DNA of 64,000 bases, from positions 35,216,001-35,280,000 of the forward strand of contig NC_091993.1 of assembly GCF_044704955.1 (NCBI RefSeq), in the 5' to 3' direction. This document shows positions 1-64,000 of the stretch, piece after piece; within the stretch, counting starts at the first letter, position 1, and each line of letters opens with the position of its first letter. The position numbers and the translations under genes were made by a program. The notes under the pieces were generated by a model, which saw only the letters and a program-made list of their open reading frames with translations, did no database searches and was not told the DNA's origin. The stretch comes from Pristiophorus japonicus (lineage: Eukaryota).

Positions 1-170
1 GTCCAAGGTGAAGTTCGAAGAGCTACGGGACAGTTCCGTTCCTTTATACTATTGAACAAACATGGGTGCATGTGGCTTATGGCCAACTCCTAATCTGTAA
101 GGCCCCAGCTGTTCTTCCACAAAGCATGAGACTTCGAGATCGTCCCATAAACAAGATGGTGTGCGCATCA

Positions 171-172
<2 letters not shown>

Positions 173-202
<30 letters not shown>
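173..202. repeat. (CT)n microsatellite
   Basis: Pure ctctct run visible in the sequence. Confidence 0.95.
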
Positions 203-207
<5 letters not shown>

Positions 208-319
208 AACAACATTCCACGAAGCATGAAGCAGAAAACACACTGTAAATGTCGGAATATCATAATTAACCTATGTGATTAACCCTATACAATACACCAT
301 CCAGGCGATCGAAACTAGT

Positions 320-2950
320 CCCGGAGATCACCCTGGCCGTATTCTATTCCCTGCAGTACTTACCATTATATCTGCGCCAGCCAACAAAAGGTCATCCAGT
401 CTAATCCCAATTACCAGCTCTAGGTCCGTAACCCTGCAGGCTACTGCACTTTAAGTGCCCATTCAACCATCTCTTAAAAGTGGTGAGGGTTTCTGCATCC
501 ACCACTCTTCCAGGCAGCGAGTTCCAGATCCCCACAACCCTCTGCGTAAAGAAGCCCCCGCAAATCCCCTCTAAACCTTCCACCAACCACCTTAAAACTA
601 TGCCCCCTCGTAATAGACCAATGGAAATAGACCCTTGCTATCCACTATGTCCAGGTCCCTCAATATTTTGTACACCTCAAAGAGGTCTCCTCTCAACCTC
701 CTCTGTTCCAATGAGAATAAATCCAGCCTATCCAATCTGTCCTCATAACTAAGATTCTTCATTCCAGGCAGCATCCTAGATAATCTCCTCTACACCCTCT
801 CTAGTGCAATCACATCCTTCCTATAATACGATGACCAGAACTGCATGCAGTACTCCAGCTGTGGCTTAACCAAAGTATTATACAATTTAAGCATAAACTC
901 CCTGCTCTTATATTCTGTGCCTCGGCCAATAAAGGCAAGCATTCCGTATGCCTTCTTAACCACCTTATCCACCTGGCCTGCTACTTTCAGGGATCTGTGG
1001 ACAAGCACTCCAAGGTCCCTTTGTTCATCTACACTATTAAGTGGCCTACCGCTTAATGTGTATACCCTTTCCTTATTAGCCTTCCCGAAGTGCATCACCT
1101 CACACTTCTCTGAATTAAATTCCATTTGCCGCTGCTCTGCCCACCTGACCAGTAGATTGATATCCTCCTGCAGTCCATGACTTTCCTCTTCATTATCAAC
1201 CACACAGCCAATTATAGTGTCGTCTGCAAACTTCTTAATCATACTCCCTATATTCAAATCTAAATCGTTGATATATACCACAAAAAGCAAGGGACCCAGT
1301 ACTGAGCCCTGCAGAACCCCACTGGAAACATCCTTCCAGTCACAAAAACATCCGTCAACCATCAGCCTTTGCTTCCTACCTCCAAACCAATTTTGGATCC
1401 AACATGACACGTTGCCCTGTATCCTACTGGCTTTAATCTTCATGACCAGTCTACCATGTGGGACCTTATCAAAAGCTTTGCTAAAGTCCATATACACTAC
1501 ATCGTATGCACTGCCCTCATCGACCCTCTTGGTTACCTCCTCAAAAAATTCAATCGTTAGTCAAACATGATCTTCCCTTAACAAATCTGTGCTGACTGTC
1601 CCTAATTAATCCTTGCCTTTCCAAATGCAGATTTATCCTGTCTCAGGATTTTTTTCCAATAATTTTCCCACCACTGAGGTTAGGCTGACAGGCCTGTAAT
1701 TACTCGGTCTATCCCTTTCTCCCTTCTTAAACAAGGGCACTACATTAGCAGTCCTCCAATCCTCCGGCACCATGCCCACATCCAAAGAGGACTGGAAAAT
1801 GATGGTCAAAGCCTCTGCTGTTTCCTCTTTTACTTCGCTCAACAGCCTGGGATGCATTTCATCCGGGCCTGGGGACTTATCTACTTTCAAAGCTGCTAAA
1901 CCCGTTAATACCTCCTCTCTCACTATATTTATTTCATCCAGAATATTACACTCCTCCTCGATCGCAGTATTGCATTGCCCCTTTCCTTTGTGAAAACAGA
2001 TGCAAAGTATTCTTTAAGAACCCTCCCAACATCTTCCGCCTCCACACAAAGATTACCCTCATGGTCTCTAATAGGCCCTACCCTTTCGTTAGTTACCCTC
2101 TTACTCTTAATATATTTATTGAACATCTTAGGGTTTTCCTTAATTTTACTCGCCAAGAATTTCTCGTGCTCTCTCAGCATTCCTAATATCCTTTTTAATT
2201 TTGCCTCTTAACGTTCTCTCAAGATTCTATAGTATTTAGCCGTTGATATGTGACATAAGCGTCCCTTTTTTCTTAATCCTCTCCTGTAAGTCCCTAGACA
2301 TCCAGAGGGCTCTAGAATTATTTTTCCCAGCCTTTTTCTTTAAGGGAACATGTTTGGCCTGAGCCTTCCGGATCTCCTCCTTGAATGCCTCCCACTGTTC
2401 CGATATTGATTTACCTTAAAGTAGCTGTTTCCAGCCCACTGTGGCCAAATCACTCCTCAACTTAGCAAAATTAGATTTTCCCCAATTCGGATCTTTTACT
2501 CCAGGCCTATTCTCCTCTCTGGTGCTGTAACTTTATCTTTGATCGAGACTGAAACCCCTCCTTGTTCTCCTTCCCTATCTTTCCTGAATAGCCAGGAATA
2601 TTAAATTCCCAATCTTCCCCTTCTTTGAGCCAAGTCTCTATTAATGCCATTATATCATAGTTCCATATGGCAACGTGTGCCTGCAACTCACCAACCTTAT
2701 TTACCATGCTCCGTGCATTTACGCATAGGCACTCCAACCCCACCTTGGTCTGATCGCTCCTATTTCTGAACTTTGTCTCTCCCAGCCCTCTGTGCGCCTT
2801 AGAGATCTCCTGTCTGTTGCTTCACCCTGGTGCCCCTCCCCCTGCCCTTAGTTTAAACCCTCTCCGGCTCCAGTTAACCTCCCTGCGAGAACATTGCTCC
2901 CACTTCTATTGAGGTGTAACCCGTCCCCTGTGCCCCATTTCTCCAGCCAC
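320..2950 (-). mobile_element. CR1-type LINE, degenerate ORF2 (APE endonuclease + RT) with 3' end, internally deleted
   Basis: Minus-strand ORF pieces: LCVNARSMVNKVGEL (APE start, 2507-2743), [24 protein letters not shown] (1633-1923), [13 protein letters not shown]...QGSVLGP...KFADDT (790-1497), FFTQRVVGIWNSLP (401-586). Frameshifts separate the pieces; boundaries approximate. Confidence 0.92.
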
Positions 2951-2987
2951 GCATTAACTTCTTATCTTGCTGTTCCTCCAATCACAG

Positions 2988-3094
2988 CGCGTGGTGCTGC
3001 AAACCCATGATTTCCTGGATGGTCTCTCGCTAATTTCTCAAAGTTTTTCTGTGTCGCCCAGCAACCATAAAGTGAAGTTCCTGAGTCACCGTTG
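2988..3094 (+). CDS. Putative exon A of an unidentified gene (RVVLQTHDFLDGLSLISQSFSVSPSNHKVKFLSHR)
   Basis: Polypyrimidine acceptor cttatcttgctgttcctccaatcacag; open in phase 0; weak donor TG|gtgtta in phase 2, compatible with the next candidate exon. No homologue recognised. Confidence 0.35.
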
Positions 3095-3215
3095 GTGTTA
3101 CAGGAATCAGGAGGCGTGCTGTGATGTGCAGGAAGCTGCCTGTATATTAACCCCTGTTTTCCCACCAGTTAGTTTGCAGCCCAGAATATCACCTGTAACC
3201 AGTAACCCCCATCAG

Positions 3216-3297
3216 GCCTGATACAAATGCTGTCTGGAGGGAGCTTTTGTTAACGGGATCCAGCTGGATCATCCTGAATGAAGAGCTGATTCCACAG
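3216..3297 (+). CDS. Putative exon B of an unidentified gene (W-PDTNAVWRELLLTGSSWIILNEELIPQ)
   Basis: Acceptor agtaacccccatcag, donor CAG|gttata; 82 nt, phase 2 to phase 0, open. Confidence 0.35.
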
Positions 3298-3717
3298 GTT
3301 ATATTTATCACTAAACGCTCGTGAAATGAGAGTTACTTCTCTGTGCAAACACCTTGTCTCAGTTATGAGTAAAACCTTTGTGATGGAAGATCAGGGTTTA
3401 TTGAATATCTTAAGCAAAGACATGAGTTGAGAGAAGAGGGATGTGTTTATAGTGCTGCTAATATCCATGGAGTGATCCTGCCCCGGGGAAGGGACAGGGT
3501 TTCTGATCAGTGTCACTGGGGATTTATAGATTCATGAATCGTGATAAATAATTCCGAGTCACTCTCGGTTAACTCCAGACCACAAGCAAGGCCAAACATG
3601 TCCAACACTAATTCTAATGATCTGTTTATAAAGCTGCTGACTGCAGCTCTCCATCCCTTCCCCCAGAACTCTCTGTTTGTGCTTTAATCGGTGATCAAAT
3701 AATACTACCTTGTTCAG

Positions 3718-3904
3718 TGTTCCAGGAGGGAAATTTATGATTTTACTGCTGGGCCCCGGGTTGTACCTTTGCTGGATGAAATTTACTTTAGGCCTGAATA
3801 TTGCGGGTTATTTATTGACTGTCTGTCCGGCCTGTACACCCCGCAGATTGTGCAGAACCTGCCCTCTCCACACACTCCAAATGCTTCTGAGGCAACAATC
3901 ACAG
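3718..3904 (+). CDS. Putative exon C of an unidentified gene (CSRREIYDFTAGPRVVPLLDEIYFRPEYCGLFIDCLSGLYTPQIVQNLPSPHTPNASEATIT)
   Basis: Acceptor ctaccttgttcag, good donor CAG|gtgaat; 187 nt open, phase 0 to phase 1; non-repetitive, protein-like composition. Confidence 0.4.
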
Positions 3905-3914
3905 GTGAATCCTT

Positions 3915-4891
3915 GGGATATTTCTCATCTACATGTTGCCCCTTGACGACATCATCCAGAAACACAGCGTCAGTTTCCACATGTACGCCGATGGCACCCA
4001 GCTCTACCTTACCACCACTTCTCTCGACCCCTCCACGGTCTCTAAATTGTCAGACTGCTTGTCCGACATCCAGTTCTGGATGAGCAGAAATTTTCTCCAA
4101 TTGAACATTGGGAAAACCGAAGCCATTGTTTTCGGTCCCTGCCACAAACTGCGTTCCCTATCCACTGACTCCATCCCTCTCCCCAACTTCTCGCTGAGGC
4201 TGAACCAGACTGTTCGCAACCTTGGTGTCATATTTGACCCTGAAATGCGTATCCACAGTATAATTAAGACCCCCTATTTCCACCTCCGTAACATCGCCCA
4301 TCTCAGCTCATCCACTGCTGAAACCCTCATCCGTGCCTGTGTTACCTCCAGACTTGACTATTCCAACTCACTCCTGGCTGGCCTCCCACATTCTACCCGA
4401 CGTAAACTTGAGGTCATCCAAAACTCGGCTGCCCGTGTCCTAACTCGCACCAAGTCCTGCTCACCCATCACCCCTGTGCTCGCTGACCTACATTGGCCCT
4501 CGGTTAAGCAAAGCCTCGGTTTCAAAATTCTCATCTTTGTTTTCAAATCGCTCCAAGGCCTAGCCCCTCCCTAACTCTAATCTCCTCCAGTCCCATAACC
4601 TCCCGAGATATCTGTGCTCCTCTAATTCTGCCCTCCTGATCATCGCTGATTATAATCACTCAACCATCGGTGGCTGTGCGTTCTTTTGCCTAGGCCCCAA
4701 ACTCTGGAACTCCCTCCCTAAACCTCTCTTTCCTCCTTCAAGATGCTCCTTAAAACCGACCGCTTTGACCACCTGCACTAATTTCTCCTTAGGCGGCTCG
4801 GTATCAAATTTTTTGTCTCATAATATTCCTGTGAAACGCCTTGGGACCCGTCACTACGTTAAAGGCGCAATGTAAATACACGTTGTTGTTG
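3915..4891 (+). mobile_element. L2-clade LINE 3' fragment
   Basis: ORF 3933-4574 has HMYADGTQLY, FLQLNIGKTE, RNLGVIFD, SRLDYSNSLLAGLP, ITPVLADLHW (L2 RT/C-terminal motifs); ends aaaggcgcaatgtaaatacacgttgttgttg. Confidence 0.9.
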
Positions 4892-5009
4892 ATAAGATGG
4901 GAAGTGATACAGAATAGTTCCAGGGTGACCCAACCTTATAACACACACTACTGAGTCTGATTAAGGATGGATTTGCTGCATAAGAGGAAAGAGAATGACC
5001 ATAGACTTT

Positions 5010-6050
5010 AAAAGGGGCAGTCGTGTTTGACAAACCTTACAGAATTCTTTAAGGAGATAACAGACGTGATCGAGGGGGAATGCTGGGCATGTGGCAAAGC
5101 CTGGTACCAGATGCCACATGGGGATTATTCGGGAGGATTGAGGGGTCTGGAATTATTGGAGGGTTGCAAAGTGGATTAAATATTGGTCAGAAGGAACAAA
5201 TTAGAGAATCAGAATTAAGGGCAGTTTGTCAGTGGTTGGCAGTGGGTAGTGGTGTCCGACAGGGTTCAGTTCTGAGGCCGTTCCTGGTCCCTGTGTCTAT
5301 CAACAATCTGGATATAGGGCTCGAGGGAGCGGTGTGTGAATTTGAAGATGACTAAAATAGAAGGCAGAGTAAGGAAGCGACAATGGGATATTGATAAGAT
5401 GGGGAATGGGCTAAAACTATCCGATGGAAGTCAGTGTCAGGAATTGTGAGGGGCATGCTGATCGATAATACCAGCAGTAATGGCTCTGTGAATGGGAATG
5501 TGTGCGGGGCTGGGGGGCAGCGGGGAGCAGAGGGATTTGGGGGACAGGTCCACAGGACATTAAAGGCAGCAGCTCCTGGTGATGGAGCTGTACAACAAAG
5601 CTAATAATTCTAGGTTGTATCACGAGGTACAGAATATAAAAGTGAAAAGCTCAGTAAGCCCTCAGTTGGAGGGCTGAGCAGTCTTGGGCTCCACACCATA
5701 GGAAGGATGTTGCGGCTTTAGAGAGGGAGCAGCACATTCACTGGGATGCAGGCTGGTACCAGGAAATACAAAGAAGAAGAAAGACTTAAACAATTGGGGC
5801 TTTTTTCACTAGCACAAGACGATGAAGTGTTTAAAATTCTATACCGTTGGGACAGGGTGTGTCCAAGCAGAATGTCTCCAGTGATTGAGGGTCTGGAGCG
5901 AGGGGCCAGAGAAACCAGATTAAATGTGAGATTTGGAACAGAGGGCTGGAGAAAGCTTTTCACACAGAGAGTTGTGAGGCTGTGGGATTCACTCCTAGGA
6001 TTAGTGGTTTGGAACAGAAACGGTGTGAAAATTCAAGATTAGATTGGAGA
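5010..6050 (+). mobile_element. Old, highly diverged CR1 LINE fragment
   Basis: Degenerate motifs GVRQGSVL, INNLD...EFEDD, ERLKQLGLFSL, FTQRVVRLWDSL. Confidence 0.7.
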
Positions 6051-6189
6051 GGGGGATAAATTAAAATGGATATGGGAACAGGGTGGTAAATGTGGTTGGA
6101 TTGTTTGGTTATGTCGACTGTAAACATGGCTTGTTTCAATTTGTCACTTGAATGTTCAATTTCATTCTGAATATTTAACTCTGACCTCA

Positions 6190-7056
6190 TAATGAACAGG
6201 GTGGATAAAGGGGAACCAGTGGATGTGGTGTATTTGGACTTCCAGAAGGCATTTGACAAGATGCCACATAAAAGGTTACAGCACAAGATAAAAGTTCATG
6301 GTGTTGGGGGTAATATATTAACATGGATAGAGGATTGGTTAACTAACAGAAAACAGAGAATCGGGATAAATGGTTCATTCTCGGGTTGAATCGGTAACTA
6401 GTGAGGTACCGCAGGGATCAGTGCTGGGACCCCAACTATTTACAATCTATATTAACAACTTGGAAGAAGGGACTGAGTGTAACATAGCCACGTTTGCTGA
6501 CGATACAAAGATAGGAGGAAAAGCAATGTGTGAGGTAGACACAAAAGACAGGCTAAGTGAGTGGGCAAAAATTTGGCAGATGGAGTATAATGTTGGAAAG
6601 TGTGAGGTCATGCACTTTGGCAGAAAAAAAATCAAAGAGAAAGTTATTATTTAAATGGAGAAAGATTGCAAAGTGCTGCAGTTCAGTGGGACCTGGGGAT
6701 ACTTGAAACACAAAAGGTTAGTATGCAGGTACAGCAAGTGATCAGGAAGGCCAATGGTAACGGTCTTTATTGCAAAGGGGATGGAGTATAAAAGCAGGGA
6801 AGTCTTGTTACAGCTGTACAGGGTATTGGTGAGGCCACACCTGGAATACTGCGTGCAGTTTTGGTTTCCATATTTACGAAAGGATATGTTTGCTTTGGAG
6901 GCAGTTCAGAGAAGGTTCATTAGGTTTATTCCGGGGATGAGGGGGTTGACTTATGAGGAAAGGTTGAGTCGGTTGGGCCTCTACTCATTGGAATTCAGAA
7001 GAATGAGAGGTGATCTTATCAAAACATAAGATTATGAGGGGGCTTGACAAGGTGGA
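6190..7056 (+). mobile_element. CR1 LINE RT region; left part of an element continued at 10126-10440
   Basis: [43 protein letters not shown]; stops at ...gggcttgacaaggtgga. Confidence 0.9.
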
Positions 7057-9810
7057 AACAAAGTAAATGAGTTGACGGCACAAATCATTACAAATGGGTA
7101 CGATTTGGTGGCCATTACTGAAACGTGGTTGCAGGGTGGCCAAGACTGGGAATTAAACATACAGGGATATCTGACAATTCGGAAAGATAGACAAGATGGG
7201 AAAGGAGGTGGGGTAGCTCTGTTAATGATATCAGGGCAGTTGTGAGAGACGATATTAGCTCTAATGAACAAAATGTTGAATTATTGTGGGTGGAAATTAC
7301 AGATAGTAAGGGGAAAAAGTCACTGGTGGGCGTAGTTTATAGGCCCCCAAATAATAACTTCCCGGTGGGGCGGACAATAATCAGGGGAATAATGGAGGCA
7401 TGTGAAAAAGGAACGGCAGTAATCATGGGGGATTTTAACCTACATATCAATTGGTTAAATCAAATCGCACGGGGTAGCCTTGAGGAGGAATTCATAGAAT
7501 GCATACGGGATTGTTTCTTAGAACAGTATGTTACAGAACCTACAAGGGAGCAAGCTATCTTAGATCTGGTCCTGTGTAATGAGACAGAAATAATAAACGA
7601 TCTCCTAGTAAAAGATCATCTCGGAATGAGTGATCACAGTATGGTTGAATTTGTAATACAGATTGAGGGTGAGGAAGTAGTGTCTCAAACGAGAATACTA
7701 TGCTTAAACAAAGGGGACTACAATGGGATGAGGGCAGAATTGGCTAAAGTAGACTGGGAACACAGATTAAATGGTGGCACAATTGAGGAACAGTGGAGGA
7801 CTTTTAAGGAACTCTTTCATAGTGCTCAACAAAAATATATTCCAGTGAAAAAGGGCGGTAAGAGAAGGGAATAAAGGAGAGTATCAAATTAAAAACCAAT
7901 GCGTATAAGGTGGCCAAGGTTAGTGGGAAAATAGAAGATTGGGAAAATTTTAAACGACAGCAAAGAATGACTAAGAAAGCAATAAAGAAAGGAAAGATAG
8001 ATTACGAAGGTAAACGTGCGCAAAACATAAAAACGGATAGTAAAAGCTTTTACAGATATATAAAACGGAAAAGAGTGACTAAAGTAAATGTTGGTCCCTT
8101 AGAAGATGAGAAGGGGGATTTAATAATGGGAAATGTGGAAATGGCTGAGACCGTGAACAATTATTTTGCTTCGGTCTTCACAGTGGAAGACACAGAACCC
8201 ATGCCAGAAATTGCTGGTCACAGGAATGTGGGAAGGGAGGACCTTGAGACAAACACTATCACTAGGGGGGTAGTGCTGGACAGGCTAATGGGACTCAAGG
8301 TAGACAAGTCCCCTGGTCCTGATGAAATGCATCCCAAGCAGCTAATGTAACGCCTCTGTTTAAAAAAGGGGGCAGACAAAAGGCAGGTAACTATAGGCCG
8401 GTTAGTTTAACATCTGTAATGGGGAAAATGCTTGAAGCTATCATTAAGGAAGAAATAGCGAGACATCTAGATAGGAATAGTGCAATCAAGTAGATGCAGC
8501 ATGGATTCATGAAGGGGAAATCATGTTTAACTAATTTGCTGAAATTCTTTGAGGATATAACGAGCATGGTGGATAGAGGTGTACCGATGGATGTGGTTAT
8601 TTAGATTTCCAAAAGGCATTCGATAAGGTGCCACACAAAAGGTTACTGCAGAAGATAAAGGTACGCAGAGTCAGAGGAAATGTATTAGCATGGATAGAGA
8701 ATTGGCTGGCAGAAAGCAGAGAATCGGGATAAATGGGTCCTTTTCGGGTTGGAAATCGGTGGTTAGTGGTGTGCCGCAGGGATCAGTGCTGGGACCACAA
8801 CTGTTTATAATATATATAGATGACCTGGAAGAGGGGACAGAGTGTAGTGTAACAAAATTTGCAGATGACACAAAGATTAGTGGGAAAGCGGGTTGTGTAG
8901 AGGACACAGAGAGGCTGCAGAGAGATTTAGATAGGTTAAGCGAATGGGCTAAGGTTTGGCAGATGGAATACAATGTCGGAAATGTGAGGTCACCCACCTT
9001 GGAAAAAAAAACAGTAAAAAGGAATATTATTTGAATGAGGAGAAATTACAACATGCTGCGGTGCAGAGGGACCTCGGGGTCCTTGTGCATGAAACTCTTT
9101 TGGAGTCCTTGTGCATGAATCCCAAAAAAGTTAGTTTGCAGGTGCAGCAGATAATCAGGAAGGCGAATGGAATGTTGGCCTTCATTGCGAGAGGGATGGA
9201 GTACAAAAGCAGGGAGGTCCTGCTGCAACTGTACAGGGTATTGGTGACGCCGCACCTGGAGTACTGCGTGCAGTTTTGGTCACCTTACTTAAGGAAGGAA
9301 AAAAATTAGCTTTGGAGGGGGTACAGAGATGATTCACTAGGCTGATTCCGGAGATGAGGGGGTTACCTTATGATGATAGATTGAGTAGACTGGGTCTTTA
9401 CTCGTTGGAGTTCCGAAGGATGAGGGGTGATCTTATAGAAAATCATGAAAGGGATAGACAAGATAGAGGCAGAGAGGTTGTTTCCACTGGTCGGGGAGAC
9501 TAGAACTAGGGGGCACAGCCTCAAAATACGGGGGAGCCAATTTAAAACCGAGCTGAGAAGGAATTTCTTCTCCCAGAGGGTTGTGAATCTGTGGAATTCT
9601 CTGCCCAAGGAAGCAGTTGAGGCTAGCTCATTGAATATATTGAAATCACAGATAGATAGATTTTTAACCAATAAGGGAATTAAGGGTTATGGGGAGCGGG
9701 CGGGTAAGTGGAGCTGAGTCCACGGCCAGATCAGCCATGATCTTGTTGAATGGCGGAGCAGGCTCGAGGGGCTAGATGGCCTACTCCTGTTCCTAATTCT
9801 TATGTTCTTA
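7057..9810 (+). mobile_element. CR1 LINE ORF2 (APE to 3' tail), nested inside another CR1
   Basis: APE motifs (VGVVYRPP, IMGDFN, LDLVL, SDH), RT motifs, and 3' tail ggcctactcctgttcctaattcttatgttctta; several frameshifts and stops. Confidence 0.92.
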
Positions 9811-9812
9811 TT

Positions 9813-10128
9813 AATGTTGGGGAAGTCCAGAACCAGGGGTCACAGTCTAAGGATAAGGGGTAAGCCATTTGGGACCGAGATGAGGAGAGACTTCTTCACC
9901 CAGAGAGTGATGAACCTGTGGAATTCTCTGCCACAGAAAGTTGTTGAGGACAATTCACTAAATATATTCAAAAAGGAGTTAGATGTAGTCCTTACTACTA
10001 GGGGGATCACGGGGTATGGTGAGAAAGCAGGAATGGGGTACTGAAGTTGAATGTTCAGCCATGAACTAATTGAATGGCGGTGCAGGCTCGAAGGGCCGAA
10101 TGGCCGACTCCTGCACCAATTTTCTATG
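9813..10128 (+). mobile_element. CR1 3'-terminal fragment of a second subfamily
   Basis: LGKSRTRGHSLRIRG...GYGEKAG plus tail ttttctatg; closely similar to 22560-22885. Confidence 0.88.
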
Positions 10129-10440
10129 CAGAGAGGATGTTTCCACTGATGGGGGAGACTAGAACTAGGGCCATAATCTTAGAATAAAGGGCCGCCCATT
10201 TAAAACTGAGATGAGGAGAAATTTTTCTCAGAGGGTTGTAAATCTGTGGAATTCGCTGCCTCAGAGAGCTGTGGAAGCTGGGTCAGTGTGTATTTCTGTC
10301 TTAAATTTATTCAGTTTCTTAAATGATAAGGGAATAAGGGGTTATGGGAGTGGGCGGGGAAGTGGAGCTGAGTCCATGATCAGATCAGCCATGATCGTAT
10401 TGAATGGCGGAGCAGGCTTGAGGGGCCATATGTTCTTATA
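10126..10440 (+). mobile_element. CR1 3' end completing the element at 6190-7056
   Basis: Begins atgcagagaggatgtttcc, the sequence that directly follows gacaaggtgg in uninterrupted copies (e.g. 38911-38940). Confidence 0.82.
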
Positions 10441-11469
10441 ACACGCACTTTGACCTTATAACACATATGATTTATCTCTGAGCTTGTAAATACAGATCCC
10501 AGTGCCAGAGTTACAGCACTGCCTCCTGAATAAAGCAACTATCTCGATTTTAAGAGCTGGTTACAGTAGACATTAGTGATGTTTATGTACTGATGGTTTT
10601 TAGTCAGGAACGGTACCATTTTACACAAAGCCAGAATTAATTTTAATTTAGTTAATGTCCTGAGGGAGTCAAAACTGTGTTTAAAAAAAAAAAATGTTTT
10701 TCTGATATTCACTAAAATGAGTTGGAATGTGTTCAGTTTCCGGAATCGATGGCGCGTTCCATCCCTGGGATTCTGCTTCTTTACTCCACTGTCTGCTGAC
10801 TTTAAATTGTCAGCATTTGCAGGGCAGCCTGTTTGGACGCTTGCTGTACAATTCAAAAATGATCATCTGAGAGAAAAGTAGTGTCCCACAGGAGGGTATC
10901 TGTCACTCCCACATGTTGACCAGTACTGGATTATTGCAGCTTTATTCGATCCAAGCTACTTCAGTGCAGCAGAAAAGAAAGAAAAATAACCTAACTTTAA
11001 AAAGGGTGTCAGACATTTAATCAAAGCTGGTCGATGGAGTTTGCAGGAATGGCAGGGTCCTTGCAAGGAATTTGCTGCTGGAACCAGGTCTCGGGATTAA
11101 TGAGGGGAATTCACAGTTTGAGCAATGAAGCAATTGTCAGGTTGTTGGTGGTTTGAAATATTTCCAACAGTTACTTCCTTGCTCAGAAATGCTGAGCTGC
11201 TGTGAGTCAGCACATACCCGGGTACCATGACATCAGACACTTCGGGCCAGGGCGGGGTCTGCCCTTCACTGATGTGCCGTTTCTGAGTGAGATTTAAATG
11301 TATTCTGAGTGAGCCTGACTTCTGGATATTTTTTCAGTTAGAAACAGAGATGTGTTTTATATTAAATATACATTCACTGGATGTAGTGACTGAGGCATTT
11401 GATGGGTAATTTTATTAAGAGTGAATTTCTCTCATGGTTCTGAGCAGCATAGCAATGATGTGGAATAAC

Positions 11470-12275
11470 TAGGAAGAACTCCCTGCTCTTCAACAGTTCC
11501 ATGGGATCATTTACATCCCTCCAACAGAGCAGATGGGGCCTCGGTTTAATGTCGCATCTGAACGACGGCACCTCCGACAGTGCGGTGCTCCCTCAGTATT
11601 TTCCCTCAGACAGTGCGGCGCTCCCTCAGTACTGCCCCCTCAGTACTGCCCCTCCGACAGTGCGGCGCTCCCTCAGTACTGCCCCTCCGACAGTGCGGTG
11701 CTCCCTCAGTACTGCCGCTCCGACAGTGCGGTGCTCCCTCAGTACTGCCCCTCCGACAGTGCGGTGCTCCCTCAGTACTGCCCCTCCGACAGTGCGGTGC
11801 TCCCTCAGTACTGCCCCTCCGACAGTGCGGTGCTCCCTCAGTACTGCCCCTCCGACAGTGCGGCGCTCCCTCAGTACTGCCCCTCCGACAGTGCGGTGCT
11901 CCCTCAGTACTGCCCCTCCGACAGTGCGGCGCTCCCCCAGTACTGCCCCTCCGACAGTGCGGCGCTCCCACAGTACTGCCCCTCCGACAGTGCGGCGCTC
12001 CCTCAGTACTGCCCCTCTGACAGTGCGGTGCTCCTTCAGTACTGCCCCTCCGACAGTGCGGTGCTCCCTCAGTACTGCCCCTCCGACAGTGCGGCGCTCC
12101 CTCAGTACTGCCCCTCCGACAGTGCGGCGCTCCCTCAGTACTGCCCCTCTGACAGTGCGGCGCTCCCTCAGTACTGCACCTCCGACAGTGCGGCGCTCCC
12201 TCAGTACTGCCCCTCCGACAATGTGGCACTCCCTCAGTACTGCCCCTCCGACAGTGCGGCGTCCCTCAGTACTGC
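11470..12275 (-). repeat. Deu-domain (SacSINE1-like) SINE fragment carrying a ~21-copy 33-bp minisatellite
   Basis: Unit cagtactgcccctccgacagtgcggYgctccct (11-codon periodicity in the ORF track); flank 11470-11570 matches the SINE body at 50910-51005 in reverse. Confidence 0.9.
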
Positions 12276-12580
12276 GGGGCGGGGGAGAGGGAGAGGGGCA
12301 GGGGGGGGTGAACGGGGGAGGGGGGGGAGGAGAGGGGCGGGGATAGGGGGAAGAGGGGGAGAGGGGCAGGGATAGGGGGGAGAGAGACGGGGGAGGGCGA
12401 GAGTGACCAAGGCAGGAATGGAGGAAGAGAGAGATGGAGGGAGGGGGAAGAGGGGGAGAGGGGCAGGGATAGGGGGGAGAGAGATGGGGGAGGGCGAGAG
12501 TGACCAAGGCAGGAATGGAGGAAGAGAGGGATGGAGGGAGGGGGAAGAGATGGAGATATATATATATATATATAGACATA
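12276..12580. repeat. Purine-rich low-complexity tract with an internal duplication and (TA)n
   Basis: gagagtgaccaaggcaggaatggaggaagagag occurs twice; (TA)n at about 12557-12573. Confidence 0.8.
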
Positions 12581-13214
12581 GAGGCAGGCACGGTAATACA
12601 GACAATGAGGTTCTGTTCGGTTTGACTGTAGGAATCCCAGACACATTATTAACTAAAATGCTTGATATCAAAAAGGACGATGGTTAGACTGGGCGAGCCT
12701 CCGTCCACAAATAAAAGTCATTTCAAATGTAAAATACAAAATTGTGAAAGTAAAATCTAATTTTGCATTTAATTACAAACTCTGACCACACTTAAATTAT
12801 ACACGATGTTCATTTTAAAGTAATATAATAGTTTCTATATTTTATACACGGGAAGGATATCAGTGAGTGCATGGCAGTTGCTGCTGAGACTGCGGCTATA
12901 ATTTGTGCCGGAGATTCACCCTGAAGCCAGAAGCAGAAGTGGGGTGAGCGAGGGAGTGCAAGAGACGGAGAGATGGATTGAGGGGGAGGGGGGGGGGGAA
13001 GAAGGATGGATGGAGGGGGATTGGATGGAGGGGAGAGGAGGATGGAAGGGAGAGAGAGGGTGGGAGGATGGATAGAGGAGGAATGAATGGAGGGGAGAGA
13101 GGGAGGGGGATGGATGGAGGGGAGACAGAGAGAGATAGAGAGGAGGAGGAGGGGGAGGGGGAGGGGGAGGGGAGGGGAGGGAGGCAGAAATATTGACGAT
13201 TTGTGATGGTCATA

Positions 13215-13277
13215 AAACTAGCAGAAGTGTGCCTGCACCATGCCATGGCTGGGTTTGGAAGAAGTGACTCAGTAGAT
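13215..13277 (-). ncRNA. MIR147: miR-147-like hairpin remnant in the C15orf48 3' UTR (degenerate)
   Basis: Minus strand ATCTACTGAGTCACTTCTTCCAAAC...TGGTGCAGGCACACTTCTGCTAG keeps the ATCTA, CAAAC and CTTCTGCTA blocks of recalled pre-miR-147b, at the expected place just after the C15orf48 stop. Seed and arm pairing are altered. Confidence 0.55.
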
Positions 13278-13310
13278 GGTTGGTGCTGTCGGGACCAATA
13301 ATTCTCTCCC

Positions 13311-13379
13311 TCATTTGTTGTAACCTTTCAGAATCTGTAACTCCTCCACAGGCTGCCACTTCTGGTTGATGGTCATAAG
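13311..13379 (-). CDS. C15orf48: C15orf48/NMES1 (COXFA4L3) last coding exon LMTINQKWQPVEELQILKGYNK*
   Basis: Acceptor cctcttgcag; matches recalled human LITINQQWKPIEELQ; TGA at 13313-13311. Confidence 0.93.
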   Translation of the reverse strand, partial: LMTINQKWQPVEELQILKGYNK

Positions 13380-13469
13380 CTGCAAGAGGAGGCACAAGGT
13401 GAGTTTTTACTGCCTCCAGGTCTCCGCCATTCATCCAAACATTTTAACAGAGAATTTTTGCCATGCATT

Positions 13470-14820
13470 CCTGGGATGCGGGTGTCGCTGGCAAGGCCAG
13501 CGTTTATTGCCCATCCCTAATTGCCCTGGTGGTGAGCCGCCTTCTTGAACCGCTGCAGTCCGTGTGGTGAAGGTGCTCCCACAGTGCTGTTAGGGAGGGA
13601 GTTCCAGGATATTGACCCAGCGACGATGAAGGAATGGCCGATATATTTCCAAGTGAGGATGGTGTGTAACTTGGAGGGGAACGTGGAGGTGGTGATGTTC
13701 CCATGCGCCTGCTGCCCTTGTCTTTCTAGGTGGTAGAGGTCGCAGGTTTGGGAGATGCTGCCGAAGAAGCCTTGGCGAGTTGCTGCAGTGCACCTTGTAG
13801 ATGGCACACACTGCAGCCACGGTGCGCCGGTGGTGGAGGGAGTGAGTGTTGAAGGTGGTGGATGGGGTGCCAATCAAGCGGCTACTTTGTCCTGGATGGT
13901 GACGAGCTTCTTGAGTGTTGTTGGAGCTGCACTCATCCAGGCAAGTGGAGAGTATTCCATCACACTCCTGACTTGTGCCTTGTAGATGGTGGAAATGCTT
14001 TGGGGAGTCAGGAAGTGAGACAGAATACCCAGCCTCTGACCCACTCTTGTAGCCACAGTATTTATGTGGCTGGTCCAGTTAAGTTTCTGGTCAATGGTGA
14101 CCCCCAGGATGTTGGTGGTGGGGGATTCGGCGATGGTGATGCCGTTGAATGTCAAGGGCCAGTGATTAGACTCTCGCTTGTTGGAGATAGTCATTGCCTG
14201 GCACTTGTCTGGCACGAATGTTACTTGGCACTTATCAGGTCAAGCCTGAATGTCGTCCAGGTCTTGCTGCATGCAGGCACGGACTGCTCCATTATCTGAG
14301 GAGTAGCAAATGGAACTGAACACTGTGCAGTCATCAGCGAACATCCCCATTTCTGACCTTATGATGGAAGGAAGGTCATTGATGAAACAGCTGAAGATGA
14401 TTGGGCCGAGGGACACTACCCTGAGGAGGGTTGGGTCGAGAGACACTGCCCTGAGGAGGATTGGGCCGAGGGTTGGGCCGAGGGACAATGCCCTGAGGAG
14501 GGTTGGGTCGATGGACACTGCCCCGAGGAGGGTTGGGCCGAGGGACAATGCACTGAGGAGGGTTGGGCCGAGGGACACTGCCCCGAGGAGGGTTGGGCCA
14601 AGGGACACTGCCCTGAGGAGGGTTGGGCCGAGGGTTAGGCTGAGGACACTACCCTGAGGGTGGTTGGGCCGAGGGACACTACCCTGAGGAGGGTTGGGCC
14701 GAGGACACTACCCTGAGCGGTTGGGCCGAGGGACACTACCCTGAGCGGTTGGGCCGAGGGACACTGCCCTGAGGAGGGTTGGGCCGAGGGACACTACCCT
14801 GAGGAACTCCTGCAGTGATT
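13470..14820 (-). mobile_element. Non-LTR LINE RT 3' half (distinct from the main CR1 family) with an internal 30-bp tandem expansion
   Basis: ITAGVPQGSV..GP, FINDLP, MFADD, LGVTIDQKLNW, YKAQVRSVMEY motifs; 3' tail ...gggcaattagggatgggcaataaa. Clade not assigned. Confidence 0.85.
14401..14805. repeat. 30-bp minisatellite (~13 units) ttgggccgagggacactRccctgaggaggg
   Basis: Direct tandem periodicity; 10-aa repeat SLGPTLLRAV in the ORF track. Confidence 0.9.
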
Positions 14821-15292
14821 GACCAACCAAAACAAACGATACAGGCTCCAAGAATAGTGACTCCCGTCCAGCTAGGTTAGCTTTGGATGATTCTAACTCA
14901 CTCAAACAGCCTTTACTCCCATTTCAAATAGTTTAAAGCTAATAAATAAAAAGGGATTGAAAAAAAATGGAAAAAGCCTGGGTGAGTTTTATCCCAGGTT
15001 TCCTGGAAGTTGGTTTCCAGGAAATGAATCCCTCAGTCCCGGGCGGTCTGGAACCCGAGGCTATATACTGATGCACGTTTGCTCACCCACTTTATATAAT
15101 CAGTGTTAATGTCTCACCCACTTTGTGACTTGAGGGACATGTTATTTGGAGAGATTCATTATTGGTTCTTGTTGTAAAGTAAACCTGCCCCGAGAGCAGA
15201 AAATTCCTCGGCATTTCAATCAGCGATGGGATTTTATACCCGGGCAAGGGCTCAGAATCGATGGGATTGGAAACTAGCCCTGCCCATTAATG

Positions 15293-18200
15293 ATAGAAAC
15301 ATAGAAAATAGGTGCAGGAGTAGGCCATTCGGCCCTTCAAGCCTGCACCACCATTCAATATGATCATGGCTGATCATGCAACTTCAGTACCCCATTCCTG
15401 CTTTCTCTCCATACCCCCTGATCCTTTTAGCCGTAAGGGCCACATCTTACTCCCTTCTGAATATATCCAACGAACTGGCCTCAACAACTTTCTGTGGTAG
15501 AGAATTCCACAGGTTCACAATTCTCTGGGTGAAGAAGTTTCTCCTCATCTCGGTCCTAAATGGCTTACCCCTTATCCTTAGACTGTGACCCCTGGTTCTG
15601 GACTTCCCCAACATTGGGAACATTCTTCCTGCATCTAACATATCCAGTCCCGTCAGAATTTTATATGTTTCTATGAGATCCCCTCTCAGTCTTTTAAGTT
15701 CCAGTGAGTATAAGCCTAGCCGATCCAGTCTTTCTTCATATGTCAGTCCTACCATCCTGGGAATTAGTCTGGTGAACTTTTGCTGCACTCCCTCAATAGC
15801 AAGCACGTCCTTCCTCAGATTAGGAGACCAAAACTGCACACAATACTCAAGGTGTGGCCTCACCAAGGCCCTGTACAACTGCAGTAAGACCTCCCTGCTC
15901 CTAATCTCAAATCCTCTCTCTATGAAGGCCAACATGCCATTTGCCTTCTTTAATGCCTGCTGTACCTGCATGCCAACCTTCAATGACTGATGTACCATGA
16001 CACCCAGGTCTCGTTGCACCTCCCCTTTTACTAGTCTGTCACCATTCAGATAATATTCTGCCTTCCTGTTTTTGTCACCAAAGTGGATAACCTCACATTT
16101 ATCCACATTATACTGCATCTGCCATGCATTTTCCCATTCACCTAACCTGTCCAAGTCACCCTGCAGCCTCTTAGCATCCTCCTCGCAGCTCACACTGCCA
16201 CCCAGCTTAGTGTCATCTGCAAACTTGGAGATATTACATTCAATTCCTTTGTCTAAATCATTAATGTATATTGTAAATAGCTGGGGTCTCAGCACTGAGC
16301 CCTGCGGCACCCCACTAGTCACTGCCTGCCATTCTGAAAAGGACCCGTTTATTCCCACTCTTTGCTCCCTGTCTGCCAACCAGTTGTCTAACCACGTGTC
16401 TAACCACGTTAATACATTACCCCCAATACCATGTGCCTTAATTTTGCACACTAATGTCTTGTGTGGACCTTGTCAAAAGCCCTTTGAAAGTCCAAATACA
16501 CCACATCCACTAGTTCTCCCTTATCCACTCTACTATTTACATCCTCAAAAAATTCTATAAGTTTTGTCAAGCATGATTTCCCTTTCATAAATCCATGCTG
16601 ACTTGAACTGATCCTGTCACTGCTTTCCAAATGCGCTGCTATTTCACCTTTAATAATTGATTCCAACATTTTCCCCACCACCGATATCAGGCTAACCGGT
16701 CTATAATTCCCTGTTTTCTCTCTCCCTCCTTTTTTAAAAAAGTGGGTTACATTAGCTACCCTCCAGTCCATAGGAACTGAACCAGAGTCCATGGAATTTT
16801 GGAAAATGACCACCAATGCATCTACTATTTCTAGGGTCACTTCCTTAAGTACTCTGGGATGCAGACTATCAGGCCCCCTGGGGATTTATCAGCCTTCAGT
16901 CCCATCAATTTCCCTAACACCATTTCCTGACTAATAAGGATTTCCCTCAGTTCCCCCTTCTCGCTAGACCCTCGGTCTCTTAGTATTTTCGGGAGGTTAT
17001 TTGTGTCTTCCTTAGTGAAGACAGAACCAAAGTATTTGTTCAATTGGTTTGCCATTGCCTTGTTCCCCATTATGAATTCCCCTGATTCTGACTGCAAGGG
17101 ACCTACATTAGTCTTCACTAATCTTTTTCTCTTCACATATCTTTAGAAGCTTTTGCAGTCAGTTTTTATGTTCCCTGCAAGCTTCTTCTTGTACTCTATT
17201 TTCCCCCTTCTAATTAAACCCTTAGTCCTCCTCTGCTGAATTCTAAATTTCTCCCAGTCCTCAGGTTTGCTGCTTTTTCTGGCCAATTTATATGCCTCTT
17301 CCTTGGATTAAACACTATCCCTAATTTCCCTTGTTAGCCACAGTTGAGCCATCTTTCCTGTTTTATTTTTACACCAGACACGATGTACAATTGTTGTAGT
17401 TCATCCATGTGATCTTTAAATGTCTGCCATTGCCTATCCACTGCCAACGCTGTAAGTATCATTCGGCAGTCTCACGTCTCATACCATCGAAGTTTCCTTT
17501 ATTTACGTTCAGGACCCTGGTCTCTGAATTAACTGTGTCGCTCTCCATCTTAACGAAGAATTCTACCATATTATGGTCACTCTTCCCCAAGGGGCCCCGC
17601 ACGACCATATTGCTAATTAATCCTCTCTCGTTACACAAGACCCAGTCTAAGATGGCCTGCTCTCTAGTTGGTTCCTCAACATATTGGTCTAGAAAACCAT
17701 CCCTTATACACTCCAGGAAATCCTCCTCCACAGTATTGCTACTGGTTTGGGTAGCTCAATCAATATGTAGGTTAAAGTCACTCATGATAATTGCTGTACC
17801 CTTATTGCACACGTCCCTAATTTCCTGTTTGATGCCATCCCCAACCTCACTACGACTGTTTGGTGGTCTGTACACAACTCCCACTAACGTTTTCTGCCCT
17901 TTGCTATTCCGTAGCTCCACCCATACAGATTCCACATCTTCCAAGCTAATGTCCTTCCTTACTATTGTGTTAATTTCCTCTTTAACCAGCAACGCCACCC
18001 CACCTCCTTTTCCTTTCTGCCTGTCCTTCCTGAATATTGAATACCCCTGGATGTTGAGTTCCCAGCCTTGGTTACCTTGGAGATGTCTCCGTAATCCCAA
18101 TTACATCATACCCGTTAACAGCTATCTGTGCAGTTAATTCATCCACCTTATTACGAATGCTCCTCGCATTGAGACTCAGAGCCTTCTGGCTTGTTTTTTT

Positions 18201-18868
18201 AACACTCTTTGTCCTTTTAGAATTATGTTGTATTGTGGGCCTTTTTGATTTTTGCCCCTGATTTCTCTGTCCTCCACTCTTGCTTTTCTCCTTCCTACCT
18301 TTTGCTTTTGCCCCATTTTTACTTCCCTCTGCCTTCCTGCATAGGTTCCCATCCCCCTGCCATATTAGTTTAACTCCTCCCCAACAGCACTAGCAAACAC
18401 TCCCCCTAGGACATAGGTTCCGGTCATGCCCAGGTGCAGACCGTCTGGTTTGTACTGGTCCCACCTTCCCCAGAACTGATTCCAATGTCCCAGGAATTTG
18501 AATCCCTCCTCCTTGCACCATTCCTCAAGTCACGTATTCATCTGAACTATCCTGCAATTCCTACTCTGACTAGCACGTGGCACTGGTGGCAATCCTGAGA
18601 TTACTACCTTTGAGGTCCTACTTTTTAATTTAACTCCTAACTCCCTAAATTCAGCTTGTAGGACCTCATCCCATTTTTTACCTAGATCATTGGTACCTAT
18701 ATATACCACGACAGCTGGCTGTTCACCCTCCCGCTTCAGAATGCGCTGCAGCCGCTCCGAGACATCCTTGACCCTTGCGCCAGGGAGGCAACATACCATC
18801 CTGGAGTCTCGGTTGCGGCCGCAGAAACGCCTATCTATTCCCCTTACAATAAAATCCCCTATCACTAT
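15293..18868 (-). mobile_element. Long CR1 LINE: ORF1 esterase (SGNH/GDSL-like) domain + ORF2 APE-RT + 3' tail
   Basis: IGDFIVRG...CCLPGARVKDV...YIGTND (18530-18865); APE (17459-18100); RT (15447-16840); tail (ttctatgt)n at about 15293-15310. Lies in C15orf48 intron 4. Confidence 0.93.
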
Positions 18869-19037
18869 TATAACAACACAAGAACCAGCGTGGAAACTTC
18901 GGTCCCAACAGCACTAACAATAAAATGGCCATTTCCGTACCTCTCCCGATGCAGCTGGAGACTTTCTGAAGGACACAATCACACTGTATTTTTAATCACC
19001 TTTGAATTTCTTAATCCCCACAACAATAGTTTCTTCA

Positions 19038-19222
19038 CACACCCAGAGTCCGTATTCCGGGTCCCAGAGACACCCAGAGTCCGTACACCGGGTTCCAGAT
19101 ACACCCAGAGTCCTTACACCGGGTCCCAGAGACACCCAGAGTCCCTACACCGGGTCCCAGAGACACCCAGAGTCCCTACACCGGGTCCCAGAGACACCCA
19201 GAGTCCCTACACCGGGTCCCTA
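19038..19222. repeat. 31-bp minisatellite (~6 units) cacccagagtccctacaccgggtcccagaga
   Basis: Direct tandem repeats visible. Confidence 0.9.
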
Positions 19223-19701
19223 CACTAAGCCCGAAGAGAAATGTAAATATATTTCAATGTCTGCATTAATTGAATGTCGGCCGTTTTAATCAAGTCTTGG
19301 GACGTATAAAGTCTGTGTGTGACCCCCTGCTCGCACCGATTGAAATGTTTGTGCTCAGCTTTCCCAACACCTAAATGATTGTATAGTCGGAGGGGGGGCA
19401 GCGGTTCCGTGTGGGTGGGATTAGCAGCCTCTGGGTAGAGGTCTGTGGGACTCACTCCCGGAGGGTGGAACTGGGCAGGTTTGGTGTAGGACAAGAATCG
19501 GCAGCATGAGTCTCCAATCTGCACTCAGATTGACCGGCTGCCAGAGTTTACGTCACTGAGATTTGCAAATCTCTCTCTGGGCAGGGCTGCTCATGGTTAG
19601 CCCGCATCCTGTTTCATTCCTTGTGCAATGCTGGGTGTTACCGGGAATCACCGAGGCAGCCCCAGCATCAACAACTGAAAGTACAAAGAATAATCGGTTA
19701 C

Positions 19702-19762
19702 CTTCTGGGGTGTGTTGGGGTCCACGTTCTCCCATGGAGTCGGGTTACTGGTCTTATTAATT
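19702..19762 (-). CDS. C15orf48: C15orf48 coding exon 3 (I)INKTSNPTPWENVDPNTPQK
   Basis: Acceptor ctgttgtag, donor AAG|gtaacc; 61 nt; matches recalled NPEPWETVDPTVPQK. Confidence 0.93.
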
Positions 19763-20064
19763 CTACAACAGAGTGAAAATAACCTTAGAAATAGGTTAGA
19801 ACCATTTCATCATCGGTTTAAAAAGTGATTGGATCTCACAATGCTGCACACACACACACACAATAACCACACTGCACACATACAGAACAATCACAATCAC
19901 TGCTCAGGGCTCAAAAACTTTGCAGTTCAAAATTTGAAAGTTCTGTCTATTCAATTAAAAATATATATCTTGCATCTCTTTCCACTTCTTCTTCCCTTGT
20001 CAGCCTATAATCGTCAAATACAGACTCACAGCAAATAAAAAGCTGCTACAAGTGAACTCAGAAC

Positions 20065-20805
20065 GAACAAATCAGAGAAATTTACAGCACGGAAAGAGGC
20101 CATTCGGCCCATCGTGTCCGCACCGGCCGACCAAGAGCTATCCAGCCTAATCCCACTTTCCAGCTCTTGATCCGTAGCCCTGTAGGTTACGGCACCTCAA
20201 GTGCACAAGCAAGTACTTTTTAAATGTGGTGAGGGTTTCTGCCTCTACCACCTTTTCAGGCAGTGCGTTCCAGACCCCCACCACAGCGAAGAAATTTCCC
20301 CTCACATCCCCTCTAAACTTCCCCCCAATTACTTTAAATCTATGCCCCCTGGTTGTTGACCTCTCTGCTAAGGGAAATAGGTCCTTCCTATCCACTCTAT
20401 CTAGGCCCCTCATAATATTATACACCTCAATAAGGTCTCCCCTCAGCCTCCTCTGTTCCAAAGAAAACAAACCCAGCCTATCCAATCTGTCCTCATAGCT
20501 CAAATTCTCCAGTCTGGGCAACATCCTCGTAAATCTCCTCTGTACTCTCTCCAATACAATCACATCTTTCCTGTAATGTGGTGACCAGAACTGCACGCAG
20601 TACTCTAGCTGTGGCCTAACCAGTGTTTTATACAGTTCAAGCATAACCCCCCTGCTCTTGTATTCTATGCCTCGGCTAATAAAGGCAAGTATTCCGTATG
20701 CCTTCTTAACCACCTTATCCAACTGGCCTGCTACCTTCAGGGATCTGTGGACACGCACTCCAAGGTCCCTTTGTTTCTTTACACTTCTCAGTGTCCTACC
20801 ATTTA
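20065..20805 (-). mobile_element. CR1 3' fragment
   Basis: ORF 20147-20821 RDLGV...RPQLEYCVQFWSP...RRLRGDLIEVY; related to the 320-2950 subfamily. Confidence 0.9.
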
Positions 20806-20898
20806 TTGTTATGGTTAACAACGGGTAGTAGAGGAGATGGTCTATAACCCCCGACCCGTCGCACGCTTCCCCTTAACCCCTGAGGGTGCAATGCTTAC

Positions 20899-20987
20899 AT
20901 GACGTCGCTCTTGGTGGTGAGGAAATAGATGCAAACTGTAGTGGCTCCTGAAGCAGCAGCGGCCATGAGCGTGACCAAAGGAATGAG
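20899..20987 (-). CDS. C15orf48: C15orf48 coding exon 2 LIPLVTLMAAAASGATTVCIYFLTTKSDV (transmembrane helix)
   Basis: Acceptor tctcccctcag, donor AT|gtaagc; 89 nt; NDUFA4-family ELIPL...DV pattern. Confidence 0.93.
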
Positions 20988-21262
20988 CTGAGGGGAGACA
21001 GACATTTACTCAGCAACAAGCAGAAAATCAGGAGCCAGTTTGTGTCTAATCGCCCGGAGAAATTACTGCAACTAAAGTCTTCAAAGTGTGGATTGGGATG
21101 AGCTGAGCCAGGGAATCAAAGAGTCAGAGGGCAGATTCTCAATGTTACAATATAAGAGTGAAAGTGCAAGCAAGATTAGCTTTGGGAAAAAGTGCTGACG
21201 CACATCACCAATCACTGTCACCAACGGTACTGTGGTTAATTAAACAAAGTTAAATTAATTCA

Positions 21263-23040
21263 ATGTTACTGGGCTGGGTTAATGTTACTAGTTTGATTAC
21301 TGTTACTGGGTTGGGTTACTTAAGGAAGTGGCCAGAGTACTTAAGGAGGCGGCCTTGGAAATAGCTGATGCATTGACAGTCATTTTCCAACATTCCATAG
21401 ACTCTGCATCAATTTCTATGGAGTGGAGGGTAGCCAATGTAACCCCACTTTTTAAAAAAGGAGGGAGAGAGAAAACAGGGAATTATAGACCGGTCAGCCT
21501 GACATCGGTAATGGGTAAAATGATGGAATCAATTATTAAGGATGTCATAGCAGCGCATTTGGAAAGAGTTGACACGATAGGTCCAAGTCAGCATGGATTT
21601 GTGAAAGGGAAATCATGCTTGACAAATCTTCTGGAATTTTTTGAGGATGTTTCCAGTAGGGTGCACAAGGGAGAACCAGTGGAGGTGGTGTATTTGGACT
21701 TTCAGAAGGCTTTCGATAAGGTCCCACACAAGAGATTAATGTGCAAAGTTAAAGCACAAGGGATTGGGGGTAGTGTGCTGACATGGATTGAGAACTGGTT
21801 GGCAGACAGGAAGCAAAGAGTAGGAGTACATGGGTACTTTTCAGAATGGCAGGCAGTGACTAGTGGGGTACCGCAAGGTTCTGTGCTGGGGCCCCAGCTG
21901 TTTACATTGTACCTTAATGATTTAGATGAAGGGATTAAATGTAGTAGCTCCAAATTTGCGGATGACACTAAGTTGGGTGGCAGTGTGAGCTGCGAGGAGG
22001 ATGCTATGAGGCTGCAGAGTGATTTGGATAGGTTAGGTGAGTGGGCAAATGCATGGCAGATGAAGTATAATGTGGATAAATGTGAGGTTATCCACTTTGG
22101 TGGTAAAAACAGAGAGACTGACTATTATCTGAATGGTGACAGATTAGGAAATAGGGAGGTGCAACGAGACCTGGGTGTCATGGTACATCAGTCATTGAAG
22201 GTTGGCATGCAGGTACAGCAGGCAGTTAAGAAAGCAAATGGCATGTTGGCCTTCATACCGAGGGAATTTGAGTACAGGGGCAGGGAGGTGTTACTACAGT
22301 TGTACAGGGCCTTGGTGAGGCCACACCTAAAGTACTGTGTACAGTTTTGGTCTCCTAACTTGAGGAAGGACATTCTTGCTATTGAGGGAGTGCAGCGAAG
22401 GTTCACCAGACTGATTCCCGGGATGGCGGGACTGACATATCAAGAAAGACTGGATCAACTGGGCTTGTATTCACTGGAGTTCAGAAGAATGAGGGGATCT
22501 CATAGAAACGTTTAAAATTCTGATGGGTTTAGACAGGTTAGATGCAGGAAGAATGTTCCCAATGTTGGGGAAGTCCAGAACCAGGGGTCACAGTCTAAGG
22601 ATAAGGGGTAAGCCATTTAGGACCGAGATGAGGAGAAACTTCTTCACCCAGAGAGTGGTGAACCTGTGGAATTCTCTGCCACACAAAGTTGTTGAGGGCA
22701 ATTCACTAAATTTATTCAAAAAGGAGTTAGATGTAGTCCTTACTACTAGGGGGATCAAGGGGTATGGCGAGAAAGCATGAATGGGGTACTGAAGTTGCAT
22801 GTTCAGCCATGAACTCATTGAATGGTGGTGCAGGCTCGAAGGGCCGAATGGCCTACTCCTGCACCTATTTTCTATGTTTCTATGTTACTGGGCTGGGTTA
22901 CTGTTACTGGGCTGGGTTAATGTTACTAGTTTGATTACTGTTACTGGGTTGGGTTAATGTTACTAGTTTGATTACTGTTACTGGGTTGAGTTAATGTTAC
23001 TAGTTTGATTACTGTTACTGGGTTGAGTTAATGTTACTGG
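21263..23040. repeat. ~37-bp minisatellite (gttactgggttgggttaatgttactagtttgattact) split by a CR1 insertion
   Basis: Same unit at 21263-21320 and at 22883-23040. Confidence 0.85.
21321..22885 (+). mobile_element. Young 5'-truncated CR1 with a 395-aa uninterrupted RT frame
   Basis: ORF 21328-22515 contains [36 protein letters not shown]; one frameshift near 22500; 3' tail ttttctatgtttctatg. Confidence 0.95.
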
Positions 23041-23299
23041 GGAATTTGCCAGTTTAGAAACTGTTGTATCGGAGGACAAACAACAACTTTTAAAAATAAA
23101 CTCTCAATTCGAATTTTATTTAAAATTAACGATTCTAAGTGTTCTCAAATTCCGTTTCTTTTTATTCCTCATTTTTAATATTAGATATCTAAATATTTGA
23201 GGTCTAAAATGAAATGTAATTACAGAGCTCAAGGAGGAATGGCCATTTCAGCAGAAGCGGCGGAATTGAATCCAAACTCTAAATAACTTTCATTCTCAC

Positions 23300-23338
23300 C
23301 TCCTTCCTTTTCCAGAGCATTGAGAAAAAGCGCACCAT
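23300..23338 (-). CDS. C15orf48: C15orf48 first coding exon MVRFFSMLWKRKE
   Basis: ATG at 23338; donor GAG|gtgaga; 39 nt; matches recalled MSFFQLLMKRKE. Joined product is 85 aa. Confidence 0.92.
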
Positions 23339-23510
23339 CTTTTCTCGGGAAATGTCCTGGTTATTGGAAGGAAAATGGGCAATGTAGTTACACTTTAATT
23401 AATTTATTTATTACTAATTGTCTTCAGAGTAAAGTCAGTAAATTATCTGCTTTAGATTAAATTGATAATTTATAAACAGCAGGAATATTCGTAATTGTCT
23501 CAGCTCCTAC

Positions 23511-23720
23511 CTTCCAGGCGAACGAGTTCAGCTGTGAAGTATTCTGCTTCCTGATTCTGATATATTTTGTATCAGAGCAGGGAGGCGGCGGCGGCTCCGG
23601 TCACGTAGGCAGTAACCGGCGGAAAAATCGACTAATATCGAGACCGATACTCGGCGAGGATGCGCCGGTCCCACTGCGCGCCCTGCTGGCAGCAGGTGGA
23701 ATCGCACATAGAACCCGGAA
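23511..23720 (-). promoter_or_regulatory. Probable C15orf48 non-coding first exon and CpG-rich promoter
   Basis: Donor AAG|gtagga at 23511/23510; CpG-rich 23580-23720; TACGTG (minus, 23607-23602); CCGGAA near 23715. Confidence 0.5.
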
Positions 23721-23721
23721 A

Positions 23722-25037
23722 CTGACACACACAGGGAGACAGAGACACACTGGGAGACAGAGACAGACACACTGGGAGACAGAGAGACAGAGACAGACAG
23801 GGGAAGAGAGAGAGAGACAGGGGGAGAGAGAGAGACCGGGGGAGACAGAGAGAGGCAGGGAGACAGAGAGAGAGACACACACACACACACAGGGAGACAG
23901 AGAGACACACATAAGGAGAGAGATAGAGACACACACAGGGAGAGAGACACATACACAGGAAGAGAGACAGAGACATACACAGGGAGACAAGAGACAGACA
24001 GGGAGAGAGAGAGACACACAGGGAGACAGAGAGAGACACACAGGGAGAGGACAAAGTATTATTTAAATGGCGATGGCTTGGGAAGTGTCGATGTACAGAG
24101 GGATCTGGGTGTCCTTGTACACCAGTCATTGAAAGCAAACATGCAGATGCAACAAGCAGTTAGGAAGGCAAATGGTATGTTGGCCTTCATTGCAAGACGA
24201 TTTGAGTATAGGAGCAAAGATGTCTTACTACAGTTACACAGGGCCTTGGTGAGACCGCACCTGGAGTATTGTGTGCAGTTTTGGTCTCCTTACCTAAGGA
24301 AGGATACACTTGCCATAGAGGGAGTGCAGCGAAGGTTCACCAGATTGATTCCTGGGATGGCAGGACTGTTGTATGAGGAGAGATTGGGTTGACTAGGCCT
24401 GTATTCATTAGAGTTTAGAAGAATGAGAGGGGATCTCATTGAAACGTATACAATTCTGACTGGGTTGGATAGACTGGATGCGGGGAGGATGGTTCCCCTG
24501 GCTGGGAAGTCTAGAACAAGGGGTCACAGTCTCAGGATACGGGGTAGGAAATTTAGGACCGAGATGAGGAGAAATGTTTTCACTCAGAGGGTGGTGTACC
24601 TGTGGAATTCTCTACTACAGAAGGCTGTGGAGGCCAAGTCACTGAATGTATTTGAGAGAGAGATAGATAGATTTCTAGACACAAAAGGCATCAAGGGGTA
24701 TGGGGAAAAAGCAGGAATATGGTGTTGAGATAGAGGATCAGCCATGATCATATTGAATGGCGGTGCAGACTCAAAGGGCCGAACGGCCTACTATTGCTCC
24801 TATTTTCTATGTTTCTATGAGGCACAGGGAGAGAGAGAGAACACAGAGAGACAGATACACACAGGGAGACAGGGAGGCACACACAGGGAGAGAGACAGAG
24901 ACAGAGGAAGAAAGATGGACAAACAGGGAGAGAGAGACACACACACAGGGAGAGAGAGAGAAAACCACAGGGAGACAGAGACACACACACGAAGACAAGA
25001 CAGAGAAACACACAGGGAGACAGAGAGAAACACACAG
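23722..25037. repeat. GA/CA-rich compound microsatellite interrupted by a CR1 fragment
   Basis: (gagaca/cacaca/gggaga) runs at 23722-24050 and 24820-25037. Confidence 0.85.
24050..24818 (+). mobile_element. CR1 3' fragment
   Basis: VQRDLGVLV...RPHLEYCVQFWSP...FTQRVVYLWNSL and tail ttttctatgtttctatg. Confidence 0.92.
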
Positions 25038-25974
25038 ATTCCACTTTCTGGCTCTCCTTGCAGCGACTTGGCGTCGCGAGCCTCATCGCCCCTACTGAAA
25101 CATTTAAAACAGCTCCACAATAACCATCGGGGAAAGTGTGGTTGCAGGATGGACATTGAATGGAACAGAAAATGATGTCGGGGCGAGCAGGAGTAAATCT
25201 ACCCGCTCCCGGATCAGCTCAAACCCAAAACCTGTTTCATCAAACGGCTGAAATACTTGCTTGTGTCACATCGTCTCAACCTGCTTAATGCCAACCTTCT
25301 CAGTGTGTGTACGTCTCTCTCTCTCTCTCACTGTGTGTCTCTCTCTCCCTGCGTGTCTCTCTCTGTCTCCCTGTGCGTCTCTCTGATCCCTGTGTGTGAG
25401 GGGGAGTGAGGGGCAGGGTGTGGGGAGGGGGAAGAGTGAGGGGTGAGGGAAAGAGTGCAGGGTAGTGTGTTTGGGGGGGGGGGGGGGGGAAGGGAGTGAG
25501 GGGCAGATAGTGGGGAGGGGGAAAGAGTGCGGGGCAGTGTGTGGGGGGGGTGCCCCGAAGTGGGGGAATCCGAGGTTTGGGGGCAGTCTCCTGCACGACA
25601 AGTCGAGCTGCGAAATAGCTGACAATAAAATGACTTTCAACCATTGCCCTGTAACAACCTGTGCAGCATGGGGTGTATGATAACAAGCTCTGTGCTGCTA
25701 CAGGAGATGTGGTATTGGGGATGGGGGTCTGAGAAAGGTGGGGGGGGGGGGGGGGGCAACGGGAAGCTTCCGAGGAATCGACAGGTTGGGGGAGACGAAG
25801 GTTCGAGTCCTCCCACGGTGTGAAATGACACGAGAGGTTTCCAACCTCAGCAGACCTGGAGAGGTATTTGAACTTTGCTGCTCATATCCTGCCCTATTGA
25901 CCCATCACCCCTGCCCTATTGACCCGTCACCCCTGCCCTGCCCTATTGATCCATCACCCCTCCCTCGTTGACCC

Positions 25975-26295
25975 TCCATTAGCTCCCTGTTCTCAGCGCA
26001 TGGACTGAAAACACCATCCTGATCTTCAACGCTCTCCATGGCCTTGCTCCAATGTGCCCCTTCACTCTGTCCAGTCTGTAACCCGCTTGGCTCGGCTCGG
26101 CTGCCCTATGACCGGTGGCACTGCCTCCATCTACTTGTCCCCTCATCCCTCCACCTGGCAACATCTCCCCAGCCTCAAAACCTTCCTTCAAACCTTCAGC
26201 CACCTCGCCCAACTCCTCTCTGCAGGTTGGTCTGATGGCGAATTGAGAAGCAGACTGGGATATTTTGCTATGCCAAGGTGCTATATAAATATAAA
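25975..26295 (+). mobile_element. Old L2 3' fragment
   Basis: atcttcaacgctctccatggccttgctcc...ggtgctatataaat resembles the L2 end at 4530-4890. Confidence 0.5.
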
Positions 26296-26704
26296 CTGCT
26301 GGATTTTGCAGGACACAGTAATCGGGAGTACAAAGCAATGTAACTGGACAGAAAGGACACACGTCCGTCTCTTGTAGTCTTCAGTCTCCCGTTGCCATCT
26401 CTGTAACTCTGCAATCCAGAGTCGCCACTGGTGAGGGTGCAAGCTCACACCACCAGGAAACTGGCCACAGACCACCCTTGGAACTGTGCCCCTGGACTGT
26501 GCTCGATGCAGTGATCGCTGCTTTCGATAATCACACTCAACAGCCTCTAACTTTATATGAAATAATCACGTCAGGTTGGCAGCTCTCGCTCTCTGTATGT
26601 TTGCACTGCAGATATTTATTTTATTTCATGATCAAGTTTTCTAATTTTTCAAAGTCAGACTTTTAACAAACTATAAAGGATTCTGTGTTTATAAAAAATA
26701 CAAG

Positions 26705-26710
26705 TTTATT
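26705..26710 (-). terminator. AATAAA polyadenylation signal of AFG2B
   Basis: tttatt on plus, about 80 nt downstream of the AFG2B stop. Confidence 0.6.
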
Positions 26711-26787
26711 GTAAATTTCTACCCAGTTCTGATTTGTCTGTCTGGAGCCAAACTGCTGTGTTAGCTAAGGTTGCGCTCTCTCCGGGG

Positions 26788-26940
26788 TCAGCTGAGGTCA
26801 TTTGTTGAGAATAAGTTCTGGTAGAATTCCATCTGTTGCTGGCTCAGGGAGGGTTTTACACTCTGAAGGGATTTCAGAAAGTGACGGTGATTCACAGCAG
26901 CTGCATCAAGTCCGTTTTCTTGTAGAGCCAGCAAGGCAGC
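26788..26940 (-). CDS. AFG2B: AFG2B/SPATA5L1 last exon AALLALQENG...FYQNLFSTNDLS*
   Basis: Acceptor ttttgtccccacag; 51 codons including stop; AAA C-terminal helix. Confidence 0.9.
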   Translation of the reverse strand, partial: AALLALQENGLDAAAVNHRHFLKSLQSVKPSLSQQQMEFYQNLFSTNDLS

Positions 26941-28059
26941 CTGTGGGGACAAAAGAGTCAAAATAAAGTGTTCCATGGGCAGGTGATCACAAGACGAGGG
27001 GTGGGGGAGGGAGGGGGAGTGGCAGAGGGAGTCTGGGGTCACGTGGGGAGCGACCCCGGTGTCTAGGGTCACGCTCAGACAGGCACGTGTATTGGGAGCT
27101 GCAGTTGGAGAACGGTCAGAACAATATCCCGAGGGGCAGTAGCTCAGTGCTGCCTCCTGCAGGCTATTCAGAGCAGCTGCTGCCTGTCAATCACACAAAG
27201 TGCAGCACCTGACAGATACAGTTGAGCTTGGGATCAGGATCACTGGCCACACACCTGGCAACGTCTCTCTGTCTCGGGCGTGGGGCGCTTAATACTGGGA
27301 GCAAAAGATGGGAAAGAGTTCGATTCCACACAGCCTTATTGGGCAGGAATTGAGCTGCAAGGCTGGACTTTATACAAACACCAGCACTCATTGGTAGGAG
27401 CGAGAAACAGCTGACCTTTCACCTTTCCACAGATGCTGCTTGACCGACTCGGTTTCCAGCAGTTTTTATTTCAGATTTCCAGCATTTTTCTTTTGATTTC
27501 GATACACATCAAGGCGGTTCGTAGACTGAAGCACTTCACCGGCTGGGAAATGCTGCGTGCATGATCGGTCTCATCAGTAGAGTAGCAGCAACCGATCAGT
27601 GCAATGCTGAAGATTCTGTGGGTCAGTCCCTCGGTGGAAGCGGAAGTACAAACACAAAGCCCTTGAGCAGTTCAGGTCCACGCGCAGTGCAAGTTAGCCA
27701 ACAGATTTCACTCCTATTTCTTCACAAGAATCACAAACCTGTGACAACACCCACAGTCCCCACTCTGCCTTGTGCTGCCGGTTTAACAGGGTACGTGTGG
27801 CCACAGCCTGGACCAGCCTCATCTCAACGGCGACATAAACTAATCCAGGTTTCATTATTCACTCAAACCCCCAAACTCTTCCTTCCTCCCCTTCTAAACA
27901 AAGTTCATTTTTCAGTTTTAGCCCCTTCCCTTCGAGTCCCAGTGTCTACCGGGAACTGTCTACATTCAACTGCTGCAAGGGCAGAGACTGAATAAACCCA
28001 GTCTGCTGCCCAACTCCCTGTGCAGGCACTTCAATCCTACCCTCACACCTCAAGCTCAC

Positions 28060-28182
28060 CTCTTTGCACAAATTCTGTAAATCAGCTCCAGTAAAGCCCA
28101 CCGTCTCAGCTGCCAGCTCCTCCAAGGACACATCATCCAGCGGAGTTTTGGACGTGCAGATCCTCAGTATGGAAAGTCTTGC
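28060..28182 (-). CDS. AFG2B: AFG2B exon [41 protein letters not shown]
   Basis: cag acceptor, donor GAG|gtgagc; 41 codons; AAA lid motif GFTGADL. Confidence 0.92.
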
Positions 28183-28241
28183 CTGTGTGTAATAAATGAT
28201 CAGCACAGCAGCAGCCAAACTGGACAAGCAACTATACCAAA

Positions 28242-28392
28242 AAACAGATTATCTGCTCATTATCACATTGCTGTTTGTGGGAGCTTGCTGTGCACAAATT
28301 GCCTGCTACATTACAACAGTGACTACACGTCATTGGCTGTAAAGCTCCTTGGGACGTCCCGAGGTTTTGAAAGCTGCTGACTAAACACAAGT
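28242..28392 (+). mobile_element. Deu-domain SINE 3' half
   Basis: cacattgctgtttgtgggagcttgctgtg...cattggctgtaaag, as in 51050-51230. Confidence 0.8.
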
Positions 28393-28497
28393 CAATTTTT
28401 CTTTCTTCAATAAACATCTTTACATAGATTTTTGATGGTGACATGAATACAACTTAAACCAACAATGGAATCCCTCAGACTAGTGAAGCTCGGACTA

Positions 28498-28704
<207 letters not shown>

Positions 28705-30349
28705 CTAAACAAAGGGAGAAACAATGTTCGATTATACTCAAATTGATAAAACAGTATGTGTGAATCTTCTGTTGAAATGTTAATGATTAAATGGTAATGT
28801 AGAGTGACGAGATTCTACAGCTCGCTGATGCCTGTGTGACTGAGTCTTGCATCGACAGGAAAATGACTTATTTTAGATCGACAGTGTAACACAGATTAAA
28901 CATCGGCTTCAGTTAGCTGTAGCTGTCTGTGTCAGAGGGTAACCAACACACATAACTCCCTGATTCTGTTCTATTTCAGTTGAGCGATCTCTCCAAGCTG
29001 GGCTCTCCAAGCTGGGCTCTCCTGCTTGTTCGTGGTGTCAGAGGTGAATTGTGCCAGTAGTTTGGACCACACTTTGCAGGTGTTAAAATTTACACACGAA
29101 GGGGAGGAGATGAAATTCAGTACCTCACTCAAATGGTTGGACTTTAGGTTATTTTGGAAGAGCTTGTGCAGTCTGCAGAGCAAGATCCCACAAACAGCGA
29201 TGTGATAATGTGACTGCAAGTATCTTGCCGCACTCTGTCGATGTAATTACTTCACTCGTACAGCTGAAGACGGAATGTAATGCTCGGACCATTTATTTAC
29301 TGCCTGTTGGTGTGGACAGGAGAGCGTGATGTCACGCAGGGTGTGAGATACTGGGAAAAGGATAATTCCACCCTGAGGGAGGTATAATGGAGAAGTTTTA
29401 GGTGACAGAAAGCACAGGCTGTTTATGGAAAATGACCTTTTTGTTGTGAATATAAAAGGTGCTGGGAGAGGCCTGAGTTGTAACAACTAAAACGCTTCAC
29501 GTACAAGGCACGGTTGAGTTCCTGTCGCACAGTGCATATTCTGTGTGGCATTGATGAATGGAAAGTGACAGATAAGACGCGATCAGAATACCCTGCTTCG
29601 AAGTACTACCAGGAATCTCAAATATCCATTTGCAGAGAACCTTGGCTTAACGTCGCACCCAAAGGGCAGAGGCTTTGGGCAGTGCAGCTCTCCCCCGGCT
29701 TAGATATGCTCAAGTCTTCATGTGGGACTCGAATCTGAAGCCTTTCACCCAAAGGGTGTAACTGAATGAGCCCAGCAGGTTCCTCCAGACACTCCACAGT
29801 GCTCACTGCCGACAGCGTTACCGGGGAAAACTGAATCTCGATCTGCTGCTGCCAAGGCAGGTGTGCAGCCAGGGAAGAACACGTGCCAATTTGCTCTGTA
29901 ATCGATTGGCAGAAAGAACAACTGCTGAGAGTTAATGGAGGTGAATGACTGAGAGAGACCAGGACCCACACCGTACTCCCAGTTCCCCAATCCCAACCTT
30001 TGGGAAAGCACCAGCAGTTCTGCTGTAAAACTGGGCGATAACATTACAATTTAAGAGAGAATTATCACCGAATTAAGCCTCACTGCACAGTTCCGTAGAC
30101 TTCTGATTTTCTGTTACATCTCAAGTCAGTTACAAAAGTCAGTTTTTAAAAACATTATTAAGTACCCCTTTCAGAATGAAACATCTCCAGCTATTAATTA
30201 CCTTTATGGTGAACCTGGTGCTCCAGCTAGGGGCAGGGAATGGGAAATGATTCTAAGCCCGTCTCAGTGCCAGCACCAGATATATTATGGGCTGGATTTT
30301 GAGTAGAGACCCTTTCACATCAAGTACTCACATGACGAGACACCGCAGT

Positions 30350-30520
30350 GTCAGCTGTGGCTCAGAAGGTTGTGGGTTCAAGTCGCACCCCAAGAACTTG
30401 AGCATAAAAATCCAGGCTGACACTCCAGTGCAGCGCCGAGGGAGCGCCGCACTGCCGGAGGGGGCAGCGCCGAGGGAGCGCCGCACTGCCGGAGGGGGCA
30501 GCGCCGAGGGAGCGGCGCAT
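30350..30520 (+). mobile_element. Deu-domain SINE tRNA head with ~3 copies of the 33-bp unit
   Basis: tggctcag...ggttcaagtc pol III boxes followed by gagggagcgccgcactgccggagggg repeats. Confidence 0.75.
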
Positions 30521-30843
30521 GATGCCTGTCTCTCGGTGGGAGGGGGGGAAGGGGTGGGCCTGACGGGACGCCTATGTCTCGGGGGGAGTGGGGTTTAATG
30601 GGACACCAACGTTTCGGCGGGGGGGGTGGGGGGAGGACACACACACAGGACGCCTGTGTCTCGGGGTCAGGGGATGACGGGACACACGTTTCTCTGGGTG
30701 ACCTGCTCATTAATTCAGAATTAGGGACAGTGTTTGTGTAGGTCTTTTGAGCAGTTCATTTATTCAATCAAAAACCTTTAGCCCTGGTAAGAATGAGCAC
30801 TTTCTGCGTTCAGGCCACACGCTTGGCCGATTTAATCTTTCAC

Positions 30844-31077
30844 CTTTTTTGTCTGTCCCTCGGATTGTTCTCCTTCACACTCGAGCGTTTTCTGTCCACT
30901 GCCTCTCCTCTCAGTCACTGACCGGCCAATTCCATCCATCTCATTAAGAAGAACCGACAGGACCCGCTCATGGACACTGCGGCCACTCGTAGCGTCGAGT
31001 GACCGGGATCCCAGCATGGAGTCAATCTCATCTAGGAACAGGATTGATGGAGCGGCGGCTCGAGCTTGCCGAAAAAC
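30844..31077 (-). CDS. AFG2B: AFG2B exon [20 protein letters not shown]...VLLNEMDG...GQTKK (D2 Walker B)
   Basis: Walker B ILFLDE; 78 codons; donor AAG|gtgaaa. Confidence 0.93.
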
Positions 31078-31214
31078 CTGCACTTAAAACAGACCAGTCA
31101 GTGGGGGTCGGGAATCCGGACACAACTCTACCGACTGTTACCAGGGTCTAATCATTTAGTATTTGCAAGTTCGATAGGCTAGTTAGCAGAGGATTAAAGG
31201 AGGTGCAATGTTGA

Positions 31215-31870
31215 TCACCGAGAACATACATAACATAAAAACATAATAGGAGCAGGAGTTGGCCATTCGGCCCCTCGAGCCTGCTCCACCGTTCAGTAAG
31301 ATCGTGGCTGATCTGATCATGGACTCAACTCTACTTCCATGCCCACTCCCCATAACCCCTGACTCCTTTATCATTCAAAAATCCGTCTATCTCCACCTTA
31401 AGTATATTCAAAGACCCAGCCTCCACAGCTCTCTGGGGCAGAGAATTCCAAAGATTCACGACCCCCAGAGAGGAAATTCCTCTTCGCCCCCGTTTTAAAT
31501 GGGTGACCCCTTATTCTGAAACTATGCCCCCTAGTTCTAGATTCTCCCACGAGGGAAAACATCCTCTCTGCATCTACCCTGTCGAGCCCCCTCAGAATCT
31601 TATATGTTTCAATAAGATCACCCCTCACTCTTCTAAACTCCAATGAGTATAGGCCCAACCTGCTCAACCTTTCTTCATAAGACAACCCCTTCATCTCAGG
31701 AATCAACCTCGTGAACCTTCTCTGAACTGCTCCAATGCAAGTATATTAAAAATGGAGACCAGAACTGTACGCAGCACTCCAGGTATGGAGTACAATGTGC
31801 AGTTGTAAAAGGACTTCCCTTGTTTTATACTCCAACCCCCGGCAACAAAGGCCAACATTCCATTTGCCTG
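31215..31870 (-). mobile_element. CR1 3' fragment
   Basis: ORF 31398-31706 LSYEERLSRLGLYSLEFRRVRGDLIETYK and tail. Confidence 0.88.
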
Positions 31871-32028
31871 AGCTCACGCAGACCAGATGATCAGAATATA
31901 CACAGAAACAAAATGGCAACAGACACCACTGTTGTGTTTCTGTAATTCTATATACCTGGACAGCGGTACACTGTTCAGTAAAACCTGCTTGCTGTTGAAG
32001 ACTGAATGAAGCTGCTGGAAATACACAC

Positions 32029-32238
32029 CTGAGCCAAGGCCTTTTCAGAATCGCCGACAAACGGTGAGAAGAGATCAGCTCCACTGACTGACAGGAAGGA
32101 ACAGCGGCAGCTAGAGGCCGCAGCCTTCACCAGTGTGGTCTTTGCACATCCGGGGGGTCCGTACAGGAGAATTCCCCGTGTGGGCTTCACACCCATCCTC
32201 ACAAATGCCTCCGGGAACATCATTGGCCACTCGATACT
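32029..32238 (-). CDS. AFG2B: AFG2B exon [12 protein letters not shown]...[13 protein letters not shown]...GDSEKALAQ (D2 Walker A)
   Basis: Walker A GPPGCAKT; 70 codons; cag acceptor and gtgtgt donor; position next to C15orf48 matches known SPATA5L1-C15orf48 synteny. Confidence 0.93.
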
Positions 32239-32312
32239 CTGCACAGAGAATCCCACAGTTACAAACGGCACCCTCGACTCCCTCAAACTCATTCACAGAG
32301 CAGGAGGGAATG

Positions 32313-32734
32313 NNNNNNNNNNNNNNNNNNNNNNNNNNNNNNNNNNNNNNNNNNNNNNNNNNNNNNNNNNNNNNNNNNNNNNNNNNNNNNNNNNNNNNNN
32401 NNNNNNNNNNNNNNNNNNNNNNNNNNNNNNNNNNNNNNNNNNNNNNNNNNNNNNNNNNNNNNNNNNNNNNNNNNNNNNNNNNNNNNNNNNNNNNNNNNNN
32501 NNNNNNNNNNNNGCCGGGAGGGAGGAGGAGGAGGAGGAGGAGGAGGAGGAGGAGGGAGGTGGGGCCCCGGGAGGAGAGNNNNNNNNNNNNNNNNNNNNNN
32601 NNNNNNNNNNNNNNNNNNNNNNNNNNNNNNNNNNNNNNNNNNNNNNNNNNNNNNNNNNNNNNNNNNNNNNNNNNNNNNNNNNNNNNNNNNNNNNNNNNNN
32701 NNNNNNNNNNNNNNNNNNNNNNNNNNNNNNNNNN
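32313..32734. other. Assembly gaps (N runs 32313-32512 and 32579-32734)
   Basis: N characters. Confidence 0.99.
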
Positions 32735-33605
32735 GGGGAGAGGAGAGAGATGGGGCCCCGGGGGTGGGGGGGGAGAGGAGAGAGGTGGGGCCCCGGGGGG
32801 CAGAGGAGCGAGGTGGGGAGGAGAGAGGTGGGACCCCGGGGGCGGAGGAGTGAGGTGGGGAGGCGGAGGGGAGGAGAGAGGTGGGGCCCGGGGGGCGGGG
32901 AGGAGCAAGGTGGGGCCCGGGGGCGGGGAGGAGAGAGGTGGGGCCCCGGGGGGAGGAGGAGAGGTGGGGCCCCAGGGGGAGGAGGAGATGGGACCCGGGG
33001 GGGGCGGTGGGGAGAGTTGGGACCCGGGGGGGAGGGGGAGGGAGAGGGAGAGGTGGGGGCCCGGGGGGTGGGGGAAGGGAGAGGGAGAGGTGGGGGCCCC
33101 TGCGGGGGGAGAGAGAGGTGGGGGCCCGGGGGGGGGGGGGGGAAGAGGGAGAGGGAGGGGAGAGGGAGAGGTGGGGGCCCGGGGGGGGGGGGGGGAGAGG
33201 GAGAGGTGGGGGCCCGGGGGGGGGAGGGAGAGGTGGGGGCCCGGGGGGGTGGGGAAGGGAGAGGAGAGGTGGGGGCCCCTGGGGGGGGAGGGAGAGGTGG
33301 GGGCCCGGGGGGGGGGGGAAGAGGGAGAGGGAGGGGAGAGGGAGAGGTGGGGGCCCGGGGGGCGGGGAGGGAGAGGGAGAGGTGGGGGCCCGGGGGGAGT
33401 GGGAGAGGTGGGGGCCCGGGGGGAGAGGTGGGCCCTCGGTGGGGGGAGAGTTGGGTCCCGGGGGGGAGAGCAGGTGGGGCCCCGGGGGGAGGGGAAAGGT
33501 GGGGCCCTCGGGGGGTGGGGCTGGAAGAGGTGGTGCCCTGGGGGGGGAGACAGGGACAAGTGGGGCCCGGGGGGGGGGCGGAGAGAGAAGGTGGGCGCGG
33601 GGGGA
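32735..33605. repeat. Extremely G-rich satellite (gagaggtgggggcccgggggg-type units)
   Basis: Strong strand skew with many G5-G10 runs around a recurring ggggcccgggg core. Confidence 0.9.
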
Positions 33606-35428
33606 GAAGGAATAAGGGATGGTATCAAATTGAAAACAAGGGCATACAATGTGGCCAAGACTAGTGGGAGGCCAGAGGATTGGGAAACCTTTAAAAGCCA
33701 GCAAAGAACCACTTAAAAAATGATAGAGAGCGAAGATAGATTATGAAAGTAAACTAGCACAAAATATAAAAACAGATAGTAAGAGTTTCTACAGGTACAT
33801 AAAAAGGAAAAGAGTGGCTAAAGTAAAAATTGGTCCCCTAGAGGATGAGATTGGTGATTAAAGGCGGACAAATCCCCTGGACCTGATGGTTTACATCCTA
33901 GGGTCTTAAAAGAGATGGCTGCAGAGATAGTGGGTTGTAATTACCAAAATTCCCTTGATTCTGGGGAGGTCCCAGCAGATTGGAAAACTGCAAATGTAAC
34001 ACCCCTATTTAAAAAAGGAGGCAGACAAAAAGCAGGAAACTATAGACCAGTTAGACTAACATCTGTCGTTGGGAAAATGCTGGAGTCCATTATTAAAGAA
34101 GCAGTAGCAGGACATTTGGAAAAGCATAATTCAATCAAGCAGAGTCAGCATGAAAGGGAAATCATGTTTGAAAAATTTGCTGGAGTGCTTTGAGGATGTA
34201 ATGAGCAGGGTGGATAAAGGGGAACCAGTGGATGTGTATTTGGATTTCCAAAAGGCATTCAATAAGGTGCCACATAAAAGGTTACTGCACAAGATAAAAG
34301 TTCATGGGGTTGGGAGTAATATACTAGCATGGATAGAGGATTGGCTAACTAACAGAAAACAGAGAGTTGGGATAAATGGGTAATTTTCCGGTTGGCAAAC
34401 AATGACCAGTGGGGTGCCGCAGGGATCGGTGCTGGGGCCTCAACTATTTACAATCTATATTAATGACTTGGATGAAAGGACCAAGTGTAATGTAACCAAG
34501 TTTGCTGATGATACAAAGAGGGGTGGGAAAGGAAATTGTGAGGAGGACACAAAAAATCTGCAAAGGGATATAGACAGGCTAAGTGAGTGGGCAAAAAATT
34601 GGCAGATGGAGTATAATATGTGAAAATGTGAGGTTATTCACTTTGGCAGAAAAAATAGAAAAGCAAATTATAATTTAAATGGAGAAAAATTGTAAAGTGC
34701 TACAGTAGAGAGAGACCTGGGGGTCCTTGTGCACGAAACACAAAAAGTGAGTATGCAGGTACAGCAAGTAATCAGGAAGGCAAATGGAATGTTGCCCTTT
34801 ATTGCAAGGGGGATAGAGTATAAAAGCAGAGAAGTCCTGCTGCAACTGTACAGGGTATTGGTGAGGCCACACCTAGAGTACTGCGTACAGTTTTGGTCTC
34901 CGTATTTAAGGAAGGATATACTTGCATTGGAGGCTGTTCAGAGAAGGTTCACTAGGTTAATTCCGGAGATGAGGGGGTTGACTTATGAAGATAGGTTGAG
35001 CCTATACACATTGGAATTCAGAAGAATGAGGTGATCTTATTGAAAATGAAGTTAATGAGGGGGCTCGACAAGGTGGATGCAGGGAGGATATTTCCACTCA
35101 TAGGGAAACTAAAACGAGGGGACATAGTCTCAGAATAAGGGGCCGCCCATTTAAAACTGAGATGAGGAGGAATTTCTTCTCTCTCAGGGTTGTAAATCTG
35201 TGGAATTCTCTGCCCCAGAGAGCTGTGGAGGCTGGGTCATTGAATATATTTAAGGCGGAAATACAGATTTTTGAGCGTTAAGGGAATAAAGGATTATGGG
35301 GAGCGGGCAGGGAAGTGGAGCTGAGTCCATGATCAGATCAGCCATAATCTTATTGAATGGCGGAGCAGGCTCGAGGGACCAAATGGCCGACTGCTGCTTC
35401 TATTTCTTATGTTCTTATGTTCTTATGT
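33606..35428 (+). mobile_element. CR1 ORF2 3' portion with internal deletion and tail
   Basis: RT motifs in ORFs 33915-35034; tail ttcttatgttcttatgttcttatgtt runs into the ARPIN exon 2 acceptor. Confidence 0.92.
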
Positions 35429-35434
35429 TTGCAG

Positions 35435-35510
35435 CGGCCCCGGGGCAGTGCTGGAAGGGGAGCTGGTCGATGTGTCCCGGCACCGGATCGACGGTAGCGG
35501 AAACCGGCAG
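35435..35510 (+). CDS. ARPIN: ARPIN exon 2 GPGAVLEGELVDVSRHRIDGSGNRQ
   Basis: tttgcag acceptor, CAG|gtgagc donor; 76 nt; matches recalled GVLLEGELIDVSRH. Confidence 0.88.
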
Positions 35511-35934
35511 GTGAGCGAGGCAGAGACTGGGGGCGGGGCCAAAGGGAGGGGCGGGGACTGGGGCGGGGTGAGGTCTGTGCTGTAACCATTCTGTGATTCT
35601 GATTCTTGTCCGAATCATTCCTTTAAATGTGCCGGTTACAAACAGGAAGCTGCCTTTCCAATGCAAGTCCCACTTTCTTTTGCCTTTGAATGAAGAGGAT
35701 TCAGAGATCACCTTCCTAATGGTAAATTTCACGGCCCAGCGTCTCAAGCTGAGGAAGGTGGGAGATTCCTGTGGTTGGTGAAACTTCTGTCCTTTTGTGA
35801 GATTATTTCACTGTCTGTGACCAGGATATGTGGGCAATACTTGGGACCAGGTTACCTCCCAAAGCGCTTTATAGCCAATGAAGTATTCGTTTTCATTCAC
35901 AGGATGTGGGTGCCACTGGCAAGGCCAGCATGTG

Positions 35935-38760
35935 AACATAAGAACTAGGAGCAGGAGTTGGCCATTCGGCCTCTCGAGCTTGCTCTGCCATTCAGTAAGA
36001 TTATGGCTGATCTTCTACCTCAACTCCACTTTCCTGCACTGTCCCCATATCCCTTGCTTCCCTTACTATCCAAAAATCTATCAATCTCTGTCTTGAATAT
36101 ACTCAACGACTGAGCCTCCACAGACCTCTGGGGCAAAGAATTCCAAAGATTCACCACCCTCTGAGTGAAGAAATTCCTCCGCATCTCTGTCCTAATTAGC
36201 CGACCCCTTATCCTGAGACTGACCCCTGGTTCTAGACTCCCCAGCCCGGGGGAAATATCCTCCCTGCATCTACCCTGTCGAGCCCTATAAGCATTGTGTA
36301 TGTTTCAAAGAGATCACCTCTCATTCTTCTAAACTCTAGAGAATATCAGCCTAGTCTACTCAATCTCTCCTCAAAGGACAATCTCCCCATCCCAGGAATC
36401 AGTCTGCAGAACCTTCATTGCACTCCCTCAATGGCAAGTATATCCTTCCTTAGATAAGGAGACCAAAACTGTGCACAATACTCCAGGTGTGGTCTCACCA
36501 GGGCCCTGTGTAATTGCAGTAAGATGTCTTTACTCTTATACTCAAATCCTCTTGTAATAAAGGCCAACATACCATTTGCTTTCTTAATTGCTTGTTGTAC
36601 CTGCATATTAACTTTCAGTGCTTCGTGTACAAGGACACCCAGGTCCCTCTGAACACCGACATTTCCCAATCTCACACCATTTAAAAAAATAATCTGTTTT
36701 TCTATTTTTCCTACTAAAATGTATCCACATTATATTCCATTTGCCATGTCCTTGCCCACTCACTGAGCCTGTCTATATTCCCTTGAAGCCTCTTTGCATC
36801 CTCCTCACAACTTACATTCCCACCTAGCTTTGTATCATCAGCAAACTTCGATATATGACATTTAGTCCCCTCATCCAAATCATTGATACAGATTGTGAAT
36901 AGCTGGGGCCCAAGCACTGATCCTTGTGGTACCCAACTAGTTACAGCCTGTCAACCTGAAAATGACCTGTTTATTTCTACTCTCTGTTTTCTATCAATTA
37001 ACCAATTCTCAATCCCATGAGCCCTAATTTTGTTTAATAACCTCTTGTGTGGCACCTTATCGAATGCCTTCTGAAAATCACACACCGCATCTACTGGTTC
37101 CCCCTTATCTATTCTGCTAGTTATATCAAAAGAACTCCAACAGATTTGTCAAACATGATTTCCATTTCATAAATCTGTGTTGACTCTGCCCAATCCTATT
37201 ATTATTTTCTAAGTGCCCAGTTAGCACGTCCTTAATAATAGATTCTATCATTTTCCCTACTACTGATGTTAGGCTCACTGATCTGTAGTTCCCCATTTTC
37301 TCTCTCCCTCCTTTCTTAAATAGCGAGGTTACATTTGCTATCTTCCAATCAGCGGGAACTGTTCTGGAATCTATGGAATTTTGGAAGATGACAACCGATG
37401 CATCCCCTATGATTACTGTATTACCCTTGTTATATGCGTCTCTAATTTCCTGATTTATACTCTGCCCGACATTACAACGACTGTTTGGGGGCCCAAAGAC
37501 AACTCCCACCAATGTTTTCTGCCCCTTGCTGTTTCTTAGCTCAACCCAAACTGATTCTACTTCTTGATTTTCGGAGTTAAGATCCTTTCTCTCTCCTGTC
37601 TTTATCCCATCCTTTATTATCAGGGCTACCACTCCTCCTTTTCCATTTGCCTCTCTTCTAAAAGTTAATTATCCTGGAACATTTAGTTCCCAACCTTGGT
37701 CACTTTGCAACCACGTCTCCGCAATGGCGATTAGATCAAACATATTCATTTCTATCGGCGCTATTATTTCATCCATGCGCGAAGCATTCGCAACGGAATT
37801 CAGACACAGTGCCTTTAGGTTTGACCTTTTTCTATTTTTCCCTGATGTCACCTTAGTTAGTGATGCCCTATGACCTTTGTTACTCTCTCTGCCCATTCCT
37901 GACCCATTCTGTTTATTTTTACCCAAAACTCTGCTCCAGAGCCTTGACATTTTTCTTGCTGCTTTTAAATTTACTCTTTCCTGAATCCTCCCCCTCCCCT
38001 CCCCCCCCTTGATTATTTAAAGCTCTGTCTACTGCCCTAGTTGTTCAATTCGCCAGGACACTTGTTCCAGCCCAGTTTAAGTGGAGTCCGTCGCATCGAA
38101 ACAGCTCCCTCTTTGCCCAGAACTGGTGCCAGTGCCCCGCGAAGTGTAACCCCTGCCTCCCACACCCCTCTTTGAGCCACACATTTAACCTTCTAATCTG
38201 CTTATCCCTATGCCAATTGATGCGTGGCTTAAGTAACAATCCAGAGATTATTACCTTTTGAGGTTCTGCTTTTTGATTTGGACCCCAACTCCTCAAACTC
38301 TCTCAACAGAACATCATTCCTAGTCCTACCTATGGCGTTGATTCCTGCCTGGACCACGGCAACTGGATCCTCCCCTGCCCACTCCAAGTTCTTCTCCAGC
38401 CGTGAGGAGATGTCTTTAACCCTGGCACCGGGCAGGCAACACAACCTTCGGGACTCCCGGTCACGGCTGCAGAGAACAGTATCTGTCCCTCTGACTATCC
38501 TGTCCCCTACCACAACTACATTCCCTTTCACTCTCCCCACCATGGTGCCATGGTCCGCCTGTTCATTCATCCTGCAGGCTTTTCCCTCATCCACACAGAC
38601 AGCGAAAACCTCATACCTGTTGGATAAGGGCAAAGGCCAAGGCTCCTCCAGCACTGCACCTGGGGTCCTCTTACCTGTGACTGCCTCCTGGATCAAAGTG
38701 TCCAGGTCACTCTCTCCCTCCCTGATGCCCCATAATGTATGCACCTCAGACTCCAGCTCA
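35935..38760 (-). mobile_element. CR1 LINE with ORF1 esterase and internally deleted ORF2
   Basis: PLPLSNRY...VVVGDRIVRG...CLPGARVKD and DGLHLNW (38045-38744); APE joined directly to pre-RT in ORF 37126-37632; RT and tail follow. Confidence 0.9.
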
Positions 38761-38761
38761 G

Positions 38762-39260
38762 GAGGTAGTTCAGAGAAGGTTCACGAGGTTAATTCCTGAG
38801 ATGAAGGGTTGTCTTATGAAGAAAGGTTGAGCAGGTTGGGCCTCTATTCATTGGAGTTTAGAAGACTGAGAGGGGATCTTATTGAAATGTCTAAGATTCT
38901 GAAGGGGCTTGACAAGGTGGATGCAGAGAGGATGTTTCCCCTCATGAGGGAATCTAGAACTAGGGGCCATCGTTTCAGAATAAGGGATCGCCCATTTAAA
39001 ACGGTAATGAGGAGGAATTTCTTCTCTCAGACGATCATAAATCTGTGGAATTCTCTGCCCCAGAGAGCTGTGGAGGCTGGGTCATCGAATATATTTAAGG
39101 TGGAGATGGACGGATTTTTGAATGATAAGGGAATAAAGGGTTATGGAGAGTGGGCAGGGAAGAGGAGCTGAGGCCAAGATCAGATCAGCCATGATCTCAT
39201 TGAATGACAGAGCAGGCTCAAGGGGCCGAATTGACGACTCCTGCTCCTATTTCTTATGTT
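38762..39260 (+). mobile_element. CR1 3' fragment
   Basis: ORF 38809-39171 SYEERLSRLGLYSLEFRR...LWNSLPQ and tail. Confidence 0.9.
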
Positions 39261-39417
39261 CAGCAACTCTCAGGTGAAGTTTCTCGAACTGCAGGCACTT
39301 ACTGCAAACGTGATTGTCTGGGATCACAATGCTCCCCACAAACTCCACATGCTGCAGTTACGGCACGCCACCTGCACTGCACCATTATATGTCTTGCGCT
39401 ATATATATCCCTATATT

Positions 39418-39657
39418 CATTGCCCATCCTTAATTGCCCTTGAGCAAGTGGCAGTCAGCCGCCATTTTGGAGGGCGGGTAAGGATCAGCACAGTGCTATG
39501 GGACTGGAGTCCACCACAGGCTGGACCGGGGAAGGATGGCAGATTTACTTCCATAAATACAGTAGTTTCATGGTCACCATTACTGAGACTATTTTTCAAT
39601 TCCAGAATTATTTAATTACTACTAGTCCAGTAACATAACCACTGTGCTACCGTACCC
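39418..39657 (-). mobile_element. tRNA-derived SINE sharing its tail with the LINE at 13470-14820
   Basis: Minus head ggtagcacagtggttatgttactggactagtaa; tail caagggcaattaaggatgggcaa. Confidence 0.65.
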
Positions 39658-39697
39658 CTTTTGAAGTGTCGTCACTGTTGTAATAAATTGTACAACC

Positions 39698-39882
39698 CTC
39701 CGACAGTGCGGTGCTCCCTCAGTACTGCCCCTCCGACAGTGCGGCACTCCCTCAGTACTGCCCCTCCGACAGTGCGGCGCTCCGTCAGTACTGCCCCTCC
39801 GACAGTGCGGCGCTCCTTCAGTACTGCCCCTCCGACAGTGCAGCGCTCCCTCAGTACTGCCCCTCCGACAGTGCAGCACTCC
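39698..39882. repeat. 33-bp SINE-derived minisatellite (~5.5 units)
   Basis: Same unit as at 11570-12275. Confidence 0.9.
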
Positions 39883-39962
39883 TTGTCTACATAGCTTTTT
39901 GTTGTGTTAGTACCCAAAAATGTGTACAATTTCTATTCTTAAATTACTTGTGTTCTTTTCAG

Positions 39963-40095
39963 GATCGCTACTTCATTTTGTATATTAAACCAAGAAGAAT
40001 CCACAAAAGAAAGTTTGATTGTCATGGAGTGGAAATAGAACCAAACTTCAGTGATACAAAGAAGGTCAACACTGGCTACTTGATGTCTTCCTTCA
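39963..40095 (+). CDS. ARPIN: ARPIN exon 3 DRYFILYIKPRRIHKRKFDCHGVEIEPNFSDTKKVNTGYLMSSF
   Basis: ttttcag acceptor, A|gtgagt donor; 133 nt; matches recalled EIEPNFSATRKVNTGFLMSS. Confidence 0.95.
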
Positions 40096-40104
40096 GTGAG
40101 TAGA

Positions 40105-40350
40105 TGGAGTTAGGTCACAGGTCAGCCATGGTGTCGTGGAATGACGGGCAGGCTCGAAGGGCTGAATGGCCTTCTCCTGTTCCCATGTCACAGGCTCGAG
40201 GGGCTGAATGGGCCTCCTCCTGCTCCCGTGTAACAGGCTCGAGGGGCTGAATGGGCCTCCTCCTGCTCCCGTGTAACAGACCAGAGGGGCTGAATGGTCT
40301 CCTCCTGTTCCTGCGTAACAGGCTCGAGGGGCTGAATGGCCACCTCCTGT
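40105..40350 (+). repeat. CR1-type 3' tail amplified in tandem (~43-bp unit x5)
   Basis: aggctcgaggggctgaatggcctcctcctgYtcccgtgtaac repeated; unit equals the CR1 terminal motif. Confidence 0.8.
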
Positions 40351-40597
40351 GGGAATGGGATTGGAGGAAATTTCCTTGTTTTAGAAGTTAGTGAGGATCA
40401 TCCCACTTGAGATGTGGGGGGGTGATGGGAGATTACATTCACCTTTCAGAGATCACAGGATAATTGAAGGCCATTCAGCCCATCCAAATTCATTTGTGAA
40501 GAAAGAGGTGGGTGGATGGGGCAGTTCCGCTCCCCTTTCAGAGATGGGCCATGTCGAAGCACAGCAAACCCTCGTGAGCAGGAAGCCCAGACATGGG

Positions 40598-40972
40598 GTG
40601 TGGGCAGGGCCAGCACTTGTTGTCCGTCTCTAATTGGTCTTGAGACGATGGTGGTGAGCCGCCGCCTTGAATGGCTCACTCGGCCATTTCAGAGTCAACC
40701 ACGTTGCTGTGGGCTTGGAGTCACCTATAAGCCAGGTTGAGTAAGGACGGCAGACTTCCTTCCCTGAATGAGATTAGTGAACCAGGTGGGTTTTTAACCA
40801 CAATCCGGTGGTTTCATGGTCACCATGACGGACACTCTCTTTATTCCAGATTTATTTAATGAACTGAATTTAAATTCCCCGGCTGTCAAGGTGGGTTTTG
40901 AACTCGTGTCTCGGGATCATTAGTGCAGGCCTCTGGGTTACTGGTCCAGTGACGTTACCATTATGCTACCAT
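40598..40972 (-). mobile_element. tRNA-derived SINE (near full length) sharing its tail with the LINE at 13470-14820
   Basis: Minus-strand A box ggtagcataatgg and B box gagttcaaaacc; tail ttcaaggcggcggctcaccacc...caattag. Confidence 0.75.
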
Positions 40973-41120
40973 TCCCTGTGATTTGAGCTTGGTCACAAAA
41001 CGAGATGCAAGTAGACTGTACAGGTCGCGCACCTGCAGCTAAATGTTGAGACAAAGCAAGGGCTCCCGGTCCTGTTCCTCATTCTTATCTCGTGTTCTCG
41101 TCTGTTGCATTATGTAACAG

Positions 41121-41327
41121 AAGTGGAAGCAAAGGGACAAACGGATAAGATGTCTCTGGAAGAGCTGAAGAGGCTGATTGACAAACCAGAGCTGGTGAGA
41201 ATCTCAGACAAGTACACACCCAATCAGTGCCTGGCATTCTGGATCTCCGAGGAAGAGATGGAGAAAATTGAGCTGGAGGTCGGAGATGGATTACGTCTCA
41301 AAACCCAGGGGGACAGCCCGTTTATCC
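41121..41327 (+). CDS. ARPIN: ARPIN exon 4 (K)VEAKGQTDKMSLEELK...LRLKTQGDSPFI
   Basis: aacag acceptor, C|gtaagt donor; 207 nt; phases fit both neighbouring exons. Confidence 0.95.
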
Positions 41328-41519
41328 GTAAGTTGCAGCGTTTGGTGAATGCAGCTGGAGTCCTGGGCTTGACCTAGACTGGCTGTAAATCATTCGATGG
41401 CTTTCTTATGAAAGATAGATCTAGAATTTCTGCAGCACCTTTCACATCCTCAGGACTGTAATGTATTTGCTTCATGGGTTCTTGCTGAGCATTCATAGCG
41501 ACACATTGCTATTAATAAC

Positions 41520-42118
41520 TAATACAAAAGCAAAATACTGCGGATGCTGGAATCTGGAATAAAAACAGAGAATGCTGGAAATACTCAGCGGGTCAGGCAG
41601 CGTCTGTGGAGAGAAACGGAGTTAACGTTTCGGGTCTGTGACCCTGCGTCAGAACTGCCGAATGTTCGAAAAGAACAGATTCTTAAACACTGAAAGGGGG
41701 AGGGGAAGAACAAAAGGGAAGGTCTGTGATAGGGTGGAAAGCAGGAGAGATTAGAGAGACAAAAGGGAAGATGGGCCGAATTGAAATGCTAATGACAAAG
41801 GTTAGAAAAAGGTTAAGCTGGATAGGGCGTGAATGGCGGCGTACTGACCAACTGCCATGAGTGACAAAGAAAAAAAACTAAGATGGTGGGAGGGAGAAAG
41901 GGAGCCAAACATGGCCAGAGGTTCGGGTCTGAAAATGTTGAACTAGATGTTGAGTCCAGAGGCTGTAAAGTGCCTAAATGAAAGATGAGGTGCTGTTCCT
42001 TGAGCTTACGTGAGCTTTTTTTCTCCACTCTGTCTCTAATGGCAGCTGGTCATTACCTCGCCATTCACACCCTATTCGGATTAATCTTTTCTAACTTCTG
42101 TCATTACCATTTCAATTC
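41520..42118 (-). mobile_element. Penelope-like element remnant with an inverted terminal segment
   Basis: Minus ORF RKLKEQHLIFHLGTLQP resembles the end of a Penelope GIY-YIG ORF; aatactgcggatgctgg terminus; 42030-42118 is an inverted copy of 41778-41870. Confidence 0.7.
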
Positions 42119-42119
42119 A

Positions 42120-42940
42120 TTGAGTGAGTGCGAGGGTGGGCGGGTGAGTGAGTGAGTGAGTGAGTGAGTGAGTGAGTGAGTGCGAGAGTGGGTGAGTGAG
42201 TGAGTGCGAGGGAGGGCGGGTGAGTGCGAGGGAGGGCGGGTGAGTGCGAGGGAGGGCGGGTGAGTGCGAGGGAGGGCGGGTGAGTGCGAGGGAGGGCGGG
42301 TGAGTGCGAGGGAGGGCGGGTGAGTGCGAGGGAGGGCGGGTGAGTGCGAGGGAGTGCGAGGGAGGGCGGGTGAGTGAGTGCGAGGGAGGGCGGGTGAGTG
42401 AGTGCGAGGGAGGGCGGGTGAGTGAGTGCGAGGGAGGGCGGGTGAGTGAGTGCGAGGGAGGGCGGGTGAGTGAGTGCGAGGGAGGGCGGGTGAGTGAGTG
42501 CGAGGGAGGGTGAATGAGTGCGAGGAAGGGCGGGTGAGTGAGTGCGAGGGCGGGTGAGTGAGTGCGAGGGCGGGTGAGTGAATGAGTGCGAGGGCGGGCG
42601 GGTGAGTGAGTGCGAGGGCAGGCGAGTGAGTGCGAGGGCGGGCGGGCGGGTGAGTGAGTGCGAGGGCGGACGGGCGAGTGAGTGAGTGCGAGGGCGGGCG
42701 AGTGAGTGAGTGCGAGGGCGGACGGGCGAGTGAGTGAGTGCGAGGGCGGACGGGCGAGTGAGTGAGTGCGAGGGCGGACGGGCGAGTGAGTGAGTACGAG
42801 GGCGGGCGGGTGAGTGTGAGGTTGGGCGGGTGGGTGGGTGAGTGAGTGAGTGCGAGAGTGAGTGAGTGCGAGAGTGAGTGAGTGCGAGGGCGGGCGGGTG
42901 GGTGAGTGCGAGGGTGGGTGAGTGCGAGAGTGGGTGAGTG
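42120..42940. repeat. Compound (TGAG)n/gagggcggg minisatellite
   Basis: Blocks of 20-bp and 24-bp units (tgagtgcgagggagggcggg, with or without extra tgag). Confidence 0.92.
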
Positions 42941-43039
42941 ATCTTTCCACAACCCAAGCTGGCTCTATTTTGAAGAATTAAAAGTGTAAGCAAAGAGCAC
43001 CAAGCTGCAGCGATGGTAATGGACACCTTTGGTTTTCAG

Positions 43040-43203
43040 TTACGCTCGCCAAACTGGATGCTGGGACCGTGACGAAGTGCAACTTTGCAGGAGATGGAAA
43101 GACGGGAGCCTCTTGGACTGACAATATATTTGCTGCAAAGTCTAAAAATGAGCAAGTGGCCAAAGCTGGGGCGGAAGGAGAAGGAGCAGCTGAGGATGAG
43201 TGG
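43040..43203 (+). CDS. ARPIN: ARPIN exon 5 (L)TLAKLDAGTVTKCNFAGDGKTGASWTDNIF...EGAAEDEW
   Basis: ttttcag acceptor, TGG|gtaaga donor; 164 nt; acidic motif with the conserved Trp that binds Arp2/3. Confidence 0.95.
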
Positions 43204-43329
43204 GTAAGATATGGACGGAGGGTCACCTTTTGTCACTCCTGGTGGGAAATCATAGTTTAAGGAGATGCGTAAGTTAAGGATCATATCCATTGTCCAGGGA
43301 CTGATGGTCAGGTGCCATAGTCCTTAGAA

Positions 43330-44762
43330 TTAAGAACATAAGAAATAGGAGCAGCAGTAGGCCAAGTCAGCCTGCAGTCTCTTAGCATCCTCCTCACAGC
43401 TCACACTGCCACCCAGCTTAGTATCATCTGCAAACTTGGAGATATTCAATCCCTTCGTCCAAATCATTAATGTATATTGTAAATAGCTGGGGTCCCAGCA
43501 CTGAACCCTGCGGCACCCCACTAGTCACTGCCTGCCATTCTGAAAAGGACCCGTTTATTCCTACTCTTTGCTTCCTGTCTGCCAACCAGTTCTCTATCCA
43601 TGTCAATACATTACCCCCAATGCCATGTGCTTTAATATTGCACAACAATCTCTTGTGTGGGACCTTGTCAAAAGCCTTTTGAAAGTCCAAATATACCACA
43701 TCCACTGGTTCTCCTTTGTCCACTCTACTAGTTACATCCTCAAAAAACTCAAGAAGATTTGTCAGCATGATTTCCCTTTCATCACTGTTTTCCAAATATG
43801 CTGCTATTACATCTTTAATAATTGATTCCAACATTTTTCCCACTACCGATGTCAGGCTAACCGGTCTATAATTCCCCGTTTTCTCTCCCTTTTTTAAAAA
43901 GTGGGGTTACATTAGCTACCCTCCAATCCGTAGGAACTGATCCAGAGTCTATAGAATGTTGGAAAATGACCACCATTTCTAGGGCCACTTAAGTACTCTG
44001 GGATGCAGACTAACAGGCCCTAAGGATTTATCGGCCTTCAGTCCCATCAATTTCCCTAACACAATTTCCTGACTAATAAGGATTTCCTTCAGGTCCTCCT
44101 TCTCGCTAGACCCCTCGAGCCTGCTCCGCCATTTAATACAATCATGGCTGATCCAATCATGGATTCAGCTCCACTTCCCTGCCCGCTCCCCATAACCCTT
44201 TAATTCACTTATCAGTTAAGAAACTGTCTATTTTTGTCTTAAATTTATTCCATGTCCCAGCTTCCACAGCTCTCAGGCAGCGCATTCCACAGATTCACAA
44301 CCCTCTGAGAGAAGAAATTTCTCCTTGTCTCAGTTTTAAATGGACGGCTCCTGAATCTAAGATTATGCCTCCTAGTTCTAGTTTCCCCTACCCGTGGAAA
44401 CATCCTCTCTGCATCCACCTTGTCAAGCCCCCTCATAATCTTATACTTTTCGATAAGATCACCTCTCATTCTTCTGAATTCCAATGAGTAGAGGCCCAAC
44501 CTACTCAACCTTTCCTCATAAGTCAACCCCCTCATCCCCGTGAATATGGAAACCAAAACTGCATGCAGTATTCCAGGTGTGGTCTCGCCAATACCTTATA
44601 TAGCTGTAGCAAGACTTCCCTGGTTTTTTAACTCCATTCCCTTTGCAATAAAGACCAAGATTCCATTGGCCTTCCTGATCACTTGCTGTATCTGCATACT
44701 ATCCTTTTGTATTTCATGCACAAGTACCCCCAGGTCCCGCTGTACTGCAGCACTTTGCAATT
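43330..44762 (-). mobile_element. Two adjacent CR1 fragments with internal deletions
   Basis: RT motifs 43424-43843 fused to the tail at about 43360; second 3' fragment at 44115-44762. Confidence 0.85.
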
Positions 44763-46323
44763 GAAGCAACAACTGCACCAACGCCTCACGGGAGGGAGGG
44801 CTGGTCGTGATGGCCCTTTGCCATGTGCTGCAAGAGGGAGGATGTGAAAAGTTGCAACATTATAGGGTTAACTTCTCCAGTAATTTCGATTTAACATTTT
44901 GTAGCTAATCATTGAACTATTGGCTGTAAAAAGATATTGATCAGCATGGTGCTCAATCAGATGGAGAACCCTACTTTAGAGACATTCCATTGGTTGTTCA
45001 CTGTTGGAGTAGCAAAGTATGGGAAGGGCTCCACAAGGTGCAGAAGCCAAGTGTGAACTTTCAGATTAATGTCGAAGTGAAGAACCTTATGGAGAGTTAT
45101 TTGGACTGGTGATGTTTTTGTTTTTGGCGATTCTAACATTAATGAGAAGTAGTGATGGGTCATACTGCATGAAGTAATACTTTGATTCTGATAAGCTAAG
45201 GTACTAAAGAGGAGGCTTTAGCCTTAACGATGAGAAATATGTAGAGGCGCGGGTACAAAGTAACTGTACATAAGACTGTGGCTTTTTCAGTCCTGGATAT
45301 CGTTGAGCCACGCCAAGTGAATTCCCGCTGGAGGATGGGTCGTACAGAATTCTTTTCATTCAGATGGTTTCCGAAAGACATCTTGAGCCAAGTTAGGCAT
45401 CACATCAATAAAAGCCCCAGATACAAACCTGAATCCTGATCCATTTTTCCTACAAGAGCCAGTGTCTCCCTCAGAAAACAGGACGGTTCTGTGGTTAATC
45501 TTTTCTAAATGAGCCTTGAGCATTACTGAAGTGCGGGATGGGTAATTATCTCGGATAAAGGTTAAAAACTTGGAACAATGAAGGAAAATTGCCTGAGGTC
45601 ACCAATAAATTTCTGAAGAAATATTAGATTATATATAAAAGTTAGTTAGTATTAACCAATAACCATTTTTATGAAATAAAGTTTTGCTGTGACCTAGTGT
45701 TACTTTATTACATAAATAAATTCTGTTAATGAAATATATTTATAAAGCATCCAAAATCACTTAACAAAATGGGAGTCGATGTAGAAAGCAATTATTGGAA
45801 ACTTGGAGACAATCCAAATGTTTTTTGTTTTTACAAAATCTGTATCTACATTGCTGTATAAAATATATTTTCTCTGCCCCCTCTTCCCCCCCCCCCCCCC
45901 CCCATCTTGTCACCCATACCCCGTCACAGATTTCTGTGTCCAGACTCAGAATGGGAACTCTATATAAACCTGTAACACTGCCCCTCTGCAAGTGGAGGCC
46001 TTACAGCACCACAACTGGTGGGAGGGCATAATTACAATACAAGAAGTTTACATCGTCACCTTTAATTATAAATTCCTGCAATGGAAATATAGAAACGGAC
46101 TGAATATTGACACCACTGCTTCAACCAATGAGTTGGAGGTAGGGCAGGACTTACAACAAACACAGTCTATTTTATAACAAACACAGTCTCAATGAACTAT
46201 AGAAAACTGAACTCACAACTGAAACTACAGCAAAGTTTCCTGATAAAAGTATAATTATTTCTCCAGTAAAATGCAGTGAGTAGAGAGTAGTTACATAATA
46301 CAAATGATGTGTATAACTTGATC

Positions 46324-46968
46324 CCAGGCGTGACTGACAGCAGTGCAGTCTCCAGGCACTGACAGCAGTGCAGTCTCCAGGCACTGACAGCAGTGCAGTC
46401 TCCAGGCGTGACTGACAGCAGCGCAGTCTCCAGGCGTGACTGACAGCAGTGCAGTCTCCAGGCGTGACTGACAGCAGTGCAGTCTCCAGGCGTGACTGAC
46501 AGCAGCGCAGTCTCCAGGCACTGACAGCAGTGCAGTCTCCAGGCGTGACTGACAGCAGTGCAGTCTCCAGGCACTGACAGCAGTGCAGTCTCCAGGCGTG
46601 ACTGACAGCAGCGCAGTCTCCAGGCGTGACTGACAGCAGTGCAGTCTCCAGGCACTGACAGCAGTGCAGTCTCCAGGCACTGACAGCAGTGCAGTCTCCA
46701 GGCGTGACTGACAGCAGCGCAGTCTCCAGGCGTGACTGACAGCAGTGCAGTCTCCAGGCACTGACAGCAGTGCAGTCTCCAGGCACTGACAGCAGTGCAG
46801 TCTCCAGGCACTGACAGCAGTGCAGTCTCCAGGCGTGACTGACAGCAGTGCAGTCTCCAGGCACTGACAGCAGTGCAGTCTCCAGGCACTGACAGCAGTG
46901 CAGTCTCCAGGCGTGACTGACAGCAGTGCAGTCTCCAGGCACTGATAGCAGTGCAGTCTCCAGGCGTG
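46324..46968. repeat. Minisatellite of interspersed 25-bp and 28-bp variants (~24 units)
   Basis: aggcactgacagcagtgcagtctcc and aggcgtgactgacagcagYgcagtctcc. Confidence 0.93.
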
Positions 46969-47586
46969 ATGGACGGACGGGGTAATTGCCCAGTCAGTGG
47001 TTTGTAGCAATATAAAAAGGATGGAATGCATGAGCTGAAAAGTGGGACTGAATTGCGTCTGGGTGCCCAAGTCCAATTATTCTGGACCTCTAACCACACA
47101 TCACCTGAAGATCGCACCTGGTCTGGGCTCCTCCTGTGCAGATAGAAATCGGCTCTGGTAACTACTTTCACCATCAAAAAGCAATTTTTTTGTAGCAATT
47201 TGTAAAGTTTTTAAAAGGATGTGTTTTGTCGGAACATTTAAAATTCAGGGTTTATTAGGTTGCTATTACAATGTGACTTATCTTTTGTTGGAACACTTTA
47301 GTACTGCCAGGACTTTGACATTTTTTTGTGATCAATTAAAACATTTGATTCAAATCTGAGGGGCTTGGAATCAAAATCCCGGGATGTGATCCTCTGATTC
47401 CTGTGACACTCGGTTTCCCCACGCCTTGTTCAGTCCTATAAAGGGAGTTTTTATTTCCTGGGTCTGAGGAAGCCTGGATCTGATATACAAACCTGATTTT
47501 TGTGACTGAGCATTTTCTGTTTCTTCATTTGAAGAGTGATCCGTTTATTCAATAGTTTTAATTTAAGGAATGTTTCTCTCCTTCAG

Positions 47587-47595
47587 GATGAATGA
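47587..47595 (+). CDS. ARPIN: ARPIN terminal coding exon DE*
   Basis: Strong acceptor tgtttctctccttcag, then GAT GAA TGA; completes ...EDEWDE*, matching recalled human EWDD*. Confidence 0.8.
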   Translation, partial: DE

Positions 47596-48259
47596 GATTC
47601 CGGGCTGTCGGTGAAACCGAGACATGCTAACTGTTTTGGAAATTATCGACCGGATGAGGGATCCTGGGAACGAGGTGCATTTTGCTCAACCTCTTCTTTG
47701 ATGTTCTCTGTTTTGAAATTTGGAACAAAGATTTACAGAAAATAAGACCAAACCATGACTTTATTTAAACGTTTGACGTTCTGACCTTAGCTTGAGAATC
47801 ACAGAGTTTGGATCTGAGATTATATCTGCAAAGGCCTTGGGAATCTTCCATTTTCAATCAATCTTTGAAGTAAGTTTAATTGGACCAAAGATGCCCTGTG
47901 ATTCCCTTGGCTTGTTGGGAGCAGCAGTGGGTGTGGGAGCAGGGTGAAGACAGGGGGCTTTATTCAGCTTTTGAGAGTTAGACCCACACAGAGTGATGAT
48001 TTAAAAGGTTGCAGATCTAACAATTGTTACAGAACAGGAGAGGATTTCTCCCTACAGTAAGGATTACTACATTGGAAGCCTCTGCAGTGACCATGGCCCT
48101 CGCTCAGCAATTCTCTTCATGGACACCTTACTCCTCGTTCGCCACATTCTAAACCCACCTTCATTCAACTCAAATTTTTCTCTTAAATTTGCCTTTCTTC
48201 CCCCCTCCTCTCCTATGGCACAGAAAGTGTCTTATCCTGCTGTAAGTTGTTGGTGAACT

Positions 48260-48698
48260 GATGGTGTCTGGGATGGGGGCCGATTGTGTCTGGTGTTGGG
48301 GGCATGGTGTCTGGTGTTGGGGGCATGGTGTCTGGTGTTGGGGGCATAGTGTCTGGTGTTGGGGGCCGATAGTGTCTGGGATGGGGCCAATGGTTTCTGG
48401 TGTTGGGGGCCGATGGTTTCTGGTGTTGGGGGCCGATGGTTTCTGGTGTTGGGGGCCGATGGTGTCTGGTGTTGGGGGCCGATGGTGTCTGGTGTTGGGG
48501 GCCGATGGTGTCTGGTGTTGGGGGCCGATGGTGTCTGGTGTTGGGGGCCGATGGTGTCTGGTGTTGGGGGCCGATGGTGTCTGGTGTTGGGGGCCGATGG
48601 TGTCTGGTGTTGGGGGCCGATGTTGTCTGGTGTTGGGGGCCGATGGTGTCTGGTGTTGGGGGCCGATGGTGTCTGGGATGGGGTCCGATGGTGTCTGG
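48260..48698. repeat. 23-bp minisatellite gatggtgtctggtgttgggggcc (~19 units)
   Basis: Direct tandem repeats; lies in the probable ARPIN 3' UTR. Confidence 0.93.
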
Positions 48699-49609
48699 CG
48701 TGCCAATGTTCTGTGCCTACAATGATATGATTTGGGTTCCTACTTGTGAGTCTCCGCAATTTGATTCCCAATCTGTGAATGTTTGTAGCAGTGACCCCCG
48801 GGGTTACTCTTGTACATTTCTAGCACTTGGTGAAGGTGTAGGAATGGACTGTCTGTCTTGACTGAGGGTGGGCAGTCTAGGAGAAGAGCATAACATTACA
48901 AAAAGAGACTTAAACAAATTGAATGGGAAGAAAACAAAATGGCGCAGGTCATTTCAGCTGAAAACCTGTCTCTTAGAGATCACTTTCATGTAAAATATTT
49001 TGATTCAGGCCTAAATCTTGCGCGGCAACTGAAAAGCTTTTCCCGGCTCCTATTAAACACGTGTATTTGAAGCTTGTTACAGATGTACAACTGACTGCGT
49101 GCTGTGCAATTCCGGCATAAATTGGTCAGTGTCGGGCTCAGAGACTGAGGTGTGAAGGAAGATTGATGAGAAGAAATGTAACCAAGATACATTTCCTATC
49201 ATGCTTCAATGCTGTGCTTCCAACCGTCCCCACGTGCAGCTCAGCACAACGTGCTGCCCGTTACAATTCCCGCCAGTAATCCAGCTGACTTTTGAAACTG
49301 CAAACTTCTGTACTTTTAAATGTTTACACGGATTTAATTTTTATTAATGTATTAGTGCAGAGCTTCATTCTGACTCCTTCTCCTGTGTCTCTAGTCCCAG
49401 GACAGATTGCTTTTCATGATGCTGATGATTTCAAATGAACAAACTATCAGTTGCACAAAAACTCTCCTTGTTTTTGAGATTTACGTTTTTTGTATTCTGC
49501 TGCTAACAAAGCTCATTTACTTGTGAAGAATATGTTCCAACTTTTACTCTTTAACTTTTATGGAAATTTTGTTGATTTGGTTAAACAAAACTCCATAATT
49601 CTTTTCTTA

Positions 49610-49615
49610 AATAAA
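49610..49615 (+). terminator. Probable ARPIN poly(A) signal
   Basis: AATAAA followed by a GT-rich downstream element (ctgtgttgctgtgttgtg, about 49653-49670). Confidence 0.5.
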
Positions 49616-50607
49616 AGTTATCAAACGTTTCTGTCTCTGTCCATCGTTGAACCTGTGTTGCTGTGTTGTGCTCCTGGTGGTGTTAAACATGGCATGTGAT
49701 CAGTCTGTCATTCAGTGCCTGCAGTGAGGTGTATGTAACGGCAGAGCTTCCCCGAATGGTCATAGCAAGTTGGATTCCATCTGCGGCCTGTTTTAATTCA
49801 GAGTATAGCACGTTACTGTAATACCATTTTGATAGACACATGTAATATTGGATAAGACTACATAAACGTCAGACTTTCTCCTTACAACAATTAGGCTCCA
49901 GACTTTGTCTCACTTTTCCCAATTCAAAGTGGAGTTTTACCACCTGAGAATAGCTTTAGCTAAAGAGATCTGTGGCAGAGAACCTGCACTGAGAGATTTG
50001 GAATGGGACCAGTGGGTTTGAGTGAAACAAATGTAGTAACCAGTCTTTGACCTGAAACCCTGCCTCTCTGCAAATTACCTGATTCCAGGTAACTGTTTCA
50101 CATGATCAGCAAAAGACAAAGTTACCACGAGATGTGCCTCACGAGGATGATGCTGAATTAGACAGATCTCTTGGTACTACAGCTAGTGAACAGGTGTGAG
50201 CAGCAGTGTTACTGGTGCGGGGGTGTAAGCAAATTGTGAAAGGTGCGGGGATTAGAAGTTTGGTGTTGACAGTCAGACTGAACATTGAACATTGGTGACC
50301 ATCTCTCCCGGAACGGTGAGGGGTGAAGTGTGGAGGAAATTCCCTTTAAACCTTCCTCAATACAGTGACTGGGATCCACACTGCGGGCTGTCAACACTCC
50401 CGGATTAGCCAGGAGTCTCCCGGATTGGAGGTTGGGTCTCCCAGGCCCAGCTGTTGGCAACCCAGGAGAAAAGTGCTTTGTCTTCGCTGTTTGTGCCTGA
50501 GCGCTTTCACAGCTCGGGGCTGAGAGATGGGCCTGGTCAGATTCAGCGGAAACTTCAGGACACCAAGGCATCAGGATGGCGAATTCAGCAAGTTGTTACT
50601 CTTCATT

Positions 50608-51232
50608 GTCAGCCATAGCTCAGTGGGCAGCACTCTCATCTCTGAGTCAGAAGGTTGTGGGGTCAAATCCCACTCCAGGGACCTACCTGAGTACATAAAT
50701 CTTAGCTGACACTGCAGTGCAGTACTGAGGGAGCGCCGCACTGTCGGAGGGGCGGTGCTGAGGGAGCGCCGCACTGTCGGAGGGGCGGTGCTGAGGGAGC
50801 GCGCACTGTCGGAGGGGCGGTACTGAGGGAGCGCTGCACTGTCGGAGGGGCAGTACTGAGGGAAAGCCGCACTGTCAGAGGGGCACTGCTTAGGGAGTGC
50901 CGCACTGTCGGGGCCGTCTTTCGGATGAGACGTTAAACTGCTCTCTCAAGTGGACGTAAAAGATCCCATGGCACTATTATGAAGAAGAACGGGGGAGTTC
51001 TCTCCGTTGTCCTGGGCCAATATTATCCCTGAATCAACATCACTTGATAAAACAGATTATCTGGTCATTATCACATTGCTTTGTGTGGGAGCTTGCTGTG
51101 CGCAAATTTGCTGCCGCGTTTCCCACATTACAACATTGACCACACTCCAACAATACTTCATTGGCTGTAAAACGCTTTGGGACGACCGATGGTCGTGAAA
51201 GGCGCTATATAAATGCAAGTCTTTATTTATTT
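50608..51232 (+). mobile_element. Full-length Deu-domain tRNA SINE (SacSINE1/AmnSINE1-like) with internal 33-bp expansion
   Basis: tRNA head (tagctcagtgg, ggtcaaatcc), about 6 units at 50718-50912, Deu-like core cattgctttgtgtgggagcttgctgtgcgcaaatt, and L2-like tail aaaggcgctatataaatgcaagtc. Confidence 0.85.
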
Positions 51233-51292
51233 CAATCAACAGACTGGTGGCAGGAAATATGCAATTAGGGGAACTTTGCCGCAAGAAACACC

Positions 51293-51346
51293 GGCCGGGG
51301 GACCGGAAGCGGAGCTGCACAGGCCGGGGGACCGGAAGCGGAGCTG
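51293..51346 (+). promoter_or_regulatory. AP3S2 proximal promoter/5' UTR: duplicated 25-mer, each with an ETS/GABP CCGGAAG site
   Basis: ggccgggggaccggaagcggagctg at 51293-51317 and 51322-51346, immediately before the ATG in a CpG-rich patch. Confidence 0.65.
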
Positions 51347-51351
51347 GGACG

Positions 51352-51420
51352 ATGATTAAGGCGATTCTGGTGTTTAACAATCATGGGAAGCCGCGGCTCA
51401 GCCGCTTCTACCAGCGCTTC
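51352..51420 (+). CDS. AP3S2: AP-3 sigma subunit exon 1 MIKAILVFNNHGKPRLSRFYQRF
   Basis: ATG at 51352; donor gtgagt; 69 nt; downstream of ARPIN on the same strand, as for AP3S2. Confidence 0.93.
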
Positions 51421-51499
51421 GTGAGTACCGGGGGACCGGGAGGAAGAGGACTGAGCGCAGCAGGGACGGAGGGACGGGGGGGGCGGGGACCCAGGATGC

Positions 51500-52023
51500 A
51501 GCGATGGAGGAGCCTCTGCCCTTGACCCTGTCCGGGTGTGAGATACTTGCTGCCTGTGTGGATGAGGAAAAGCACCGCAGGGAGGATGGGCAAACTGACC
51601 ACGGCACCGTGGGACAGGAGCCATCCAAGTGGGGGAGAAGGAAGGAATGTGGTAGTGGTAGGGGACAGTATAGAGTTTAGAAGAATGAGAGGTGATCTCA
51701 TTGAAACATACACAATTCTTACAGGGCTTGACAGGGTAGATGCAGGGAGGATGTTTCCCTCTGGCTGAGAAGTCTAGAACTAGGGGTCACAGTCTCAGGA
51801 TAAGGGGTCGGCCATTTAGGACTGAGATGAGGAGAAAACTTATTTGGAATTCACTGCCCCAGAGGGCTGCGGAGGCTCAGTAGTTGAGTATATTCAAGAC
51901 AGAGATCAATAGAAGTTTGGATATTAAGGAAATCAGGCGATATGGGGACAATGCATGAAAGTGGAGTTGAGGTCGCAGATCCGCCATGATCATATTGAAT
52001 GGCAGAGCAGGCTCGAGTTGCAA
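51500..52023 (+). mobile_element. Deletion-derivative CR1: ORF1 piece fused to the ORF2 3' end
   Basis: ...RNVVVVGDSI joined in frame to EFRRMRGDLIETY at about 51670. Confidence 0.75.
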
Positions 52024-52520
52024 ATGGCCAACTCCTGCTATTTCAAAGTGTCTGTGCTGGCTCTTTGACAGAGCTATCCAGGTCTCTGTCCCCTGCTCTT
52101 TTCCCCCACAGCCCAGCAAGTTTATCCAACAAGTAGTTCACCAGTTCCCTTTTGAAAGTTACTATTAAATCTGCTTCCACCGCCCTTTCAGGCAGCGCGT
52201 TCCCGACAATACCAAGTCGCTGCGTAAAAACATTTCTCCATCCCACCTTTGGTTCTTTTGCTAATCACCTTAAATCTGTGTCCTCTGGTTACTGCCCCTC
52301 CTGTCATTGGAAACTGTTTCTCTTTATTTACTCTCTCAAAACATACAATGCAACAATGACTGCCCTCCACTTGCTGTAAAGCGCTTTGAGACGTCTAGTG
52401 GCCATGAAATGCGCTATATAAATCCAAGTCTTGCTTTCTTTCTTTCATGACTTTGAATACTTCTGTCAAATCTCCTCGTGTAACTCTGAAAATTGATGTG
52501 TATTTGTTTTGAATCTTCAG

Positions 52521-52612
52521 TCGGAGGACATGCAACAGCAGATCATCCGAGAAACTTTCCATCTGGTGTCCAGGCGAGATGAAAATGTCTGCAACTTTTT
52601 GGAAGGCGGCAG
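52521..52612 (+). CDS. AP3S2: AP3S2 exon 2 SEDMQQQIIRETFHLVSRRDENVCNFLEGG(S)
   Basis: tcttcag acceptor, AG|gtgagt donor; 92 nt. Confidence 0.95.
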
Positions 52613-52724
52613 GTGAGTGGGCAGATTGTGGTGAACGATGAGATTCTCCGAGAAGGTGACTGTGTGGGCAGACTGTTGTAGCCCGGCTCCTGCGGCTGTG
52701 GGACAGCTGCCACAAACTATTAAG

Positions 52725-54538
52725 AGTTTTTTGAGGGTATAACTAGCAGGGTGGATAGGGGGAACCAATGGATGTAGTATATTTGGATTTTCGGAAGGCA
52801 TTCGATAAGGAGACACACAAGACGATTAGGGCTCATGGGATTGGGGGTAATAAGAACACCATAAATAGGAGAAGGAGTCGGCCATTCGGCCCCTCGAACC
52901 TGCTCTGTCATTTAATAAGATCATGGCTGATCTGATCCTGGCCTCAACTCCACTTCCCTGCCCACTCCCTATAACCCTCGACTCCCTTGTCATTCAAAAA
53001 TCTGTCCAGCTCCACCTTAAATATATTCAATGTCCCAGCCTCCACTGCTCGCTGAAGTAGAGAATTCCAAAGATTTACAACCCTCAGAGAAGAACTTCCT
53101 CCTGATTTTTGTTTTAAATGGGCGACCCCTTATTAAATTATGCCCCCTAGTTCTAGATTCCCCCTCTCTGCATCTACCCTGTCGCACCCCCTCAGAATCT
53201 TATATGTTTCGATAAGATCCCCTCTCATTCTTCTAAACTCCAATGAATATAGGCCCAACCTGCTCAACCTTTCTTCGTAAGACAGCCCCTTCATCTCAGG
53301 AATCAATCTCATGGACCTTCTCTGAACTGCTCCAATGCAAGTATATCCTTCCTTAAATACGGAAACCAAAACTGTACGCAGTACTCCAGATGTTGCCTCG
53401 CCAACGCCCTGTACAGTTGTAGCAGAACTTCCCTACTTTTATACTCCACCCCTCTTGCAATAAAGTAATATACTAGCATGGATTGAAGATTGGTTAAAGG
53501 ACAGAAAACAGAGAGTCATTTTCAGGTTGGCAGAGTGTAACCAGTGAGGTGCCGCAGGGATCAGTGCTGGGGCCTCAGCATTTTACAATCTGTATTAATG
53601 ACTTGGATGAAGGGACCGAGTATAATGTAGCCAAGTTTGCCGACGATACAAAGCTCGGTGGGAAAATGAGCTGTGAGGAAGACACAAAGAGGCTGCAAAG
53701 GCATATAGACAGGTTCAGTGATTGGACAAGAAGGTGGCAGATGGGATATAATGTGGTGAAGTGTGAAATTACCCACTTTGGTGGGAAGAATGGAAAAGAA
53801 AAATATTTCTTAAAAGGTGAGCGACTAGTAAATGTTGGTGTTCAGAGGGACCTGGGTGTCCTTGTACACAAATCACAGAGTTAACGTGCAGGTACAGCAA
53901 GCAATTAGGAAATCAAATGGTATTTTAGCCTTTATTGCTGGGGGTTGCAGTATAAGAGTAAGGAAGTCTTGCTACAGTTGTACAGGGCCTTGATGCGAGC
54001 ACACCTGGAGTACTGTCGCAGTGTTGATATTTGTACCTAAGGAAGGATATGCTAGTGGGGGTGCAATGAAGGTTCACCAGATTGATTCCTGGGATGAGAG
54101 GGTTTACCTATGAAGATAGATTGGGCCTATATTCTCTGGAGTTTAGAAGAGCAAGAGGTGATCTAATTAAAATGTACAAGATTCTGAGGGGGCTTGACAG
54201 GGTAGAGGCTGAGAGGCTGTTTCCCCTGGTTGGAGTGTCTAGAACCAGGGGGCATAGTCTTACAATAAGGGGTCGGCCATTTAGGTTGAGATGAGAAATT
54301 TCTTCACTGAGAGGGTGGTGAATCTTTGGCATTCTCTGCCTCAGAGGGCTGTGGATGCTAAGTCTTTGAGTATATTCAAGGCTGAGATCGTTAGATTTTT
54401 GGGCACTAAGTGAATCAAAGGATATGGAGATTGGGTAGGAAAGTTGAGTTGAGGTCGATGAATAGCCATGATCTCATTGAATGGTCGAGCAGGCTCGAGG
54501 GGCCAAAAGGCCGACTCCTGCTCCTAATTCTTATGCTT
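52725..54538 (+). mobile_element. CR1 RT/3' region interrupted by an antisense CR1 at 52853-53464
   Basis: RT motifs on plus at 52725-52852 and 53465-54538; minus CR1 3' end between them, flanked by gtaata duplicates. Confidence 0.85.
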
Positions 54539-55087
54539 TTGAGTCTTTCTGGCTTCAGGGCCGAAAGGTTGAGTGTGAGTCTCTACCAGGAATCTAGGCT
54601 GACTCTGCAGCTCTGAGGGAGCGCTGCCTTGTCAGAGGTCTTTACATCTGTCGTTAAACTCAGGTCTGTTTACCTGTTCAGGTGGGAGCAGTAGGATTGA
54701 TATTCGAAAGATGGAATCGGATGCCTTGGCATGAACCCATTGTGTGACCGCGAGGGATTGAATTGAGGGGTGTGGTGATAATGGTTCATATGTGAGAAGG
54801 TGCATATCTTGACATGATAGTTGTGGAGCTGAATTAATATCGGCTCATTGAATCCAGTTAACAATCAATTCATTTCAACAGTAAATGTTAATTCAGCTCC
54901 CTGGCAGTGTTGAAGTCACTAATTATTTTATATAGATAGTAAAATCATCAAATCATACCCAGGGTGGATTTCCTGTGATTTGCCATTAAATTATTGTTAT
55001 CCTTGTGTCGTTTGCAACATCACCATATTCAGTGGTTGCCCCTCCACTACAGACCTTCCCATCTACAATTCACAAAATAAAAACAAA

Positions 55088-55375
55088 TAAAGTCTTGCAT
55101 TTATATAGTGCCTTTCATGACCACTAGACGTTCCAAAACACTTTACAGCCAATGAAGTACTTTTGAAGTGTAGTTACTGTTGCAATGTGGGAAAAACTAC
55201 AGCCAATTTGCGCACAGCAAGCTCCCATAAACAGTAATGTGATAATGACCAGATAACCTGATTTTATTATGTTGATTGAGGGATAAATATTGGTCAGGAT
55301 ACCGAGAATAACTCCCCTGCTGTTCTTCAAAATAGTGCCGTGGAATCTTTTATGTGCACCTGGGAGAGCAGACGG
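55088..55375 (-). mobile_element. Deu-domain SINE 3' half
   Basis: Reverse complement of the core and tail of 50950-51230. Confidence 0.82.
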
Positions 55376-55719
55376 ATAATATGCCTGAAAGGGCAGTGGG
55401 AGCAGATTAAATATTAATTTTCAAAAAGGAATTCGATAAATACTTGAGAGGAAAAAAATTGTAGGGGTGTGGAGGGGAGGGAGGGGGAAGGGGGGCGGGG
55501 AGAAGAGAAGGAGGGAAGAGAAGGAGGAGGAGGAGAGGAGGGAGAGTGGGACTAATTGGAGCCCTCTCAAACAGCTGGCACAGACACGATGGGCCGAATG
55601 ATCTCCCGAGCTGCATGATTCTAGTCAAAGTCCTTTCCTTTATTGTTTGCTGTTCAGCCAAAGCAGAATTATAGTTCGTAGAATCGCCGATTGTAACCTG
55701 GTTCTGGTCAATGTGGCTC

Positions 55720-56510
55720 AGGACAATGTGGACCATTTCCCATATCTTGAGAGCCTCTTATCAATAAAGGCAGACATTGATGCAGAGATTCAGTATCGCC
55801 TCCAGTGCGCCAGCGCAGCCTTCGGCCGCCTGCGGAAAAGAGTGTTTGAAGGCCAGGCCCTCAAATCTACCACCAAACTCATGGTCTACAGGGCTGTAGT
55901 AATACCCGTCCTCCTGTATGGATCTGAGGCATGGACGATGTGCAGAAGGCACCTCAAGTCGCTGGAAATATATCACCAACAATGTCTCCACAAAATCTTG
56001 CAAATCTCCTGGGAGGACAGGCGCACCAACATCCCCAGTATTGAAGCGCTGACCATACTCGATCAGCTTCGCTGGGCAGGCCACATAGTACGCATGCCAG
56101 ATACGAGACTCCCTAAGCAAATGCTTTATGCGGAGCTCCTTCATGGTAAACGAGCCAAAGGAGGACAGTGGAAACGTTATAAGGACACCCTCAAAGCCCC
56201 CCTGGTAAAATGCGACATCACCACAGACACCTGGGAGACCCTGGCCGCAGACCGCCCAAGGTGGAGAAAGTCCATCCGGGAGGGCGTTGAGCTCTTTGAG
56301 TCTCAACGCAAGGAGCGTGAAGAGGCCAGGCGCAGGCAGCGGAAGGAGCGCGCGGCAAATCAGCCCCACCGACCCCTTCCCCCGACGAATGTCTGTCCCA
56401 CCTGTAACAGGGTCTGTGGCTCTCGTATTGGACTGTTCAGCCATCAAAGAACTCACTTTGGGAGCGGAAGCAAGTCTTCCTCGATTCCGAGGGACTGCCT
56501 ACGATGATGG
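55720..56510 (+). mobile_element. RTE-clade LINE 3' fragment
   Basis: FPYLESLL, ASAAFGRL, LLYGSEAWT, LRWAGHIVRM, RLPKQMLYAEL; terminal C2H2 CPTC...HQRTH; (GAT)n tail. Confidence 0.92.
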
Positions 56511-56824
56511 TTCTGGTTAATAGCCTGGCTTCGATTCCAACTGGTTTTAATTCAAAGTAGCAAATGACAAAACGTAGGAGTACGGCTACTGGATTAATGT
56601 GGTCTTCATTACGCGTAGGAAGGAGAGGACTGGACCGGGTGATCCGCGAGCCTTCCTTTAGGAACATTTTCTCGATGTTCAATATTCTGAAGGGTTTTGA
56701 TGGAGTAAACAAGTTTCCACTGGCAGAGAGTCGATAACCAGAGGAGATAGATTTACAATAATCGAGCTTACAGCCAGCCGGGTTAAATGGGTGAAGCTGG
56801 GCAGCGTGGTATTATCAATGGGCC

Positions 56825-56839
56825 ACACACACACACACA

Positions 56840-56879
<40 letters not shown>
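56825..56879. repeat. (CA)n microsatellite
   Basis: Direct observation. Confidence 0.95.
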
Positions 56880-56884
<5 letters not shown>

Positions 56885-56949
56885 TTAAAGGGGGTATTGA
56901 CCAGAAATACACACAGCCTGGTCCAATCAGCACAATCCACACATTCCAA

Positions 56950-57919
56950 TATTCATTAATGATTTAGACAAAGGAATTGAGTGCAATACCTCTAAGTTTG
57001 CAGATGACACTAAGCTGGGTGGCGGTGTGAGCTGTGAGGAGGATGCTAAGAAGCTGCAGGGTGACTTGGTTAGGTGAGTGGGCAAATGCATGGCAGATAC
57101 AGTATAATGTGGATAAATGTGAGGTTATCCACTTTGGTGGCAAAAACACAAAGGCAGAATATTATCTGAATGGCAGCAGATTAGGAAAAAGGGAGGTGCA
57201 ATGAGACCTGGGTGTCATGGTATATCAGTCATTGAAAGTTGGCATGCAGGTACAGCAGATGACGAAGAAGGCGAATGGTATGTTGGCCTTCATAGCTAGG
57301 GGATTTGAGTATAGGAGCAGGGAGGTCTTACTGAAGTTGTACAGGGCCTTGGTGAGGCCTCACCTGGAATATTGTGTTTAGTTTTGGTCTCCTAATCTGA
57401 GGAAGGACGTTCTTGCTATTGAGGGAGTAGAGAGAAGGTTCACCAGACTGATTCCCGGGATGGCAGGACTGACCTATGAGGAGAGACTAGATCAACTGGG
57501 CCTGTATTCACTGGCGTTTAGAAGGATGAGAGGAGATCTCATAGAAACATAAAATTCTGATGGAACTGGACAGCTTAGATGCAGGAAGAATGTTCCCGAT
57601 GTTGGGGAAGTCCAGAACCAGGGGACACAGTCTTGGAAAAAGGGGTAGGCCATTTAGTACGGAGATGCGGAGAAACTTCTTCACTCAGAGAGTTGTTAAC
57701 CTGTGGAATTCCCTGCCGCAGAGAGATGTTGATGCCAGTTCCTTGGATATATTCAAGAGGGAGTTAGTTATGGCCCTTATGGCTAAAGGGATCAAGAGGT
57801 ATGGAGAGAAAGCAGGAATGGGGTACTGAGGGAATGATCAGCCATGATCTTATTGAATGGTGGTGCAGGCTCGAAGGGCTGAATGGCCTACTCCTGCACC
57901 GATTTTCTATGTTTCTATG
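56950..57919 (+). mobile_element. CR1 RT/3' fragment
   Basis: aagtttgcagatgacactaag (KFADDTK) through to tail ttttctatgtttctatg. Confidence 0.9.
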
Positions 57920-58258
57920 CCCTTGTTTCTGAGCAGGTCCTGATCTCCAGTGTTTTAGCTGACGTTTGTTCCGGCTTCCATAACGGAATACAGTTTACTG
58001 ACTTTGTTGTTCTATACTCAATAACCGCTAACTACGTTTGTCAGTTAGTTCTAAAGTACCATTGCCAAGCCTTCGAGCAAATTAACCCATTGTACGCGGT
58101 GACTGGGAGACGCGGCCCAATACCCACCCACTTCTACACACAGTGACTGGGAGACACACCCTCAGTACCCACCTCCTTCTATAAGCAGTTGTCAGTCACA
58201 CTCGGGAACCTATCCTGCTCCCTTTTGTATGTTTCTAATAGCTTGTGATTTGTTGCAG

Positions 58259-58370
58259 TTTGATTGGAGGGTCGGACTACAAGCTGATCTATCGCCACTA
58301 CGCTACTCTCTACTTCCTGTTCTGTGTTGACTCGTCTGAGAGTGAGTTGGGAATTCTGGATCTGATACAG
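58259..58370 (+). CDS. AP3S2: AP3S2 exon 3 LIGGSDYKLIYRHYATLYFLFCVDSSESELGILDLIQ
   Basis: tgttgcag acceptor, CAG|gtttgt donor; 112 nt; YRHYATLYF sigma-adaptin motif. Confidence 0.96.
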
Positions 58371-59944
58371 GTTTGTGGGATGATTCCAGTCCTGCAGGAT
58401 AACTCCATTAGTCTTGTCGGAATGACTGAGGATCACAGCAGCTTGTCTCCAAGGTCAGGGCCACTAAACATACTGTACTAGAAACGAGGTTCACTCAGAA
58501 TTACCCAACAGACTTCACTGGAGATTCCTATAAACATGCTGTGATCCAGCCTGTTTCATGGTGTTCCTCACTGTGTTGGGGAGTTCCACTGGGAGGGGAG
58601 GGAGAGCCATATAAAGGCTTTAACGGAGGCAATCTCACATCTGTTCTGTTTTATTCCCTCTGCAGAGTAACTGCACTTGGTGCAAAGTGAAGTTGAAGAA
58701 GTTAACTTGTACTTATTTTTAAAACTATTCAAGAGCTTTTTGGATTGGCATACATTAAAATGGAACCAGTGTTTATACAGTGAATGGAGCCCTGAACCCC
58801 CTGGCCAGAGAGTGAGCTGGTGTCAACACTGTAACTTGGTCTTCCAAACTCCTGCTGCTGTCACTGGAGATTGGCCCACAGCTATAATCGTGGCTTGTCT
58901 GTCGCGACACACAACATCAACTTGCATCTCAACGTCTTTTAATGTAGAAAAACTCCGTACACTGTTTCAGCGAGGTGTAATCAAAACATTGGACACCCGC
59001 AAAGGGGCCGGCATTTGGAGGGGTGTCCAAAGTCTTGATCAAAGAGGTTGGTTTTCAGGATGGTTTTAAAGTAGGAGGGGGAAACGGGTTTAGGGAAGGA
59101 GTTGCAGAGTGTGGGGCTAGGCAGCTGAAGGCCTGGTTGCCAATGGTGGGGTGAAGGGAGCTGGCCCGAGGGACGGAGAGCTCAGGAATAGGGGTCATGT
59201 CATTGCCCACTGGACCATTGCACCCCACATGGTTCCTTGGCTTCTCTGCTGCAGTCGGGATTAAATAGAGCTGGGAAAATAATGAACAATATTTTCTTTC
59301 TTGTGTATTAAATTGCTTAGAACGGGAAACTTCAATATTAGCTGTTCTGTGTAGCAAAAAATTTATTTTTATCAAGCACCGGCTATCCTTAGTCACTGAT
59401 AAATACGAGATTTATGGTGTCTATTATCTCCTAATATTTGCAAGGAAACAAAATGCTGAACGTCATTAACAGATTCAGCCTGTGGTGTAATCCTGACCTC
59501 TATCTCGATCGCTCCAATCTTTCAGCATAATAAAGATTTGCATATTAATCTGTCCCTTTTGCTGTCTAAAGAAGTCAATGGTCGTGAGTTCCATTCTTTC
59601 AATTGTTCATATCAGTTGCAATGGCTTTAATGATTAGACACACTGTCCAAGTGAACAGCCTCTCGCATACCTGGACAATTAGATTGCTGTTCAACACATT
59701 CTGCAATCTAGTTTGGTGCAGTATTAATGGAAATAGACATTGTTTAAAACAAAAAGGCCTTTACACACAGTGAGCCCATCTGATTATGATATCTCTTCAC
59801 CTTCTCCCCATATCCCTCAACCCCTTCCAACTTTCTGATCGCCTTTTTGTCTTCCTGTAATCTTTTGTCGGACCATTGTTTGCAGAAGGCAGAGTTAGAG
59901 ATTGTGCTCTTGCTGCCCAATTCTTAGTGTTCACTATCAGCGCA

Positions 59945-60360
59945 ACCCTGACCCTGACCCCTGGTGTACACCTTCTAGTGGATGGGGCCCTGACCCCTGG
60001 TGTACACCTTCTAGTGGATGGGCCCTGACCCCTGGTGTACACCTAGTGGATGGGGCCCTGACCCCTGGTTTACACCTTCTAGTGGATGGGCCCTGACCCC
60101 TGGTGTACACCTTCTAGTGGATGGGGCCCTGACCCCTGGTGCACACCTTCTAGTGGATGGGGCCCTGACCCCTGGTGTACACCTTCTAGTGGATGGGGCC
60201 CTGACCCCTGGTGTACACCTTCTAGTGGATGGGCCCTGACCCCTGGTGTACACCTTCTAGTGGATGGGGCCCTGACCCCTGGTGTACACCTTCTAGTGGA
60301 TGGGGCCCTGACCCCTGGTGTACACCTTCTAGTGGATGGGCCCTAACCCCTGGTGTACAT
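59945..60360. repeat. 35/36-bp minisatellite ccctgacccctggtgtacaccttctagtggatggg(g) (~12 units)
   Basis: Direct tandem repeats. Confidence 0.93.
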
Positions 60361-60479
60361 TTTCAAGCCTTCTCCAATTCGAGCAACACCTTTGTGCAAT
60401 GAAGTGATAGCAGTCTCAGACTTGAGTTTTGCAATAACCTGTCATGATCTCCCTCAAAGACAATCTGTTGTTGTGAATA

Positions 60480-61258
60480 ATATGGGCAGTCACACGGCAG
60501 ATGCAACTTAACGCAGAGAATTGTGAAATTATATATTTTGGTCGGAAAAATGAGACAATATAAACTAAATGGGGCCATTTTAAAGGGGTTGCAGGAACAG
60601 AGAGACCTGGGCGGGGGTATGGATGCAAATCTTTGAAGGTGGCGGGACAGGTTGAGAAGGCAGTTTACAAAAGCATATGAGATCATTGACTTTATTAATA
60701 GAGGCATAGAGTACAAAAGCACATTAGGCCCTAGCTGGAGTATTGTGTTCAATTCTGGGCACCTCACTTTGGGAAGGATGTTAAGGCCTTGGAGAGGGTG
60801 CAGAGGGGATTGACTAGAACGGTGCCAGGGATGAGGGACTTCAGTTATGTGGAAAACTGGAGAAGCTGGGATTGTTCTCCTTTGAGCAGAGAAGGTTAAG
60901 GGGAGATTTAATAGACGTGTTCAAAATCATGATGTGAGTAAATAGGAAGAAGCTGTTTCCATGGGCAGAAGGGTTGGTAACCAGGGGACACAGATTTAAG
61001 GTGATTGACAAAAGAACCAGAGGCAACATGAGGGATTTTTTTTTTTACAGCGAGTTGTTGTTATCGGGAACACACTGCCTGAAAGGGCGGTGGGAGCAGA
61101 TTCAACAGTAAATGGATAAATACTTGCAAAGGAAACATTTGCCGGGCTGTGGGGAAAGAGTAGGGGGAGTGGGACTGATTGGATCGCTCGGTTACAGAGC
61201 TGGCATAGGCACGATGGGCCGAATGGCCACCTCCTGTGCTGTATCATTCTATGATTCT
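60480..61258 (+). mobile_element. Older CR1 3' fragment
   Basis: Degenerate ctggagtattgtgttcaattctgg, agaaggttaaggggagattta; tail attctatgattcta. Confidence 0.8.
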
Positions 61259-61669
61259 AAATTTAACTTGCAATAAACTTAGTTATCTTGAGCTGATACT
61301 CCCGTCCGTATCATTATATGAGGCAAGGATAATCAGCGCTGCTCGATACTGGCCATCAGCTATCAGTCTCGTGATTCAGCTTTTATTTTGTATTGTGTTC
61401 CTGATTCGATGAGCAGTGCAGTCTGTCAGTGATATACTGTGTCTGCAAAGCCCTGACACTTTCCCCAATTACTGGGAAGTTTGTGAAAGTTCTTTAACCC
61501 ATAGTGGTGAGGCAGTGCGCATAACTGCAATAAAATGCATACTTTATATTTCAAAGGGGGAAATCAATAGTAATTATCAGTTATGCGGTCTGACTCTTGT
61601 GCTGGTGGACATTAAACTGTTCCCTGCATCTTTTGTCGTCTTGTTAACATTGAGAGCGGCGAGAGACTG

Positions 61670-61990
61670 TAGAGGGACGTGATCGGGGCCCAGAAGAGGC
61701 GAGGGCCCAGGGGCAGCACGGACCAGCCCACACTGCGATATGTGTGCACTAGGTCCGTGCAGCAGAGCAGGTCTCCAGTCGTCCTGGTTAACCCTTGCCA
61801 CTGCACCAAGACCTCGCTCTGTCAAGTCCGTGTGGTGGCTGGTGTGCAATGGCCACCACACGTTAAAAAATCCACGCACAGGTATCTTCCACCCTTCAAC
61901 ATGTAGTTCGGGATCTGGAATATTAGGTCCCTCATTGAAACACCTGTGAAAGTCCTTTTTGGTGGAAGCAAGTCATCTTCGATACGAGAA
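61670..61990 (+). mobile_element. Probable non-autonomous RTE derivative
   Basis: Non-coding body ending ggaagcaagtcatcttcgatacgag, similar to the RTE 3' end ggaagcaagtcttcctcgattccgag at about 56466. Confidence 0.55.
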
Positions 61991-62350
61991 ATATTGATGA
62001 CACACCGATAAATGCTCCCAGTTTTAATTATTTTTCTGTCGGCTTGACATATTCCGAAAGGTTATTTGATTTGATTCCTTCTCGCTCTCCCTTTCTCCCC
62101 CCCCCCCCCCCCCCCCCCTCAGGCTGAACCTTCATCTTAACGTGCACCTGTCCTTTTGGTGATGTCCCACAGTGGGGCCTAGGGGTGTTTCTCAATCAGT
62201 GTGAAGGGCACTTTCCCTGACTGGCACCAGGACGTCCTGTGTAAAGTTTCTCTCGACGGGGGATTGTGTTTGCGAGCGAGCAGTTACTGGCCTGTGTGGG
62301 TCAGACATGTTTCCGTGAACTGTGGCTGATTGTTTTATCTGTTCCTTCAG

Positions 62351-62422
62351 GTGTTTGTGGAAACATTGGACAAGTGTTTTGAGAATGTGTGTGAGCTGGA
62401 TCTCATATTCCACGTGGATAAG
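62351..62422 (+). CDS. AP3S2: AP3S2 exon 4 VFVETLDKCFENVCELDLIFHVDK
   Basis: ttccttcag acceptor, AAG|gtacgt donor; 72 nt; FENVCELDLIF motif. The gene continues past the window. Confidence 0.96.
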
Positions 62423-62511
62423 GTACGTTTGCATCTGCTGCTGTTCAGCTTGCATTGCATCAAATTGTTTAACTGCTTTGAAATCAAATTTTATTTGTGC
62501 TGTCGGCTGAA

Positions 62512-63018
62512 TGATATATAAGGTCGACGCTTAGCCCTATACCCCTCTGAGTGAAATACACAGTCGACGCCCGACTAGTAGAGATGACAGACTTCGATTG
62601 GAGGTTCAAAACGGTCTTTATTCACAGGCCTGGGGAGAACCTTCTGAGACCGCTCTCAGATCCAACTCCACCGAGATGTTAGCAAATTTCATATTTATAC
62701 ATTTAATCATCCTTTATTTTTGCCAGGTGGCTTCGTCCGATAGCATGTTTCCTTAAGATAACGGTTCCTGTTTCTGCAATGCGAGCAGAACCTTGTTACT
62801 TTTGTAAAGTAAACATATCGTGCTTAATTTTAACAGACTAGGCGTAGGCCGTTTTGCTATTTACACAATGCATCTTTCACCGTTTAACTGTGCAGACTGG
62901 TGCCTTGCACAAACAAGTCCTTAAGTCCTCTGAATTCGCTCCCTCTTGTTCCGTTTCACCAAGCACACTGGTCATATACTACAGCTCAACACATTTATAC
63001 ATAAATTTAAGCGCTACA
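62512..63018 (-). mobile_element. Solo LTR (507 bp) with 4-bp TSD
   Basis: TG...CA termini; TGAA at 62508-62511 and 63019-63022; minus-strand TATAAA (62699-62694) upstream of AATAAA (62622-62617). Confidence 0.7.
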
Positions 63019-63074
63019 TGAATTGGGTTATTTCAATTTGACAATCCAATTTCCTGTACAGTTTAACAAAGGTC

Positions 63075-64000
63075 AATGTAATTTACCAAAATTCCCTGGA
63101 TTCTGGGGAGGTGCCAGCAGATTGGAAAACTGTAAATGTAACGTCCCTGTTTTTAAAAAAAAAAAGGAGGCAGACAAAAAGCAGGAAACTATAGACCAAT
63201 TAGCCTAACATCTGTGGTTGGGAAAATGTTGGAGTCCATTATTAAAGAAGCAGTAGCAGGATATTTGGAAAAGCAAAATTCAGTCAGGCAGAGTCAGCAT
63301 GGATTTATGAAGGGGAAGTCATGTTTGACAAATTTGCTGGAGTTCTTTGAGGATGTAACAAACAGGGTGGTTAAAGGGGAACCAGTGGATGTGGTGTATT
63401 TGGACTTCCAGAGGGCATTTGACAAGGTGCCACATAAAGGTTCACGGGGTTCGGGGTAATATATTAGCATGGATAGAGGATTGGCTAACAGAAAACAGAG
63501 AGTCGGGATAAATGGTTCATTCTCTGGTTGGCAACCAGTAACTAGTGGGGTGCTGCAGGGATCAGTGCTGGGACTCCAACTATTTACATAGAAACATAGA
63601 AAATAGGTGCAGGAGTAGGTCATTCGGCCCTTCGAGCCTGCACCCCATTCAATAAGATCATGGCTGATCATTCCTTAAGTACCCCTTTCCTACTTTCTCT
63701 CCATACCCCTTGATCCCTTTAGCCATAAGGGCCATATCTAACTCCCTCTTGAATATATCCAATGAACTGGCACCAACAACTCTCTGCGACAGGGAATTCC
63801 ACAGGTTAAAACTCTCTGAGTGAAGAAGTTTCTCCTCATCTCAGTTCTAAATGACCTGCCCCTTATCCTAAGACTGTGTCCCCTGGTTCTGGACTTCCCC
63901 AACATCGGGAACATTCTTCCCGCATCTAACCTGTCCAGTCCCGTCAGAATCTTATATGTTTCTATGAGATCCCCTCTCATCCTTCTAAACTCCAGTGTAT
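63075..64000. mobile_element. CR1 RT fragment (+, to ~63587) with an antisense CR1 3' end inserted (63588-64000)
   Basis: ORF 63214-63459 RT motifs; minus tail at tagaaacatagaaaatagg and ORF 63738-63980. Confidence 0.88.

Follow-up and report, generated by a model that had tools for sequence, protein, structure and literature searches.

An intact C15orf48 gene and a probable decayed remnant of its Mir-147 hairpin in the sawshark Pristiophorus japonicus

Does the C15orf48 locus of the sawshark Pristiophorus japonicus still encode both halves of the switch known from human cells, where, according to the available part of PMC8035321, the peptide takes the place of NDUFA4 in complex IV and miR-147b lowers NDUFA4 mRNA? 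A sequence-only reading of the window (the whole stretch of 64,000 nucleotides analyzed here) had described an intact 85-aa open reading frame and, about 35 nt past its stop, a Mir-147-like sequence with an altered mature arm. It had left open whether the microRNA was lost or retargeted, or whether the gene was a paralogue that had lost it. Our analysis points to an intact, spliced C15orf48 gene in which positions 13273-13219 are most likely a decayed Mir-147 remnant, predicted to yield no microRNA product; we put the probability of this reading at about 0.8.

The open reading frame is indeed intact. It lies on the minus strand in four coding exons, all with GT-AG ends. The first (23300..23338) starts with an ATG at 23338 and contributes 13 codons, the second (20899..20987) encodes a hydrophobic segment and B12D positions 2-34, the third (19702..19762) covers B12D positions 34-53, and the last (13311..13379) is terminated by TGA. 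The joined translation of 85 aa is 100% identical to the UniRef entry for the P. japonicus "normal mucosa of esophagus-specific gene 1 protein" (NMES1/C15orf48). Pfam B12D was matched by exon 2 (E 3.8e-10) and exon 3 (E 9.6e-06), and the protein conforms in domain and length to the B12D peptide of roughly 83-87 aa expected of C15orf48/NMES1 orthologues. Its relatives are of the same kind: the best 120 of 540 profile matches were NMES1/C15orf48, hypothetical or unnamed proteins with about 56-78% identity, whereas NDUFA4 chains matched weakly (E 1.3e-05; PDB 5z62_N and 8ugh_4N). In a tree of 21 NMES1 rows, built without an NDUFA4 or NDUFA4L2 outgroup, the sawshark protein fell inside a 12-row elasmobranch clade (support 100/96), with an end-branch length of 0.2. 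By profile matches and tree, it is closer to NMES1 than to NDUFA4. The sawshark gene is an intact, spliced C15orf48 (NMES1/MOCCI) orthologue. A search of protein representatives with exon 2 returned three matches, one of them a fish-like NMES1 fragment with a long branch; Atlas matches to the sawshark protein stayed below 0.9, belonged to B12D, and serve as a lead only.

AAA-ATPase exons with AFG2B as best match (E 3.6e-44 and 4.3e-13) were found at 26.8-32.3 kb on the C15orf48 strand. These 3' exons of AFG2B/SPATA5L1 (26791..32292, minus strand, approximate ORF bounds) make this gene the upstream neighbour of C15orf48, with no sequence gap in between. We take human AFG2B to lie directly upstream of C15orf48 as well, and the human order to place C15orf48 between AFG2B/SPATA5L1 and SLC30A4; no SLC30A4-type match was found downstream of C15orf48 in the 59 ORFs scanned below 11.6 kb. 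The Pfam scan of the window covered 299 of its 360 unique-sequence ORFs of at least 45 aa. AFG2B matches start at about residue 478 of the human protein. The N-terminal half, not seen in the window, is expected in or near the N gaps at 32313-32512 and 32579-32734, inside a GC-rich low-complexity stretch, so that gene order across these gaps is less certain. Beyond them lie Arpin exons (35325-43257, plus strand) and then clathrin adaptor small-chain exons (51199-58478, plus strand), presumably the ARPIN-AP3S2 pair of human 15q26. Fragments of LINE-type reverse transcriptase or endonuclease occur at 3909-4571, 7191-7871, 13460-14390 and 33858-35034, one of them just within the last C15orf48 intron, and self-similar repeats make up about 47% of the window. 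In the available text of PMC8305811, SPATA5L1 figures merely as a linked eQTL gene.

The neighbourhood bears on whether this is the only copy of the switch. Mir-147 could be dead at C15orf48 and intact elsewhere, in a duplicate gene or as a moved hairpin, in which case the switch would be split rather than lost. Duplicates do arise, as the examined portion of the ncOrtho table (PMC10359484) contains extra Mir-147 copies in some mammals. Against this, AFG2B adjoins C15orf48 on the same strand, one Pristiophorus NMES1 protein appears among 16 matches and among the best 120 of 540 matches, and the genome-level searches, within the same portion of the table, list no copy in white shark or thorny skate. 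The window itself contains no match to a table-derived Mir-147 motif within three mismatches. We consider an intact second copy unlikely. The suggestion of a paralogue that had lost its microRNA likewise fits poorly with the 12-row elasmobranch clade, the adjoining AFG2B and the one Pristiophorus protein listed.

The putative 3' UTR is part of a real transcript. Contigs were examined from four of the seven runs carrying the stretch, three of them (X5, X6 and X7) being samples of a second study and the fourth (X1) possibly the source itself. In X5, X6 and X7, the fit to the window ends at 13381 and the remainder is exon 3 sequence, so that the contigs are spliced at the exon 3-4 junction; the runs are taken as RNA-like solely on account of this splicing. 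The same contigs (depths 92 to about 2,800) span the Mir-147 remnant, with zero differing letters or indels over 13170-13381. Such contigs are blind to small RNAs, transcript ends and levels, and rare variants are dropped from them. Because spliced contigs agree with the assembly at every letter, the stretch is transcribed and is not an assembly error: transcription through the Mir-147 remnant is real. An error of assembly or consensus that masks a canonical miR-147, which the sequence-only reading had kept in reserve against itself, has nothing in its favour beyond the adjacent low-complexity tract; with no differing letters in the contigs of four runs, three of them from a second study, its probability is negligible. 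That tract, rich in C and T on the minus strand (12960..13190), is where the spliced contigs stop, at its edge. An ATTAAA at 12768..12773 (minus strand), followed by U-rich sequence, is the first possible poly(A) signal downstream of the stop. At the other end of the gene, a pyrimidine stretch and an AG stand directly ahead of the ATG exon (23338-23360, minus strand), and the X5 and X6 contigs run 452 and 526 nt past the exon 3-4 junction, compared with a coding length of 189 nt; these two observations suggest that the 5' UTR is long or that a non-coding exon lies upstream.

The trace of Mir-147 itself lies about 37-91 nt past the C15orf48 stop, on the sense strand, with both arms recognizable and in order. 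The 5' (star) arm remnant (13252..13273, minus strand, as are the following elements) matches 15 of the 18 bases aligned with the chimaera row, with one gap in addition (hand alignment, 13271-13253). The former loop (13241..13251) falls about 2 nt short of the chimaera loop by hand comparison. The mature (3') arm remnant, a 22-mer at 13219..13240, matches the bird and alligator rows at 15 of 22 positions and the chimaera row at 14 of 22 (hand count); over its whole length, the remnant shares about 36 of 55 aligned bases with the chimaera row, again counted by hand. The flanking blocks that had drawn attention to the site are all present within 13277-13219, namely ATCTA at 13277-13273 (33 nt past the stop), CAAAC at 13257-13253 and CTTCTGCTA at 13227-13219; in the ncOrtho table, the alligator and bird rows end (3') in exactly the mature sequence that had been given for comparison. 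ATCTA is a flank outside the precursor rows compared, and it is conserved according to the sequence-only reading. An additional 8-nt block of the 5' arm (13267-13260) is identical to the bird and lizard rows of the same table, and the mature-arm remnant agrees with the bird and alligator rows in all of its last 9 bases. Compared with bony-vertebrate rows, three blocks (8, 5 and 9 bases) have stayed the same, while the seed and the centre are altered. The mature arm had correctly been called changed: seed positions 2 and 7 (two of seven seed bases) differ, and the conserved seed of MIR-147 is not kept.

A resemblance of this length might arise by chance in a UTR unrelated to the hairpin. For the mature arm alone, the resemblance is within chance, as 13 of 20 bases agree with the table-derived motif, the best score among 551 UTR positions, and 41 of 127,962 window positions score equally (P about 0.16). 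Rfam, which may or may not include a mir-147 model, gave 0 matches on the window, and none on 13100-13450 with E values up to 10, so that homology rests on our own counts. What argues against chance is the combination, since both arms match with the correct order, spacing, strand and gene. About 1e-5 such joint matches would be expected by chance in the putative UTR (binomial estimate, hand-counted identities), and a gapped two-arm block pattern has a single match in the 64 kb, at the remnant, with 1 of 100 shuffles yielding any match. The block pattern and the binomial features were picked after the site was seen, and the true odds are therefore less extreme. Even so, we regard chance likeness as highly improbable. 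Location (C15orf48 3' UTR, sense strand) and two-arm resemblance (hand counts, post hoc) are as in MIR-147, and homology of the 3' UTR stretch to Mir-147 is likely. A metagenome scan for intact Mir-147 loci gave three matches, without a C15orf48 exon or a 5' arm, and these were judged chance.

The hairpin is predicted to be gone. Four minus-strand windows folded no better than shuffles (z -0.44, +0.49, +0.19 and +0.51). In the ancestral register the two arms form 8 of 19 pairs, with five successive unpaired positions in the middle, and over nine shifts they form at most 9 of 19; 7.1 pairs are expected by chance (P 0.42). The chimaera row, in the matching register, has 17 of 18 pairs (hand count; P 7e-7). 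With the arms offset by one base, their duplex was computed at -4.5 kcal/mol (88% of shuffles gave a stronger one), and 0.0005 pairs are expected between them. Among sixteen 100-nt windows of the putative UTR, none contained a stem-loop of more than 15 pairs, and none had a z below -1.25; the predicted fold is a shifted 15-pair stem-loop at 13286-13235 (z between -1.25 and +0.65). By hand count, three arm changes leave their pair in the old register intact, and no change compensated on both sides was seen in the hand comparison with the chimaera row. A mature sequence paired with its star arm, as in a MIR-147 hairpin, is not found here. These numbers bear out the poor 5'-arm pairing previously noted by eye, and together with transcription of the stretch they favour the first of the earlier proposals, that the microRNA was lost. 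One of the five folds was that of the plus strand, where 13200-13290 gave a hairpin of about 52 nt (-31 kcal/mol, z -2.12, 9 of 200 shuffles); as it is on the strand opposite to C15orf48, it was set aside.

If the remnant were still processed, a microRNA with a new seed, no longer targeting NDUFA4, would result. The intact 3' end of the mature arm, the three pair-keeping arm changes, the shifted 15-pair stem-loop and the presence of the host transcript in RNA-like runs can be cited for this possibility. They are outweighed by the 8 of 19 pairs with their unpaired centre, by the weak arm duplex and by the shifted stem, which is short, interrupted and, in its z values, like the shuffles. A changed seed needs a precursor, and since none is predicted, the retargeting that had been proposed remains unsupported and is very unlikely. 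In the pairing models, the changes in the remnant have the pattern of decay and not of a seed shift under selection. With its changed seed and no predicted hairpin, the remnant should not be annotated as a microRNA gene.

The hairpin might also be dead and the kept blocks selected as single-stranded 3' UTR elements, such as binding sites for proteins or microRNAs. Substitution rates in sharks are slow, and slow substitution could leave such blocks by chance. The blocks of 8, 5 and 9 bases, unchanged next to an altered seed and centre, do fit the idea of selected elements, and human data in the accessible part of PMC8035321 give a hint of additional non-coding functions for the transcript. We give this possibility a very slim chance, and keep to a decayed Mir-147 remnant as the preferred reading.

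When would the microRNA have been lost? In the database labels, we take Sto to be the cloudy catshark, Dre the zebrafish and Sha the Tasmanian devil. The portion of MirGeneDB 2.1 examined (PMC8728216) lists Mir-147 in lamprey (Pma), chimaera (Cmi), gar (Loc), coelacanth (Lch) and Tetraodon (Tni), and marks the Sha entry "REMOVE"; its count of Mir-147 places is 0 for each of Sto, Dre and Ebu. Mir-147 is older than the bony-vertebrate framing of the sequence-only reading implied, which was too narrow in view of lamprey and chimaera. For the catshark, the portion of the supplement examined has 0 places for Sto-Mir-147 versus 36 for Sto-Mir-14x, and it has two Mir-210 entries, Sto-Mir-210-P1 and Sto-Mir-210-P2 (PMC8728216). 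Of the ncOrtho precursor rows (PMC10359484), 60 of 93 v1 and 61 of 100 v2 places were examined, the covered part ending before Rhincodon and Scyliorhinus canicula. In these, the Callorhinchus row has an intact seed and 62.1 bits, and Amblyraja (153 rows) and Carcharodon (162 rows) have no v1 or v2 Mir-147 row at their positions. The ncOrtho models are primate-trained and apply a score cutoff of 50%. Among the teleosts, four rows whose mature arm is intact passed solely with v2, at 48-51 bits; intact copies can therefore be missed. The available text of a bamboo shark liver study (PMC3789328) contains no mention of miR-147, which we count as uninformative.

Annotated NMES1 proteins are found in catshark, white shark and thorny skate, and a listed Mir-147 is absent in all three of these other elasmobranchs, as far as the examined parts of the tables go. 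In the tables, Mir-147 is present for lamprey, chimaera, gar and coelacanth and missing for the three elasmobranchs, a pattern that suggests a single old loss in the ancestor of sharks and rays. It is likely that sharks and rays lost the miR-147 half of the switch and that zebrafish lost it separately. A single loss after the chimaera split and before sharks and rays separated is the simplest account, and we find it somewhat probable. For a loss that dates back hundreds of millions of years, the kept blocks are much; they would fit equally with a loss in more recent times, or with UTR motifs that retain some role. A broader scheme, for which we see about even odds, is that all sharks and rays lost miR-147 once and kept C15orf48, and that losses recurred (elasmobranchs, zebrafish, perhaps hagfish and Tasmanian devil) where miR-210 covers the NDUFA4 site. 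Sharks and rays comprise over 1,200 species, according to the part of PMC7617448 consulted. In the examined part of ncOrtho, giant panda and owl monkey have Mir-147 rows with a changed seed; together with the removed Sha entry, these rows make further independent weakening or loss in mammals possible.

In the sawshark, a transcript without the stem would offer nothing for Drosha and Dicer to cut, and with the stem lost it would act as mRNA alone. The C15orf48 peptide would still replace NDUFA4 in complex IV. We propose this because the human peptide alone lowers NDUFA4 protein: in human cells, the drop was 61.2% with the peptide alone, 80.6% with the full transcript and 31.5% with the microRNA alone, in the available portion of PMC8035321. 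Stress induction and complex IV incorporation are known from human and mouse only, in the parts of PMC7793259, PMC8654286 and PMC8035321 at hand. Any remaining repression of NDUFA4 mRNA would be left to miR-210 under low oxygen; the NDUFA4 target site is common to miR-210 and miR-147b, in the available text of PMC7793259. PMC8654286 gives CCGCACA as a site in the NDUFA4 3' UTR.

A vertebrate clade with the peptide only, if confirmed, would mean that vertebrates can do without the microRNA over long periods, and would offer a natural comparison with chimaera. Such lineages would be natural knock-outs that part the role of the peptide from that of the microRNA, including the antiviral boost credited to miR-147b. 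A remnant that can still be read would be direct evidence for the true loss of an old microRNA family, an event that the field holds to be rare and that is often confused with missing data. The C15orf48/miR-147b system and its zebrafish loss are already known, and no new mechanism is involved. Two public tables (MirGeneDB 2.1 and ncOrtho), in the parts examined, already imply that catshark, white shark and skate lack the microRNA. The literature searched, mostly outside subscription journals and supplementary figures, yielded no published remark on a shark miR-147 loss in the text available.

Among known systems, the sawshark locus resembles human and mouse C15orf48 (NMES1, MOCCI, MISTRAV) in its B12D peptide, its four coding exons and a 3' UTR with a Mir-147-like sequence, and AFG2B/SPATA5L1 is near the gene in sawshark and in human. 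The sawshark protein belongs to the same B12D family as NDUFA4 and shares its hydrophobic segment and NPxPW motif; NDUFA4 is a distant paralogue (E about 1e-5), and for miR-147 it is a target rather than a host. For the C15orf48/miR-147b pair, PMC8654286 (in the part available) describes strong selection that has lasted more than 450 million years, and human knock-outs do not fully separate peptide and microRNA (PMC8035321, likewise). The rows examined for human, gar and chimaera have seed and stem intact, whereas the sawshark has two of seven seed bases changed and no predicted hairpin. Mir-147 of Callorhinchus milii, the closest relative for which a copy is listed, differs from the sawshark remnant in its intact seed, its 17 of 18 register pairs and its 62.1 bits. 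A parallel is zebrafish C15orf48/MISTRAV, where the peptide gene is kept and the embedded miR-147b is disrupted (PMC7793259, available part). Of the uncoupling of peptide and microRNA proposed for the sawshark, the loss is supported, and the principle is already published for zebrafish. According to the same text, zebrafish without an intact miR-147b keeps the NDUFA4 site, perhaps for miR-210. The two cases differ in their traces, as the teleost lineage has disruptive indels and the sawshark mostly substitutions and small gaps, which points to independent events.
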